Shown piece after piece: positions 1 through 64,000 of a stretch of 64,000 nt of DNA (positions are counted from its first letter, which is position 1; each line of letters opens with the position of its first letter). The position numbers and the translations under genes are program-made. Under the pieces are notes generated by a model. That model saw only the letters and a list, made by a program, of their open reading frames with translations, did no database searches and had not been told where the DNA came from. The DNA is from a virus (taxonomy: Duplodnaviria; Caudoviricetes). The stretch lies in the IMG/VR virus record IMGVR_UViG_3300023223_000769, positions 1,340-65,339 of that record. One strand, 5' to 3'.

Positions 1-245
1 GAGGTACACGGCGGCGGTGAATGCTCAGAGTGTGGGGTAGATATCCCGGCAGATGAGATCGACCTACCCTGTCCAGAATGTGAAGATATCCAGGTGAGAT
101 TGAATGAAATGAACAGGGAGTAAAATGAAAAAGCTAGGACGTATACCTCTGCCACCTAGGACAGGTGGACCACAGACCACGAAGAAAGGTAAAAAGGGGT
201 ACAATCGTAAACTCGAAAGGTCTAAAAAGTACAAAGGGGAATAGT

Positions 246-503
246 ATGAAAGAAAAAGAACTATTGGCACAGGCCAAAAAAGGGAATCGAGAGACAGAGT
301 TATTGAATGCAGCCAGGTTGATGTTCAAGGCATTGAATAAAGCAGTATGGGTGCCGGATGACGTAGCGGCCTTGATAGTGGCAGAGAGAGGCAAACCCTC
401 AGGGTTCGGATTGGCCTATGGGAAGCTGGCCGAGGCCTTAGAAGCCTTTGGGCCAGAGACACCAGAAGCTTTAGGTGTGGCGGTTTTCAGGACAATAAAG
501 TAA
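246..503 (+). CDS. hypothetical protein
   Basis: ORF; ATG at 246 after purine-rich AAGGGGA. Confidence 0.55.
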   Translation: MKEKELLAQAKKGNRETELLNAARLMFKALNKAVWVPDDVAALIVAERGKPSGFGLAYGKLAEALEAFGPETPEALGVAVFRTIK

Positions 504-585
504 CAAAGTTTGGTACGATGCCAGGAAATGGTTGCCCTATTGTGCAAAAGCACATAACGGGCCTTGGATTTAAAGGGTTTTTTCT

Positions 586-601
586 TGGCATGGACCTTGC
601 T
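586..601 (+). promoter_or_regulatory. sigma-54 (RpoN) -24/-12 promoter
   Basis: TGGCATGGACCTTGCT matches TGGCACG-N4-TTGCW with exact GG-N10-GC spacing; intergenic, upstream of a gene run. Confidence 0.75.
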
Positions 602-641
602 TCTATAGTACAGCATGAGCGACACAAAAAAGGAGCAAAAC

Positions 642-815
642 ATGAGCATATACAATCCTTGGGAAGATTTTGAGTATGCGATAGCCACAGAGAGAGTGAA
701 TCAGGAGCTTTATGACCGGGAACAGGATTCACTATGGGAGTCCAACAGGTGTCCAGATTGTGGCGTACACGGAGAGATTAAGGGACATATGACATGCCAG
801 TATCCAGAGGACTAA
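642..815 (+). CDS. hypothetical Zn-ribbon protein
   Basis: AAGGAG RBS; CPDC...C. Confidence 0.6.
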   Translation: MSIYNPWEDFEYAIATERVNQELYDREQDSLWESNRCPDCGVHGEIKGHMTCQYPED

Positions 816-832
816 AAAAGGAGCAAAGGAAC

Positions 833-1012
833 ATGAGCGAATATATCGATCCAGAATTTAACGATGCGGTTAACGATGCAGCAAAAACGGCCAGCAAAGC
901 ACGAAAGGCTAAGGTCCGTAGGGCCATGAGAAAAGAGATCGATGCGGCCATGAGGGACATAGGCCTTACAAAGGTGCGGGGGGCCGTAAGTGGAAAGGTA
1001 TATTGGGAGTAG
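833..1012 (+). CDS. hypothetical protein
   Basis: AAGGAG/AAGGA RBS nearly identical to that of the previous gene. Confidence 0.6.
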   Translation: MSEYIDPEFNDAVNDAAKTASKARKAKVRRAMRKEIDAAMRDIGLTKVRGAVSGKVYWE

Positions 1013-1193
1013 GGGCCATGGAAAACATACAAGAAATAACGGGCATAGTACCTCTAACCAGGAGGGCAAAAAACAGGGTACGGGAACACGGTAACGTGTT
1101 TTGGGTACGCAAGGAAACGGCTACGGAAATCTTGGTGGTTTCCCTGGATCGAGAATGGTTCGGTTGGTTTACAAAAGGAAAGGACATAGAATA

Positions 1194-1529
1194 ATGGCTA
1201 TCATAATCGCTAGGTTTAACGGACATTGCAGGGCCGAGTGTGGCAAGAAAATTGCCAAGGGTGACAAGATTGTACACCGGGGGCCTTTCAAGTCATGGCA
1301 TGTAGATTGTTACGATAAGACCGGGGCGGTTACCGGGGTGTACGGTGTTGATCCTGGGAATGCGGCAGAGATCGCCTTAGCAAGGCGGGAGACTTCCAGG
1401 GACAACCGGGAGTATCAGCAGGGGGTACGGGACTACGAAAATTGGAAGTTTAATCAATCGATTTATGGCGAAGAGGCAGCAGAGGCCATGGAAATAGAAC
1501 GAGAGTTGAAGGAAGGTTGGGATTATTAG
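1194..1529 (+). CDS. hypothetical Zn-binding protein
   Basis: RFNGHC..ECGKKI..GD...HVDC; N-terminus resembles 1970..2206. Confidence 0.6.
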   Translation: MAIIIARFNGHCRAECGKKIAKGDKIVHRGPFKSWHVDCYDKTGAVTGVYGVDPGNAAEIALARRETSRDNREYQQGVRDYENWKFNQSIYGEEAAEAMEIERELKEGWDY

Positions 1530-1969
1530 TATGTGGGAACGTCATACAGGGATAGTGGATTTTGAATGTCCACAGTGTAAGCAGATTACTACGGGGGAGG
1601 CCTTGGAAACCTTACCGGATAACAGTACAAAGGGAACATCGTTTAATAAACTTTTCCTTTGTGGACATAAGGCGAATTTAATTACGGATAGCGTTATAAG
1701 ACATTGGAGGTCGATTTAAAATGTTAAAGGTTCACATATATCACGGTAACGGAAAGTCAGCTACCATTAAGGCAAGCGAAATGATAGGCCTTACGATCCT
1801 CAGACAGGATAGCGTATCAGATAAGGATGAGGCAAGGAGTGTTAGGCCTAAGGGTCAACAGCTAGTCATGTTGGAAGTTACTGAGGCCGATGGAGAGTTG
1901 TTTATTTCGAATCTGAGAACAGACGAAAAAATTAAACTCTAAATTTTTTTTGGATCGGAGAACAGGACA

Positions 1970-2206
1970 ATGATTAACAGGTATGCAGGAATTTGTCAGG
2001 TATGCGGCACGAATGTTAAGCCCAATGCCGGTACTACCCAAAGGCCTAGGGGGGCCAAAAGGTGGTATGTGTATTGCTCTACACATTCCGCAGACCATTC
2101 ACAGATGGTCCATACTTTTTATTTTCCTAGCACTGGACACACTGCGTATCGCAATGCTAGGGGCAGGTGCGAAGATGCCCCATGTTGCGGGTGCTGCACA
2201 ATTTAA
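1970..2206 (+). CDS. hypothetical Cys-rich protein
   Basis: NRYAGICQVCG; C-terminal GRCEDAPCCGCC. Confidence 0.65.
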   Translation: MINRYAGICQVCGTNVKPNAGTTQRPRGAKRWYVYCSTHSADHSQMVHTFYFPSTGHTAYRNARGRCEDAPCCGCCTI

Positions 2207-2467
2207 TTGAAAGGATCGAAAATGGAAAACAGAGATTGGTACGTTAGGTCAAAATTTGCTAGTGTGTCAAATTACAATGGGGCCGAGGGGCCAAAGTTGA
2301 AAACCCAAGGGTGCGGGTGTTGCAGTAGGGAAGTGATTTTGACTGAGGAAAATTTGACTGAGGCAATTGTAGACACAGAAAATTTTGCCTCTGAGTTGAA
2401 GGCAATAAAGGCATCTATCGATTGGGCAGATGTTGAAAAACAGGCAAAGGAATATAACGAGTAAATT

Positions 2468-3001
2468 ATGGAAATGTCAGAGATACGCAGGACAGTCATA
2501 GACAAGGTTAACGAAACTTTGACCACGTTGGATTGCAGCAGGTTTCCGTTTACCATCGTCTATAAGAGACTAGGGGGCCGTTATGGATTCTATTCTCCTA
2601 AGACGAATACCTTAGTATTCGATCCGTTGTACATTCGTCAGAATTTTGAGAGGTACCTGGAAATCGTTGTGCCTCACGAGACTTGTCATTTGGTCCAGAC
2701 ACTAAAGTATGGGGATATCGATAAGGCGCACGGTTTCGTATGGCAGGGTTTAATGCGTCAGGTTGGTTTAAGGCCGGATAGGGTTATTGGAGGTTTCGAA
2801 ACGATACCTATGCGAAAAGTTAAAACGGTACCTTATACGTGTGGGTGTAGGGAGTGGCCTTTTACAAAAAAGCGTATTAATAATGATCTACGGTTTCAAC
2901 AGAAGCTGGCAGAGAAAAATAAAATGGTCAGACCACGTTATAGTTGTCCGTTATGTAAGCGGAGAATTAGACCGGTGGGGGAGGAGATAAATGCAAATTA
3001 A
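2468..3001 (+). CDS. SprT-like zinc metalloprotease
   Basis: HETCH (HExxH), HGFVWQ, then YTCGC and CPLC zinc ligands. Confidence 0.85.
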   Translation: MEMSEIRRTVIDKVNETLTTLDCSRFPFTIVYKRLGGRYGFYSPKTNTLVFDPLYIRQNFERYLEIVVPHETCHLVQTLKYGDIDKAHGFVWQGLMRQVGLRPDRVIGGFETIPMRKVKTVPYTCGCREWPFTKKRINNDLRFQQKLAEKNKMVRPRYSCPLCKRRIRPVGEEINAN

Positions 3002-3263
3002 TTTAGGTATCAAAATAAAGCAGATTGACATAGGTGAAGTTTTGAATGCATTTTACAGATACGTCTATGTCTTAGGTTTCAGTGGTAACCTTAAGAGTAG
3101 GGAATGGTATACAGGCTATGCGTGTGCCTTGAGGGATGCGGAGATTATAAGTCACGCTACCTGGGATGAGTTAACCAACAGGATTAACGATGATCGGCTT
3201 TTTAAGGCCATGGACCGTTACAATAGAGCTATAACGTCAGTGGTTGATTAAGGAGAAAGTATA

Positions 3264-3500
3264 ATGGTTAATTTAGAAGATATTGGTGATGTAGTTACAA
3301 TAATAAATGCAGATCGAAAGATCGATGCCATCAAGAGGGCCAGAGAACTTTTTAACCTGCCTCTGATTACGGCAAAGTGTTTTGTCGAGACATTGCAAAT
3401 TATCAACGGCAGTGCGCTTTGTCCACATTGCCATGTGATAATCGATCCTAACGAAATGCGGATACCCGCTACCATTAGTATTCGGAGGGGCAGGGGTTAG
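3264..3500 (+). CDS. ribosomal protein bL12 (L7/L12) C-terminal-domain-like protein
   Basis: KIDAIKRARELFNLPLITAKCFVE resembles bL12 KI.VIK.VR..TGLGL.EAK.LVE; followed by CPHC. Confidence 0.65.
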   Translation: MVNLEDIGDVVTIINADRKIDAIKRARELFNLPLITAKCFVETLQIINGSALCPHCHVIIDPNEMRIPATISIRRGRG

Positions 3501-5187
3501 ATAATGTTTGATTTAGAATACGATACAAAATTTGGTTTGCATAGTGACATTCCCATCTGTTGTATAGTGGCCTATACTACGGATAACATGCCCCCTCCCG
3601 CAGGTAGGGTATGGAATTATCGTCCCTGTTGGGAATGTTTTTTAAGAGGAAAATGGGTTAGTATCCATCTTTGTACTAGGGGATGTAAAAGTTTTTTGAA
3701 GTCTATAGGGTTAACAAGTGATCGTTATTTAAAGGGTCTAAAAACAAAAAAGGAGATGAGAAAATGGAAAACACAGAGAACAAAAAGCCAGAGAGAAATG
3801 AGAAGAAACAAGTAATGGGCAAGCATCAATCGAATTATGCTCGTAAGACTATTTACCTCAAGGGTCTTAGTCGGCGCACTGGTTATAGGGTATTCGGTTT
3901 CGAGGTTCCTTTCCCTAAGCCTTGGACGGTGAAATAATGGGTACAAGAAAACCGGCAGAGCCAAGGATGAGCAGTGGCCGTGTAGGTCGTTATAATGAGT
4001 ACGTTGAGTGGCGAGTAGGTAAACATCAAATCGTATGGGTTGCCCAAAGGGGTGCCGAGGGATTTTGGTTTATCTATGAAGTGCATCCTGGGGGCATGGG
4101 TATGGTAAAAACACTTGCGTCTTTTGCTCCGTTGCAAAAGACACAGGCGGTAGAGTTCGCACGTCAACAGGCAGAGAATATGTTTTGGGGGTAATCATGG
4201 ATAAGATCCAGAAGCTTTACAAAAAGACATTGGCCTTGGTGCCAGAGGTCCGAGAGGAAATTTGCGATCATTCCTGCGGTGGACATTATACAGGGTCGAT
4301 GCCTTGCACCGGCAGGATAGCGTGTTTCATGTGTGGAGTTACGTTAGATGAAAAGGGCATGGTCCAGGACGTAAAAAAGAAATGGATGCAACTGATCTAA
4401 TGGAACATTATACGTTAGATAAAAAACAGCGTGATTTTTTACATGACCTCCTGGAAAAGAATATACAACGTCCATTAGGTATAGCACGAAATCTATGGCT
4501 AATGGATTTGGTGATGTTGTTTGACAGTACGAATGACAAAATAATTATCGTAAAGGGAGATAAGAATGAAAACATCAATGGTTGATTTTCTTCCTGGGGA
4601 TGGCAAGACATACGTGGTCGAGGTTGCCTATATTCATCAGAATGCGGTAGACGTTAATAGTCTCTGTGCTTTTTGTCATGGTGATCCGTGTGCGGAAGAG
4701 TATCCAGAAAATCCATTATCATCTATGATCGGGTACTACCGGGATAGCTGCAAGGATCAAGGTTACACATTCGAAACGTGTCCTATGTGTAGCGGGAGGC
4801 CTTCATGAATAGATGGCATGAGATATCGAAGGAAACGTATCGGGCGATTTATACAGAGTTGTTAGATGAACTACATGTCTTTGGTACTATCACTAATCTT
4901 GGTGCGCCAGTTATGCCGGATCTACCAAAGATGATACTAACTGAGTGGGGTTTTAAAGACGAAGATTTTCCGTTGATTAAAAGTGAGATCACAGAAGAGG
5001 GTAAAAAGTTTTACATCATAAAGGCAGGGAGTTTTGTATGATCGAGTTTACAATCGTGTGTATAACTTTGACCGTGGTTTACTTGGTATCAGCATTGCCA
5101 GAGTTTTTTCTTGGTTATTACGGAATAAGTTTTGGGATTTCTGCATACCTTTATACGTATATAGTTTTTGATTGAGGGGAAAGAAAA

Positions 5188-5655
5188 ATGTTTACGCAAA
5201 AACAATTGAGACTAATTCATTTCTGTGCAGTGGAAGTAGACCGTCAGGAAGATGCGCCTAGAAGGGTATCTGACATGCTCCATGCGTGGAATGAGGTAGC
5301 TAAGGATATACGGCAGGGCCGTAGTCATAGAGCAATCTGTGGAATGTTAACTACTCAGTATGTTCAGTACATTGCACTAAAGACACAACCGGATAAGGGC
5401 GTGTATCGTGCAGGGCCGGTAGTTATTCACCATCGAGCAGTTGGGCCTAGCCATACGGAGATTCCGAGGCTCATGGGAACTTTGTTCGCCATGCCGACAT
5501 TGAATGCTCTTACACCTTTGCAGGTGTATATCGAGTTCGAAAAGATTCATCCGTTTTCAGACGGTAATGGTCGAGTGGGTTTGATTATTTTTAATGCTTT
5601 GAACGGATCTATTGAGACTCCGTTAAGGCCAAACGTTGGAAACGTTTTTGCATAG
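5188..5655 (+). CDS. Fic/Doc family protein
   Basis: HPFSDGNGRVG Fic motif. Confidence 0.85.
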   Translation: MFTQKQLRLIHFCAVEVDRQEDAPRRVSDMLHAWNEVAKDIRQGRSHRAICGMLTTQYVQYIALKTQPDKGVYRAGPVVIHHRAVGPSHTEIPRLMGTLFAMPTLNALTPLQVYIEFEKIHPFSDGNGRVGLIIFNALNGSIETPLRPNVGNVFA

Positions 5656-5953
5656 GAGAAAAATATGGAAAATAAAATATACAGAGTATTTGTGACACGG
5701 CATTTTATAGCTGTTAAATGGTATGATGTTGTGGCGACAAGTCCAAAGAAAGCAGGAAGGTTGGGAGAGAAAGCAGCTAAAGAATATTCCAAGGGGGCCG
5801 ATGTTCGATCAGAGGCTACGGACAATCACTGGCATTCGGATGAACCTATGGAGATAGGGTGTCTTGGCTATGGTGGTGAGAATGGCGAGTACACAGAGGA
5901 ATTGAAAGAGGTTATAAACGTTCCTGGGGCATGGGAATCGAAAGGGGTTTAAG

Positions 5954-6517
5954 ATGGAAGCAATAGAAACGAAAAAAGTTAGAGGGTATACAATCGAGAT
6001 CCACCAGGATGAAGATGCCGAGTCTCCGAGAGAGTGTAGTACGTTTGGTACAATGTTTTGTACTCATAGACGGTACAATCTTGGTGATAAACAGATAGGG
6101 TCAATGGCTAAAGGAGAATTTGACAAACTCATTAATCGTAAAGACGTAAAGTATCTGCCTCTGTACCTGTACGATCATTCGGGCCTTACCATGAGTACGA
6201 GTCCGTTTAGTTGTCCATGGGATTCGGGCCAGGTCGGGGTCATCCTTGCTACGCACGAAGATATTCGTAAAGAGTTCGGGCCACAGGGTAGGGCCATGAC
6301 GCATATATCTAAAAAGGCCATTTCAAGTGCCTTCAAATTGATGCGTCAGGAAGTGGAAGTGTACGATGCATTTCTCCGAGGTAACGTGTATGGATACGTG
6401 ATCCTGGATAAGAAAGGTGAGACTATGGATTCATGTTGGGGTTTTATTTGTGTCGATGGCAAGTTGGATTACGTCTATGAGGCGGCAATGGAAAATATAC
6501 CAAAGGGGAAAGTATGA
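5954..6517 (+). CDS. conserved phage hypothetical protein
   Basis: 187 aa ORF; LPLYLYDHSG...PWDSGQVG...DSCWGF. Confidence 0.7.
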   Translation: MEAIETKKVRGYTIEIHQDEDAESPRECSTFGTMFCTHRRYNLGDKQIGSMAKGEFDKLINRKDVKYLPLYLYDHSGLTMSTSPFSCPWDSGQVGVILATHEDIRKEFGPQGRAMTHISKKAISSAFKLMRQEVEVYDAFLRGNVYGYVILDKKGETMDSCWGFICVDGKLDYVYEAAMENIPKGKV

Positions 6518-7484
6518 CTGATCGAGATAAAAAAATCAGGGCCATGTTGAAAGACGAGAATCATGTTGTCCTGGAAGTAGACGGTCAAAAAGATCGATAT
6601 GGTAAAACTCCATTTACAGCCTTTTGGTTGACCAGTTATATTCCAGGATTACCGTTTGATGATACCGAATTGAAAATGAGGGCGCAGTGCTTTAGAACTT
6701 TATTTGACGTGTCCGTTCGTACTTGGCAAAAGCGTGGTAAGATCGTTCACGTTATCGATTTGATGGATAAATTATAGGAGTAAATGATGGACGTAACCAC
6801 GCAGGTAAATAGAATGTGTTGGGAGTGTAATAAAGAACACGAGAGAATTGCGTTTTGTACAAACTGTAAAGCTTGCCTATACCTACATTCCAAACAGGAT
6901 ATAGTGGCGGCTGACATGGGTTACCCTATGTTCTTTTGTACGAAGTGTGGTCAAAATAATTTTTGGGATTAGGAGTAAATTATGAATGCGAGACAATTAC
7001 ATCTAGTTATTCAAGAGCGCAAAAAGTTACAGGCGCAGCTAGGGAACACACATACCGGTTTCAGGGTTAGGTGTGTGACTGCGGTTGCCCGAAACATACT
7101 GTTAGAGGGTGTCTATTTTTGGAATGGGAGACATTGTAACCCTAGAGCAAAGAGCATAGGGGCAGGTGTCTACGAGGTTTGGTTAGAGAAGGAAGGGGTC
7201 TAATTATGCTTACAGGTGACTTACCGAGAAGCTTTTTTGATGAGCCGGGGAATGCAGTAGCGAGAGTTAACTTAAAAAAGTTACAAGCTATCATGATGCA
7301 TTATGGCGAGACTTTAACGGTCAAAAATATTAGGTATCACATTCTCCATAAGCAGTTATGTCCAGGAGTTTTTGAGATAACGTTAACCACTAGGGTTTCC
7401 AGAGTTTGACATCAAATGACAAATTATGGGTGCCAAAATGCGGTACTTGCATCGAGGCACCTAATAAACTCAAGGCTTTTTTCT

Positions 7485-7500
7485 TGGCATGGACCTTGCG
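7485..7500 (+). promoter_or_regulatory. sigma-54 -24/-12 promoter
   Basis: TGGCATGGACCTTGCG; shares TTTTTCTTGGCATGGACCTTGC with the site at 579-600. Confidence 0.75.
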
Positions 7501-7511
7501 TTAGTAAAAGG

Positions 7512-8010
7512 CAAGCTCGTCATCGAGTATGTCATGTGATAATAAGACATTGCATGGCTAAGGGGCGAGTGATTGACAGCTATGCTGTCGCCTACGGTCT
7601 AGGATAGAGCCTTTAAAAGGGGTATCCTGCTCGTTGAGATAGGAGTCCAGAATTGGAATCCGTGGATGCTTGGCCTCTCTAACACCAGGCCCTAGGCGAG
7701 AGCATAGTTGAGAATCCAGACTGCACTTTAAAATGGGTTGCGGATCATGCACTAGGAGCTATAGAGCCTGTCGTATCCAGAGAGGGACCGACCCTCAGAC
7801 AGGAGATCACTCTAGTAGCGAAACGGCATAAAGACTGTAACCATTCAGGCTAGTGACGGACCCACCACGAGTTTTCTCGTGGCACTGGACTAGATAACGG
7901 CTGAAAATCACCTCTGTATCAGGGGCCGAGTCAGTTAGGTTGGTTGGAGGTTCTAGATTCAGTGGGGTGCAGTGTGGATTTTTACGGGGGAGATGGTCTG
8001 ATACGGGGCC
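7512..8010 (+). ncRNA. large structured noncoding RNA, family unknown
   Basis: no credible ORF; long helices 7577-7594/7693-7710 and 7713-7726/7967-7980 plus many nested hairpins; starts just downstream of a sigma-54 site. Confidence 0.7.
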
Positions 8011-8020
8011 AGAATATGAA

Positions 8021-8171
8021 TGAGGAAAGCAATGAGTAGTACTCTCCTTGGGAGAAGAAAGTTGTTAGTATTCTCCGATTATACAAGTCGGATAAGGAAG
8101 AAAAATCGTTCTGGCGATAAAGTACTTTTCATACCCGGATTATTCAGGTTCGATTCCTGATTCCCTCATCA
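8021..8171 (+). ncRNA. tRNA-like RNA with T-arm and expanded body
   Basis: T-arm TCAGG-TTCGATT-CCTGA (8144-8160); imperfect acceptor-like pairing TGAGGAAA/TTCCCTCA; internal stem TGAGTAGTACT/AGTACTTTTCA enclosing three hairpins. Confidence 0.55.
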
Positions 8172-8339
8172 GTTTTATTTTATAGGAAGGAGTAGCTATG
8201 GAGAATTTAGAAATTTTGATTAAGCAAATTCGAAAAGAAGTAGCGTTAGATATTGCTCAAGATTTTTTGGCACAACTGAGTGAGAATGAACTTGCGGAAT
8301 TGGCATTACAATATAATCAGATGATCGGAGATAATTAAT

Positions 8340-8486
8340 ATGTGGGTTTATCAGAGAACAGAAGCTAATTTGTACAGTGTTGGTTTTTATAAACCAAATG
8401 GTAAGTGGGTACCGGAAAGCGATTACAACGATAGAGAACAGGCTGCAAGGCGAGTTCATTTTTTGAATGGTGGAGGAAGGGTGTAA
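8340..8486 (+). CDS. small phage hypothetical protein (below the ORF-track cutoff)
   Basis: translates as MWVYQRTEANLYSVGFYKPNGKWVPESDY...RVHFLNGG. Confidence 0.6.
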   Translation: MWVYQRTEANLYSVGFYKPNGKWVPESDYNDREQAARRVHFLNGGGRV

Positions 8487-10499
8487 AGATGGAAATATTT
8501 GTACCGGCTACGGACGCAGACAGACAGTATCTTTTGTGGTGTGCGCTTGAACTTGCAAAAGCAATTGTTCGCAAACAGCAGGGAGAAAAAAATGGAAATG
8601 TTAATGTGTAGATGCGGTAGAATTTTGGTCGGCATGTGGGAGAGGCTTAGAGGGGTTTGTTATATCTGTAAGCCTACAGGCCGATGGACAAACGAACCGG
8701 GGCCATAGGAGGGTCTATGTATAAAGTAGAAGTGATAGCGGATAATTCAGGCACCTATGCCGGGAACGCATTGACGTTCGATCACGTAGCAGAGGCAGAA
8801 GAGTATGGGATCGATCTTATGTCCAGGTGGATGTTGGTTAGAACGTGGCGAGTGGTCGAGATCGAAACCGGCAAGGTCATGAGGCAGTACTAATGCTTCA
8901 CATAAGGGTTTATGGTGAAAATCCTAGATGGTGGTTTGGCTTCTTAAATAAGGGGGCGTTTCGTCAGACCACAGAGCATGACGGTATCATTTTATACGGT
9001 GAGGAAGGTAAAGATTTTCGAGTAGCAGTAGCAAAGTAAGGAGCATTTATGATCGATGATTTTCTTGTTATGGGTTTCTTTGTGTCCGTGGGATACCTTC
9101 TCTGCATGGGTGTCAATTGGATAAGGAGAAAGTTCAATGGCTAAGTTGTGTCGGATAACGGTCTTAGCTTATCAATTTGAAGGCGTTGGACCAAGAGATG
9201 GTTACAAGCGTCAAGATTTAGAGAATGGCATCGAGTTCTGCGAAGATTTAATTGACCAAGGTTTCAAGGAAGAGCCGATGGATCATTTCAGTTTGCGTGG
9301 ATATATCAAGTGGGCAAACATGGAGATCATGAGGAGATTCTAATGCGTACTAGGCACCAAAGACTTTTTATGTATGCACGGTCTGCGCTTGTTATGTGCA
9401 AGTGTGGAACTAAGTTTGAGCTACAAGAGGGAGCTATTGAGGAAGTCACTTGTGCCTCCTGCGGTGAGGAGTTTCGTCTTAGGGACTACAGGGGTCCGTA
9501 TGGGCCGGAGAACGATTGCGAATAAATTGCGGTTTTGTTGCGTCTATCGGTGGGTCGGGGAAATGGAAATGACAACCGACCCTCTTTACAGCCTAGTGGC
9601 CGTGGACGCAACAATGGTTGGTGAATGCAGAAAGGATCTAGATGCTGTCCTTTTTGCTAGTCGGTTTGAGGGTGTGACAGTGGAACGAGAGGGTAAGGAC
9701 GCTTATCGTATCCGATGTATCCCCTGGACACACCCCTGCCGTGGTTATGTCCGGTTTAATGGCCGGTTGTGTCGAGTTGCCCACAGGAGGGCAGATCGAC
9801 CTAGCGGCAATGGTAGGGGGCCGGTTCCGTGGCCGGTTGCTTAAAATCGATTTATAGCGAAGTTAGGGGGGTTTATGCAAAGAGACTATACAGAGTTTGC
9901 TGTCGAGAGTGCTAACAGGGCCATAAAGTGGATTCGCAGGTATGAGGAAGAGATAAACCGTGAATTTGGCAGGGATTATAGTAAGGTTCTGTTGGATAGC
10001 AGGATCAGGAAGCTTAGACTTGCTCAGAAAAATCTGACTTATCTTAATAGGGGCTTAGATTAAAAAGGAGGAAATTATGAGCATTGCAGAGGGACAGCAG
10101 GTGCTAAATATGCTATTTTATGTGGCTATTACGGGTCCGGTGATATCCCTTACCTGGGCCGTGTATCTGTTATTGAATCGGTAACCGGGGGGAGGGTGCA
10201 TGAAAGGTCTAACAAAGAAACAAAAACAGATAAAGATTAATGACATACAGGTTGATATCGAAGATGAAATAGAGTTTGTCGATATAAAGCCATATAGTCA
10301 TAACTTAATTTCAATGAGACTAAGGCACATTTCCGATCTTGGAGGGGTTAAAGAGGCCAATAGGGTCATTAGGGAGCTAGGCCTTGAGAGTTTAGGTTGG
10401 CGTAAAGTATCAAAAAATGATACCAAGTGACAATTTTTGGAGCCGTATTTTGGCATTCGCTATTTGCGAATCGAGAATCGCTCATAGCGAATAGCCTAT

Positions 10500-10512
10500 A
10501 ATCAAGGACTTA
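10500..10512 (+). promoter_or_regulatory. IHF binding site
   Basis: AATCAAGGACTTA = WATCAANNNNTTR, between the upstream box and the -24 element. Confidence 0.55.
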
Positions 10513-10538
10513 GAGAGATTGCGGAGGCTGGCGAGAGT

Positions 10539-10554
10539 TGGCACGGTACTTGCT
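10539..10554 (+). promoter_or_regulatory. sigma-54 -24/-12 promoter
   Basis: TGGCACGGTACTTGCT is a full consensus match, intergenic. Confidence 0.8.
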
Positions 10555-10796
10555 TCTTATAAGAGCTACCGGGACGCAATTTGCCTAAGGACTCAAGGCC
10601 ATAAAGATGAGTTCAGCGTCCCTCACCAAAAAAAGGGAGTACGGGATGGAAATTGATCTTTGTTCTATTTGCCATGAGGCAGAGGCAGATATCGATGATT
10701 ATGGGCTATTGATATGCAATCCGTGTCTTGATATTAGACCGGATCTTAAGGCAGGATTAGATCGGGCATTTAGAAACGATCCTGTAGAATGGGACC

Positions 10797-11222
10797 ATGA
10801 ATAATAAGGAGAAAATAATGGATACGAAATTTGGTTTCAATGACATTGATAAGGTCGTTAACAGTATTCGGAAGGGTTTACAAGATTGGCAGAAAAGACG
10901 TGAAGATAAAAGATATGATAAACTAACTGTTGGTTTCAATAAAGACGGTAGATTTTCTGTAGCTAAATTTGAATTGTCACTGGATAGTTGGTCAGGCACG
11001 TATGGCAGTAGTAGCTGTAGTTCGTTTTTCTACGTTTCCAATTCAGAGATTTTCAGAAATGCATTTATCAGAGTACTCAATATAAAATTAGCTGGCTTGC
11101 TTAAAGAAACGGCAAACCTATTGGACGGAGAGAATCGAGAAGCTAGAGGGAAGAAAATTATTGAGATGGAAGCTGAGTTGACACAGCTAAAAGAAAAACA
11201 GGAGAAAATAGAAGAAGAGTAA
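10797..11222 (+). CDS. hypothetical protein
   Basis: ORF with AAGGAG RBS before the second ATG; coiled-coil C-terminus. Confidence 0.6.
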   Translation: MNNKEKIMDTKFGFNDIDKVVNSIRKGLQDWQKRREDKRYDKLTVGFNKDGRFSVAKFELSLDSWSGTYGSSSCSSFFYVSNSEIFRNAFIRVLNIKLAGLLKETANLLDGENREARGKKIIEMEAELTQLKEKQEKIEEE

Positions 11223-12346
11223 GAGGTTATTAAAAAATTTTTAGGAGGTTTTATGAATGTTACAATCGTTTATTTTCTGTGGGCTATGCTATTGGGTGAC
11301 CCTAATGCCGTTAGAAGCAACTTAAGTTCACACGCAAATATTGTTGAGTGTGAGAGGGCTATGAACGAGATAGCACCGGGAACCAATGCTGTTTGGGGTT
11401 GTGACGGTTGGACGATACATTGGGGTGATAACAATGAACAGATTGTTGGGGTTGTGAGGGTGGCTGAATGAAGATTGCAATATATACAATGGCATCTTTC
11501 GCCGCACTTGTGATGTATGCACGATTAGTGGAATGGTTACAGTAAAGGGAGGCATGATGTATAGCAAATTAATGTCAGACCAAAAAACTCTTTTGAAAGT
11601 AAGTTATGTGGAGGCTATGAGGCTTGGGGCTACTGATCCCCTACATGCCGTGGCCTGTGCTGCAAAAGATGTTCTTGTAGGTGACGATACTGCAAAGTGG
11701 AATGGTCCAGTGGGCCAGGATGCGTTTGCTGCTGCTTTAGCTTTTTTGGTAACGGAAAAAATTGTCAAGATTAAGGGGCCGGTCAAACATACGAGAGTGA
11801 AAAAAGCTGTAGAGATAATTGCGAGATATTATGACTATCCCAATGTAGGTTGGTGGGAATTAAAGAAAGCTAGAGCAAAAAGAATGACTTTGAGCGAGTT
11901 GGATTTTGCCAGAAGGGATTGCAACGATACGGCTAGAAATGGTATGCCTGAGAATCAGGGTAAGTACACGGATGAGGCTACCATCTACGCAGAGGAAATG
12001 AGAAAACGAGTAGGTGAGGAAGTAAAGGGGGTACATTAATGAATCCTGAATTTGATGAAAGATTTCGTCAGTTATTGAAAAGTACACCTAACATGATGGT
12101 TAACGGTAGAGGTATGTTGGAGTTCACTTGTTTTCAGTGTAAGCCAAAAAGAACTTTTCCTGATTTAGAGGGGCATCGAGATCATTGTTTAGAAATACAT
12201 AACACTAATATTTCTTACAAAAATCTTTTGATGGTCCATGTAGGTCCAGGGCAAAGTAAAATGATGGGTCTGGATCAAAAAACAGAGACAGAAATTATTG
12301 ATTTAATAAATCGATTCGATGCAAACATGGCAAGAAGGAGCCGATA

Positions 12347-12748
12347 ATGGGTAAAGTAAGAGAGTTTAATAAAGTTAGTGCTGTTTTGGTACGGGATGAA
12401 ATTAAAAAGACGCTACGAGAATTAGCAGAAGAGCTTGGATTATTTATCAGTACCGGTCACGGTACGTTTAGTCCTAGTGAACTTACACTTCGTTTAAATA
12501 TTTCTCTGCAAGAGGGCTTCGATGGAAAGACCGGCAAACAGGCTGAGTTTGAACGTCACGCTTTCGCATTTGGTTTGAAAGATAATATGTTTGGTAGAAA
12601 GTTTGCCTTTGGTGGTGAGATTTTTACAGTATCAGGGATTCGACCTAGGGCTAGAAAGAATCCAGTTCTAGCTACGAATAGTAGGGGTAAGGAATTTATT
12701 TTCCCGGTTGATGTTGTAAAAGGCCAAGTGGATTATTTTAAGAGTTAG
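12347..12748 (+). CDS. hypothetical phage protein
   Basis: ORF with AAGGAG RBS, translationally coupled to the upstream gene. Confidence 0.65.
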   Translation: MGKVREFNKVSAVLVRDEIKKTLRELAEELGLFISTGHGTFSPSELTLRLNISLQEGFDGKTGKQAEFERHAFAFGLKDNMFGRKFAFGGEIFTVSGIRPRARKNPVLATNSRGKEFIFPVDVVKGQVDYFKS

Positions 12749-12754
12749 CGGAGG

Positions 12755-12820
12755 CCGTGCGTTTATTCCCTTTTCGCACGGCAAGTGGAGCTAGGTTTTT
12801 GCCCGATCTAGCTCCACATT
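12755..12820 (+). terminator. tandem stem-loops (terminator or processing site)
   Basis: GCCGTGCG/CGCACGGC and GTGGAGCTAG/CTAGCTCCAC hairpins after the gene stop. Confidence 0.5.
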
Positions 12821-13026
12821 ATTTAGTTTTGCATAATGCAGATGGAGGTAAAATATGGGAATGTTTTTCACAATAGCTACTAGAACATATGTTATAGGTT
12901 TGATCGTTTGCATTCTTGCAGCAAAGGCAATAGAAATTGTCGAGGAATGCAAAAAGGATGAAACGTTTATGAAGTTTTGGAATAATTTTAAGAAAGATTT
13001 AGGCTTTAAAAAAAGAGAGGCAAAAA

Positions 13027-13959
13027 ATGTCTAAGATAGGTGGTTACTCAAAAGTCTATGCTATAGGGCATCATGCAATCCAGGGCCTCCTGGAAGAGCC
13101 GGTGTTAGTCGAGGAAAAGATTGATGGTTCGCAATTCTCTTTTGCAGATTTGGATGGGGAATTGGTTTGCCGGTCACATACTAAGGATATCATCATAGAC
13201 GCACCGGAGAAAATGTTTAACAAGGCAGTTGCGGTTTGCCAAGAGCTATATGCTACACACCAATTGCATCCAGGTTGGGTTTATCGGGCTGAGTATTTGC
13301 AGAAGCCAAAGCATAACACGCTTACTTATGATCGAATCCCGGAAAAGGGTTTGGTGATTTATGATATCGATACAGGCTTGGAATGTTATTTGGATTGGCC
13401 CCAAAAAAATGTCGAGGCTAAACGATTGGGCCTTGAAGTGGTACCAATACTCTTCCATGGTCGCATTACATCTATGGATTTCATACGGAGTATGTTGGAC
13501 ACGGTTTCTTTTCTAGGTGGGACAAAAATCGAAGGCGTGGTTGCTAAACGATACGGTTATTTTACTGTCGATGGCAAGACTGCCATGGGTAAGTATGTAT
13601 CCGAGTTGTTTAAAGAGAAACACGTTAAGGAATGGAAGAAAGGTACAACCAAAGACGTTGTACAGAATTTGATCCTGGAATTGAAGAGTGAGGCTAGATG
13701 GCAAAAGTCAGTACAGCATTTAAAAGAGGCAGGTCAGCTAGACGGTTCTCTGAAAGATATCGGGCCACTAATCAGGGCTGTCCCGGAAGATATTTTGGAG
13801 GAAGAGAAGCAACATATTATGGAAGAGTTGTTCAATCATTTCTGGCCTCAGATTCGCAGGGCGGTTACCGGGGGGCTTCCTGAGTGGTACAAGGAAGAGT
13901 TAGCTAAGAAAGAATTTGAGGAAGATCAAGAATATCAATTACGTTCTCGTCAGGAGTAA
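13027..13959 (+). CDS. ATP-dependent RNA ligase, Rnl2-like
   Basis: motif I EEKIDGSQFS, motif III AEY, IIIa YDI, motif IV EGVVAK, motif V GKYVS. Confidence 0.8.
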   Translation: MSKIGGYSKVYAIGHHAIQGLLEEPVLVEEKIDGSQFSFADLDGELVCRSHTKDIIIDAPEKMFNKAVAVCQELYATHQLHPGWVYRAEYLQKPKHNTLTYDRIPEKGLVIYDIDTGLECYLDWPQKNVEAKRLGLEVVPILFHGRITSMDFIRSMLDTVSFLGGTKIEGVVAKRYGYFTVDGKTAMGKYVSELFKEKHVKEWKKGTTKDVVQNLILELKSEARWQKSVQHLKEAGQLDGSLKDIGPLIRAVPEDILEEEKQHIMEELFNHFWPQIRRAVTGGLPEWYKEELAKKEFEEDQEYQLRSRQE

Positions 13960-14275
13960 TTATGTTTTGTATAGAAATTGTAGTTGCAATATTGATTGCC
14001 AAGTATGTTGCTTGGAAGAAATGGAAGAAACAAAATGGGTAATTCAACCATAATCGAAATCAACCATGATCAGGCGCACGAGATCGAAGAGGATAGGATT
14101 CGGTTTGCCGAGGTTGTGTTAATGCAGTGTAGGGCTGCTGAGTACACAGGGCAACGTATTCCTGGTGGAAGGATCATAGCATTCTTTCATAGGTCGGGGC
14201 CGGTATATGATGCGTGGATCGATTTTAAACATAAATGGTTTCCAGATCCGTTTCGTAAGGTAAGGAGAGATTAAC

Positions 14276-14785
14276 ATGATGAACGAAAATATACACCAAA
14301 AACATGCATTGGATTTAATTGATGCTGTACGGCTGGCTACGATTGCTCACAAGGATCAGCTAGACAAGAATGGCTTGCCTTATATTTGGCATCCTCTTGA
14401 CGTTATGCGTAGAGTGGCCGAGGCCGGTTATGTGTATACTAGCGTGTTGGTCACTGCGGTCTTGCATGATGTTGTTGAAGATACTGAATATACCTTGATG
14501 GATATCGGGGATGCTTTTGGTACTGAGGTCGAGATGGCAGTTGATGCAGTGTCCAGGCGTGAGGGTGAAAAGTATCGTGACTTTGTTCTCCGGGCCATGT
14601 TGCATCCTATTGGAGTGATCGTAAAGTTTCACGATATCCAGGATAACCTGGACCCGAAACGTGCGGTGAAAGATAAAGCTAGGCATCTTACCGAGCGATA
14701 TGGATGGGCCATGGACCAGTATCGGCAGAGAAATTTTGGTACGACTACTTTGTATGAAGCAATGATGAAAGCAGGTGTAAAATGA
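14276..14785 (+). CDS. HD-domain (p)ppGpp-hydrolase-like protein (SpoT/Mesh1 small alarmone hydrolase type)
   Basis: AH..Q.DK.G.PYI.HP, LHDVVEDT, VK..D..DN. Confidence 0.85.
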   Translation: MMNENIHQKHALDLIDAVRLATIAHKDQLDKNGLPYIWHPLDVMRRVAEAGYVYTSVLVTAVLHDVVEDTEYTLMDIGDAFGTEVEMAVDAVSRREGEKYRDFVLRAMLHPIGVIVKFHDIQDNLDPKRAVKDKARHLTERYGWAMDQYRQRNFGTTTLYEAMMKAGVK

Positions 14786-15568
14786 TAGTCGAACATGCAT
14801 TTGGACTTTTAGTTAGAGATCGTTTTTTTAAATTGATTCTTAACGTGGATAGTGATGATCCGAATAAGGTTATCTTGGATACGTTTCACCTTATACATAA
14901 ATCCGATGTTGTGATGAATCTTAGTACGGGTGAAAAATTAAAAGACAGATGGGATATCCATCCGACAATTTATCAGAGGTTGTTTGGAGATGTTTGGCCG
15001 ACTAGAAACACGGATGAGATTCACATTTGGGCAGGGAGTGGACGATGATTAAGGAAACGAGAGACTACTGGTTAGGTGTTTGTGTCGCACTTCTTGGTTT
15101 TTGGTTGGGTGGTTTATTTGTTGCGGCGAAAGAATATCCAAAAGAGTTTATACTCATGGATCTTATTCGAACGCAGAGTTTTATGATTGCAGAGTTAGAA
15201 TATGCTCTTGAAAGTGAGCGATCAATAGCAAATTCATGTGTGAGTAAGTACACGGTTTGTTTATTCGGAAACAAACAAGGGGATAAATAATGGAATTAAC
15301 TCTCGTACAATCGTTAATGCTTGGTTTTGTCGGGATCTTAATTCTTATTTTGGGTTATATTTTTGGACTTTTAACTAACGTGATTAAACTAGATTATTTC
15401 TTAAATGCTTTACTAGAAAGAGAGAGAAAATTTCATGAAAAAAGAAGGATTAACAAACAGAAAGTTCGCAAAAGAAGATGAGAAGTTTCTACAGGCATGT
15501 GTCGATGCCGAATTTGAGCCTACAGTTAGACAGGCCTCAAAGTTCAGAAACAAAAAAGGCAAGGTCTT

Positions 15569-15598
15569 TAAGAGACTAAGAGACTAAGAGACTAAGAG
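15569..15598 (+). repeat. 8-bp tandem repeat (TAAGAGAC) x3.75
   Basis: read directly. Confidence 0.9.
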
Positions 15599-15775
15599 GC
15601 AGTGCTACCTAGCCAGTAGCTAGGCGGGACCAATCCCGTTGACGATAACCTTACCAAGGCGGTAGGGAACAAAGGTCTAGCCTTGAATCGGGCCGGTATG
15701 GTAAACCGTTAGTGGGCCAAGTGGAGATCCTCATGGATAGAATCTGGTGGATCAATGAAGCGAGGCCCACAGCCG
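15598..15775 (+). ncRNA. structured noncoding RNA immediately 5' of tRNA-Tyr
   Basis: consecutive hairpins CCTAGC/GCTAGG, CGGGA/TCCCG, CCTTACC/GGTAGGG, GTGGGCC/GGCCCAC. Confidence 0.55.
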
Positions 15776-15782
15776 AATTTTA

Positions 15783-15858
15783 CGGACGGTGGTGTAAGTG
15801 GGCAGCACGTCAGGCTGTAACCCTGAAAGTGTAGGATCATGGCCTACCTGTCCGACCA
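15783..15858 (+). tRNA. tRNA-Tyr(GTA), atypical
   Basis: acceptor CGGACGG/CTGTCCG+ACCA; anticodon arm TCAGG-CTGTAAC-CCTGA; short variable loop; aberrant T-loop ATCATGG. Confidence 0.7.
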
Positions 15859-16293
15859 AAAAAGGAGTTGATTATGTGTTTATATAAAGTCAATCAAAGG
15901 TTAGCGGGTCGAGGAACAAAAATTTATACTGGATGGAAGGTATTCGATAAATTAGGGTCTGAATATTATTTTCGATATTTTCTTCATGAGGGAAAAACTG
16001 CCGTTCCAGTAAATCAGTGGTTGAAAGCGAATGAGCGTTCCATAGGGTCTGTTATGGGAACAGGGCCTAGGTATGATTCAGGTTTTCACATATTTAAATA
16101 TCCTTACCCTGCTCAGTATACGGCAAAGGTTTGGGATCACCTGGTAGCAGTTAGAGTGAAATTCAGGGGAGTGGTTGCCAGAGGCAGAGAAGCGGATAAT
16201 GAAGTAATAGTGGCAAGAGAAATGTACGTACCTTATCGGAAACCAGGGCGTACACGAAACGTGAACAAGAAGAAAAAGTGAATAGGAGGCTTT

Positions 16294-16587
16294 ATGGATA
16301 GTTTTGAAAGAAGAGGTTTAAATTCTGATCTTCGTGATTTGAAGATGCAGATTGCAGATATAGATAGAAGGCTGAATGAGGAAGATGAGGCCGAATCTCT
16401 AGGAATTAAAACAATAGAGATGGAGAGTGATCGGAATTATCCCGGACATAGTGATAAAACATACACGGTGTCTAGGATGGTTACAGTTAAGTGGCATTGT
16501 ACGTGTCCTGATAATAGATATCGATCACCTGGGGAGTGCAAGCATATTCAGAGGGCGCAAATGTTACCACTACATCGATTTGAATAG
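16294..16587 (+). CDS. SWIM zinc-finger protein
   Basis: CTCPD...CKHI. Confidence 0.7.
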   Translation: MDSFERRGLNSDLRDLKMQIADIDRRLNEEDEAESLGIKTIEMESDRNYPGHSDKTYTVSRMVTVKWHCTCPDNRYRSPGECKHIQRAQMLPLHRFE

Positions 16588-16823
16588 GAGATAACTATGT
16601 ATATTTTTGAAATGAAGCATTTGATTTTTATAAGTAATTTTAGGCACGAGAATCTTGAGATTAGTCCTATACGGCATTGGGGTGGTCCGATGGCCGTTCC
16701 ATACAATGGTTATAGCTTGAGGCATCTGAATCAGCATGGACCGGTTAGGGAACTCAAGGATATGACCATGGAAGAGATCAGAAAGTTAGAAATCAGATAC
16801 GATACAGTTATTAGGAGTTCAAA

Positions 16824-17372
16824 ATGAATACCAATCGTATATTTTACGTAGTAACCATGTGTTCATTGGTGGCCATTGCCATATCAATAGGAATTGATAC
16901 AGGCAAGGATTTTGTTAGGAAAAATGAATCGAATAAAATTTGGGTACTCCCGGACTATCAAGCTATTTCTCAAGTGGCTGAGTTTGAAGTTACGGCCTAT
17001 GACGCATACAGTAAACAATCTATTAACGTCAGTAAGTGGCGGGATGGTAAGACCGCATTGGGCAGAAAGGCTATACCGGGACGCACGATTGCAGTAGATC
17101 CTAGGATCATTCCTTTTGATTCTCTTGTCTACATTCCTGAGTTTGGTTGGTGGGTAGCAGAAGATGTGGGTAGTGCAATCAAGGGTTATCGGATTGATAT
17201 GCTATTGGGGACTACAGGTAAAGCTATGAAGTGGGGGCGTAAGAAAGTACCTGTGTTGTGGGTGCCTCCATATGCGAAAGACGTAGTAATGGATAGAGTG
17301 AAAAAGACAGCAAAACGTAAGGCAAAAAGTAAGACGAATCGTAAGACAAATAATAAGAAGGGGAAGAAATGA
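16824..17372 (+). CDS. 3D-domain (MltA-like) protein with N-terminal membrane anchor
   Basis: VTAY, IAVDPRIIP, AEDVGSAIKGYRIDM; basic tail. Confidence 0.85.
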   Translation: MNTNRIFYVVTMCSLVAIAISIGIDTGKDFVRKNESNKIWVLPDYQAISQVAEFEVTAYDAYSKQSINVSKWRDGKTALGRKAIPGRTIAVDPRIIPFDSLVYIPEFGWWVAEDVGSAIKGYRIDMLLGTTGKAMKWGRKKVPVLWVPPYAKDVVMDRVKKTAKRKAKSKTNRKTNNKKGKK

Positions 17373-17460
17373 ACGAAGTGGAAATAGCAATTATGAAACG
17401 GATATATGAGGATCATATATCCACCTGTAAGAAAAAGAAATGTTGGTGTAAGGGGGGCAA

Positions 17461-17880
17461 ATGAGTATCGCACAATCAGGAATGTATATATTTGTAGGTG
17501 AGAGGCCTTCCATCTCTGCGTGGAAATTTAGTAAGCAGTGGAGTGATGGGGCCTATGCCGGGAAACAATTAAAAGATGCAATTGATAAGATCGATTGTTT
17601 AGAGTTTGCAGATATAACGTTTTGCAATCTGTGGACAAAGCCAAAAGAAAAATCTACTCCGGCTATTGATGTTGTAGATTTAGACAAGTCGTTACACGAA
17701 ATAACCTTGTACAGCAAATGGTGGACCGTAGTAGGTATGGGCAAAATAGTTCAAGATCAACTAGGCAATGCTGGAATTAGACATTTAAAATTAGTTCATC
17801 CGGCTGCAAGAGGGAAGATTAGAAGGAAAGATCGGTACCTTAAACATTGTAAACAGGTTTTATGTCAGGAGGTTTTATGA
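17461..17880 (+). CDS. uracil-DNA glycosylase superfamily-like protein
   Basis: FVGERPS, N in FCNL, HPAARG. Confidence 0.55.
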   Translation: MSIAQSGMYIFVGERPSISAWKFSKQWSDGAYAGKQLKDAIDKIDCLEFADITFCNLWTKPKEKSTPAIDVVDLDKSLHEITLYSKWWTVVGMGKIVQDQLGNAGIRHLKLVHPAARGKIRRKDRYLKHCKQVLCQEVL

Positions 17881-18013
17881 TAGCTACAATGGGAGTAATG
17901 ATAGTTCTGCATTTTAGTGATTTGGTTATCACGTTCCCGAATGAGGCATGGGGCATGGTGGGTGTGGGCATCGTGATCGAAATATGGATAAAGATTTTTA
18001 ATAAGGGATAGCC

Positions 18014-19182
18014 ATGAAAACGATTAAACGTTGGCTCAGACTCTATACGCCTCAGTGGGTGTTGGCTGTTGGGTTTTTATCGGGTGCTATACAGACTTGG
18101 GCAATAGAAACCCAAGGGTCCACTATCAAAACCCATTGGGGGCAGGTCGGTGGAGCTATTCAGGATACAGCCGAAACCATTAAGGAAGGTAAGAATGTAG
18201 GTAAGGCTAACGCAACAACTCCGGTGCAACAGGCCGAGGCCGAGGCCAAGTCTACATGGGAACTTAAGAAGAAAAAAGGTTATGTGGAAGATATGACTCA
18301 TGCCGTGGCCGGTAAAGTCGATGCGATAATCGAAGGCGGGATTTTCCCGATGCTGGCGCATACCATCGAGAAACGAGGCAAGGATCTTAAGTATCCCTGT
18401 TTTGTGCAGCCAAAATTAGATGGGCATCGTTGTATTGCTATCTGTAAGAACGGGAAGGTTACTTTGTGGAGCCGGTCAAGGAAACCGATTACTGGTGTGC
18501 CTCATATCATAAAGGCACTTGAGAGCATAGGTGGATTTGTTGGTGAGAATTTTATTTTGGATGGTGAATTGTACAACCATGACTATCGTTTCAACTTTGA
18601 AGAGTTGACGCATTTTATTCGGCAGCAAAAACCAATTGCCGGTCATGAAGTTGTGCAATACCATATTTATGATCTTCCTATACACGAAGATTATGAGGAG
18701 AGATTAAAAATATTGAAAAATTTCTTTTTTAATGTTCCTCCTCACAGAGAGACACCATTGAGGTTTGTGGAGACAAATGATGTCGTAAATGAAAAGGAAA
18801 TGATGTGTAACTATGATAATTTTATAGAGAAGGGATACGAGGGAGCTATACTCAGAAATGCTAAAGGCCTCTATAAGAATAAACGATCCTCTGACTTACT
18901 CAAGGTAAAGCAATTTCAGGATGAAGAGTTTGAAGTGATAGAGGTCGTAGAGGGTAAAGGTAAATTAGTTGGACACGGTATTTTTATTTGCCGTTGCATA
19001 TCGCCAGAAAGTCCAGAGGGTAAGTTTAAGACCAAGATGTCGGTGACCTAGGTAACTTAAAACAGTATTGGGATAATCCAAAGCTGGCAATTGGCAGGTA
19101 TCTAACGGTACAGTTTCAAGGGTATTCCGTTTATGGCATACCGAGATTCCCGGTGGGTCTGAGATTTAGAAAGGATATATAA
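18014..19182 (+). pseudogene. ATP-dependent DNA ligase (WGR-like N-terminus), frameshifted near 19040
   Basis: QPKLDGHR, LDGELY, YDL, EGAILR, LLKVK; ORF stops at 19051 but the -1 frame from 19042 continues ...LTVQFQGYSVYGIPRFPVGLRFRKDI* (motif VI). Confidence 0.85.
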
Positions 19183-19710
19183 GATGGAAGACAAAGATAG
19201 GTGTTGTGGTGATGGTAGTAAAGGTTGTACCAACAAAGCAGCCTCGCCGCATGTCTGCCCATTTCAGTATGAGATAAATAATGATAAGACAGAGTGCGAG
19301 TGCTGCGAAGAATGCGAAGCAGGTTGTGCAGACGAAATTTAAGGAGATATAAGATGGTTATAATTCCAGTAAAAGATATAAACGGGTTTACCCTGTATCG
19401 CAGGAAACGTCTGGGAGAAAAAATCCCTCTGTATGTTGCTTACCCCACCACGGGAAGCTATCCAGATGCTGATATTGCTCCGATGCAGGGAGAGTATAAG
19501 TCGATTCGAGATGCAGAACGGGATCTAGATCCAGGTCCGGCAGAGTTTAAGGTTACTGCCCATATCAAAGTTGCCAGGGTGTGGATCGATGATGGGTTTT
19601 GCCGGAAGACGTTGGAGGAGAGGCTAAGAGAGTTCATCGAGGAAGAGATGCTAGATTTTTCAGTCGAGGGCGAAGTGACGGTACGGTTAAAAATAAAATA
19701 AGGAGATCGG

Positions 19711-19851
19711 ATGAAAAATTTCATAATAGTTTTAGCGTTAGTTAGTTCGTTGTTGTTTTCAGGTTGTACGGCTGCTCTTCTATTGGGGGCCGGGGGTGCT
19801 GCGGGTTATCTGTGGAGTGAGAATCAAGAATTAAAAGAGGAGAAGAAATAA
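19711..19851 (+). CDS. small lipoprotein
   Basis: AAGGAG RBS; MKNFIIVLALVSSLLFSG|C lipobox; glycine-zipper-like LGAGGAAG. Confidence 0.65.
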   Translation: MKNFIIVLALVSSLLFSGCTAALLLGAGGAAGYLWSENQELKEEKK

Positions 19852-22526
19852 ATCATGGAATATTTTCCAGGTACAAGACTTATGGTGTTTGATCCATCCT
19901 TGTTTAAGGATGATGTAACGACACCTTTGAGTATGACAATGAAGCCAGCCACGGTTACGTGTTGGTACGGTTATCGAGATAAGCAGTTTGGGATTTATGG
20001 AAATATGGTGGACGTTCTTTTCGATCACAGACCGGAAAGGGTATCTAAAGGTCATTTTATATGGGCGGTAAAAAAATTATAGGAGGTTCTATGTTTAAGA
20101 TTATTACTTTTAAAAAGGATGATATGAAGAGAAGGTTCATGGACCCCTTAGGTTGTCCCATTCACGCAGCAATGAAAAGGGCCGGTGTGCCTGTATCCAC
20201 AGTTGGTGGGGATTCATGGTATACAGAGGCTATTAGCCTTGATGGTGAGAGACAAGAGAATAATTTTAGTAAAAAGTTGAAAGCAGCATCAAGTATTCTA
20301 TCGGAGTCTGCGGTTAGTAGCCCAAAGGTAAAGACTATGCTCAGACAGAAACTTATTGGCAAATCGTTCAAGGTTGCATATCTATTTCTGTTCTTGATGG
20401 TCATGGCCGGTTGTCGGGTCGAGGGAGTATTCCTGGATAAGGCGTACCGTATTTGCCGTGGGCATAACGGTATTCAAAGTGTGAATATGGATACAAGAGA
20501 GGTTGCTTGTCACGATGGACTCGTGAAGAATTTTAGGACAAGAGCCAGAGGATGAGAAAAGCTAAAATAAACTTTGGCAAGGTAAGCACATGTAGTAATT
20601 GCGGCTGGATAACTCCGTGGGTGATTATAAAGCAATTGGGGGGAGCCGAGCCGGGGAAATACTATGTGTGCTTGGGTTGTAAGAAAGAATACTGTATCCT
20701 GTGTTGGGCATCCGTACCGGGGACCGAGTACCTATGCCCAGACTTCCCGAAAGGTCAAATAAAAGAAGATGACCCTATGCGTTGGGTCCAGAAGAGGTAT
20801 TAAAATGGAAAAAACAATTACTTTTACCAAAGGGGATTTAGAGAAAAATTATACGTCACCATGCGGCTGTTCAATTTATACAGCTATGAAGAGAGCCAGA
20901 ATACCAGTACTCAGTGTTACCCCGGAATTTTGGAGGTTGCCTGTCAATCGCTGTATAGCATTTGGTGTAGAGTTACAGGAAGCTTCTGATATACTTGCTG
21001 ATGCCTGTAACAGTCGAGATGAAAAGGCCCTTGCACTTAGAGATTCTTTGTTAGGCAAATCTTTTGTAATCTCGTATTAAGGAGATATTAAAATGACTAT
21101 TGAGGAATTTGAAATAATAATGGATGACGAGAGTGGTAGTTTTGATAATGAATTTTTCAGTAATCTTGAAGATGATAATGCAGTGTTAGGTTTATTACTT
21201 ATTCGAAAATATCTGCCAAAGGCTGGTATCGAGGGAGCAGATCATGATGTGATTTTTGGTGCAGATATTGAAACTTTGGTTAAGGCTGGAATTACAAAAG
21301 ATGATGCACTTATGCTGAAAAGTTTGAATTGGATGATCCAGGATGATTCGTTAGCTTGTTTCGTATAGGAGATCAGATGGCACATACAACTGAATTAAAC
21401 GATGGTTACTGTATGCGTTGTAGCTGGCCTGAGTACAAGTCACCGGTAGCTACTTTTTACTTAGGTAATTTTCAGGCTAGGTTGTGCGTCACACATGCTC
21501 GTGAGTTGATCGAGGAATTAACAAATTGGTCAAGAGATGGTTATGGAGGTTTTAAGAATGAGCGCAGATAACGGAATCTATATCGGTGTATTCGATGATG
21601 GCTATAGGGTCGTTCACGCACAAGCGATTGAGAATTGCGAGGGTGACGATGATGTGACGTTGGCCTATATCCATACCTATTTTAAAGATGCAAAGGTAAT
21701 ATCTAATCGAGAAGAGGCTTGGCAAGCGGCACGAGATATTTATGATGAAATGGGGCTGGATGATTTTGCTGTCCTTGAGTATGGGATCTCTGAGATCCAG
21801 TTTAATGTTCCTTTTCCTAAAATGACAGAGGAAAAGTGTAAGAGACTCATGGGGGCGTTATGGTAAAGGGAAGTGATTACATTCTGTATCAGGACCGTGA
21901 ATGCGCTTCGTGCAATAGACTGTGTGCAATGTCTAATATGCATCAATGGGAGCATAAATATTACTGTCCTAATGAGGAATGTTGGCCGGAAGAATACTAC
22001 AGATTGTACTTCCATCACGAATTTTAAGGAGGGTACTTAAATGCGATCTGATACAAAATTAGCTAAACTTGCAACCAAATGGAGTAACGGCACGGCATCA
22101 AGTGTGGCCGCACCGGATCACGTTGTACAGGATATGAATTATCTCATTGGTAGGGTTAATGAATTGGAGCATCAATTGGATATGCATTTTGAGAATGATA
22201 CAACCGGGGACTGTCCTGGCTGTTACATGGAAGTGATTTGGGAGAAACAGATAGAGGAAGTGCAAAAGAAGCTTAAGGTTGCAAGAAAGAGTTTTAGAGA
22301 AGCAGATAGAGAAAACCTAGGTTTGTCCGGGATTGTTTGTAACTTGTCCAAGTTACACAAGACTTTGTTAAATAGCTCTTCTAGTCAGGCCTTTTTCTTT
22401 ATGCAACAGGCTTACGGGACAGATTTGGAATGGGACGAAGTTAAAAATTTGATGGAGGAACATGCGAAATGGTGTAGAGGTAAGTTATCGAAAAAATTGA
22501 AGAAACACCTAGATTTGCTACAAGGG

Positions 22527-22555
22527 TAGACAAAAAACATTGGTCCTGCTATAAT
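22527..22555 (+). promoter_or_regulatory. sigma-70-type promoter
   Basis: TAGACA-N17-TATAAT with extended TG. Confidence 0.75.
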
Positions 22556-22641
22556 GATCTTATGAATGGCGGTAGTCTGGAATGGCTACTATTAATTCCC
22601 ACGGTAGGGGTTTCCCCACAGTAGGGAAGGAGGTCATAATT

Positions 22642-23805
22642 ATGGAGCTATTTACAGCTTCGAATCAATGGGCATCTCGCCCAAGTGACGAAAGATTTTC
22701 CAACCTGGAAGATCTTTATAACCAGTGTGCGGAATATAGGATAAGGGCAAAAGAAAAGACAGTAGATTTTGGTGATCTACGTGTCAATGCCGATAACGGT
22801 GAGGTCGTAATCACAGGTAAGCAGAATCTTCCTGCGAAAATGACTCATTGGGCATTCGGTCAGTTGTGTACAAAGCTTGGCGCACCTGGATCTTATCTCC
22901 GGGATTTACCTGCTACTTTGGCTGCTCAGAATATTAATTATGGGTTAGCTAAAGGTTTGTACAAAGAGAATGGGGATGAGAAGGAAGCGAGTTTGCTTCT
23001 CCATCGTATGGCAGACAATGTTATGCTTAGTGCCATAACAAGTCCTAAGTATTCTCGCATTTGGAACTCGCAGGTGGTTACAGAGGTCAGGGGCCTCACA
23101 GAGTTTGGTTGGAGGGTGCCTCCGGCAAGACCTGCATTCGGAAAGGTGGTTGGAGCTAGACCGGCTACGGCTGAAGACGTGTTGAACGATAGTGGTTTTG
23201 GTTTGTCGGTCAACATAGGTGATATGATTGCTCCGGCTGGCTTGTATGCTAGTGACCATGATCTTTTTATTTTCATGGTTAATGAGAAATTTAGAATCAA
23301 CGATGGATCGAATGATGGTTTGTCTCGTGGCTTCTTTGTCGAGAATAGCGAAGTGGGTGCTGCGAGTTTGAAGGTTCTTAGTTTTCTCTATAAGCATGTT
23401 TGCGGTAATCACATTGTATGGGATGCATCCGGTGTACAAGAACTTAGGATTCCCCATATCGGTGATGCTAACGAGAGATACCAGGGAGAGATAGTGTCAG
23501 AGCTTCAACGGTATGCCGAATCATCTGCCCAAGAGACAGAGCAAGCGATTCGGGTTAGTCAGAATTTTCAGATAGAGGTTGATAAGGATAAGGTTGTGGA
23601 TTTTCTTTTTGGAAAAAAGATCCTTACCAAAAGACGTGCAACGGAAGCATTTGAGGATGCCGAAACGCATCCAGAAGATGGTTCTCCACGGTCTGCCTGG
23701 GGAATGGCCCAGGCAATTACTCGCTTGTCTCAGCAAAGTCCCTATGCTGACGAGAGAGTGAAGATGGATCGTGCGGCTGCAAAGGTACTAACTATTGCTC
23801 AGTAG
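22642..23805 (+). CDS. DUF932-family protein
   Basis: AAGGAGG RBS; QWASRPSDERF, YASDHD.FIF, RGFFV.NSEVG, VCGNH. Confidence 0.75.
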   Translation: MELFTASNQWASRPSDERFSNLEDLYNQCAEYRIRAKEKTVDFGDLRVNADNGEVVITGKQNLPAKMTHWAFGQLCTKLGAPGSYLRDLPATLAAQNINYGLAKGLYKENGDEKEASLLLHRMADNVMLSAITSPKYSRIWNSQVVTEVRGLTEFGWRVPPARPAFGKVVGARPATAEDVLNDSGFGLSVNIGDMIAPAGLYASDHDLFIFMVNEKFRINDGSNDGLSRGFFVENSEVGAASLKVLSFLYKHVCGNHIVWDASGVQELRIPHIGDANERYQGEIVSELQRYAESSAQETEQAIRVSQNFQIEVDKDKVVDFLFGKKILTKRRATEAFEDAETHPEDGSPRSAWGMAQAITRLSQQSPYADERVKMDRAAAKVLTIAQ

Positions 23806-23823
23806 TACCCTTGCCTAATTGGT

Positions 23824-23856
23824 GGACCCTCCGGTGATCTCCTCCCCGGAGGGTCC
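23824..23856 (+). terminator. GC-rich stem-loop after the DUF932 gene
   Basis: GGACCCTCCGG/CCGGAGGGTCC; no strong U-tract. Confidence 0.5.
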
Positions 23857-24016
23857 GATGTTGTCATAGAAAGGAATCTATAATGAAGATTGAAAAAAGA
23901 GATTACGATACGCTTGACGCACTAACGGTGATAGCTCTCACGTCAGACTTGGATACGCATCCTGCGAATTATCATGGCGCATGTATCTGTAATACCTGTC
24001 ACGCACTGCGAATGAT

Positions 24017-24087
24017 ATGAAACGATTATGAAACGATTATGACTTGATTATGAAACGATTATGACTTGATTATGAAACGATTATGAC
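24017..24087 (+). repeat. 11-bp tandem repeat ATGA(AAC/CTT)GATT x6.5
   Basis: read directly; unit order A A B A B A. Confidence 0.95.
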
Positions 24088-24121
24088 AGGGTACAAAAAA
24101 TCATTTCAATAGGAGGATAAA

Positions 24122-24805
24122 ATGCGTCAATTTGTATTGCTTTTGGTTTCTATATTTTTTGCCGGTTGTTCTGGACTAACAGTGTTGGGTACCCATCAGT
24201 TACTGGATGGTACCACAATGGAAGTTATCCAAATGACTAGCAAGGGTGAGTCTGGACCTAAGATTAAGGTTCTTGAGGTTCATATCTATGATCCTGAGGC
24301 AGAGGAATCTGTTTTGGAGTCTCGTTACAGTGCATCCGGTCAAGGTATTGTTGATTCCATTATTTCAACTAGCATACCGGCTGCAATTTCGGGTGGCTTA
24401 AGTGTTGCTGCTGCTAGAGCGAGAAGGCCTAACAAAACTACTGTAACGCAGAGTGGTGGTGGAGCCGTTTCTACAGGTGGAAGTTCTTCATCTTCTGCTA
24501 AGGCTAAAGGTGGAGCCGGGGGCGAAGGTGGAAATTCCAATTCGGAATCATCTGCTACAGCTACCGGAGGCGAAGGTGAAGTTTATTATGAGGGTGAGAT
24601 AAACGTGAATACTACTAACACGAACACCAATACCTCTGAATCTTCGTCTAGCTCTGAATCCTCAAGTGAGAGTAATTCCGAGGGTGGATCAGGCGGCGAA
24701 GGTGGCTCCGGTGGTGAAGGTGGAAGTGGTGGAAGTGGTGGAGCCGGTGGTCATGGTTGCCCAGGAAATTCTTGTGGCAGACAAGATCCACCTAACGAAC
24801 ATTAA
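24122..24805 (+). CDS. lipoprotein with Gly/Ser/Glu-rich low-complexity tail
   Basis: FFAG|C lipobox; GGSGGEGG repeats; terminal CPGNSC. Confidence 0.75.
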   Translation: MRQFVLLLVSIFFAGCSGLTVLGTHQLLDGTTMEVIQMTSKGESGPKIKVLEVHIYDPEAEESVLESRYSASGQGIVDSIISTSIPAAISGGLSVAAARARRPNKTTVTQSGGGAVSTGGSSSSSAKAKGGAGGEGGNSNSESSATATGGEGEVYYEGEINVNTTNTNTNTSESSSSSESSSESNSEGGSGGEGGSGGEGGSGGSGGAGGHGCPGNSCGRQDPPNEH

Positions 24806-24816
24806 TTAGCTTGGGA

Positions 24817-25029
24817 AGCTGGCCGATCCGGGGGAGGCGCATCCGGGGTGATAATAACACGCTTAGTCAGCTAGATCTCGTGCCACCTGGGGACTAACCA
24901 GGGTACCATTGCGGGTGGAGTGGGCCGTGCCACGGAACCCCTAAGGCTAACGGTACACGGACATGCCGGTGAAGGATACACACTGCTTTTTGGCCTGTGG
25001 TGTATGGATCTGTAGACCGGTGACGAGAT
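24817..25029 (+). ncRNA. structured noncoding RNA immediately 5' of tRNA-Met
   Basis: 24817-24826/24863-24872; ATCTCGT/ACGAGAT (24875-24881/25023-25029) closes a multibranch with CCTGG/CCAGG, CCGTG/CACGG, CCGGT/ACCGG. Confidence 0.6.
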
Positions 25030-25034
25030 AATTT

Positions 25035-25106
25035 TGCGGGGAGTCTTGGAGACAGGGAAGGCTCATAACCTTTTCAGAGTGGGTTCGATACCCATCCCCG
25101 CATCCA
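25035..25106 (+). tRNA. tRNA-Met(CAT), shortened D-arm
   Basis: TGCGGGG/CCCCGCA+TCCA; GAAGG-CTCATAA-CCTTT; T-arm GTGGG-TTCGATA-CCCAT. Confidence 0.75.
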
Positions 25107-25496
25107 TGGAGGAATTATGACTGATAAAGAAGTAGGAGAAGCATTCAAAGAAACGCAAATCTTTGGTACTGATTATAACGATAACGGGGCCAAAATGCGT
25201 AGCTATAATTTAAAGATACGAATGCGTGAGGTAATTTCTAAGCTTGTAACTGAACGTGCAGATTCTCAATACTATGAACCTGGCGGTACTGGTCGAGAAG
25301 GCATACAGTATGCTCTAATAGATTTTGGTATTAAAGAGGAAGATTGGGATGGCTATAATAAAAATTGAATCTAGTGATGGAACTTTTGTTTGGGAAAAAG
25401 AATTTACGGGCGAAGATATTTATTATATGCAAAAAGAAAGTTATGGACTTCTTGATGCACTAAATAAAGCTGCTGATATAGATGAAAGGAATCAAA

Positions 25497-26666
25497 ATGA
25501 GTCAGATGATTGACAATAAAATAATTGCGTTTTTGGACCCTGAGACAATTGAGGAAGCAGCAAAGCAGCAATTGTTTAATATCGCACGTCTACCTTTTAT
25601 CTTTAGGCATGTGGCCGTGATGCCAGATTGCCATTTAGGGAAAGGTGCGACTGTTGGATCTGTCATTGCAACCAAAGGGGCTGTCGTACCGGCTGCTGTG
25701 GGTGTGGATATCGGTTGTGGCATGATTGCAGTAAAGACAGCAGCTAGTGCAAATCATTTGCCAGATAATTTAAAAGACTTGCGGGATGGTATTGAGAAAA
25801 GGGTGCCTAGTGGTTTTGCTGTTAATCAACATATGACAGTTTCAGCTAGGGACAGAGCAACCATGTTGAATCTGAAGAGTATGAGGGATTATGATGAGGT
25901 CGATCCTAAGTGGCCTAAGGCTATTGGGTCATTAGGTGGTGGAAATCATTTCATCGAAATTTGTTTAGATGAAGATGATTACGTGTGGATCGTGTTGCAT
26001 TCAGGTTCTCGTGGTATCGGAAATAAGATTGCTCGTTTTCATATGGATGCTGCAAAGGACTGTATGAAAAAATGGCATATCGAATTGGCAGACCGGGACT
26101 TGGCTTACTTACCGGAGAAGACACCAGAGTATATAGCCTACATGAGAGATTTAAAGTGGGCGCAAGATTTTGCGTTGGCGAACCGGGAAGAAATGATGGA
26201 TCGTGTATTGGTTGAGTTTTTTAAATCTGTCCCTGAAATAATACGGGGGATAGAGATGGAGCGAATCAATTGTCATCACAATTTTACGCAGATGGAAAAC
26301 CATTATGGTCAGAATGTTTTAGTTACTCGTAAAGGTGCTATCCAAATGCGGAGGGGTCAGAGGGGCGTAATACCGGGATCGATGGGAACCAAATCTTACA
26401 TCGTGTCGGGTTTGGAAAACAGAGAGGCGTTTCATTCGGCACCCCATGGGGCCGGTAGACGCTTTTCTAGGACAGAAGCTAGAAGGCGTTTTACCATGGA
26501 TGATTACAAAGAGGCCATGAAGGGCATTGAGTGTCGGGAGTCGAAAGCTTTGTTAGATGAGATACCGGCTGCATACAAGGATATCGATGTTGTCATGGAA
26601 AACAGTAACGAGTTGGTCGAAGTGAAGCACGTACTGAAACAGGTCTTGAATGTGAAGGGTGATTAA
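25497..26666 (+). CDS. rtcB: RNA-splicing/repair ligase RtcB
   Basis: MPDCH, GVDIGCG, GGGNHFIE, HSGSRG, HHN, RKGA, PGSMG, HGAGR, DE.P.AYK. Confidence 0.95.
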   Translation: MSQMIDNKIIAFLDPETIEEAAKQQLFNIARLPFIFRHVAVMPDCHLGKGATVGSVIATKGAVVPAAVGVDIGCGMIAVKTAASANHLPDNLKDLRDGIEKRVPSGFAVNQHMTVSARDRATMLNLKSMRDYDEVDPKWPKAIGSLGGGNHFIEICLDEDDYVWIVLHSGSRGIGNKIARFHMDAAKDCMKKWHIELADRDLAYLPEKTPEYIAYMRDLKWAQDFALANREEMMDRVLVEFFKSVPEIIRGIEMERINCHHNFTQMENHYGQNVLVTRKGAIQMRRGQRGVIPGSMGTKSYIVSGLENREAFHSAPHGAGRRFSRTEARRRFTMDDYKEAMKGIECRESKALLDEIPAAYKDIDVVMENSNELVEVKHVLKQVLNVKGD

Positions 26667-27178
26667 GATGAAATTAACACTTACTTATCATTATGATCCT
26701 GGTGTCAATAACCATATGGTATGTGTGGTTTATAATGAGGAGGGTAAAAAGATAGCGAGTGGGTATCATAGCCGGGATTTTACGGAAGCTAAATGGGCAG
26801 CATTACGTGAAGCACAACGAATTTTCTCTATTAAACCCATTATAGTTCCGAAAACAGAATACGTTGATGTTAGTTGGGGGGTTTGATGGCTAAATTTCAG
26901 ATCGGTGATAAAGTATTTATTAATTCTTACGGCAATACAGGTAAGCCTAGGATAGGTCCGGGAGAGATCATTCATATTTTTAAAGCCGGAGAAAAACCAG
27001 ACCACTATCTGGTCAAAGAATACTACGGTGTTTCGTCAATACATAAAAACTTTAAAGGTTTTATGCGAACACTAGAGGTAGATCGTGTCGTTGTTCGGAG
27101 AGAGGATGGTGACGGTGGGTGTCTGGTAATCGCTGGAAATGTTATAAGAGCCATATTAAAGAAAGTTAGGGTATTCAA

Positions 27179-27401
27179 ATGAAGAAAGATCCAAAGAGAG
27201 TAGACCCTTTGATGAAAAGACTAACGGCTGTATGGAGGCAAAATCCAGAGTTACGTTTAGGTCAGTTGATTGGTAATGCTTTGAATAGCAACGTTGCTAT
27301 ATTACGTTGAAGATGATAAACTGATAAACGAACTTGAACTTTACACTGCCGGTTACTATGGAGAACGGTCTGCCAGTACTGGCACAAAAAGGATGCCATG
27401 A
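27179..27401 (+). pseudogene. small hypothetical gene with apparent +1 frameshift near 27296
   Basis: KDPKRVD...W.QNPELRLGQLI stops at 27310; the +1 frame continues LYYVEDDKLINELE. Confidence 0.5.
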
Positions 27402-27467
27402 CAGAATGGCAATTGTCTGTGTTTGCAAAACACAAGTACGAGGGTTCGATTCCCTCTGGCATCTCCA
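27392..27467 (+). tRNA. tRNA-Cys(GCA)
   Basis: GATGCCA/TGGCATC+TCCA (U73); TGTGT-TTGCAAA-ACACA. Confidence 0.9.
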
Positions 27468-27815
27468 AAATTAAAAGGAGAATGGAATGAAAAAGATAAC
27501 GATAGATCGAAAAATTTGGTTACGTGGTAAAATGTGTTGCGTTGGAATTTATCTCAGTCAATGCAAGGTTCCTAAAAAGGAATTACTTGATATGCCCGAT
27601 GCCGCATCAGTATCTGAACGAGAAGTTAAGATACCTAAACAGGCTGAGTGGCTCTTAGATCGTAGGAGTTATGGTGTTAATGATTTTTATTGCGATAACT
27701 CCGATGCGGCAGGTAAGTTAATGACTTTAAATGATAGGAATCCAAATGAAAAGAAAATAGCTGCTATATTTGCTAAGAATGGTGTTGAAATAGAATTTAT
27801 TAACTAGGAGAAAAA

Positions 27816-28895
27816 ATGCTTCGAAATGAAAAAGGATTTCTACTGATTGTCACAATTCATCTTTTGGCGATTATTTTATTCCTAGGCAGTGCGGCCTTGG
27901 TTCTTACTCGTATCGATCTTAAGATTACGGGTAACCACAAAACACGCACCACTGCCTTTTGGATAGCGGAAGCTGCTACACAGTACGCTAGGACTGCGTA
28001 TGCTTCGTCTACTCTTGATGGTGGAGTTGTATTTACATGGAATAGTTCGGGGTTGCTTTATCCTAGCTCTACGGGACTAGTAACGATAACCCCCGATGCT
28101 GTAGATCCAGATTTAGGTATAATTTCATCTACAGCTACTTATAGAGGTTCTACGACTACAGTAGAGGTAGGTTTCAAGAGGAATCTGCCTACGTTTGCAG
28201 GTGTGTTAGGCGGTGTTACAGCTAATGGACCGATAGAGGTTAATGGAACATTAGATATAGATGGACGTGATCATGATTTAAACTGTAACGTAACCGGTAC
28301 TCCTGGTGTCATGGGCATATATACTAATGCTACCTTTGGTCAAAGTGGTAATGCTGACGTTGGAGGCCACGCCTCCGGGACCGATTATGTACCGTCTAAT
28401 CCAGGAGATCCGGCTGTAATTACTCAAGGTGGGACAGAGGCTACCTCTACGCCTGATGCAGCTATAGGTATGGATGAAGGTACTCTTAAGTGGCTGGCGC
28501 AGAGTGGTATAGGCGGTGGTCAGTATGTGACTGATCCTAATAATTTGACTTTACCTTTGCAGGGTATCACATATGTTGAGCTAGGCCCCGGTGAGGTTTG
28601 GCAATCATCGAATATGTTGACTGATGGTTCTGGTGTTTTGGTTGTGCATAATGCAACCACTAATGCGATTTTAGAAAATACGAATGGTGGAACATTCACA
28701 GGGTTGGTTATTACCGATGATATTGTCCATTTACACAACGAGATCGTAGGTGCCTTAGTTACACTAACGCCTAATCCATCAAATGGTAATGTGCTAGGCA
28801 ACGGCACCGGTTCTGTATGTTTTAGTAGTATAGCTTTTGGAGGCATAGATATTCTGGAAGATATTGCAGAGACTTCGTGGAAGGAAGATATGTAA
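27816..28895 (+). CDS. PilX-like type IV minor pilin with large C-terminal domain
   Basis: class III signal MLRNEKG|FLLIV (no Glu5, as in PilX/GspK); hydrophobic helix; AFWIAEAA; Gly/Thr/Asn-rich beta-type domain. Confidence 0.8.
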   Translation: MLRNEKGFLLIVTIHLLAIILFLGSAALVLTRIDLKITGNHKTRTTAFWIAEAATQYARTAYASSTLDGGVVFTWNSSGLLYPSSTGLVTITPDAVDPDLGIISSTATYRGSTTTVEVGFKRNLPTFAGVLGGVTANGPIEVNGTLDIDGRDHDLNCNVTGTPGVMGIYTNATFGQSGNADVGGHASGTDYVPSNPGDPAVITQGGTEATSTPDAAIGMDEGTLKWLAQSGIGGGQYVTDPNNLTLPLQGITYVELGPGEVWQSSNMLTDGSGVLVVHNATTNAILENTNGGTFTGLVITDDIVHLHNEIVGALVTLTPNPSNGNVLGNGTGSVCFSSIAFGGIDILEDIAETSWKEDM

Positions 28896-29258
28896 ATGAA
28901 AACACAAAAAGGTTTTACCTTAATCGAAATTTTAGTTGCAATGTCTATATTGTCTGTCGGTTTTCTAGGGTCTGCTAGTCTAGCCGTAGGGATTATGAAA
29001 GGCAACTATCATGCTAAAAGTGTAACCACTGCGATTGTTCTAGCTCAAGATAAGTTAGAATCGATGAAGAATACAGGCTACCCTTTTGCTGTGTCGGGTA
29101 CCGAGGGGTATAACACTATGCCAGAATTTTGGCACTATAAGAGAGTTACAACGGTGTCAGTTAATACTCCGTTAGCGGATATGAAAACGGTTAACGTTCA
29201 AGTTTTTTGGAAGAGTGATGCCGGTTCGGTAATTGTCAAAACAGTTTTAACTCCGTAG
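28896..29258 (+). CDS. PilV-like type IV minor pilin
   Basis: MKTQKG|FTLIEILVAMSILSVG; A..LAQDKLE; K.V.V.V.W. Confidence 0.85.
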   Translation: MKTQKGFTLIEILVAMSILSVGFLGSASLAVGIMKGNYHAKSVTTAIVLAQDKLESMKNTGYPFAVSGTEGYNTMPEFWHYKRVTTVSVNTPLADMKTVNVQVFWKSDAGSVIVKTVLTP

Positions 29259-29613
29259 GAGGACAAACCTGATCCGCAGCAACAAGTAACTTACTATGTT
29301 TATAAACAGAGTAGCGTGACTACTATAAAAGCATATGGCTTTAAGGTTATAGAGGGGGCGTTGGTACTTACAGATAGAGATGGCGATATTATCCGAGTGT
29401 TTGCGTCTGGTGTGTGGAAAGAGATTCTACTGGAAGGAAAGAATAATGATACAGGCTATTAAATGTTTACTTGATTATCACGGCAAGACAGTGACAAAGG
29501 AATATCTTGGATTTATGGATTTGTACGATATGGAAGTGTGTGAGTTTTGTGAGAAACCGACTACCGGAAAACAAATTTACGAAAGACTAGATAAATTAGA
29601 AGGAATACGTTTT

Positions 29614-29994
29614 ATGAATAACAAAGGCTTTACACTTATCGAGTTGTTAGTTGTTATTGCAATTATTGGGATACTTGCGGCAATCGCCATTCCCCAATTT
29701 ATGTCATACAGTCACCGGGGTTTTGATGCTGACGTAAGATCGAATGTAAAGAATATGATCTTGGCGCAAGAAACCTATTTTGTAGACGTAGATACATATG
29801 CCAGTGGTACCGGTACATCTCCGGTATTTACCAGTAGAGGTTTTAGGTTGAGTCCAAATGTAAATATTGTGTCAACCAACTTTTCTACGTTCTTTACTGT
29901 TACGGCGAATGCTATAAAAGGTTGTTCTCCTGGTACCGGGGTTTGGACCTATACTAGTGCAACCGGCCAGCATTCAGGAAGCAGATGTAATTAG
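29614..29994 (+). CDS. pilA: type IVa major pilin (PilA-like)
   Basis: MNNKG|FTLIELLVVIAIIGILAAIAIPQF; C-terminal Cys pair; an in-frame upstream ATG also exists at 29446. Confidence 0.9.
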   Translation: MNNKGFTLIELLVVIAIIGILAAIAIPQFMSYSHRGFDADVRSNVKNMILAQETYFVDVDTYASGTGTSPVFTSRGFRLSPNVNIVSTNFSTFFTVTANAIKGCSPGTGVWTYTSATGQHSGSRCN

Positions 29995-30867
29995 GAGGGA
30001 TTATGGCTGTATTTGTGAATTTAACAGGATTACAGGGAGAAAAATACTATGTCAATGTGGATCGAATTTCCATGGAAGAAGTTGAAAATTATATGCTTCC
30101 TGGACAGTATGCAGCTAATCCAGAATGGCATGGACAAAAAGCTAGATGGACCATAATCAGTGAAGAAGGCGTAGTTAATCGTCTGGTCAATGAGAGTGCA
30201 GAAGATATTCTAAAGTCAGCGAGAAGATTAAAATAGGAGAAATTATGAATCCATTAGAAATGTTAGTAATAGCTATGGCAATGTTAGCACAAACGGCAGC
30301 AACCGAAGTCGAGAAAGAAAAAGTTATTCCAGATGTATCTGTTCCTGCTATTATTGTGATAGAGGATCATGAATGGTAACTTGTATTTGGTGTAGAAAAA
30401 GCCATGAGGTTACCACACGGTTTCGTTGTTACCGGTGTGGCACAGTCTTATGTGAAGAGCAGATGGAGATACTTCCTTCCCTCATCACCGGTTCAATGGG
30501 TGTTATGTGTCATGCCAATAGATCTTGTGGGCCTGTTTATGATACAATGAGCGTGTCTCCTGTCGATAGAATAATGTGGTTTATGCGTAGTATCGATGGG
30601 AGAGGGATACCTGTAGCTAATCCTAGATACGTAGCGAAGGTAACGAATGGAAAAACAAAAACGTAAAATAGCATACCCTATGTCTTGCGTTGACTGTGGT
30701 AAAGAGATAGAGGTAGAAGTTGATTACCCGCAAACTGAAGATGAATGGAAAAGAATTCAAGGAAATGTAAATAAAAAAGGTAGATGCGATCCGTGTCAAA
30801 AACAATTTAATTATGACTATTGCGAATTCGAATAAAGAACGATTTAAAAACGAAGGGGGTGAGAAAG

Positions 30868-31074
30868 ATGGAAACTGTATTGATGCCCGATTTAGAGAAA
30901 TCTAACGGACTCCGGCGTGAAGCCAGGGATAGAGAAGGTCCAGTACGTTTGCTTACCGCAGAGGGTAAGACATACTACGTGACCAAGAAGATCGAATACA
31001 CTTGTACCTGTCCTGACTATATTTATAGGCAGATGGAGTGTAAGCATATTCGTACTATGAAGTCATTCATGTAA
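30868..31074 (+). CDS. SWIM zinc-finger protein (paralog of 16294..16587)
   Basis: TYYV...CTCPD..YR..ECKHI. Confidence 0.65.
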   Translation: METVLMPDLEKSNGLRREARDREGPVRLLTAEGKTYYVTKKIEYTCTCPDYIYRQMECKHIRTMKSFM

Positions 31075-31802
31075 ACACAGGTGGTTCTTTATGGCTAAAA
31101 GTGGACCCGCAAATACACCTATTGATCCTTTCTACCCTAGATTAGTTTTGACACCTATGGCAGATGGATGGATGGTTGAAGTGGATTTCTCCCAGGAATA
31201 TTGTGTAGCTACGGGTCCATTTGATGATGTGTATGACGCTCTTCACGCAGGAATGGCACGTTTAGATAAGCAGAATACATTAGATGAAGAGGAAGAAGAT
31301 TTTAAGAACAGGGGATGCTAATATGAGATTTTTATTTAAAGATTATACCCATGCCATACCAATCCGACCATTGCATTTAGTGTTAGCTACCTTAGATGGA
31401 CTTCAACCAACTATAGATGTTTCACCAGAAGAGATCGATGTTGTTAGAAACGCTATAATAAGAATATGCAAAGACGTTTCCAAGGAATACAAGTATGATT
31501 ACGAAACAGGTCCGTTAATCAGTAATGCAGCCTTTGCTAAGAGACTTCGCCTGGAAGCGGATATAACGAATAATATCATTTTGGAAAGTGAGTTACGTGC
31601 CTTGGCAATTCTTGTAGATGAGTCACTTTAATGGAAAAAGTTACTACCAAATATGGCTACATTTGCGCCCAATGCAATGACAAGTTTTTCACTGATCGCA
31701 GATGGACCACGAGGGATAAACGAAACAAAAGTATGCTAAACCATACTAAAAAGACGAAACATAGTATGCTTTACCGTACTATTGATGAGAGGATATCATT
31801 CT

Positions 31803-32366
31803 ATGAGTAATTTAAAATTTGCTTCTTCTATGCTTGGTGGTTCTTTAGTAGCCGCAATGGTAATCGCTTTTACTTTATTGTGGTTGACTAAAGATGTGAA
31901 TAAAGGTGATGTAGAAATAATTGGCTACGGTGTTACTAGTGAGTTTCAAGAAGAAGTTGGTGCTACATGGGTGCCTATTGCAGTAGATGATACTGGTGGT
32001 GCAACTTGGCATATACCTTTAACATGTGATGTTGCTCCTGTTAGAATTATTGATGGCGATACATTTAAAGCTGCTACTGTAACTACTATTTCACCTACCC
32101 TGGAAGTGACAGAATTAACCGGTTTTCGACTGTTAGGTGTAGATACCCCGGAGAGAGGGGAAGAAGGCTATCAAGAGGCCAAAGATTATTTACAGAAAAA
32201 GATTGGCGGTAAACTTATCCATATTAGTCTTAAAAGTGGTGCCGGAAAAAAGAGAGATTCGTTTGGTCGATTTTTAGTTGACATTGTTCTGTGTACTAAG
32301 AATTCATACGTTGATATAAATCGAGAAATTATTAAGAAAGGCTTAGGAAAGGAGTATCCACGATGA
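31803..32366 (+). CDS. membrane-anchored thermonuclease (SNase family)
   Basis: N-terminal TM; IIDGDT, RLLGVDTPE, RDSFGRFL. Confidence 0.85.
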   Translation: MSNLKFASSMLGGSLVAAMVIAFTLLWLTKDVNKGDVEIIGYGVTSEFQEEVGATWVPIAVDDTGGATWHIPLTCDVAPVRIIDGDTFKAATVTTISPTLEVTELTGFRLLGVDTPERGEEGYQEAKDYLQKKIGGKLIHISLKSGAGKKRDSFGRFLVDIVLCTKNSYVDINREIIKKGLGKEYPR

Positions 32367-34169
32367 GGAAATTGAAACTAGTGAAAAAAGAGAAAGTTAA
32401 AGAAAATTCAGTAGTTGGGGATGGTATTGAGGTTCAGTGTGGGAATCCTGAATGTAATAGCAAGATCAAGATAACCAATGGTTTTACTTTAGAGACTATC
32501 GATGCTAGTATAAAAATTGGGCCATGCATCAAAGCAGTTTGGATTTGTGATGCTTGTAGGTCCAACGGAATGCTCAAGGCTGTTAGACATATAGCTAATG
32601 AGCATCTTTTTAAAGAGCATATGGTTAGAAACTTTTTTCCCGCTATGTAAGGAGAATTTATGGTCGCTCAAAAAATACATATGATTATTAGTAGTGTCGA
32701 TTTCGAAGGATGGTTAAAGCCTATCCCAGGTGGTAGTTTTCAGGGAGAAGATCTGCAAGAAGTCAGGGAAAGAGCAAAGGCATTTAAAAAAGACTTTTTG
32801 AGTCAATGGCCTGATTTACATGAAGGTCAAGTTGTACAGCAAGAATCATTTTTCAATCTGAGAAATAACCGCCCCGACCTTCAAGGAATAGTTGAAGGCG
32901 AAGACAAAGACTAATTTATGGAACCAACAATTTTAGGTTATATACGAGAGAAGATACTGGCCCTTTCTGAGGGCAAGCTTTTACCTGTAGCTGCGCTTAG
33001 TAAAGCTGTGATAAAGAAATTTCCAAAGCTTGCCGGAGGATCGAATATTTATACCCGAATTAATAAAGTACTAGCTGAAAAAGAGATCGCAGAAAAGTAT
33101 GAGAAGAAAAAAGGTAGACCAAAGGATGAGCCGGTAGTCGGCCCACCAAGAACATACATACGAAAAAAATAAATGAGATTTGCTAAAGAAAGTGAAAGCT
33201 GGAAGGTTGCCGTTGGCTCTTGTCCTTGTCTTATTTCGTCTAACGATCTAAGCAAATGGAATATTTCCATAGAATGTCCTGATTTACCTTGTCCAAGTGA
33301 TATGCTTAGAGATTTCTTAGTTGGACAACAAACTCCTACTCGTGCTGCTTTTGTCGAGGCCCTAATAAAAACGGGCGAACTTACTAGAAAACAGATTTTC
33401 TCTGCCTTACAAGAATTCCTTGGTGTCAAAGCTAGGAAGACTTGCGAGTGGCATTTACAGGATGCTATTCATAAGATGAAAGATCGTGGCATCAAGGTCA
33501 GGAGGGTGTATGGCATTTACAAAATTCAATAAGGTTGTAGTTGTCAAATATGGTGGTGCGTATGCTTCACACCCCTACATATCTAGTAAACAAGCTAAGA
33601 AGATAACCCTCAGAAGTATGGAAGATGGAGATCCGTTTACAACCGGTCCTTGGGGTCCTAGATATAAACAGTGTAACACTAGATGGAAAATGTCTAAGGA
33701 CAAGAAAAAGATTTACGCTATCTGTCCACATAAAATAAAATTTGTATTGGATGAGAGCAATAATGGATAGGAATATTTACAAAGGAAACGATCTCATCCT
33801 AATAGAAAAAAGCGTTAAGCCAGTTTGTGGAGAAGATTTTTGCGATACCTGCGGGGATTGTTTGAATTGTTATGGGGATCTAACATGCCTCCGCAATAAG
33901 GATGGTAAGCATTTTTGGGTCTTTTACCAGGAGGATTAAATGGGGGCTATTCAAGTAGTTCATTCAGTAGATAAACCAGTTGTCATTTCCTACAGGAAGG
34001 ACAAAGGTAAGTGGAAAAGGTTATGTGTGTTGGCTGCTGATGAGACTGCCCGGAGAACTAGTAAGTATGTTCTTTTGGTAACTGGAAGTCGGCCTACCTT
34101 GTATAATTTGCGTAATGGCGAAGCTGAACGTGTAACAAAAGATAGTAAAGTAGGAAGGAAGTATCTCAG

Positions 34170-34643
34170 ATGAAATTTGGCTTTACTGGTACTCGTGCTG
34201 GAATGACTGAGAAGCAACATAGGGCATGTATCTCTATCTTTGAAAATTATGGTGGTAAAGAAATTCACCACGGAGATTGTGTCGGCTCTGATTATGAAAT
34301 ACATCAAGCTTTTATATATCGACCAGTTAATATTATAGTGCATCCCCCAATAGTGGATAAGTTCCGTGCTTATTCCGGTGGGCGAATAATATCAATGTCA
34401 GCAGAAGGAAAAACAGAACATAAGACAATCGAGTTTCGCAGACCGAAAAGTTATTTTGCTAGGAATCGAGATATTGTCGAGGAGACAGATGCCATGATAG
34501 CTGCTCCCTTAACGGAAGAGGAAAAGGGAGGCACTTGGTACACCATAAACTATGCTAGGCAATTAAAGCGTCCCATTTTTATTGTAATGCCAAATGGAAC
34601 TTTTGTTGAGGAGAATGATCTATGTTGTACTTACAAAAAGTGA
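34170..34643 (+). CDS. SLOG/DprA-like Rossmannoid protein
   Basis: GFTGTR, HHGDCVGSD, RNRDIV, GGTWYTI.YA. Confidence 0.75.
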   Translation: MKFGFTGTRAGMTEKQHRACISIFENYGGKEIHHGDCVGSDYEIHQAFIYRPVNIIVHPPIVDKFRAYSGGRIISMSAEGKTEHKTIEFRRPKSYFARNRDIVEETDAMIAAPLTEEEKGGTWYTINYARQLKRPIFIVMPNGTFVEENDLCCTYKK

Positions 34644-34799
34644 GGGATAAAGTATGACACCAGAATTTAGAAAGATATGTATAGATGAGGGAGTGTGGAT
34701 AGAGAGAACATTGTGTTTCTTTTTTCGTACTCATAAGGATCACCAGATGATTGATCCAGACGGTTTCTGTTATTTGTGTTTTAAAAAGGTGGGTAAAGT

Positions 34800-35861
34800 A
34801 TGAAGATTCTTCATACCGCAGATAACCACCATGATTTCTTCGCTACTAGGCTAGGTTCTATGCAGATCGTGAATGGCAAGAATGCTATTTATGAGGAGCG
34901 AGTTGCGAGAACCGAAGATATAGTTTCAGCAGGTATGATACAAAACGTGGACTTCTTTGTATTTGCCGGAGACTTTTTTAACAAGACCAAACCACCTCCG
35001 CAAGAATATGCAGATGCCATGCGAATTTTTGATTGGGTTGCTGAAAGGAAACCTGTTATCATAATTGCTGGTAACCATGATGAAGCAACGGCAAAAGGTT
35101 GTCCTTTGTCCGTAATACAGGGTCGCAATAAGAATATACATGTGGCTTGGTCCATTGATAGCTTTGAACTTAATGGAGTTGATTTTGTTTTGGCCCCATG
35201 GGGTACAGACATGGATGATATCAAACGGAGAAGGGACGTGTGTAACCCTAATCGTCCCAAAGTACTTGTATACCATGTGGGCGTTAGAATGGAGGGGTTG
35301 CATTGGGCAGAGGTCGAAGGTGAGAACGGAACAGTTGATTTCGACCAGATAGAAGAGTTAGGTTTTGATGCTGTTCTCATGGGACATTACCACGGTCAGA
35401 CTATGTTTAAAAATCTTGGGCATCCTGTGACTTGTTATGCTGGCTCACCAGAAATGTATAACTTTGGGGAAGAGGAACAAAAGAAAGGTTTCTTGATATG
35501 GACAGTAGATGATAAGGCTAAGAAGTTTTCTACCTTTGAGTCCAGGGAAGTTCCGTATCCTAAGTTTAAAACATATAGCATAGAAGAGTTTCTAGATCCA
35601 AAGGAAACTGGTTTCGATGGATTCATAAGGGTACTAGGCGAGGCCTCCCAGGAAGAGATAAAGGCGGTTTTTGATAAAGGGAAAAACTTCGAGTGTCGGG
35701 GTTTTAGACCTTCTCTTAAAAATAAAATGAAAATACAAAAGGTATTTACTGTGAAAGGTCAATCCAATAAAGACATACTTAGGAATTATTTAAGAGCTAA
35801 GAAGGTTGATGGAATCGATAACCTGATGAAGATCGATGCCAGTATAGAGGAAGAAATATGA
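34800..35861 (+). CDS. SbcD/Mre11-like nuclease
   Basis: DNH, AGDFF, GNHD, GHYH, YAGSP..FGE. Confidence 0.92.
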   Translation: MKILHTADNHHDFFATRLGSMQIVNGKNAIYEERVARTEDIVSAGMIQNVDFFVFAGDFFNKTKPPPQEYADAMRIFDWVAERKPVIIIAGNHDEATAKGCPLSVIQGRNKNIHVAWSIDSFELNGVDFVLAPWGTDMDDIKRRRDVCNPNRPKVLVYHVGVRMEGLHWAEVEGENGTVDFDQIEELGFDAVLMGHYHGQTMFKNLGHPVTCYAGSPEMYNFGEEEQKKGFLIWTVDDKAKKFSTFESREVPYPKFKTYSIEEFLDPKETGFDGFIRVLGEASQEEIKAVFDKGKNFECRGFRPSLKNKMKIQKVFTVKGQSNKDILRNYLRAKKVDGIDNLMKIDASIEEEI

Positions 35862-37909
35862 GGCCACTAAAAATAATTGTTGAGGATTTTCTTCCATTTC
35901 AGGGTAAGGTCGAGATCGATTTATCTGATGTACATGCAGCTACAGTTACTGGTAAAAATGGGGCCGGTAAATCATCTTTCTTTATTGATGCTATTTTATT
36001 CGCTTTGTTTGGTCAGGCTCGAAAAAGACCGGAGGGACTGATCAACGATCTGTCTACTAAGATGAGGGTAGATTTATATTTCCAACATCGAGATCAGTGT
36101 TATCTCGTAGAAAGGTCCATTGAGCATAATAAACAACAACGATTAAAGTTTTTTCAAATATATGATTTTGAAACTAAGGATAGTAAGAAGGAGGATCTCT
36201 CTGAAAGGCTACTGACTGAGACTCAAAAAAAGTTGGTTGATGTTCTTGGTATAAGTTACGGGCTGTTACTGTCTACTTCTATAGCACAACAGGAAGATAT
36301 TAACCGACTGTTTAATTTAACAGCTAATCAACGGCAGGATATGATCACCGAGATGTTGTCTTTGGATTATTGGGATAAAAAGAAGGCAGCATTGATGGAG
36401 CATCTTAAGGATAGCAAAGATCTAGACGAGAAGCTTGATCAAACACAAACAGAATTGGCAGTAGCAGAGGGACAGGTAGAGACTCTTCAAAAGGAAATTA
36501 ACGAATATCGGGATAAATTAAAACCCTTGGTATTAAAACTGAATGGTCTTAATGAAGATATTGGTAAGAAGCAATCGGAAGCTACTCAAGTCGATGAACG
36601 TAAACGGTTAGAGCTAGAGCATAGTACTCTACTTGGGAAATTAAATGGGATGGTTGAAAGAGTAAAGAATTTAAGTAAATTACCAACTAAAGATTTTGTT
36701 GTAGATGAAATTGAAGGCCTTGAAAGGGATATCGAGGTCTTTAAGAAAATGGTGGGTGAGGCTGATACACAGTTAGAGAAATTGAAACTTGAACGTGAAG
36801 ATATACGGAGTAAGGATATCCATGTATGTTCTCTGATGTATAATCAGCAAGACGTACAGATTTTAACTCGTGTTCCATGCGTCAATACAAATTACTATGA
36901 CAAGTGCCAGCTTTTGTCTCAGGCAAAAAATAAACAGGAGGATATCCTTAAATATTTAGAAGGCCTGTCTAATAGGTTTGCTACTTTAGAAGATGTCAAG
37001 AAATTTCTTGATGATCGTGCAACTAAAATCGAAGAAGGGATGAAACGTTTAACCGATTCTAAAACGTCCTCTACCAAACGACAAACTGATGCGGGACATT
37101 CGATAGAAGAATATGAGAGCATGTTAGGAGATATTGCTGAACGTGCAAAGTTAAATAAATCTGTTGGTGATCTTGAAAATGAGATAGAAACTCTTAAACG
37201 TAAAATAGAAAAACTACCAGAGTTGGATATAGGTGAGATGCTTAAACTGCAAGCTGTCTTAAACCTGGTTGTCGAGTCAATTAATTCCTATGAGAAAGAT
37301 ATCGCTACTAAAGAAAAAGAACGAGAGCTTATCCAGAGGGCGATTACGAAAATAAAAGCAAACCTAGCCTTATATGAGGCAGAGGAAGCAAAGATAGCTG
37401 GTTATCGTGTTCTCAATCAGGCCTATAGTGAGATTCCAGCACATTTGTTTGGTGAAGCAGTACCTCATATTGAGGCTTATGCAAATGAGATCCTAGGGAA
37501 GATCGATCCATTGAAGAGAATACAACTTAGACCCTTCAAAGATACCAAGAGTGGCACACAAACAAAGGCTCTTGATGTGTTGGGGTGGACCGGGACCGGC
37601 CTCCGGGACTTCGAAAACTTATCAGGATCTGAGAAATTTAGGCAGGGTCTTGCGGTTCGTGCGGCTTTGGCTCGTGTCAATGCAGAGATGTACAACACGC
37701 AAATTGGTTTCTTTATCATCGATGAGGGTTTTGGTAGCTTAGACCCTGAAAATGTGGATGCAGTGAAAGACGTTCTCCGGGAAGTGGCGAAGCAGTTTGA
37801 CTTATTCTTGGTTATAACTCATATCGAAGATCTTAAAGATACCTTCGATGAAGAGATCCATGTTAGTTCTTTAAAAGATGGTTCACATATCGATATTTTG
37901 AAACACTAA
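35858..37909 (+). CDS. SbcC/Rad50-like ATPase
   Basis: GKNGAGKS, coiled coil, LSGSE, IIDEGFGSLD, VITH. Confidence 0.93.
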   Translation: MRPLKIIVEDFLPFQGKVEIDLSDVHAATVTGKNGAGKSSFFIDAILFALFGQARKRPEGLINDLSTKMRVDLYFQHRDQCYLVERSIEHNKQQRLKFFQIYDFETKDSKKEDLSERLLTETQKKLVDVLGISYGLLLSTSIAQQEDINRLFNLTANQRQDMITEMLSLDYWDKKKAALMEHLKDSKDLDEKLDQTQTELAVAEGQVETLQKEINEYRDKLKPLVLKLNGLNEDIGKKQSEATQVDERKRLELEHSTLLGKLNGMVERVKNLSKLPTKDFVVDEIEGLERDIEVFKKMVGEADTQLEKLKLEREDIRSKDIHVCSLMYNQQDVQILTRVPCVNTNYYDKCQLLSQAKNKQEDILKYLEGLSNRFATLEDVKKFLDDRATKIEEGMKRLTDSKTSSTKRQTDAGHSIEEYESMLGDIAERAKLNKSVGDLENEIETLKRKIEKLPELDIGEMLKLQAVLNLVVESINSYEKDIATKEKERELIQRAITKIKANLALYEAEEAKIAGYRVLNQAYSEIPAHLFGEAVPHIEAYANEILGKIDPLKRIQLRPFKDTKSGTQTKALDVLGWTGTGLRDFENLSGSEKFRQGLAVRAALARVNAEMYNTQIGFFIIDEGFGSLDPENVDAVKDVLREVAKQFDLFLVITHIEDLKDTFDEEIHVSSLKDGSHIDILKH

Positions 37910-38325
37910 TTCAAATTATCATGATAAAAAAGAAAAATACTTCTCATACAAAGATGGTTAATGTCATGATGTGTCCTCTTGCCGGTTGCAAGGGAGATGA
38001 AGAAGGTTGTAATAGTTCGGAATGCAAGAAACCGGTGTGGAGAAGGTACAGTCATTTTATGTTTGTAAATTTTTATGGAAGATGTCCACGAATTTGTAGG
38101 AAGAAGAAGGAGGATCTATGTCAACATCAACAGTAGTACGTCCACCGATTAGGATAGCAATCAATGTAGACAGAAATGAAGCTACTATTATTAAAGATCT
38201 ATTTGGTGCAATGAGCGACCACACCACTGAGGTTTTATTGAAAGGTAAAAACCATAAAATGACTGATGCACTTAATCTTACAGCAGAGATTTACTATGAC
38301 TTAGACCACCTACTGGATGAAGATA

Positions 38326-39594
38326 ATGAAGATTGAAATCCTAGATCATAATTTTTCTCGTATGGATACCATACTACCTTGGTTGAGTGAACATCTATCC
38401 TATATGTTTGAGATGTATAACTCTAGGTCTAAGAGATGGAAGCGAGAAAGAGTGTACTTGGTAGATGCGTTTGGTACGTTTTTTACTGGATTAGTGCCTT
38501 ATGCTGTACAGGAGTTAACACGTAAAAGAATTCCCATCGAAATAGACGATAATCGGGAATTTCCTAAGATTGAATATAAGATCCCGGACATAACGGTTGA
38601 TCTGCGTCTTTATCAAATCGAGTATCTAGCAAAGGCTCTTAGAGAAAAACGCATGATCGTGGATTCAGTAACCGGTAGCGGTAAAACGGTCATGATGGCA
38701 TCTATCCTGGATACATTAGGAAAGACATTTGGCTTTGTCGGTGGCGGCGTAAAGGATTTAGCCACAGTGACAATAGGGTTAAGTCGATCTTTGATGAAGT
38801 TAACTGCTGAAGAGTTAGGGAAATTTAAACTCCTATTAGTCGATGATGCTCATTGTGCAGCAGCAAATCAAATTTCAGAGATCATTATTAGGATGAATGC
38901 TCCTTATCGGTTTGGTTTTACTGGTACGTCAACCGGTAGAAGTGACAATAAGGATCTAGTTGTCCATGGCCTCCTGGGGCAACCTATTAGATTGATTGAG
39001 CCTCAGGAACTTGTGAAGGCCGGATATATAGCTGATGTACAGGCAAGTATGTTTTATGGTAATTGGCAGGGAAACTATAATCACCTTGAGGATCTTCTTA
39101 TTGTACATAACCCTGTACGTAATGAATTGATAAAGAAGATTGTAAAGAATCATCCAAATCGTACAATACTAATTTTAGTTCGCAGATTAGATCACGGAGA
39201 AATACTTAAATCGATGTTTAGAGGAAGTGTATTTGTATCAGGAGAATTGAATACTGAGGAAAGAGAAGAGATTAGAGAAGATGTAAAGGCAGGAAGAGTT
39301 AAGATATTGATAGCTAGTGGTGTGTATGCAACCGGACTTGATATACCAAATCTTGATATTGGGATTAATGCGGCTGGCGGTAAGGGTGAGATTCTTACAA
39401 AGCAGAAGATAGGCCGGTTAATGAGGCCGTGGAATAACTTATGTAAGAAGTGGTTTGATATATTTGACTATTACCATCCAACACTAGAAGAGCATTCGAA
39501 AGAACGATTTAGGATTTACAAAGAGAGCAACGTGAACATAGATCTTATCGGGTTTCCTCCTGGTAAGAAGAAAAGATTAGAAGAACAAGAATGA
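38326..39594 (+). CDS. SF2 (UvsW-like) helicase
   Basis: TGSGKT, DDAH, TGT, TGLDIP, QKIGRLMR. Confidence 0.88.
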   Translation: MKIEILDHNFSRMDTILPWLSEHLSYMFEMYNSRSKRWKRERVYLVDAFGTFFTGLVPYAVQELTRKRIPIEIDDNREFPKIEYKIPDITVDLRLYQIEYLAKALREKRMIVDSVTGSGKTVMMASILDTLGKTFGFVGGGVKDLATVTIGLSRSLMKLTAEELGKFKLLLVDDAHCAAANQISEIIIRMNAPYRFGFTGTSTGRSDNKDLVVHGLLGQPIRLIEPQELVKAGYIADVQASMFYGNWQGNYNHLEDLLIVHNPVRNELIKKIVKNHPNRTILILVRRLDHGEILKSMFRGSVFVSGELNTEEREEIREDVKAGRVKILIASGVYATGLDIPNLDIGINAAGGKGEILTKQKIGRLMRPWNNLCKKWFDIFDYYHPTLEEHSKERFRIYKESNVNIDLIGFPPGKKKRLEEQE

Positions 39595-39851
39595 TTATAA
39601 TAAACGCAATGGATTGTCAGATGGTTTTTCGAAAGGCATTGGTGGAAAATTATCCACGTTCAAAGTCTTTCCTTGGACCTAAGTTAGAGCGTTTCGAGAG
39701 ACTCGCTCACATATTAACTTTGAATATGGTGCAGCCTGAGGAATACATTCCTTTTGTTTTTAGTGCATGGGAAGGACTTTATCCTCCCACGCCTGAGACT
39801 TTGGCTAATCCGCTTCAATTTCAACATTATAGAAAGATGCAGGTGAAATAA

Positions 39852-41174
39852 TTGGCTTCGTTTCCGAATTCATATCAAATACGTTTGTTAGCTCTACTAT
39901 GTATAGATAAACAGACGTATCTGAAACATGGTAGTTTCATAGAAGACACCATGTTTTCCACGGCAGTAAGCCAGTGGGTGTTTAATAAGATAAAAGAATA
40001 TTATACCACATACAGAAAACCGCCTACTAGAAATGTATTTGACACAGAACTAAGTAAAGAGGATGCGTGGCGACCATTACCAGAGGAACAACCTCTACTT
40101 CAAGAATTCCTAGCTCTTTTAAGCGCAGGATCAATTACCGATGAGCAGTATATTAAAGATACCGTACTGCAATACATGTCAGCTAAGGCTATGCGTAATG
40201 TCCTTAGTGAACAAACTGAGAATGTCGATAATGGTGAATTTGATGACGTACTGGCCGCATTACGAAAAACTAGGAAGGAATTACTATCTAAAGAGGGTGG
40301 TCTAGTTGATGAGAATGGTGAGTTATTTTCTCTTAAGAATTTAGAACCAATCTATTTATCAAATACAGCCATAAAGACAGGCTTTAATTTACTCGATCAC
40401 GAAATCAAAGGAGTGGTTGCAAAAGAACTCACTATGGTTTTGGCAGATACGAGTATAGGTAAGAGTGTTGCTCTATCCCAAATGGGAAGCTTTATGGTTA
40501 AAAATCATCATAAGGTGCTGCATGTGACATTAGAAATGTCGGCTCCAAGAGTTTTGGCTAGATATCTGTCCATGTTAAGTGTAGGCTATGAAGAATTTGA
40601 TTGGTTATCGATTAATGACATTCTTGATTTCCAACCTGATATAAGGGCGCAAGTATTTGACTATGTTGTTAAGTTTTTAAAGCCAAAATTTGAAGGGTAT
40701 CTGAGCATCGAAGAACTTCCTACAGGCAAAGGAACCATAGAGCAAATTTCTGGTTTAGTTGAATTGCGAAAACCAGAAGTATTGATAGTCGATTACCTGG
40801 ACTTGCTCAGACCACCAAAATCGAGACAAGATTATAGATTCGAATTGAAAGATATCACTACGCAGCTTCGTGCCGTGGGGGTTGAACAAAATCTTCCTGT
40901 TATCACAGCTACACAGGCGAATCGAAATGCGGTAGGTAAAAGAATAGTTAGAAAGGATATGGTAGCTGAAGACTATGAAAAAATACGAATAGCTGATACT
41001 GCTTTTAGTATTGGACAGAGCCAAGCAGATGCAGACGTGAATAAGGTTCTCTTCTATCTGATTAAAGCTAGGAATGCAGACAGGGAGAAAGCGGAGTTTT
41101 ATAGACTGAATAAAAAGAAGATTTTCTTTGAGTTTTTGAACGAGCATGTCATAGACAGACGAGATGATAAGTGA
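39852..41174 (+). CDS. DnaB-like replicative helicase
   Basis: ADTSIGKS, TLEM, IVDYLDL, ATQANR, KARN. Confidence 0.9.
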   Translation: MASFPNSYQIRLLALLCIDKQTYLKHGSFIEDTMFSTAVSQWVFNKIKEYYTTYRKPPTRNVFDTELSKEDAWRPLPEEQPLLQEFLALLSAGSITDEQYIKDTVLQYMSAKAMRNVLSEQTENVDNGEFDDVLAALRKTRKELLSKEGGLVDENGELFSLKNLEPIYLSNTAIKTGFNLLDHEIKGVVAKELTMVLADTSIGKSVALSQMGSFMVKNHHKVLHVTLEMSAPRVLARYLSMLSVGYEEFDWLSINDILDFQPDIRAQVFDYVVKFLKPKFEGYLSIEELPTGKGTIEQISGLVELRKPEVLIVDYLDLLRPPKSRQDYRFELKDITTQLRAVGVEQNLPVITATQANRNAVGKRIVRKDMVAEDYEKIRIADTAFSIGQSQADADVNKVLFYLIKARNADREKAEFYRLNKKKIFFEFLNEHVIDRRDDK

Positions 41175-41179
41175 GGTAG

Positions 41180-41209
41180 TTGACAGGAAACATTGGTCCA
41201 TGCTACAAT
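41180..41209 (+). promoter_or_regulatory. sigma-70-type promoter for the tRNA array
   Basis: TTGACA-N18-TACAAT with extended TG. Confidence 0.7.
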
Positions 41210-41310
41210 GGTCTTATGGTGATAGAGAATTAGATATTTTAACCCCTCAGGGGATGCTGGACGCAAAGCGACCAGAAGGCCCATCCCCTGAGTATTTCTT
41301 CAGTAAATAC

Positions 41311-41388
41311 CTGAGAGTAGCTCAGTCAGGCCAGAGTCCCCGCCTTGGAAGCGGGTTGTCCCAGGTTCAAATCCTGGCTCTCAGACCA
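41311..41388 (+). tRNA. tRNA-Pro(TGG)
   Basis: CTGAGAG/CTCTCAG+ACCA; CCCGC-CTTGGAA-GCGGG. Confidence 0.9.
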
Positions 41389-41391
41389 GTA

Positions 41392-41565
41392 CGAGGAGTG
41401 ATTATGATGCAAAGGATGGAACATAATGAATCCCCCTATGATCCCCCGCAGATGGCTATGGATAACCGTAGCGATAGCGGTAGGGTCCGACATAATCATT
41501 TTTCTGATGGGGTATTTCATTCGATGGTTCACCGAACGATAGGAACCACAGGTACAACCTCGCCC
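41392..41565 (+). ncRNA. structured, possibly pseudoknotted RNA between tRNA-Pro and tRNA-Gly
   Basis: GTGATTATG/CATAATCAT, GCTATGG/CCGTAGC, crossing ATGAATCCCC/GGGGTATTTCAT, closing CGAGG/CCTCG. Confidence 0.5.
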
Positions 41566-41589
41566 AATAAGGGGTAAATGTAAATGTAC

Positions 41590-41663
41590 GCTACTATCGT
41601 TCAACGGCAGGACCTTTGGCTTCCACCCAAATGATGAGAGTTCGAATCCCTCTAGTAGCTCCA
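41590..41663 (+). tRNA. tRNA-Gly(TCC)
   Basis: GCTACTA/TAGTAGC+TCCA; TTTGG-CTTCCAC-CCAAA. Confidence 0.9.
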
Positions 41664-41668
41664 AAGCT

Positions 41669-41742
41669 GCTAGAGTAGTATAATGGCATTATGCCTGTTT
41701 TGTAATCAGGAGATGGGGGTTCGATTCCTCTCTCTAGCTCCA
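41669..41742 (+). tRNA. tRNA-Thr(TGT)
   Basis: GCTAGAG/CTCTAGC+TCCA; loop TTTGTAA. Confidence 0.85.
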
Positions 41743-41750
41743 AAATTTTT

Positions 41751-42146
41751 ATGTTTGATAGAAAAACATACATGCGGGAATACATGCGGAAATACAGCCT
41801 CATTTATTACCACGAGAAGAGAAAAGAAGCACGTATCAAACTAGGTGGAGAGTGTGTTGAATGCGGATCAAAAGATAAATTGGAGTTTGATCATATTGAT
41901 CCAGAAACAAAGTCGTTCGATATTAATACTAATGTAAGCGTAGAACGTTTTTGGAAAGAAGTAGCAAAGTGTCAATTGTTATGTAAGGGGTGTCATTTTA
42001 AGAAGACACTTAAAGAACGAGGTTTCACTTCGACTAGAGGGAAACATGGAACGCCAACCACTTATAAGAAATGTAAGTGCGAGGAATGCAGGGCAGCAAA
42101 AAGTTTAGAAATGAAGCGGTATATGGAAACGTATATTCGTCCATAG
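41751..42146 (+). CDS. HNH endonuclease (probable homing type) inside the tRNA array
   Basis: CVECG..LEFDHIDP..K...CQLLCKGCH. Confidence 0.85.
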   Translation: MFDRKTYMREYMRKYSLIYYHEKRKEARIKLGGECVECGSKDKLEFDHIDPETKSFDINTNVSVERFWKEVAKCQLLCKGCHFKKTLKERGFTSTRGKHGTPTTYKKCKCEECRAAKSLEMKRYMETYIRP

Positions 42147-42218
42147 GCTAGTAGCTTAATGGCAAAGCGTTCCCCTTATAAGGGATTGTCCATGGTTCGA
42201 TTCCATGCTGGCCTACCA
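42145..42218 (+). tRNA. tRNA-Ile(TAT)
   Basis: AGGCTAG/CTGGCCT+ACCA; TCCC-CTTATAA-GGGA. Confidence 0.85.
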
Positions 42219-42225
42219 AAAATAT

Positions 42226-42299
42226 GGGTCTGTAGTTCAATGGGAGAACGGTTGCCCTACAAGCAACATACCAGGGTTCGATTCCTTGTGGACCCACCA
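42226..42299 (+). tRNA. tRNA-Val(TAC)
   Basis: GGGTCTG/TGGACCC+ACCA; GTTGC-CCTACAA-GCAAC. Confidence 0.88.
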
Positions 42300-42533
42300 G
42301 TTGCAAAATATGTGAAGTGTTACTGATTTAGTAACGGGGGGAATTATGGATACAGTAAATAATTTTAGATATATCAAAGGAGAACGTGATATTGGGCCAT
42401 TAAATAATCACGAAATAAAAGAGTTGAACAGAGATTTTAATATTCAGATTGAAGGTTATTATGTTGTTGCAGCTTTAACAAAGAAAGAATGGGAACATTT
42501 AAAAGTAATTAGAGAGATAAAATTATTAGATTA

Positions 42534-42609
42534 GGGTCGGCATGTTCCAAGCGGGCGACTGACACTTGCAATGTCGGTGTGGTGAGTTGGATTCTCACCC
42601 GATCCACCA
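42534..42609 (+). tRNA. tRNA-Ala(TGC), atypical D and T loops
   Basis: GGGTCGG/CCGATCC+ACCA with G3:U70; TGACA-CTTGCAA-TGTCG; T-loop TTGGATT. Confidence 0.8.
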
Positions 42610-42614
42610 GTTAT

Positions 42615-42723
42615 GGGCAGGTAGTTTAATGGAAAACTCCGGGCCTGAGTAAGAAGTTTGTTGAGGGGTCTTCATGCTTTTGAAATGGACCGGCATCCCC
42701 GGCCTCAACTCCGGGTCTGCCCA
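42615..42723 (+). ncRNA. tRNA-like RNA (acceptor and D-arm, noncanonical remainder)
   Basis: GGGCAGG/TCTGCCC; TA-GTTT-AATGGA-AAAC D-arm; TTGAGG/CCTCAA domain; no anticodon arm or T-loop. Confidence 0.5.
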
Positions 42724-42732
42724 TATTAATTT

Positions 42733-42820
42733 GGAGGGATGGCTGAGAGGCTTAAGGCTCACGTTTGCTAAACGTGCGTACCCTAATAAGGTGCCGAAGG
42801 TTCGAATCCTTCTCTCTCCG
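42733..42820 (+). tRNA. tRNA-Ser(GCT)
   Basis: CACGT-TTGCTAA-ACGTG; long variable arm; G73; no encoded CCA. Confidence 0.9.
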
Positions 42821-42825
42821 CATTT

Positions 42826-42921
42826 GGAAGAGTGGCTGAGTGGGTGAAAGCGATAGTCCTGAAAACTATTGGGCGCAGTAAGCTCTGTGTTCCGTGGGTT
42901 CGAATCCCACCTCTTCCTCCA
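42826..42921 (+). tRNA. tRNA-Ser(TGA)
   Basis: GGAAGAG/CTCTTCC+TCCA; ATAGT-CCTGAAA-ACTAT; long variable arm. Confidence 0.88.
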
Positions 42922-44215
42922 ATTTGCCTGGGGGTGTCCAGTACAGAGGCTTAGACACCCCGTTTATTATGAGTGATAGAAAACGAAATATTCCGGCAGA
43001 AGATCCGGTTGACAGGCACAGAGGCCGTAAGAAAAAAACCGGCGTATGGTGCAAAGGTAAGGTAGGGACAAAACATAAAGGTGAATGGAAAATAGATCAG
43101 AGGTACACACATTTTTTGAGTATTTGGTATACGAAGCAATGTACAGTTTGTAAAAAGCATCTTGGTTACTGGATTGATGATAGCAAAAATCCTAATTGGA
43201 CAGGCTTCCCAAGGTGGCAGAAGAAACCGGCTGATCTTAATATGGAGAAAGTAAAATGAAAACACTGGCTATATGGATTTTTTACTTTTTGGTTCTAACG
43301 CCATTATGGATATATGCAGTTATGGTAGGTGTAAAATGAAATTAACTTTTAATAATGTAACCGTACTTATCGCAGATGGCATGACAGATAGTGGTGGATT
43401 TCGATATAATATTGATAAAGTTGATTTCCTTCCAACTGTGCCTGTGACCTATAATTTTAGTTCGGACATGGTTGTGGGTAGAGCGAGTCTGAGTAAAGTG
43501 GGAAATGAGATACGTGCAGATGTAACCATAAATTCGGATATGATTGCGGATTTGATGGATGCGGGGGTGCCTTTGATTCCGTGTGTTGGTGGTATTGTAG
43601 GGGATGGTACTTTTAAGAAAAATGTTGTAGAGTGTTCGATTAGCTTGAATACTATTGGTTTATCTCCTGCTAATATGGATAGAAGGATAAAGCCGTTGTC
43701 CAATGGAGAGAAAGTAAAATGAAAAACGATCCAGCACCTAGACAATGGCCTGATGGATTTGAGACTTTCCAACTTTGGTTTGGTTGGATAACGATATACC
43801 TTTTCGGAGGCATGGTTTGGAATTTTGCTTTTAGGCTATATAATCGGATGGAAAATTTACGTCCGGGTGGAGGTTTTAGTAATTATACTTTGTACCTTCA
43901 TAAAAGATTAAACAGACCAAAGTATATAATGACTATGGATGAATGTGTAATGGAAGGAATACATAGAACAGTACCATGGGAGGGGCCAGATAATTTTGGT
44001 GCATGGCGTTGCCCCGGCTGCGGAATACATGGATATTTAAAAAAGGTGAAAAAGTGATTTGTAGGGTTAGAGACTATCCCGCTTTTAATTGGGGACCGGG
44101 AATAGTTATGGGCTTCGATGGAGATAAGGACTTACCAGACAGAGTAAATCCTGCTATAATGATTTTCTTCGATAACGGAGAAACTGGTTTGTTATTTGAA
44201 AATGAAATAGAGCAT

Positions 44216-44290
44216 GTGTCGGTGATGTAACGGTAGCCTATTCGGTTGTGGCCCGAAATGAGTGTGGTTCAACTCCACCCCGACACCCCA
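44216..44290 (+). tRNA. tRNA-His(GTG)
   Basis: GTGTCGG/CCGACAC+CCCA; TTCGG-TTGTGGC-CCGAA. Confidence 0.85.
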
Positions 44291-44293
44291 AAT

Positions 44294-44368
44294 TGGACAG
44301 AGGCCGATTGGCGAGGCGGCTGACTTTGAATCAGTCTGTAATAGGTTCGATTCCTGTCTGTCCATCCA
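44294..44368 (+). tRNA. tRNA-Gln(TTG)
   Basis: TGGACAG/CTGTCCA+TCCA; GCTGA-CTTTGAA-TCAGT. Confidence 0.85.
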
Positions 44369-44371
44369 TAT

Positions 44372-44445
44372 TGGACAGTGATCTAATGGCAAGATAGTTG
44401 GCTCTGAACCAACACATATGGGTTCGATTCCTGTCTGTCCAGCCA
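44372..44445 (+). tRNA. tRNA-Gln(CTG)
   Basis: TGGACAG/CTGTCCA+GCCA; GTTGG-CTCTGAA-CCAAC. Confidence 0.88.
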
Positions 44446-44446
44446 T

Positions 44447-44521
44447 TTTGAGGTAGCTTAACGGCAAAGCACCTGTCTGTTAAACAGTAAGATGTAGGTT
44501 CGAATCCTACCCTCAGAGCCA
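44447..44521 (+). tRNA. tRNA-Asn(GTT)
   Basis: TTTGAGG/CCTCAGA+GCCA; loop CTGTTAA. Confidence 0.88.
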
Positions 44522-44598
44522 TATAGAGAAGATGGGCGCATACTAGTTTTGAGTATGCATGACACGGTATTGCGGATATGGGGGTACCGAGTCCAAAT

Positions 44599-44673
44599 AG
44601 AAGCATAGACTAACAGGAATAAGTCCCCTGACTTTCAATCAGGATGATACGGGTTCGAATCCCGTTGCTTCTA
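44599..44673 (+). tRNA. tRNA-Glu(TTC)
   Basis: AGAAGCA/TGCTTCT; CCTGA-CTTTCAA-TCAGG; no encoded CCA. Confidence 0.88.
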
Positions 44674-44674
44674 C

Positions 44675-44749
44675 GAACCTATAGACTAAGGGCTAGGTCA
44701 ACACATTCTCAGTGTGTGAGTCCCGGTTCGAATCCGGGTAGGTTCACCA
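44675..44749 (+). tRNA. tRNA-Glu(CTC)
   Basis: GAACCTA/TAGGTTC+ACCA; ACACA-TTCTCAG-TGTGT. Confidence 0.88.
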
Positions 44750-44751
44750 AC

Positions 44752-44826
44752 CGTGTATTGGTCTAATGGCCATGACACCTGCCTGTCACGTAGGAGATTC
44801 GGGTTCGATTCCCGGATACACGGCCA
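44752..44826 (+). tRNA. tRNA-Asp(GTC)
   Basis: CGTGTAT/ATACACG+GCCA; CCTGC-CTGTCAC-GTAGG. Confidence 0.88.
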
Positions 44827-44940
44827 AATTAGTTTAACGAGATCCTGTGGCACCGTTCCTGGGATGTGGACGGAAAGCGCAGGTTGCCGAGCATAGGAAG
44901 AATGGTAAGCCCATAACCTATGCTTGGCGTAAAAGTTTAA

Positions 44941-45014
44941 TGGCGAGTAGTTCAATGGTAGAACAGTTGGCCGATAACCGACAAACCAAGGTTCGATCCC
45001 TTGCTTGCCAACCA
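44941..45014 (+). tRNA. tRNA-Ile(GAT)
   Basis: TGGCGAG/CTTGCCA+ACCA; GTTGG-CCGATAA-CCGAC. Confidence 0.88.
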
Positions 45015-45019
45015 ATTGT

Positions 45020-45095
45020 GGGGAAGTGATGGAACGGTATACATGCTAGTTTTAGAAACTAGATTTTGCAGGTTCGACTCCTGTCTTCCCTACCA
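45020..45095 (+). tRNA. tRNA-Leu(TAG), short variable loop
   Basis: GGGGAAG/CTTCCCT+ACCA; CTAGT-TTTAGAA-ACTAG. Confidence 0.85.
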
Positions 45096-45101
45096 AAAAA
45101 A

Positions 45102-45239
45102 TCTGCTGCGGTGTGGTGGGGACACACTGAGGGTTCAAGTTACAACGGCCCATGAGTACCATGAACGGCGAAAGCTTAGTAGGCGAAGAGTGGGCAACGG
45201 ACGCAACGTAACAAGTTGGTTCAAATCCAACCAGCAGAT
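45102..45239 (+). ncRNA. tRNA-like RNA with a ~90 nt domain in place of the anticodon arm
   Basis: TCTGCTG/CAGCAGA acceptor; GTGT/ACAC D-stem; GTTGG-TTCAAAT-CCAAC T-arm; inner GTTAC/GTAAC and GCCCA/TGGGC stems. Confidence 0.7.
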
Positions 45240-45245
45240 TAAAAT

Positions 45246-45321
45246 AGGATAGTAGCCCAACGGCAGAGGCAATAGGCTCAAACCCTATTCAGTGTGGGTT
45301 CGAATCCCTCCTATCCTACCA
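45246..45321 (+). tRNA. tRNA-Leu(CAA), short variable loop
   Basis: AGGATAG/CTATCCT+ACCA; ATAGG-CTCAAAC-CCTAT. Confidence 0.85.
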
Positions 45322-45322
45322 T

Positions 45323-45414
45323 AGGGCAGTAGCCCAACGGCAGAGGCAACAGGCTTAAACCCTGTACAGTGTGGGTTCGAAACCCACCTGGTTTGACTCC
45401 CACCTACCCTACCA
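45323..45414 (+). tRNA. tRNA-Leu(TAA) with duplicated T-arm 3' half (possible pseudogene)
   Basis: ACAGG-CTTAAAC-CCTGT; GGTTCGAAACCCACCT followed by GGTTTGACTCCCACCT, then ACCCTACCA. Confidence 0.7.
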
Positions 45415-45421
45415 AATGTGC

Positions 45422-45498
45422 AGGGCTGTAACTCAATAGCGCAGAGTACCGGTCTTTTAAACCGGGCAATGTGGGTTCGACTCCCACCGGCCCTACCA
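45422..45498 (+). tRNA. tRNA-Lys(TTT)
   Basis: AGGGCTG/CGGCCCT+ACCA; CCGGT-CTTTTAA-ACCGG. Confidence 0.9.
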
Positions 45499-45838
45499 AA
45501 AATTGGAGGTTAACACATGGACACGGATGATATTTTCAGAGCGAAGGCACCAGAAATACGTGAGCAATTGAAGCGTGGTCTATGTTTACAATGTGGAAAA
45601 ACTGGAATTGGACCAGATCATAAACATTCAAAAGATGATGGTTGTTTCAGTTTTGTTAGTAATGGAGAATGTGGTATCCATATAAGTAACGAGAATGATC
45701 CTGACAGTTGGCAGTGTATGACTTGTTTGAATTTTTTTACTGGATCTTGTTATGTGATGGGTTATAATGAAGGGGATTCATTATGTTTTGAATGTGAACG
45801 AGCGCACTATTTAGATTGGGGATCGATTGATTAATAAT

Positions 45839-45916
45839 GGGGTAGTAGCTCAGTGGACATAGAGTAGGGGTCTTCTAAGCCCAAGGTCGTAGGTTCGAAT
45901 CCTACCTACCCCTCCA
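45839..45916 (+). tRNA. tRNA-Arg(TCT)
   Basis: GGGGTAG/CTACCCC+TCCA; loop CTTCTAA. Confidence 0.88.
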
Positions 45917-45922
45917 AATTTT

Positions 45923-45999
45923 GGGGTTGTAGCTCAGTGGAGCAGAGCAATGGCCTCCTAAGCCATAGGTCGCAGGTTCGAATCCTGCCGACCCCACCA
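45923..45999 (+). tRNA. tRNA-Arg(CCT)
   Basis: GGGGTTG/CGACCCC+ACCA; ATGGC-CTCCTAA-GCCAT. Confidence 0.9.
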
Positions 46000-46041
46000 A
46001 AATTTGTAATGAAGAGTGACCAGTTTTCATTACAGGAATAT

Positions 46042-46119
46042 GGGGCATTAGCTCAGTGGACTTAGAGCAGGGGTCTTCGAAGCCTCGTGTCGTAGGTTCG
46101 AATCCTACATGCCCCTCCA
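46042..46119 (+). tRNA. tRNA-Arg(TCG)
   Basis: GGGGCAT/ATGCCCC+TCCA; loop CTTCGAA. Confidence 0.88.
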
Positions 46120-46124
46120 AAAAT

Positions 46125-46198
46125 GGAACTTTAGTGAAATGGTATCACTCCTGGTTGAAGCCCAGGAATTGGAGGTTCAAGTCCTTCAGGTTCCACCA
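46125..46198 (+). tRNA. tRNA-Phe(GAA)
   Basis: GGAACTT/AGGTTCC+ACCA; CCTGG-TTGAAGC-CCAGG. Confidence 0.88.
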
Positions 46199-46441
46199 AA
46201 AATTATAGGAGGTTTTATGAGAAAGTGGAAAGTGTATCAAAAAGGAAATCGTTTTCGTATAGCTGAAGAGACAAATTCTCATGGTAGTTTATTTTTCTTT
46301 ACAGATGAAAACTCCACCGTATTTTGGGAGTCTAATACTAAGGAAACTGCTCTCACAAAGGCTCATATACTAAATAATCCAGTGCCTGTTGAGAGATGGA
46401 CCGTAGTGGACGATGACCGAGCTATATAGAAGAATACGAAG

Positions 46442-47317
46442 ATGGATAAATCTACAATCGTTCGTTTAATCAGTTCTCGTTTCGGAGATTACCGGGATGC
46501 CGGTGGCAACGAGATCCGTGTGTGTTGCCCATTCTGTTTATTGAGAGGAAAAACACAAGATGACAAACACAAGTTATACATCAACCCTGTCAGAAATGTT
46601 GTACACTGCTTTAGGTGCGACTACAAAAGTAGAGCTTCCGACCTCTTCCCTCAACTTGCAAGTCTTGGAGTCGAGTTTGACAAAATTGGAAGAAGATCTG
46701 AAAACGCCACTCTTGAAGCGATTCCCACCGGCTGTTATAATCTGTCCCAATTGCCTACCTCTCACCTTTGTAGAGAGTTTCTTGAAGGAAGGGGATTTAG
46801 GTTATCAGACTTTGATATGGCTGGTGGAATATTATTCTGTGAGGATTACAAAAAGGGGAATTTCTCTTTTGGCCCCCGATTACTTTTCCCGGTGTACCAA
46901 TTTGGGGCATACCGTGGCTTCCAAGCCAGAACCATTTGGAAGAATACTGATCCTAAGTATATAAATGCAAGTGGGATGGAAAAGAAAACCGTCCTGTATA
47001 ACTACGATAATGCTTTCAAACAAAATAAAGATCTATATATCGTGGAGGGTTGTTTCGATGCTTCACGCACCGGTCTTGAAAGAACAGTTGCCTCATTTGG
47101 GAAGGCGGTTTCTGACGAACAGATTAGGCTTATTGCTTTGGGCGATTTTAAGAGAGTTATCCTTTTACTGGACCCGGATGCAAAGAAAGAGGGAGAGGCT
47201 AGTGCTAGAAAACTATCAACGAATTTCAATACTTACGTTGGTCTTTTGTCTGAAAAAGACCCTGGCGAAATGACACGAGAAGAAATCGATAGAGTTGAAT
47301 TGAAAAGAGTATTTTAA
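46442..47317 (+). CDS. DNA primase (Zn finger plus TOPRIM)
   Basis: CPFC...HCFRC; RLLFP, KYIN; IVEGCFD; LLDPD; KDPGE. Confidence 0.9.
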   Translation: MDKSTIVRLISSRFGDYRDAGGNEIRVCCPFCLLRGKTQDDKHKLYINPVRNVVHCFRCDYKSRASDLFPQLASLGVEFDKIGRRSENATLEAIPTGCYNLSQLPTSHLCREFLEGRGFRLSDFDMAGGILFCEDYKKGNFSFGPRLLFPVYQFGAYRGFQARTIWKNTDPKYINASGMEKKTVLYNYDNAFKQNKDLYIVEGCFDASRTGLERTVASFGKAVSDEQIRLIALGDFKRVILLLDPDAKKEGEASARKLSTNFNTYVGLLSEKDPGEMTREEIDRVELKRVF

Positions 47318-47553
47318 CTTGCAAAGTGGAGGAACCAATGCTATGATGGTCTTAAGTGAAGGGTACGGATTTACCGTAATTTTTACAGATAAACTTGATT
47401 TAGAACACGCTATAAAACAGTTAGAGGATGAATTGAAATCGAATATAGGAGTAAAAGATCTTCCTCCCTATGTTATTTCTTTTTATACAGACAATGGTGT
47501 TACACCCGAATTCATGAAGAAACATTTAACCGATCTGAAAAAGAGATTTAAGA

Positions 47554-50100
47554 ATGCCAAATAAAAAGAACGAGCAACCACATAAAAAAGTAGAGCGAAA
47601 AAATAAAGTTTACGCTCTTGACGAAACCCCCTGTAAGTCTTGCTCCCTTTGGGAAACCTCTGCCTACAATGACATACGCCGATCACAAATCTATGGACGT
47701 GGTTCTGGCAAAATTCCTCTTGTTGTCTACTGTAACAAATTAGGTGGTTCTGAGATTTTTGACGCTCGTGTTCTCTCAGGAGAAGCCGGAAGCATCTACT
47801 CTCAAATTCTCCGAGAAGTAGGTTTGTCTGAGGATCAAATTTTTACTACGAGTGTAGTCAGGTGTAGAACCCCGGACAATAGAAATCCATTGGTAGAGGA
47901 AATGGATACCTGCATGGAGAAACATGGAGTGCAGGACTTCCCTAAAACCCCGCCTAAGGTTGTAGTTGTGATGGGCAATACTCCTCTTAAAGCAATACTC
48001 GACCTACAAAAGATTACAGACAAACGTGGCATGTTTTATGATGCTGAACTCAATGGGCATCAAGTAAAGGTCATGGTGACCTTTGATCCAGCTTCTGTTA
48101 TGTTCGATCCTTCCAAATATCAAACCATTAAAAACGATTTCTTAAAAGTTAAGGACGTACTTGAAGATACGGAACGTCCTCCCCTTCCACCAATAAAAAG
48201 GGAATACATAAACAGTAAGGGACGGTTTATGGCCTGGATGGTATATCTCCTGCAACATCCTGAACTCGATCTCTATTGTGATGTAGAAACTACTGGCCTA
48301 AGCTTTTTTAAAGATACAATCATATCAAATGCGATAGTGTTTCACATGCCTCCTACCGGGGATCTAGTGGGTCTTGCTTTCCTCACAGTACCTAGAGAGG
48401 GTTGGTGGTATGCAGATCTTAAAGACCCTGAGATTAAAGATGCATTAACAAAAGTTTTTGTCTCACATAAACTTGAATGGCACGGTGGAAACTTTGACTG
48501 CAAGATGTATTGGAAGCATGGTTATCAAGTAACCGATGATTTTGATACCATCGATGCCCATGTATTATTCCACGAGAAACCACCCCATAAGCTTGAAGTT
48601 CTCGTTACAAATTATCTTGATGATGTTGGAGGTTATAAGAAGGCCTTCCGGGAAACCTTAGAACAAGGTGGCTCGTATGCCAGTGCAGAGCCTCATTCAC
48701 TTTTAGAATACAACATGGATGATTGTTATTATGGAAAGATACTTCGTGATAAATTTGAAGTGACGCTTAAAAAGACAAACATGTTGCCGTTCTTTCACAA
48801 TCATCAAATGCGTACAAAAGATTCTTTTACTAAAATATCTTATCGAGGATTCATGGTAGATAGGGAGAGGGTAACTAAGCTATCCAAAAAATATAGAGCG
48901 AAGATTCAGACGGTACAAGAGAAGATGTTTACTAAAGCAGAACGAAGATTCGATTGGAAAAAGGCCGATGAACTCGCCGCCTTCCTCTATAAAGATTTAA
49001 AGTTAGAAATTATAAATCGTACAGCTAAAACTCAATCGCCTTCTACAGATAAGAAAACTCTTGAAACTTTATATGACCAGACAGAGAATCCAGCAATTAA
49101 AGATATTCTCGATATGAAGCATTGGGGCAAGCTACTACGAGATTATCTAGATGGTGATGATGGAGTAACTGACGAAAAAGATAAAAAACAAGAAACCGGT
49201 ATTATCAGGTGGTTAGATGAGAATGATCGAGTACACTGTAACCTAATGACTCACGGTACCTTGAGTGGTCGGCCAGCAGGTCGAGATCCTGCTTTGTTAA
49301 CCATCGTACAAGATGCAGAGATTCGATCTTGCTACATGGCTCCTCCCGGTTGGAGTCTTATCGATCTTGACTACACTCAAGCAGAGTTGGTTATACTTGC
49401 ATACTTAGCGCAGTGTAAGGCCATGATAAAGGCGGTGAATACAGGGGATCTTCACGCCGAGGTTGCAATAGGGTTTATGGCGAAAGCCACGGTCCATGGG
49501 GATATGCGAACAAGCGCAAAGAAGACTAATTTTCATAAAGTGTATGGCGGTGGACCTTTCTCTTTAGCAAAGATGCTAGGTCTTGAGGTAGAAGAAGTCG
49601 AAGAATGGTTTCGCATGTGGGATGAAATGTTTCCGATGGTTCCTATTTGGAGTAGGGACCAACGAATGAAATGGAGACAAGATAATATTATTGAGGGCAT
49701 CTACGGTAGGTTACTTCATTTCCCACCGGCTGTAACAAGAAAGATTGAATCTTATTTTGATCGGTTATGTGTAAACTGGCAGTGTCAAAATGGCGTGGCT
49801 GATACAACAAATCGGGCCGTGTATACTATTGATGAATACCTCGAAAGAATCTACGGTTGGGATATCAGAAATATATACGAAGTACCTGGTATCGTTTTAA
49901 CTATGTATGACAGCATCATGATCGAGGCCCCCAATGAGTTAGTACCTTCTATAAAAAAGCTTGCTGAGAATGTGATGCACCGGCCTGTTCCCAAATTGAA
50001 TTGTGTACTTCGAAATGATTGTGATATAAGCCAACGATGGTACGAGAACAAGGCCAAGAAAAAGATTGAAGAGAATATTCCAGAGGAGGAAAGAGTATGA
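47554..50100 (+). CDS. family A DNA polymerase with N-terminal UDG family-4-like domain and 3'-5' exonuclease
   Basis: CKSC...VVRCRTPDNRNP..E...C (UDG4-like); DVETTGL, NFD, YNMDD (exonuclease); TLSGR, DYTQAEL, R..AK.TNF..VYG, MYDS. Confidence 0.92.
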   Translation: MPNKKNEQPHKKVERKNKVYALDETPCKSCSLWETSAYNDIRRSQIYGRGSGKIPLVVYCNKLGGSEIFDARVLSGEAGSIYSQILREVGLSEDQIFTTSVVRCRTPDNRNPLVEEMDTCMEKHGVQDFPKTPPKVVVVMGNTPLKAILDLQKITDKRGMFYDAELNGHQVKVMVTFDPASVMFDPSKYQTIKNDFLKVKDVLEDTERPPLPPIKREYINSKGRFMAWMVYLLQHPELDLYCDVETTGLSFFKDTIISNAIVFHMPPTGDLVGLAFLTVPREGWWYADLKDPEIKDALTKVFVSHKLEWHGGNFDCKMYWKHGYQVTDDFDTIDAHVLFHEKPPHKLEVLVTNYLDDVGGYKKAFRETLEQGGSYASAEPHSLLEYNMDDCYYGKILRDKFEVTLKKTNMLPFFHNHQMRTKDSFTKISYRGFMVDRERVTKLSKKYRAKIQTVQEKMFTKAERRFDWKKADELAAFLYKDLKLEIINRTAKTQSPSTDKKTLETLYDQTENPAIKDILDMKHWGKLLRDYLDGDDGVTDEKDKKQETGIIRWLDENDRVHCNLMTHGTLSGRPAGRDPALLTIVQDAEIRSCYMAPPGWSLIDLDYTQAELVILAYLAQCKAMIKAVNTGDLHAEVAIGFMAKATVHGDMRTSAKKTNFHKVYGGGPFSLAKMLGLEVEEVEEWFRMWDEMFPMVPIWSRDQRMKWRQDNIIEGIYGRLLHFPPAVTRKIESYFDRLCVNWQCQNGVADTTNRAVYTIDEYLERIYGWDIRNIYEVPGIVLTMYDSIMIEAPNELVPSIKKLAENVMHRPVPKLNCVLRNDCDISQRWYENKAKKKIEENIPEEERV

Positions 50101-50588
50101 AGATTGCATTTATGGGTTTTGATACTGAGGAAAAAAGAAAAGTAGTTCTAGAATTGTTACCCACCTTTCAGGATGAAATGGGTTTAAAGGTTTATTTGGA
50201 TGAACGAATCGATGTACAGTACGGTAATCTAGGAGAACACTTTAAAGAACCTAAAGCTAGAAAGAAAGTTCAAAGATGGCTCGATTATTGGTTTGTCTTT
50301 ACACATTATTTTAAAAAGAACTTTGTTTCTTCCGCTTCAATCTACGATGCATGGGCTACGGCTCGTGTATCTGTATCTCCATGGTATCATGAGATGCTGT
50401 TTGCGTGGGCTTTCAAACGCATATGGTATGACTATTTATTCTATATCTATCCTGCGGGACCGGTTGATCCAGCACGAGAACGTGAACTAAACGCAGTTGT
50501 AACATATTCTCGTGTACCGTTTCATATACTGTCCGGGTCAACAAAGGATAAGATCGATCAAGTTAAAGTTACGATGGGGAGGATCTAA
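50097..50588 (+). CDS. degenerate nucleotide-kinase-like (AAA_28-type) protein
   Basis: MKIAFMG start and YDYLFYI, but no intact GKT/S. Confidence 0.4.
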   Translation: MKIAFMGFDTEEKRKVVLELLPTFQDEMGLKVYLDERIDVQYGNLGEHFKEPKARKKVQRWLDYWFVFTHYFKKNFVSSASIYDAWATARVSVSPWYHEMLFAWAFKRIWYDYLFYIYPAGPVDPARERELNAVVTYSRVPFHILSGSTKDKIDQVKVTMGRI

Positions 50589-51025
50589 TGCAAATCGATT
50601 TAGTAGATTTTTATAAAAACGCAATACAATACACGCACGTAAACGAAGCTGATCTAGAAGGTCAAATGGCTACGTGTTCCTCTTATGCTTACACAGCCGG
50701 TGCCGGTTCTGTTGACGCTGAGATTAGATATGAACGTGCAGTTAAGATACGAGAGAAAAAAGAAGCGGAACTCATGAAAGATATTATGAAGGAAGCAGAT
50801 GGTAAGAAGTGGAAGTCAGTATCAGAACTAAAGATGTTGTTTAGAGAAGATGAACAATGGGACAAATTAAAAGAAGAGGAGTTGAATAAATATGCTATAT
50901 GGAAAAAGTTAACGAAACTAGCTAACGCATTTGAGATTAAAGCGAAGATGCTAATGAGTTTAAATCGTAGACAGTTAGCTAAACTCGAAAAAGGCATCCG
51001 AAGTGATTTTGAGACTGAAGGATAG
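50588..51025 (+). CDS. UvsY-like recombination mediator
   Basis: helical 145 aa protein next to SSB and RecA; AFEIKAKMLMSL. Confidence 0.55.
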   Translation: MQIDLVDFYKNAIQYTHVNEADLEGQMATCSSYAYTAGAGSVDAEIRYERAVKIREKKEAELMKDIMKEADGKKWKSVSELKMLFREDEQWDKLKEEELNKYAIWKKLTKLANAFEIKAKMLMSLNRRQLAKLEKGIRSDFETEG

Positions 51026-51057
51026 TACGAAAAAAATTTAATAAGGAGGAAAAGATT

Positions 51058-51945
51058 ATGTACTATAAATACAACGCAGATGCTGCAAAGGCTATGCGAC
51101 CAGAGGGGAATTCTTATATTAAGAATGTACCTCAAGAAAAGCAATTTTCACCAAAGGCAGATTCTAAACACCGAATTAGAATTATGCCTCCTTGGAGTAA
51201 GGTAGGAGTGATCTTCAAACATATGAAGATGCACTACAGGGTAGGTCAAGGTCAAACGACCTTCCTATGCCCGGATAATTTTGGCGAACAGTGTCCATTT
51301 TGCCAAACACATGCACTCCTAAGAAAGGAATACGAGAAGTTCAAACCTGATGTGGACGCAGCAAGACCGGCCAACCGATATTGGTCCAATATTGTGTTTA
51401 TGGAAAATAAGGAACGTGGAGTCCAGGTATACAGTTATGGTTGGACTGTATACAAGATGATCTATGAGATTCAGGATAGTGGAATGTATGGTGACATTTC
51501 AGATCCTACGTCTGGTAAGGATCTTTTGTTAACTAGAACTGGTTCCGGTAGACAGGCACGAGATGCCATCTATGCTGATCCACAGACAAGCAAACTTGAA
51601 AATCCTAAGTGGCTCGACCAGATTTTTGATCTGGACACAATTTTTATTCAACCAGATCTAGAGGCAGTTAATGCTGCTTTCAAAAGCCAGCCTTGGAAAG
51701 TTTATACACCACCGGAACAGAGAGTGGCTGCTCAAGCTGTAGGGGAACAATTAAGTGAACCTGCTGCACAGCCAGGATCTGAAATCCCGCCTCCGGCTGA
51801 TGAAACACAGACAGAGGCTCCTGCTCCTGTCCAGGAGGAAAAGGTCGCTGATACTCCTGAGGGAAAAGCACTCGATCCAATGGAAGAGATCGATAAGTTG
51901 GAGAAGGAACTTGCTGAACAAGAGGCGGCTAAGAAAAAGAAGTAA
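51058..51945 (+). CDS. single-stranded DNA-binding protein (gp32-like)
   Basis: RIRIMPP, H...C...CPFC zinc site, DISDP..GKDL, acidic Pro-rich tail. Confidence 0.8.
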   Translation: MYYKYNADAAKAMRPEGNSYIKNVPQEKQFSPKADSKHRIRIMPPWSKVGVIFKHMKMHYRVGQGQTTFLCPDNFGEQCPFCQTHALLRKEYEKFKPDVDAARPANRYWSNIVFMENKERGVQVYSYGWTVYKMIYEIQDSGMYGDISDPTSGKDLLLTRTGSGRQARDAIYADPQTSKLENPKWLDQIFDLDTIFIQPDLEAVNAAFKSQPWKVYTPPEQRVAAQAVGEQLSEPAAQPGSEIPPPADETQTEAPAPVQEEKVADTPEGKALDPMEEIDKLEKELAEQEAAKKKK

Positions 51946-52274
51946 ACAATCGGGTCCATTACCTAAGTCGGCTAAATGACCGGTAAGCAGGTGACCCTAT
52001 GTGGGGGCCAATCTCTTGGCCCCCATTTACTTAAGGAGGTTCCAATGTCCGATTATGTAAATGAAGAGAGACATAAACAGAGAATAAACTGGTTTTGGTC
52101 TGTTGTTGGTGGACTATGTGCATTAGTCTTTGTCTTTGCTATTTCAAGTTGGATTGATAACGTGCATGAAGAGTGGATGAGATGCTACGCATTGCAAGAA
52201 AAGCTTGCATCAATCTCAACAGAGAAAGACAAATATGCTTCCAGCAGTAGATACTATTGTGATTAGGAGGAATT

Positions 52275-53306
52275 ATGGCCGAGAAGAAAAACATGGCTAC
52301 TCTGCTTGCAGATGCCATAAATAAACAGTTTAAAACTGAAGAGATCAATTTCGATACTGCATTTACTTTAGATGAGATATTCTCACCAGAAGAAATGGGA
52401 TTTATACCTACCGGTAATCTCGCCTTGGACTTTTGTATCGGTAAGCCTGGTTTCCCTGCGGGACGTGTACTGGAACTAGCAGGACCCTATGGCAGTGCCA
52501 AGTCTACCGTTATAGCTGGCGCAATCGCTGCTGCTCAGAAAGTAGGAATTCATTGTGTGCTACATGACACTGAGTTTTCATATTCTGCTAAGTGGGCAAA
52601 GTTGCATGGCATAGATCCAGCAAATCTTACTCTGCTTCATCCAATACATTTGCAAGATGTTTTCGATAAAATAGTATTCATATTGGATAAAATAGCAGTA
52701 GAAAATAAAGGAAAGATGCCTGAGAAGCCCACACTCATAGCAGTAGATAGTCTTTCTATTGGGGCGGCTGAAGAGATGGAAGAGGAAGATTCCACTTCAG
52801 GAAAACAACGTGGTCTACATGCAAAGATTATTGCTCTTGGTCTTCGTAAGATTATAGGACGTGCATATAGGACTAGAGCATCTATAGTTTTCATATCACA
52901 GCTTAAGGATAATCCAGGAATGCTGCATGGTGCTAATCAATCGAAACTTGGTGGTCATGCAATAGAATTCCAGGGAGGTATTTTACTTGAAATCAAACGA
53001 AGAACTTATCTTAAAGATCCTGCTTCGCCTAAACCCTATGGTATGACAGTCGCTATTAAAGCAATTAAGAATAAGTTCGTGGAGCCTTTCCGGGAGAGAA
53101 CATTTGATATCATCTTCAGTGAAGGTATTCGACCAAAGGAAATCTTTGTAGATTTCTTGGATGATCCATTAAAAGAGATTAGTAAATCTGGTGGATGGTT
53201 CGACTACAAAGGAAGTAAATACAGAAAATCAGATCTAGCTGAGAAATTAGGACCAGAGGAGATTAAAGGTATTTATGAAAAGCTAGGTCTATTGGAGGAA
53301 GGATGA
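52275..53306 (+). CDS. recA: RecA/UvsX recombinase
   Basis: PTG..ALD..G.PAGRV.E..GPYGSAKST, DTE, VDS, ISQ, GG.A..F, KNK..PFR. Confidence 0.93.
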   Translation: MAEKKNMATLLADAINKQFKTEEINFDTAFTLDEIFSPEEMGFIPTGNLALDFCIGKPGFPAGRVLELAGPYGSAKSTVIAGAIAAAQKVGIHCVLHDTEFSYSAKWAKLHGIDPANLTLLHPIHLQDVFDKIVFILDKIAVENKGKMPEKPTLIAVDSLSIGAAEEMEEEDSTSGKQRGLHAKIIALGLRKIIGRAYRTRASIVFISQLKDNPGMLHGANQSKLGGHAIEFQGGILLEIKRRTYLKDPASPKPYGMTVAIKAIKNKFVEPFRERTFDIIFSEGIRPKEIFVDFLDDPLKEISKSGGWFDYKGSKYRKSDLAEKLGPEEIKGIYEKLGLLEEG

Positions 53307-53762
53307 GATTTGCAATATTGTTTGCTGGTTTTCTAATTGCATTATCCATTGATGCAGAAGCTTTGTGGGCTAATTTTAGTTTTTGGTTTATTTATCCAAC
53401 ATTATTTCTTATGCTTTACCTTGACATTCTTACGTTATCCTTCGATAATGTAGACCAGTTGAAGAAGTTTGTAGAGGAGAACAAAAAGAAGACTAGTGAT
53501 ATTCCTCCTCCAAGGCCCCCAAACGTAACTCAATGAAAGGATCTGATATGTATGTTAAGGAATCCAAAGGTTGGTGAGAGGGTACGTGTGATGCAGAATC
53601 ACAGGTGGATGAAAAGTGAATCAGGCGTTATAAAAGAAATTGAGCATAGAATTGGAAACAATATAATTGTTAAGTTTGACCGGGATCTTCTAGGAATGTA
53701 TCACGATGAGGATGGTGATGCGGTACTTAGACTTAGCGAAACCGATCTAGAAAGGAATTAAC

Positions 53763-54311
53763 ATGTTAGATGCTGATGAAATAGGTCGAGAGAGACAAGC
53801 TGTACATAGTGAAAGTAAAAATCGTAGACTATATGAGGATACAACCGTAGAGCATAGAAGGGGCGCACACGGAGAAAAAGAGTTTGTCGATGAATTTGGT
53901 TATCCATTGGATCGAAGAAAACGTAAAAGTGGAGATGATGGTTTCGATTTTGTAACAGCCATGGGTTTAATCGATGTTAAAGCATCCATAGTTCCATCAT
54001 TAGCAGTAAAAACATATGAAATTCACAGGCGAGTAGATATTTATGTTTTTGCTCATTATAATGAAATAACCAAAACTGCTAAATTTCTTGGATGGGAATA
54101 TCCAGAAGAAATGATAAAATGTCCGATTGAAGATCTTCCATATGGTCCGTGTTATGTCAAACCCGCACATGCCTTAAAATCAATGGAACATTTCAGAATT
54201 ATCATGGACCGTGTAGAAAAAAGTCGATCCGAATTAACTGCTAAACTAAAAGTAGCAAATTGGCCTGAGGTAATTTATATATGGGAGGATTGGCTTCATG
54301 GCAAAATTTGA
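53763..54311 (+). CDS. PD-(D/E)XK-like hypothetical nuclease
   Basis: G..GE, GDDGFDF, IDVK. Confidence 0.55.
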   Translation: MLDADEIGRERQAVHSESKNRRLYEDTTVEHRRGAHGEKEFVDEFGYPLDRRKRKSGDDGFDFVTAMGLIDVKASIVPSLAVKTYEIHRRVDIYVFAHYNEITKTAKFLGWEYPEEMIKCPIEDLPYGPCYVKPAHALKSMEHFRIIMDRVEKSRSELTAKLKVANWPEVIYIWEDWLHGKI

Positions 54312-54852
54312 TTTACCTACCGGAGCAGATTACGAAAAGCAAAACCTGCCTCCCGATGTTCGTGCCAAGATAAATAAACGTAGCTCACAAAAGGGTGGTG
54401 CGTATGAACGTGATATAGGTAAAAAGATAGCGGCGTATCACAATATGGAATGGACACAGGCTTTTCTTAAAACAAAAAGAACTACCGGGGGGCAACCCCA
54501 TGGGGACTTAATGCCCATCATGGAGATGTATGATATTTGGAGAGCAGCCGGTCTTGGTCCCGTTGAATGTAAGAATAGAAAAGAATGGGCCTTCAATGAG
54601 ATATTTAAAAGGCCCAACACCTGTACCCTTTTTAAATATTGGCTGAAGTCCAACGAGGATTGCAGCAGTGACAATTCTATTATTTTCTTTACTAAGCCTG
54701 GACTCATAGATTATGTCCTTCTCCGGGAAGATGGAGGTCTGATCTCTGCCCCCGGTATTCTTTTTTCTGCTATAGATCCTAAGACAGACATAACATATTC
54801 CTTTAAAATCATTACCTTAGATCGATTCCTTACCTCTACTTGGGTTAGGTAA
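54298..54852 (+). CDS. Holliday junction resolvase-like PD-(D/E)XK nuclease
   Basis: S..KG..YER, GDL, VECK. Confidence 0.7.
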   Translation: MAKFDLPTGADYEKQNLPPDVRAKINKRSSQKGGAYERDIGKKIAAYHNMEWTQAFLKTKRTTGGQPHGDLMPIMEMYDIWRAAGLGPVECKNRKEWAFNEIFKRPNTCTLFKYWLKSNEDCSSDNSIIFFTKPGLIDYVLLREDGGLISAPGILFSAIDPKTDITYSFKIITLDRFLTSTWVR

Positions 54853-54867
54853 TTACATGACAATCTG

Positions 54868-54895
54868 TTGACTTATTGTAATGCTATGCTAGATT
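54868..54895 (+). promoter_or_regulatory. sigma-70-type promoter for the packaging genes
   Basis: TTGACT-N16-TAGATT with extended TG. Confidence 0.45.
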
Positions 54896-54901
54896 CATCG
54901 T

Positions 54902-55549
54902 ATGGGTCGTACCAAAGATGTCTTCAACAGAAACAAAGCCTACCATCTTTACGCCAAATCTAGGAATGTTACCAGGGTTTCCGAAGAGCTTGATATTCCG
55001 GGACCTACCTTATTTGTCTGGAAAAGAGAAGATCGATGGGATGAACGAATTAAAGAGGTAGAGGTTTCACTCCAAGATAAGATAACTAATTCGGATGAGG
55101 CTTCCGAAGATAATGAGGCCATAACTAGTTTAACTAAATCCCTAGCCGAGCAGATCAACTCCCTCAACCTGATGGATCAAACCGCCGATGCTGCGGTTGC
55201 CGGGAACTTCAAAGACGTTTCCCTCCAACAGGTAATCAAAATAAAAGAATTCACTTCGAAACAAAGAATAACTCTTCTTCGTGAACTAAAAAGTGGCGAG
55301 AAAGAGAAGAAAGACGCAGGTGCGTCTAAAGTTCTTGATACCCAAGATCTTGAAGAGAAAAAAGCAGAATGTCGAGAACTTAAGAAAATATTAGATCGGT
55401 TAGATCCAGAATGGGATAAGGATGAAGAGGTCCCAGATGTATTAAACATGCCGGAGGCACCGAAGGTATCAGTGGTAGCGAAGGTAACAGAGGTGACAAA
55501 ACCTGAATTCGAATTTACTGATGATGGAAACACAAGAACTACAGAATAA
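54902..55549 (+). CDS. terminase small subunit
   Basis: N-terminal HTH (VSEELDIPGPTLFVWKREDRW); directly upstream of TerL. Confidence 0.7.
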   Translation: MGRTKDVFNRNKAYHLYAKSRNVTRVSEELDIPGPTLFVWKREDRWDERIKEVEVSLQDKITNSDEASEDNEAITSLTKSLAEQINSLNLMDQTADAAVAGNFKDVSLQQVIKIKEFTSKQRITLLRELKSGEKEKKDAGASKVLDTQDLEEKKAECRELKKILDRLDPEWDKDEEVPDVLNMPEAPKVSVVAKVTEVTKPEFEFTDDGNTRTTE

Positions 55550-56990
55550 ATACGAAGCATATTCCAGATTCGGTATGAGTCTTAAGGACGTGATCATTGA
55601 GAAATGTAGGGTAGATCCTAAATTTTTTATTGACTATGTTTTCAAGTATACCAGTGTGAAGATGCATCATAATTGGCAGAATTTCATCGATAATTCAGAT
55701 AGTGGTTTACTTTTAGCTCCCCGGAATCACGGCAAGACAGAACAGATAACGATAGGTAGGGTTTTGTGGTGGATTGGCAAAGATCCAAATGTACGAATAA
55801 AGATAGCTTGCGAGGCTGAAGATCTTGCAAAGAAAATCCTATCAAGAATCTCAGCCACTATACTTAAGAATAAAAGATTCAAAGAAATATTCCCCCGTTG
55901 CGTTCCGTCAGATATCGGTTCCTGGACTAAGTTTGATTTAACAGTCGAACGGGAAGAGGACCATAAAGATCCCACCCTTGAAGCTGCTGGCGTTTTGTCC
56001 TCTGCAACCGGTGGGCGTATGGACAAACTTATATTTGATGACGTGACCGGTTACAGAAATACTATTCAATTTCCAAGAATGCGTAAACAGGTTAAGGAAG
56101 CTGTTTATAATACTTGGTTGAATATGCTAGAACCTGATGGCGTGTGGTATATGGTAGGTACGCCATGGCATGAAGATGATGTTATTTGGGAAATTAAAAA
56201 TAATGAGTCGATAGCTAAAGGTCCTATTTATGTAGTCGATGAACATTTCAATTCTCCCTGGCCAGAGAAATGTACAGTAGATTTTTTAAAGAAAAAGCTT
56301 AGATTAATTAAGCTAAGAGCCTACAACAGGGCTTATCGTTTGCAGCCTATGGCTGACGATGAGAAGTGGGTGAACCCTACAGTTATCGATGCTTGTAAAG
56401 ATAGAGAACTTAAAGTAATTGACGTTAAAAATAATACCGAATATATCAAATATACGGGAGTTGACCTTGGTCACCGAGAGGGAGAGGATGCTGCACCCTC
56501 AGTTATATTTACAATTGCTCGTACCCCATCCGGTAAACGGATACCTTGCGACATTCGGATATCCCATGCAGGTTCGCCTTTGGAGATAGGCCGTGTTATA
56601 ATAGATGTTTACAAAGAGCTAAAACCTGCTAAAATCATGGTAGAAAATGTGGGGGCGCAAAAATGGCTTGTGGAGCTACTTAAATCAATGGGGCCGACAG
56701 GCCTACCAATTGAAGGCTACTTTACTGGCATTCAAAAAATGAGTATCGAAAACGGGGTGCCTTCCCTTCTAGCAGAATTTGAAACCGGAGCATGGGTCAT
56801 TCCTTTTGGAGCCGGGGGAACACACGATGAAGCTTGTGAGTGTAATTATTGCAGATGGATAAAAGAGATTAAAGGTTTTCCTCTTGGAGGCTACGACACA
56901 CTTATGGCAAGCTGGTTTGCACTAGAGGGATTGAGGAAAGTAGCGGAACGAGGAAATTATCAAGGAAATTTTAGTGTATGGAAATGGTGA
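55521..56990 (+). CDS. terminase large subunit
   Basis: APRNHGKT, LIFDD, GTPWHEDD, GVDLG, D.LMA.WFA. Confidence 0.93.
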   Translation: MMETQELQNKYEAYSRFGMSLKDVIIEKCRVDPKFFIDYVFKYTSVKMHHNWQNFIDNSDSGLLLAPRNHGKTEQITIGRVLWWIGKDPNVRIKIACEAEDLAKKILSRISATILKNKRFKEIFPRCVPSDIGSWTKFDLTVEREEDHKDPTLEAAGVLSSATGGRMDKLIFDDVTGYRNTIQFPRMRKQVKEAVYNTWLNMLEPDGVWYMVGTPWHEDDVIWEIKNNESIAKGPIYVVDEHFNSPWPEKCTVDFLKKKLRLIKLRAYNRAYRLQPMADDEKWVNPTVIDACKDRELKVIDVKNNTEYIKYTGVDLGHREGEDAAPSVIFTIARTPSGKRIPCDIRISHAGSPLEIGRVIIDVYKELKPAKIMVENVGAQKWLVELLKSMGPTGLPIEGYFTGIQKMSIENGVPSLLAEFETGAWVIPFGAGGTHDEACECNYCRWIKEIKGFPLGGYDTLMASWFALEGLRKVAERGNYQGNFSVWKW

Positions 56991-56994
56991 TTTA

Positions 56995-58467
56995 ATGCCA
57001 ACATATGATTTAAATGGAAATAGAATCTCTGATGGTGTTCCTAGTAATACAACCATTAAGAAGGGTATCGATAATTTCGAAAAATCAACAGGAAGACTTG
57101 CGACACACGATCCATCAAGGTTCAGTGAGATGGGTTTTCATCTTATTCATCCCTCCCAAATAGGTAGAATAAATTTTCATCTTTTAAGACATCTCTATGC
57201 AAATTCATCTGCCGTAAGACCGGCTGTAGATGGCATCACAAGACAGGTAGCGCATTTACCTTGGACTATTCTTCATAAGGATATGCAATATCATCCTGCG
57301 GCAGAATCTGCTCGTATTCAGGAATTCTTTGAGTTTCCAAACTCTGACAATGAGGATCTCACTACTGTTCTATCAAAATATCTTCACGACATGTTGGTTA
57401 TTGGTAAAGGGGCGATTGAAAAAGTTCGAAATATTAATGGTAAGATCGTAGAGTTAGTTGCTAGGGATGCATCCGTTATCAGGCCTCAGATTGATAGGTT
57501 TGGTAATACCATTGGATATGAAGAGTTACGAAGACACTCCAATACGGTTATTCGTGTACATGATAAGAAAGATTTTATTTATCGTGCTTTTACTCCTAAT
57601 AGTTACCACCTAGGGACGATTCCTATTATTGAAACAATTGTTAACGAAGTAGCTCTATTGATGCTTTCTGTTAAAGCAATAGGTTGGGCATTTACTAGAG
57701 GGGAAGTTCCACCAGGGGTATTACATCTAGGAGATATAGGAAAAGAAGCATTAGAAAGAGCGCAAGCTAGTTTTGAAGCTTCTGCTGGTTTACAGGGCGA
57801 AAATAAAATACGTGTGGTCGATAATGTAGATGAAGTAAACTGGGTACAATTCACAAAACCATTTAGAGAAATGCAAGTAGCCGAGTTGATGCCTATCATT
57901 GAACGTATCGTAGCTAGGAACTTTGGTTTATCTTCAGTAGAATCTAGCCTCAGTGACGTTGCTGCTCGTAGTGCTGACGTATCCATCAGGCAAAGTAATT
58001 CTAGATTAATTATTCCTCTGTCTAAATTAATAGCGTTTGATATGAACACGGTTGTACGGGAATTTGATTCAGCACAACAATTTAAGTTTATAGGTGGACC
58101 ACAGGAACAGTTTAAAGAAAAAACTATTGGTCTTATTTCTCTGTGGAGAACAGGTATCTATTCGAAAAATGAAGTTAGAGATGAATTAGGTAAACGTCCA
58201 GTAAAAGGAGGGGACCAAAGAACAGTTCTATTGGGAAATGAAGTTGTACCTATTGATGATGAGGGAAAACCTATAAAAGTTCTAACGCCTCCAAGACCGG
58301 ATTTTACTCCCGGAGGTAATCCTCCACCCCCACAAGGCCCTACTCCCCCGCAGCAACAGCAAGCTAGTATTGAAAAGGAGTTAGAAGATCCCTTTTTCGA
58401 TGATGAGGATGTTGATGACATTTTCGATCTCACAGAAGATGAAAAAGAGGATCTAGCGTGGAAGTAA
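56995..58467 (+). CDS. portal protein
   Basis: follows TerL; FEFPN, P.GVL, NEVR.ELG..P..GGD. Confidence 0.9.
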   Translation: MPTYDLNGNRISDGVPSNTTIKKGIDNFEKSTGRLATHDPSRFSEMGFHLIHPSQIGRINFHLLRHLYANSSAVRPAVDGITRQVAHLPWTILHKDMQYHPAAESARIQEFFEFPNSDNEDLTTVLSKYLHDMLVIGKGAIEKVRNINGKIVELVARDASVIRPQIDRFGNTIGYEELRRHSNTVIRVHDKKDFIYRAFTPNSYHLGTIPIIETIVNEVALLMLSVKAIGWAFTRGEVPPGVLHLGDIGKEALERAQASFEASAGLQGENKIRVVDNVDEVNWVQFTKPFREMQVAELMPIIERIVARNFGLSSVESSLSDVAARSADVSIRQSNSRLIIPLSKLIAFDMNTVVREFDSAQQFKFIGGPQEQFKEKTIGLISLWRTGIYSKNEVRDELGKRPVKGGDQRTVLLGNEVVPIDDEGKPIKVLTPPRPDFTPGGNPPPPQGPTPPQQQQASIEKELEDPFFDDEDVDDIFDLTEDEKEDLAWK

Positions 58468-61034
58468 TTAAAAGAGAAACATTAGGTGATTTCGATGAGT
58501 CTGATGGGCTTGGTAGGCCTAAAGCGAAACAAAGCAAACCGTTAGCAGATACACCTAAACTAAGAAGGCCCAAAGTCGGTTCACCTGCCTTTCTTCCTGA
58601 AGATGAGAGAAAATCATACGATGAAATACATGGATTGCGAGAACAATTTCTACGTAGATTAAAATCAACTTGGAATGAATTCAAAAAAAAATACATAGCT
58701 ACTTTCGATAAGCAAGTTACCAGAGAACAGCGTTCATTATTTAATGAGCTATTGGAAGATTTTAATGGGATTGCAGAGGATTCTTTTACAAAAGGAGTTC
58801 GTGCTGGTAACAGATATTACGAAGATCAATTTAGTTCTAAAGGATTATCTCCTGTCCAAGAGCGTAGAGTAGTTAGACAACATGCTAAGGTTTTTAGGGA
58901 TAGATCAAAAATATTATTTCGAGATGATGTTTCTGAACAAGTAAATGAGGCATCATCAATTGGAGAGGCGGCATTAGTTCTTAATGGTTTTGATAAGTTC
59001 TTGAACGGATATGCTAACGTTGTAGGAGCTATAGCTTATGATGTTTTTGCTAGAAGTATAAGTACTTTAAATGCAGGATTATTTGAGGCTTTTAGTGCAG
59101 CAGGTGAGATCTTCCCGACAGAAGCTGTTAAAGTAGAGTGGGTATTATTTGATGACGCTGAACATTCTTCCGATTGTTTAATATTGGCCGAGGGGGAAGA
59201 TAGGGATGGTAGTGGCTTGTGGGATGCTAAAGCCTTAAGTGAAACAGGTTTAGTGCCAAGATCACCTAATCTAGATTGCGGTGGAAATTGCAGATGCCAT
59301 CTATCCCCGGTTGTCCCGTTAGCAGCAGATGCAGCCATGTGGTTAGACAGGATAAGTATTGCACCTATAATAAAAGATACATTAGCAACAGCTACAAACA
59401 CATCAGAGATAGGTTTGTTGAATCTCTTTCAAACAAAAAACTTTAATATACCCTCAAGAATAGCTGACGATATAGTTAGGCGACCATCGTTTCGTAGAAA
59501 AGAATTTTTTAATCAATTAGAAGGTGTTAATTTTCAAGTTGTACGGGGTCGTAGCTTTGCCGTTGGTGGGAAAACTAGATTTGCTGGCACTATACGGGAT
59601 ACTAAAGTTAGATCTATTGATATGACTATACGGTTAGGTCCAGGGCAAGAATTAAGTACTCTAACCCAAAGTCAGTTAGACGAAATCACTCAAGTCTTTG
59701 CTCACGAAGTCGGACATACATTTGCATCCACGGCCCCCACAGTGTCGAAACTTGGATTTGGACTACATGGCCAACGTGCAGCAGATGATATAATGAAGAT
59801 AGCTGGAAAGGAAAGAAAGGTAGCCTTACAACAAATTGAAAATAATTTTAATAATGTAGTAAATCGTATGTCTCAGGCACAGAAAGTTGAGAATGGTGGT
59901 GCTATTGTTGAGTTCCAACGTTTCTTACGGAATCCAGATGGTTTCATGGACGATCTTTTTAGATCCGTTCATAGAGGGGAAACATTTGGAGGAATAGATG
60001 CTGAAAGAGCATATCAAATATTAAATAGAACTATAACTGAATATTCTACAGGTACAAATTTAGTTCGTGGTTATCAGTTATGGGACAGAGGAGAATACTT
60101 TGCTGATTGGTTTTCCCTATTAATGGTTGATCCAGCCAAAGCTGCATTATTTAATCCCAATTTAAATAAAGCTATGGCTAGTAAATTTCCCTCATTTTTT
60201 ACAAAGATATCGGCAAGTAGAGCAAAACAAGTTATACCAGATGCCGTGGCCGCTTCCATGAGAGTTGATTTGCCCCTAGCATCTGCATTCCAACCTGTTG
60301 CGCCTAACTTAGAATCAATAGGTTCTGCGGCGGTTAAATTTAGAACAGCAACGAGTAGAGTGTCCAACTCCACTGTCCAGCGTCAGGTTGCAAAAACAAT
60401 ACGAGACAATCCTAGTTTACATCGTCAAGAATTTTATAGGGGATTAAAAGTTCGATACATAGACAAATTGCAAACAGGGCGCAGAACAGGATCTAGAAAA
60501 AACATAGCATTTTTTGAAAATGATCAGTTTTTTATTAATTATGATAAGTGGAGAATATTGCCAGATGAGGGTAAGGCTACTATTGTGAGTGATGTTATAT
60601 CTAGACACGTATGGAACACTGCAAAGAGTCCTGTTAGAACTAGAATGAGAGATGCCTATTCTGATTATCTAGGCAGGTCAATTGACTTTATGGCTAATAA
60701 AGCCGATATTCAAAGTCTGTCTCGTAGACCAATTGAAAATGTGCGAGATGTCGTTCTAGGAAATAGATCGAAAGGTATACCTAAAAATCTTGGTTTTTGG
60801 GGTAGAAATTTTGATGCGATTAGGCCAACTATCGAAAAAGTGTCAGATTTGCCGATATTAAATGTCGATAGTCTAGCAAGTCCACAGGCATTCTGGTCAG
60901 AGTGGTTTAAGTCATATGTAACACATCCCGGATTTGCTAACAACTATGCTCCAGAATTTAAAGATATATTAGAGGATTTCTTAAGAACAAGTCCTCTTGG
61001 AAAGTTTTTTAGTTTTATGAAGGAGAGAGTATAA
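58458..61034 (+). CDS. MuF/gp7-like minor head protein with zinc-metallopeptidase extension
   Basis: follows portal; W...H..DC and P...CGGNCRC; then FAHEVGH and GEYFADWF. Confidence 0.75.
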   Translation: MEVIKRETLGDFDESDGLGRPKAKQSKPLADTPKLRRPKVGSPAFLPEDERKSYDEIHGLREQFLRRLKSTWNEFKKKYIATFDKQVTREQRSLFNELLEDFNGIAEDSFTKGVRAGNRYYEDQFSSKGLSPVQERRVVRQHAKVFRDRSKILFRDDVSEQVNEASSIGEAALVLNGFDKFLNGYANVVGAIAYDVFARSISTLNAGLFEAFSAAGEIFPTEAVKVEWVLFDDAEHSSDCLILAEGEDRDGSGLWDAKALSETGLVPRSPNLDCGGNCRCHLSPVVPLAADAAMWLDRISIAPIIKDTLATATNTSEIGLLNLFQTKNFNIPSRIADDIVRRPSFRRKEFFNQLEGVNFQVVRGRSFAVGGKTRFAGTIRDTKVRSIDMTIRLGPGQELSTLTQSQLDEITQVFAHEVGHTFASTAPTVSKLGFGLHGQRAADDIMKIAGKERKVALQQIENNFNNVVNRMSQAQKVENGGAIVEFQRFLRNPDGFMDDLFRSVHRGETFGGIDAERAYQILNRTITEYSTGTNLVRGYQLWDRGEYFADWFSLLMVDPAKAALFNPNLNKAMASKFPSFFTKISASRAKQVIPDAVAASMRVDLPLASAFQPVAPNLESIGSAAVKFRTATSRVSNSTVQRQVAKTIRDNPSLHRQEFYRGLKVRYIDKLQTGRRTGSRKNIAFFENDQFFINYDKWRILPDEGKATIVSDVISRHVWNTAKSPVRTRMRDAYSDYLGRSIDFMANKADIQSLSRRPIENVRDVVLGNRSKGIPKNLGFWGRNFDAIRPTIEKVSDLPILNVDSLASPQAFWSEWFKSYVTHPGFANNYAPEFKDILEDFLRTSPLGKFFSFMKERV

Positions 61035-61414
61035 TGGCTACAGAAACAGAACAAGCGAGACTATTAAGAGCCTTCACTCAGATAAGTGAAACTTTTGGTG
61101 TGGCTAGAAAAGGTATAATAGTTACTACCACGGGTACCAGAGTCGGTACATGGAATTGGACCAAATCAGCAATACTAATAAATCCACAAGATGATACGTT
61201 CAAGGGACTCGTTCGTAGATTTTCTAAAAATGGTGTCTTCGTTAGACAACCCGCAAAGGATGATCTTGATGCACCTATCGATGATGAGTTTCCAGGGGAC
61301 AATTCAGTGTTAGTATCTAAGGCGTTGAGCAGACTAACACCAGGAGAATTGGATCATGCTCTCAAAAGAGAAGGTTATTTTTTAGTGGATCTAGATGTGC
61401 CAGTAGGTGAATAA
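61034..61414 (+). CDS. hypothetical protein coupled to the MuF-like gene
   Basis: TAATG stop/start overlap; AAGGAG RBS. Confidence 0.7.
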   Translation: MATETEQARLLRAFTQISETFGVARKGIIVTTTGTRVGTWNWTKSAILINPQDDTFKGLVRRFSKNGVFVRQPAKDDLDAPIDDEFPGDNSVLVSKALSRLTPGELDHALKREGYFLVDLDVPVGE

Positions 61415-61460
61415 GCTATTGCAAAGATTAACTTATGTAGTATAGTTAGGATGATATTCA

Positions 61461-61916
61461 ATGGGTAGTAATTTCAATAAAGCTTTAGATGAAAGTGATC
61501 TTCCTAGGACTCCTCCGGGTAGGCCCGTTGCCGTAGCTGATGGAAGTAACCAAGCAAAGGAGCCACTTTCTGATTGCGTGGAACGTAGAACCTTGGCTAA
61601 CTTACGCCGGGGTATGTCCAGAGGGAAAGCAGTAGCCAGTGCAATTAAGGCTTGCGAAAAGAGCAGACCGGTGAGGGGAAAAAGCGTTGTACATGTGGAC
61701 AAGGCCGGTGCAACCTTAGGGGCAGATAGTCTTCATGACCATGAGGAAAAGGTCATAGCTGAAGAACCAATAGCATCTGTGAATAAAGTGGGGGAACGTC
61801 AAAAAGGAGAATCCGTAAAGGATTGTGTTTCTCGTAAAATAGCGATTTTAATTAGAGAAGGAAAATCACAGGAACAGGCAGCAGCCGTAGCCTTTTCTTT
61901 GTGTGAGGATAGATAG
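61461..61916 (+). CDS. head-module protein with duplicated ~29 aa Cys motif
   Basis: DCVERR...G.S..KAVASAIKACE and DCVSRK...GKS..QAAAVAFSLCE. Confidence 0.65.
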   Translation: MGSNFNKALDESDLPRTPPGRPVAVADGSNQAKEPLSDCVERRTLANLRRGMSRGKAVASAIKACEKSRPVRGKSVVHVDKAGATLGADSLHDHEEKVIAEEPIASVNKVGERQKGESVKDCVSRKIAILIREGKSQEQAAAVAFSLCEDR

Positions 61917-61981
61917 TTGATATTTATGTTAAATACATGCATAATAGATCCAGACTTTGGATAATTCCATGAGGTGAATTA

Positions 61982-63901
61982 ATGTCAGATAAAAAGGATA
62001 CAAAAGAAATCACCAAATTTACAGATCCACAAAAAAAGTTTGCTGATGCAACTTTGGCAGAATACGAAGAAATCTTACATGGTAAGAAAGTTCTTCCTGT
62101 GTTCCGCAGAATGATCATGGAATTTCTCGATACGCCATACAGTGATATGGTCAAAACATCAGAGTTTATTCCTGGCTACCGTGTAAATCTCTACCGCTTC
62201 GCTCTACTAAAAATTCTTAATAAAGATGAAATAGAATTCTCAGGTAATTTTGATGGATATGGTTCTGAGGATCTAGTCCCACCAGAATTTACTTTGTTCT
62301 CTACAGGAGATGAGGAACTAGAAGGAATCGCAGAAGGAGTTATGTTCCTTAAACGTAATGGAACTAAGTTTATTATGGCCTTCGCTCCTACCTGGGGTGG
62401 TTCTGTTATGACGCTAATTGGTTTAGATAAGAAAGATTTAAGTGCTTTTATCTTGGAAATTGAGGAGTTTATTTCTGAGAATAATTTTTTAAAGGGTAAG
62501 AAAATTGACGCATTTGGTCAGTTTCTTAAACTCAAAGATTATACATGGGATGATATAATCATTCCTAGTAAGATAAGGAAGGATATTTGTACCTATACTC
62601 TGGACTATATTAAAATGATGCCAGAGTTGGCTGCAAAAGGCCTTCCAGTTAAGCGGGGCATTTTGTTAACCGGACCTCCGGGCAATGGTAAGACCTTGAT
62701 TGGTAAAATTCTAGCAAGTGCCTCCGACTGTACGTTCATATGGGTACCAAGTAATGAAACAGGATATGAACATGTTTTTAAAATGGCAAGGGAGTTATCT
62801 CCGTCTATAGTATTTATGGAAGATATCGCTTCCCATGGTGGCATGGATAGGCGACAAGTAGTTGGTTCTGACCTAAGTGGACTTTTAAATATGCTCGATG
62901 GTGTTGAGGAGAATTCCTACGTTATCACTTTGGCTACTGAGAACTATCCTGAACTTCTTGATGCGGCTTTACGAAGCAGACCTGGCCGCTTTGATGTTAG
63001 ACTAAAACTCGATAATCCCGGCTACGATCAGAGAGAGTCTATTTTGAGACATTATCTGTCTGATGTAGATTTTGAACGGATTAAGGTAATGGCCTCTAAG
63101 ACTAGTAATTATAGTTGCGCTCATTTGCGTGAACTAGCTGCACGAATAGTCATTCAATCAGAGGGTCCAGATGATGATCTGGAAATCGTACAGGATATTT
63201 CTACCACTTTCGAGATTGAAAAGAAGGAGCAAGAAAGGTTGGAGCTAGAGCTTGCTGTTCATAGGAAGAAAGATAGAAAAAAGAAAGATAGAACATATAC
63301 TAAACAACTTGAGAATGAGGGTGTACATGATCATCCCCACGATCAAGATGGTCTTCATAATCATGAAAATCTACCTGAGGGTGGAAGTCATAATCACGAA
63401 AATGATTTTGGAATGCACTGGCATAAGGAAGGCGATCCTTTAGAAGGAGGCCATCCGAATGGCGGTACTGGTATGCATAGACACATGACCGCAGAGGGTC
63501 TGGAAGAGGCGGTTGTAAAAATAACAGATGCCCACTACCCTGTACACAAATGGATTCCTAATTTTAAACAGGCCTGGATACGTCACGAAGGAGCAGAGGA
63601 ATTCAGAACAACTGATCGTAGCGATTGGGAGCAACATGCCCGGTTTTCCCTGCATTCTGCGGGGTGTAGCATTGTTGATCATATGATGGTGTTTAATAAT
63701 GAAGAAACTCGTTTGTTAGAGTTGCGTTATGAGTTAGAAGATGGCACCGTTTTCTCTCCTGGGCAGGATGAATGGGAGAAAGAGTGCGAGTGGTTTGCGG
63801 AGAACTTGCCAGAAGTAGAAGCAAAATTACCCTTAGAAGATACTGAGGAGAAAAGAATCAAGAGGATAAGAGTTAAAAAAGAAGATAAAGGTGCCTCTTG
63901 A
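61982..63901 (+). CDS. classic-clade AAA+ ATPase with His-rich C-terminal region
   Basis: RGILLTGPPGNGKT, FMEDI, LLNMLDG, LDAAL.RPGRFD; HxH repeats. Confidence 0.88.
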   Translation: MSDKKDTKEITKFTDPQKKFADATLAEYEEILHGKKVLPVFRRMIMEFLDTPYSDMVKTSEFIPGYRVNLYRFALLKILNKDEIEFSGNFDGYGSEDLVPPEFTLFSTGDEELEGIAEGVMFLKRNGTKFIMAFAPTWGGSVMTLIGLDKKDLSAFILEIEEFISENNFLKGKKIDAFGQFLKLKDYTWDDIIIPSKIRKDICTYTLDYIKMMPELAAKGLPVKRGILLTGPPGNGKTLIGKILASASDCTFIWVPSNETGYEHVFKMARELSPSIVFMEDIASHGGMDRRQVVGSDLSGLLNMLDGVEENSYVITLATENYPELLDAALRSRPGRFDVRLKLDNPGYDQRESILRHYLSDVDFERIKVMASKTSNYSCAHLRELAARIVIQSEGPDDDLEIVQDISTTFEIEKKEQERLELELAVHRKKDRKKKDRTYTKQLENEGVHDHPHDQDGLHNHENLPEGGSHNHENDFGMHWHKEGDPLEGGHPNGGTGMHRHMTAEGLEEAVVKITDAHYPVHKWIPNFKQAWIRHEGAEEFRTTDRSDWEQHARFSLHSAGCSIVDHMMVFNNEETRLLELRYELEDGTVFSPGQDEWEKECEWFAENLPEVEAKLPLEDTEEKRIKRIRVKKEDKGAS

Positions 63902-63925
63902 CTTTAAAAACTGATATATTACAAT
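63898..63925 (+). promoter_or_regulatory. sigma-70-type promoter
   Basis: TTGACT-N16-TACAAT upstream of GGAGG and ATG 63956. Confidence 0.5.
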
Positions 63926-63955
63926 TAGCTATAATCATTGGAGGATGATTTTCTT

Positions 63956-64000
63956 ATGGAAACAGCAATCGAGCAGATCAAGTCACAGCTACCGGTAGAT
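63956..64000 (+). CDS. 5' end of a gene truncated by the window edge
   Basis: GGAGG RBS; METAIEQIKSQLPVD. Confidence 0.55.
   Translation, partial: METAIEQIKSQLPVD

What the first reader, a model, noticed from the sequence alone, without database searches (positions are those of the whole stretch)
7512..8010. ~500 nt multidomain structured RNA downstream of a sigma-54 promoter
This is the largest gene-free stretch of a densely coding region. Pairings read by eye: 7515-21/7564-70, 7531-40/7549-58, 7577-94/7693-7710 (18 positions, 1 mismatch), 7713-26/7967-80 (enclosing ~240 nt), 7767-72/7798-7803, 7865-71/7876-82. Segment 7912-22 can pair with 7998-8008 across the long helix (pseudoknot) or fold locally, which could make a switch. 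G-U pairs favour function as RNA. Size and tRNA-adjacent phage context recall large RNAs such as GOLLD and ROOL, but I cannot assign a family.
Basis: partly seen in the sequence, partly recalled or inferred. Interest (0 to 1): 0.85.

Follow-up and report, generated by a model that had tools for sequence, protein, structure and literature searches.

The report
Candidate large structured phage RNA
An uncultured marine phage carries a gene-free stretch that most likely encodes a roughly 475-base folded RNA ending at a tRNA-shaped element, of the same kind as the large orphan phage RNAs GOLLD and ROOL, but proof from base-pair covariation or transcripts is still missing.

Summary
The stretch is truly non-coding, with stops of all three kinds in every frame. 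None of 7 internal ORFs is in the protein collection. GC is 0.51 against 0.41 for the window.

Fold z-scores are -3.8 (whole), -5.0 (domain A, 7577-7710) and -4.2 (domain B, 7711-7982).

No Rfam family matches. A sigma-54-type -24/-12 element sits at 7485-7499. A degenerate tRNA-like element (7986-8168) starts 3 nt after domain B.

The best new evidence comes from contigs of four other metagenome runs:
- Domain B is kept at about 98% identity where the neighbouring gene is 79% identical.
- It appears with different flanks.
- The borders of conservation fall at the ends of the predicted closing helices.

Weak points:
- No homologue DNA could be fetched, so covariation is untested.
- No RNA run was listed.
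- Single helices and short sliding windows are not unusual.
- The proposed pseudoknot/switch is at chance level.

Verdict: probably a real new family within a known kind (large phage RNAs beside tRNAs); function unknown. The scan has noted this kind before on other DNA.

The parts
7417..7429 (+). Upstream box TGACAAATTATGG, a possible activator (enhancer) site of the promoter cassette
   Evidence: The pattern TRACAAWKTWTGG occurs 3 times in the window, each 68-111 nt upstream of a sigma-54-type element. The pattern was derived from these three sites, so the count is circular. Contig matches of runs X1 and X3 begin exactly at 7417 (table 8).
7485..7499 (+). Sigma-54-type -24/-12 promoter element TGGCATGGACCTTGC
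   Evidence: The pattern TGGCACGNNNNTTGC with at most 1 mismatch gives 4 matches, all on the + strand, against 0.53 expected; 0 of 100 shuffles reach 4. The 15-mer at 586 is identical. No transcript data exist.
7512..7575 (+). 5' hairpin H0 (7515-21/7564-70 and 7531-40/7549-58), rich in G-U pairs
   Evidence: Present in the minimum-energy fold with pair probabilities 0.97 and 0.79; 6 G-U among 19 pairs. In X3 the matched stretch begins at 7580 and unlike letters lie before it (table 7).
7577..7710 (+). Domain A: a 29-pair interrupted rod (7577-7609/7677-7710) closing a small branched tip
   Evidence: z -5.02, 0 of 200 shuffles. 0 of 505 control windows of 140 nt over 1-7070 reached it; their minimum was -4.16. 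X3 homology starts at 7580; X6 covers it at about 92%.
7711..7982 (+). Domain B: the core module. A closing helix of 17 pairs (7711-28/7965-82) around a multi-arm junction. Arms: 7736-7842, 7865-82 and 7883-7964, plus a weak arm 7848-62
   Evidence: z -4.20, 0 of 200 shuffles; helix probabilities 0.88-1.00 for most arms. X3 piece 7641-7980: 6 other letters in 340. X5 piece 7710-7984: 5 in 275, with unlike DNA on both sides.
7986..8168 (+). tRNA-like element: acceptor-like stem 7986-92/8161-67, hairpin at the D-arm position, an insert of about 100 nt, canonical T-arm 8144-8160, discriminator A8168
   Evidence: ARAGORN finds it only at an 80% threshold with introns allowed, as 'tRNA-Leu(gag)' with a 102-nt insert; at default settings it finds nothing. 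Rfam tRNA scores 14.6 bits against a gathering score of 29. The T-arm matches those of the phage's real tRNAs.
8157..8181 (+). Weak hairpin (CUGAU/AUCAG) plus a U-run; a possible terminator that overlaps the 3' end of the tRNA-like element
   Evidence: Read from the sequence. The terminator scan did not call it.

Best explanation
This is a real non-coding RNA gene of an uncultured marine phage, read on the + strand.

An 85-nt promoter cassette (upstream box at 7417 to the sigma-54-type -24/-12 element at 7485-7499) would start transcription near 7511. The transcript folds into a 5' hairpin, a rod-like domain A, and a 272-nt multi-arm domain B. Domain B is the conserved core.

Three bases after domain B's closing helix a degenerate tRNA-like element begins. 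I infer that host RNase P cuts at its 5' side (7985/7986). That would release a stable RNA of about 475 nt that acts in trans as a folded particle. This is the same kind of thing as the tRNA-linked phage RNAs GOLLD and ROOL.

Its role is unknown. My best guess is a scaffold or decoy within this phage's tRNA and RNA-repair programme (26 tRNAs, RtcB, an Rnl2-type ligase).

Shown: it is non-coding, it is folded, it is strand-biased, and it is conserved as modules.
Inferred: promoter use, RNase P processing, action in trans, and the role.
For: NON-CODING
- Stops of all three kinds occur in all frames.
- 0 of 7 internal ORFs are in the 15-billion-protein collection, while 3 of 3 flanking genes are.
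- Indels in relatives are not multiples of three: +2, +1 and -1 in X3; -5 and +7 in X6 (table 4).

FOLDED
- z -3.84, -5.02 and -4.20, with 0 of 100, 0 of 200 and 0 of 200 shuffles as good.
- 0 of 505 control windows reach domain A's z.
- GC is 0.51 against 0.413 for the window.

STRAND
- 22 of 163 pairs are G-U, and 0 of 4 single mismatches are A-C.
- The same structure on the - strand is 31 kcal/mol weaker.

CONSERVATION
- Identity in run X3, by segment:
  - domain B: 98.2% (6/340)
  - downstream gene: 92.3% (13/169)
  - promoter: 90.5% (7/74)
  - start of domain A: 90.5% (4/42)
  - upstream gene: 79% (39/186)
- In X5 only 7710-7984 matches (5/275), with unlike DNA on both sides.
- Homology borders (7580, 7710, 7980/7984) coincide with helix ends.
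- In X3 the hairpin 7865-82 keeps a 6-pair stem despite three indels and a substitution.
- 7858 G>A and 7923 G>A each turn a predicted G-U into an A-U.
- After domain B, the loose ends of X3 and X5 again start with a GGGAG-type acceptor-like strand.

PROMOTER.
tRNA-LIKE ELEMENT.
NO KNOWN FAMILY.
Against: - No covariation test was possible, because no homologue DNA could be fetched.
- No transcript evidence exists.
- Only a handful of variant positions inside the RNA were visible: 66 of 106 differences were not shown.
- One of the visible variants (7928 G>A) breaks a predicted pair, though a low-probability one.
- The runs were chosen by words shared with 7400-8200, which biases the comparison with the outer flanks. 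X1 may be the source sample.
- Contigs are short and of low depth (2-8x).
- In X1 the downstream gene is as conserved as the RNA (0/243), so part of the pattern may be recombination mosaic rather than selection.
- Short-window folding and single inverted repeats are unremarkable.
- Several coding windows reach z about -4.
- The record holds no sigma-54 activator. It is 63% complete.
- The tRNA-like element fails both tRNA detectors at standard thresholds, and its region folds no better than shuffles.
Confidence: 0.55

Rival explanations
1. It is a cis-acting leader or processing cassette. The folded region would be a long 5' leader that controls or stabilises the downstream small genes (8198 onward), or is merely the precursor leader of the tRNA-like gene, with no function in trans.
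For: - The unit lies between a promoter and the next gene, with no strong terminator between them.
- A weak hairpin plus U-run ends 16 nt before the start codon at 8198.
- X3 keeps the order domain B, acceptor-like strand, gene 8198-8338.
- Two other sigma-54-type promoters of the window head ordinary gene strings.
Against: - Domain B is more conserved than the gene it would control: 98.2% against 92.3% in X3.
- In X5, domain B occurs with a different 5' flank.
- The part nearest the gene (7984-8200) is the least structured and the least conserved.
- A leader of about 690 nt before a 46-aa gene would be unusual.
Confidence: 0.15
2. It has no RNA function. The stretch would be mosaic phage DNA: decayed genes, or small DNA elements bounded by inverted repeats (MITE-like), that recombine between phages. 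The fold signal would come from terminal inverted repeats and raised GC.
For: - Domains A and B are each bounded by inverted repeats: 15 nt at 93% and 14 nt at 93%.
- Homology borders in X3 and X5 fall at these repeats.
- Domain B has different flanks in different contigs.
- Such repeats are common in this window.
- Some coding windows fold nearly as well.
Against: - There is a single copy in the record, and no flanking direct repeat is visible.
- The departures from perfect complementarity are one-sided: 22 G-U and 0 A-C on the + strand.
- Structure extends through the interior of both domains, not only their ends.
- The X3 hairpin keeps its stem through indels.
- About 98% identity, where the neighbouring gene is 79% identical, is hard to explain without constraint or very recent transfer.
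Confidence: 0.15
3. It is a diverged member of a described class that the Rfam models miss: GOLLD or ROOL, a tmRNA-like RNA using the tRNA-like end, or an ORF-less group I intron.
For: - Phage origin, closeness to tRNAs, and a conserved 3' part with a more variable 5' part are as described for GOLLD (PMC12286853, passages read).
- ARAGORN at a 70% threshold prints 'permuted tmRNA' calls that end at 8168.
- Domain B is mobile between contexts, as introns are.
Against: - No match to any of these families, even at E up to 10 on short stretches with lax filters.
- ARAGORN at default settings finds no tmRNA or tRNA.
- The low-threshold tmRNA tag (AENHLCIRGRVS) lacks the usual hydrophobic end (recalled knowledge), and the acceptor-like stem has G2-U71, not G3-U70.
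- No split gene or exon pair flanks domain B.
- At about 475 nt it is well under GOLLD's 800 nt.
Confidence: 0.07

Closest known systems
GOLLD RNA (Rfam RF01998)
   Same: It is encoded by phages and prophages, often near tRNA islands. [quoted passage not shown] Here the 3' domain B is the conserved core, the 5' parts vary, and a tRNA-like element follows at once.
   Different: No covariance-model match, even at E up to 10. About 475 nt rather than over 800. No sequence likeness was found. Oligomer formation is untested.
ROOL RNA (Rfam RF03087)
   Same: A phage or prophage RNA of comparable size (about 580 nt, recalled), often near tRNA islands and of unknown function (PMC12286853).
   Different: No covariance-model match. 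The pseudoknots typical of ROOL are not shown here: the one proposed is at chance level.
RNAs whose 3' end is made by RNase P at a downstream tRNA-like element (MALAT1-mascRNA in mammals; tRNA-linked precursors in bacteria). Recalled knowledge.
   Same: A folded RNA is followed within 3 nt by an acceptor/T-arm mimic, and the arrangement recurs in the X3 and X5 contexts.
   Different: Cleavage is not shown. The element carries an insert of about 100 nt and fails standard tRNA detection.
Sigma-54-driven rsr-yrlBA-rtcBA operon of Salmonella (Y RNAs with a tRNA-like domain beside RtcB). Recalled knowledge.
   Same: A sigma-54-type promoter, a non-coding RNA with a tRNA-like module, and RtcB in the same genome.
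   Different: There is no Ro/TROVE gene in the record and no Y RNA match in Rfam. RtcB lies 17 kb away. The RNA ends sit at the acceptor side, unlike YrlA.

Membership tests
GOLLD (RF01998) | Match to the family covariance model at or above the gathering score | tested here: not met
   No match at the gathering score in the window, nor at E up to 10 on 7300-8300, 7700-7990 or 7505-7715.
GOLLD (RF01998) | Phage or prophage gene near tRNA genes; conserved 3' region and variable 5' region | tested here: met
   The window is a virus record with 26 tRNAs. A tRNA-like element abuts the RNA. Domain B is about 98% conserved in X3 and X5, while the 5' parts are less conserved or replaced.
GOLLD / ROOL | RNA-only multimeric nanocage | not testable with these tools
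   Needs native gels or cryo-EM.
ROOL (RF03087) | Match to the family covariance model | tested here: not met
   no match.
tRNA (RF00005), for 7986-8168 | Cloverleaf recognised by the tRNA model or by ARAGORN at standard thresholds | tested here: not met
   14.6 bits against a gathering score of 29, using a different 5' strand. ARAGORN at default settings finds 0 genes in 7000-8600. It finds the element only at an 80% threshold with a 102-nt insert.
tmRNA | tRNA-Ala-like end (G3-U70), tag reading frame, detection by ARAGORN or Rfam | tested here: not met
   ARAGORN at default settings finds none, and no Rfam tmRNA family appears at E up to 10. Only 70%-threshold 'permuted' calls with an atypical tag appear. 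The stem has G2-U71 (read).
Group I intron (RF00028) | Core recognised by the model; insertion in a host gene with two exons | tested here: not met
   No match. No interrupted ORF or tRNA flanks domain B.
Sigma-54-dependent promoter | -24 GG and -12 GC elements (TGGCAC-N5-TTGC) with exact spacing, in an intergenic position and co-oriented | tested here: met
   TGGCATGGACCTTGC at 7485, with 1 mismatch. 4 matches against 0.53 expected, all on the + strand; three are intergenic and the one at 1241 lies inside an ORF.
Sigma-54-dependent promoter | An activator ATPase (Sigma54_activat domain) and dependence on RpoN | tested here: inconclusive
   PF00158 is absent from the 65-kb record, but the record is 63% complete and the activator may be the host's. 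The host is unknown.
Ocean-VII RNA (RF03092) | Match to the family model at the gathering score of 53.5 bits | tested here: not met
   12.9 bits, covering model positions 15-41 only, at 7778-7800. The hairpin pattern has 1 match in IMG/VR, inside a coding gene.
MITE-like DNA element | Terminal inverted repeats, several copies per genome, target-site duplication | tested here: not met
   Inverted ends are present, but there is a single copy in the record and no flanking direct repeat is visible.

The most novel reading that the evidence does not exclude
Domain B plus its tRNA-like handle is an undescribed, horizontally exchanged RNA module of deep-sea phages. It would be switched on through a sigma-54/activator circuit, for example the host's RNA-damage sensor of the RtcR type. 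RNase P would then release it. It would act as a folded particle or decoy that protects or organises the phage's tRNA pool against host tRNA-cutting defences, possibly by self-assembly as GOLLD and ROOL do. The palindromic UUUAAA motif shared by domains A and B could make loop-loop contacts.
Probability: 0.1. Interest if true: 0.8.

Novelty: new member of a known kind. Interest (0 to 1): 0.5.

Why it matters
Large orphan RNAs of phages (GOLLD, ROOL) are among the most elaborate natural RNAs with no known job. Each new, unrelated family that shares their context (phage, tRNA genes, a tRNA-like piece) narrows what that job can be.

This candidate adds three testable features:
- a compact 272-nt core that moves between phage contexts;
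- a tRNA-like element placed 3 nt after the core, which suggests how the 3' end is made;
- a sigma-54-type promoter cassette, which would tie its expression to an activator-gated host signal.

If the alignment-based tests fail, it is merely a GC-rich mosaic spacer.

Tried and rejected
HOMOLOGUE HUNT (mostly empty)
- blastn of 7400-8200 against GenBank phages gave no match. Plasmids gave no match.
- The tandem motif pattern gave 0 matches in IMG/VR.
- The Ocean-VII-like hairpin pattern gave 1 match in IMG/VR, inside a dUTPase-like gene, so it is chance.
- Loci around relatives of the 187-aa neighbouring gene: 12 loci, with no nhmmer or blastn match. Their 12 whole records also gave 0 matches.
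- Flanking proteins P0002 and P0005 gave 0 relatives in IMG/VR and in the GTDB genomes.
- The polymerase alone gave 0 in IMG/VR. A polymerase alignment gave 12 loci at 22-44% identity.
  - The 8 records of the 8 closest loci gave 0 real matches. Two weak hits in G019 lie in coding DNA.
  - A gap and promoter survey of four of these records showed nothing alike.
- In GenBank phages the polymerase reaches under 25% identity.
- A protein search with the 85-codon open frame across the RNA found no candidates.
- Earlier notes, by sequence and by relatives, held nothing beyond this window.

EXPRESSION
- No RNA holder was listed among the 21 runs.
- Parts of the stretch lack contig cover in some runs. 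Neither point is evidence.

REJECTED READINGS
- Recoded protein gene: all three stop codons occur in every frame, and no suppressor is among the 26 tRNAs.
- tRNA intron in X5: I could not build an anticodon arm from the flanks by eye.
- tmRNA, group I intron, Y RNA/Ro (no TROVE gene) and RNase P RNA (no Rfam match).
- Pseudoknot switch.
- Paralogy with the GC-rich blocks before tRNA-Tyr and tRNA-Met: no similarity. These blocks fold at z -2.06 and +0.79.

LITERATURE
- 'Ocean-VII' is in 0 papers of the library. Its description may sit in supplements, which I did not open.
- The searches gave listings only.
- I read passages of PMC12286853.

Full report
WHERE IT LIES. The window is part of a 65,339-base IMG/VR virus record, estimated 63% complete, and the stretch occurs once in it. 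The phage is uncultured.
- All long ORFs are on the + strand.
- It carries 26 tRNA genes.
- It encodes RtcB (402 bits), an RNA-ligase-family protein and a DNA ligase, a UDG-exonuclease-PolA fusion polymerase, a portal protein and a Fic-domain protein.
- The polymerase has no relative above 25% identity among 50,697 GenBank phage records and none above 44% in IMG/VR. Relatives at 88, 74, 73 and 62% exist in Logan, NCBI/ENA and JGI assemblies.

THE OBSERVATION. Between the genes 7206-7409 and 8198-8338 nothing is open.
- In 7380-8230 the + frames hold 13, 23 and 15 stops, and every frame has TAA, TAG and TGA.
- No suppressor tRNA is present.
- Of 7 ORFs of 31-64 aa inside 7416-8157, none is in the 15-billion-protein collection, whereas all 3 flanking genes are.
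- It is the largest + strand ORF gap in the window.
- GC is 0.49-0.51 across 7500-7999, against 0.32-0.40 beside it and 0.413 overall.

IS THE FOLD MORE THAN CHANCE? Partly.

Evidence for:
- The + strand 7500-8020 folds at -188.9 kcal/mol against -163.6 +/- 6.6 for dinucleotide shuffles: z -3.84, 0 of 100 as good. The - strand gives z -2.47, 2 of 100.
- Split at the natural borders, domain A (7574-7712) gives z -5.02 and domain B (7708-7986) z -4.20, each 0 of 200.
- As a control for having chosen the borders, I scored 505 windows of 140 nt at 14-nt steps over 1-7070, mostly coding, with 25 shuffles each. They had mean z -0.48, sd 1.14 and minimum -4.16, so 0 of 505 reach domain A's value. Several coding windows do come near -4 (the run stopped at 7071 for lack of time).

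Evidence against:
- 150-nt windows inside 7550-8000 are ordinary, with z from +1.5 to -1.6.
- The window holds 68 inverted-repeat pairs of 13 nt or more within 400 nt, and the RNA's helices are not among the 25 longest.
- The tail 7984-8200 has z +0.56.
- The proposed pseudoknot 7912-22/7998-8008 is no better than chance: 130 of 300 shuffled tails give a run of 12 or more pairs.

STRAND. The fold has 22 G-U pairs among 163, and none of its 4 single mismatches is A-C. The mirrored structure on the - strand is 31 kcal/mol weaker. Part of this is built into a + strand energy minimisation. Still, together with the gene orientation and the promoter it points to the + strand.

KNOWN FAMILIES.
- Rfam 15 at gathering scores finds only 25 tRNAs, none in 7000-8600.
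- At E up to 10, with the lax filters used for short inputs, only scraps appear: a snoRNA-like match on the - strand, and a 12.9-bit partial match of the hairpin 7778-7800 to Ocean-VII (gathering score 53.5).
- A 14.6-bit tRNA match also appears at 8097-8168 (gathering score 29).
- No GOLLD, ROOL, HEARO, OLE, raiA, tmRNA, RNase P, 6S, Y RNA or intron model appears.

PROMOTER.
- TGGCATGGACCTTGC at 7485-7499 fits the sigma-54 -24/-12 consensus with one mismatch.
- The pattern has 4 matches in the window, all on the + strand, against 0.53 expected, and 0 of 100 shuffles reach 4.
- The sites at 586 and 7485 share 23 identical letters including an upstream T-run.
- Three sites are intergenic. The fourth, at 1241, lies in an ORF and may be chance.
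- Each intergenic site has a related 13-mer 68-111 nt upstream (this count is circular because the pattern was drawn from the sites).
- No Sigma54_activat domain is in the record.
- No sigma-70-like promoter lies before the RNA.

THE tRNA-LIKE ELEMENT.
- Three bases after domain B's closing helix, GGGGGAG (7986-7992) can pair with UUCCCUC (8161-8167). That strand directly follows a canonical T-arm (8144-8160, loop UUCGAUU) and is followed by A8168.
- ARAGORN reports nothing at default settings. At an 80% threshold with introns allowed it draws a 'tRNA-Leu(gag)' with a 102-nt insert over exactly 7986-8168.
- Its T-arm shares 11-16 nt matches (93.3-100% identical) with the phage's real tRNAs.
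- The 46-aa ORF across it is not in the protein collection, and X6 carries 7 inserted letters inside it.

RELATIVES IN OTHER SAMPLES, THE MAIN NEW EVIDENCE.
- 20 of 21 listed runs, from 11 studies, hold some of the 31-letter words of 7400-8200. None is on record as RNA.
- I laid the contigs of four of them. X1 is labelled hydrothermal vent and may be the source sample, X3 is unlabelled, X5 is marine, and X6 is cold seep.

Run X3:
- Upstream gene 7003-7188: 39 other letters in 186 (79% identity).
- The gene 7206-7409 is absent. A contig joins 7188 to 7417 with 39 other letters between.
- Promoter cassette 7417-7490: 7 in 74.
- 7580-7621: 4 in 42.
- 7641-7980: 6 in 340, plus 4 gap positions.
- Downstream gene 8170-8338: 13 in 169.
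- Unlike DNA lies before 7580 and after 7980.

Run X5:
- One contig matches only 7710-7984 (5 in 275), with unlike letters on both sides.

Run X6:
- 7575-7891 has 24 in 317, and 7867-8145 has 10 in 279.

Run X1:
- 7682-8113 has 1 in 432, but 8096-8338 has 0 in 243 and 7000-7319 has 20 in 320.

What follows from these contigs:
- Domain B is the best-kept part.
- Domains A and B, and the promoter cassette, behave as modules.
- The borders of likeness (7417, 7580, 7710, 7980/7984) fall at the box, the helix starts and the helix ends.

The few variants I could see fit the fold:
- 7858 G>A and 7923 G>A each turn a G-U into an A-U.
- The X3 indels in hairpin 7865-82 leave a 6-pair stem.
- 7928 G>A breaks one low-probability pair.
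- 7926 and 7927 are unpaired.
- The X3 and X5 loose ends after domain B again start with a GGGAG-type strand. The X3 loose end before 8170 ends with a matching C-rich strand, so the stem of the tRNA-like element seems kept while its interior diverged.

Caveats:
- 66 of 106 differences were not shown.
- Contigs are short and shallow.
- The runs were picked by likeness to 7400-8200.
- X1's pattern shows that recombination mosaic contributes.

WHAT I COULD NOT DO.
- So covariation, the test that would settle the matter, is untested.

READING.
- The evidence favours a real + strand structured RNA with domain B as its core, transcribed from a sigma-54-type cassette and followed by a tRNA-like handle.
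- I infer RNase P cleavage at 7985/7986 and action in trans. This rests on analogy with tRNA-linked RNAs and with GOLLD and ROOL.
- According to the passages I read in PMC12286853, GOLLD and ROOL are phage or prophage RNAs often near tRNA islands. In GOLLD the 3' region is universally conserved, the 5' region less so, and tRNAs are sometimes embedded.
- Membership in either family fails the model test, so this is a new family of that kind, not a member.
- Rivals: a cis leader (0.15), functionless mosaic or MITE-like DNA (0.15), and a diverged known class (0.07).

EARLIER NOTES OF THIS SCAN.
- Notes on this window gave the promoter trio, the upstream box and the tRNA mimic. I re-tested these.
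- Notes on other genomes describe several unassigned large phage RNAs with tRNA-like pieces. The kind has therefore been seen before in this scan, though not this sequence.

Noticed in passing
window 586-600, 7485-7499, 10539-10553 (also 1241-1255): Three intergenic, co-oriented sigma-54-type -24/-12 elements, each with a related 13-mer 68-111 nt upstream, in a phage record with no sigma-54 activator gene. A fourth match lies inside an ORF. In other metagenome contigs the 85-nt cassette 7417-7501 recurs with different downstream DNA.
   Followed up: partly
window 7611-7623 and 7726-7738: The motif CYTTTAAAAKGG occurs only twice in 64 kb, once in domain A and once in domain B. In each case it lies just after the 5' strand of the closing rod and is unpaired in the fold. 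It contains the palindrome TTTAAA. The tandem pattern has no match in IMG/VR.
   Followed up: partly
window 7778-7800: The hairpin CAGAGAGGG-loop-CCCUCAGAC matches the 3' two-thirds of the Rfam Ocean-VII consensus letter for letter, but scores only 12.9 bits against a gathering score of 53.5. The one IMG/VR match to the pattern lies in a coding gene.
   Followed up: yes
window 7189-7416: In run X3 the 67-aa gene 7206-7409 is absent. Two contigs join 7188 to 7417 with 39 other letters between, so this is an accessory-gene indel right before the promoter cassette.
   Followed up: no
window 13027-13959, 18014-19051, 25482-26666, 41311-46198: An RNA-ligase-family protein, an ATP-dependent DNA ligase, RtcB (402 bits) and 26 tRNA genes: an RNA-repair and tRNA-supply set. 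No Ro/TROVE gene is in the record.
   Followed up: partly
They fold at z -2.06 (8 of 200 shuffles as good) and z +0.79 (157 of 200), much weaker than the RNA studied here, and share no sequence with it.
   Followed up: partly
window 47554-50100: The DNA polymerase is a fusion of a uracil-DNA-glycosylase-family domain, a 3'-5' exonuclease and PolA. 15 metagenome relatives at 36-88% identity keep the fusion. GenBank phages reach under 25% identity.
   Followed up: partly
window 5188-5655: A small Fic/DOC-family protein (155 aa, E 1.6e-09) lies 2 kb upstream of the RNA, among genes of unknown function.
   Followed up: no
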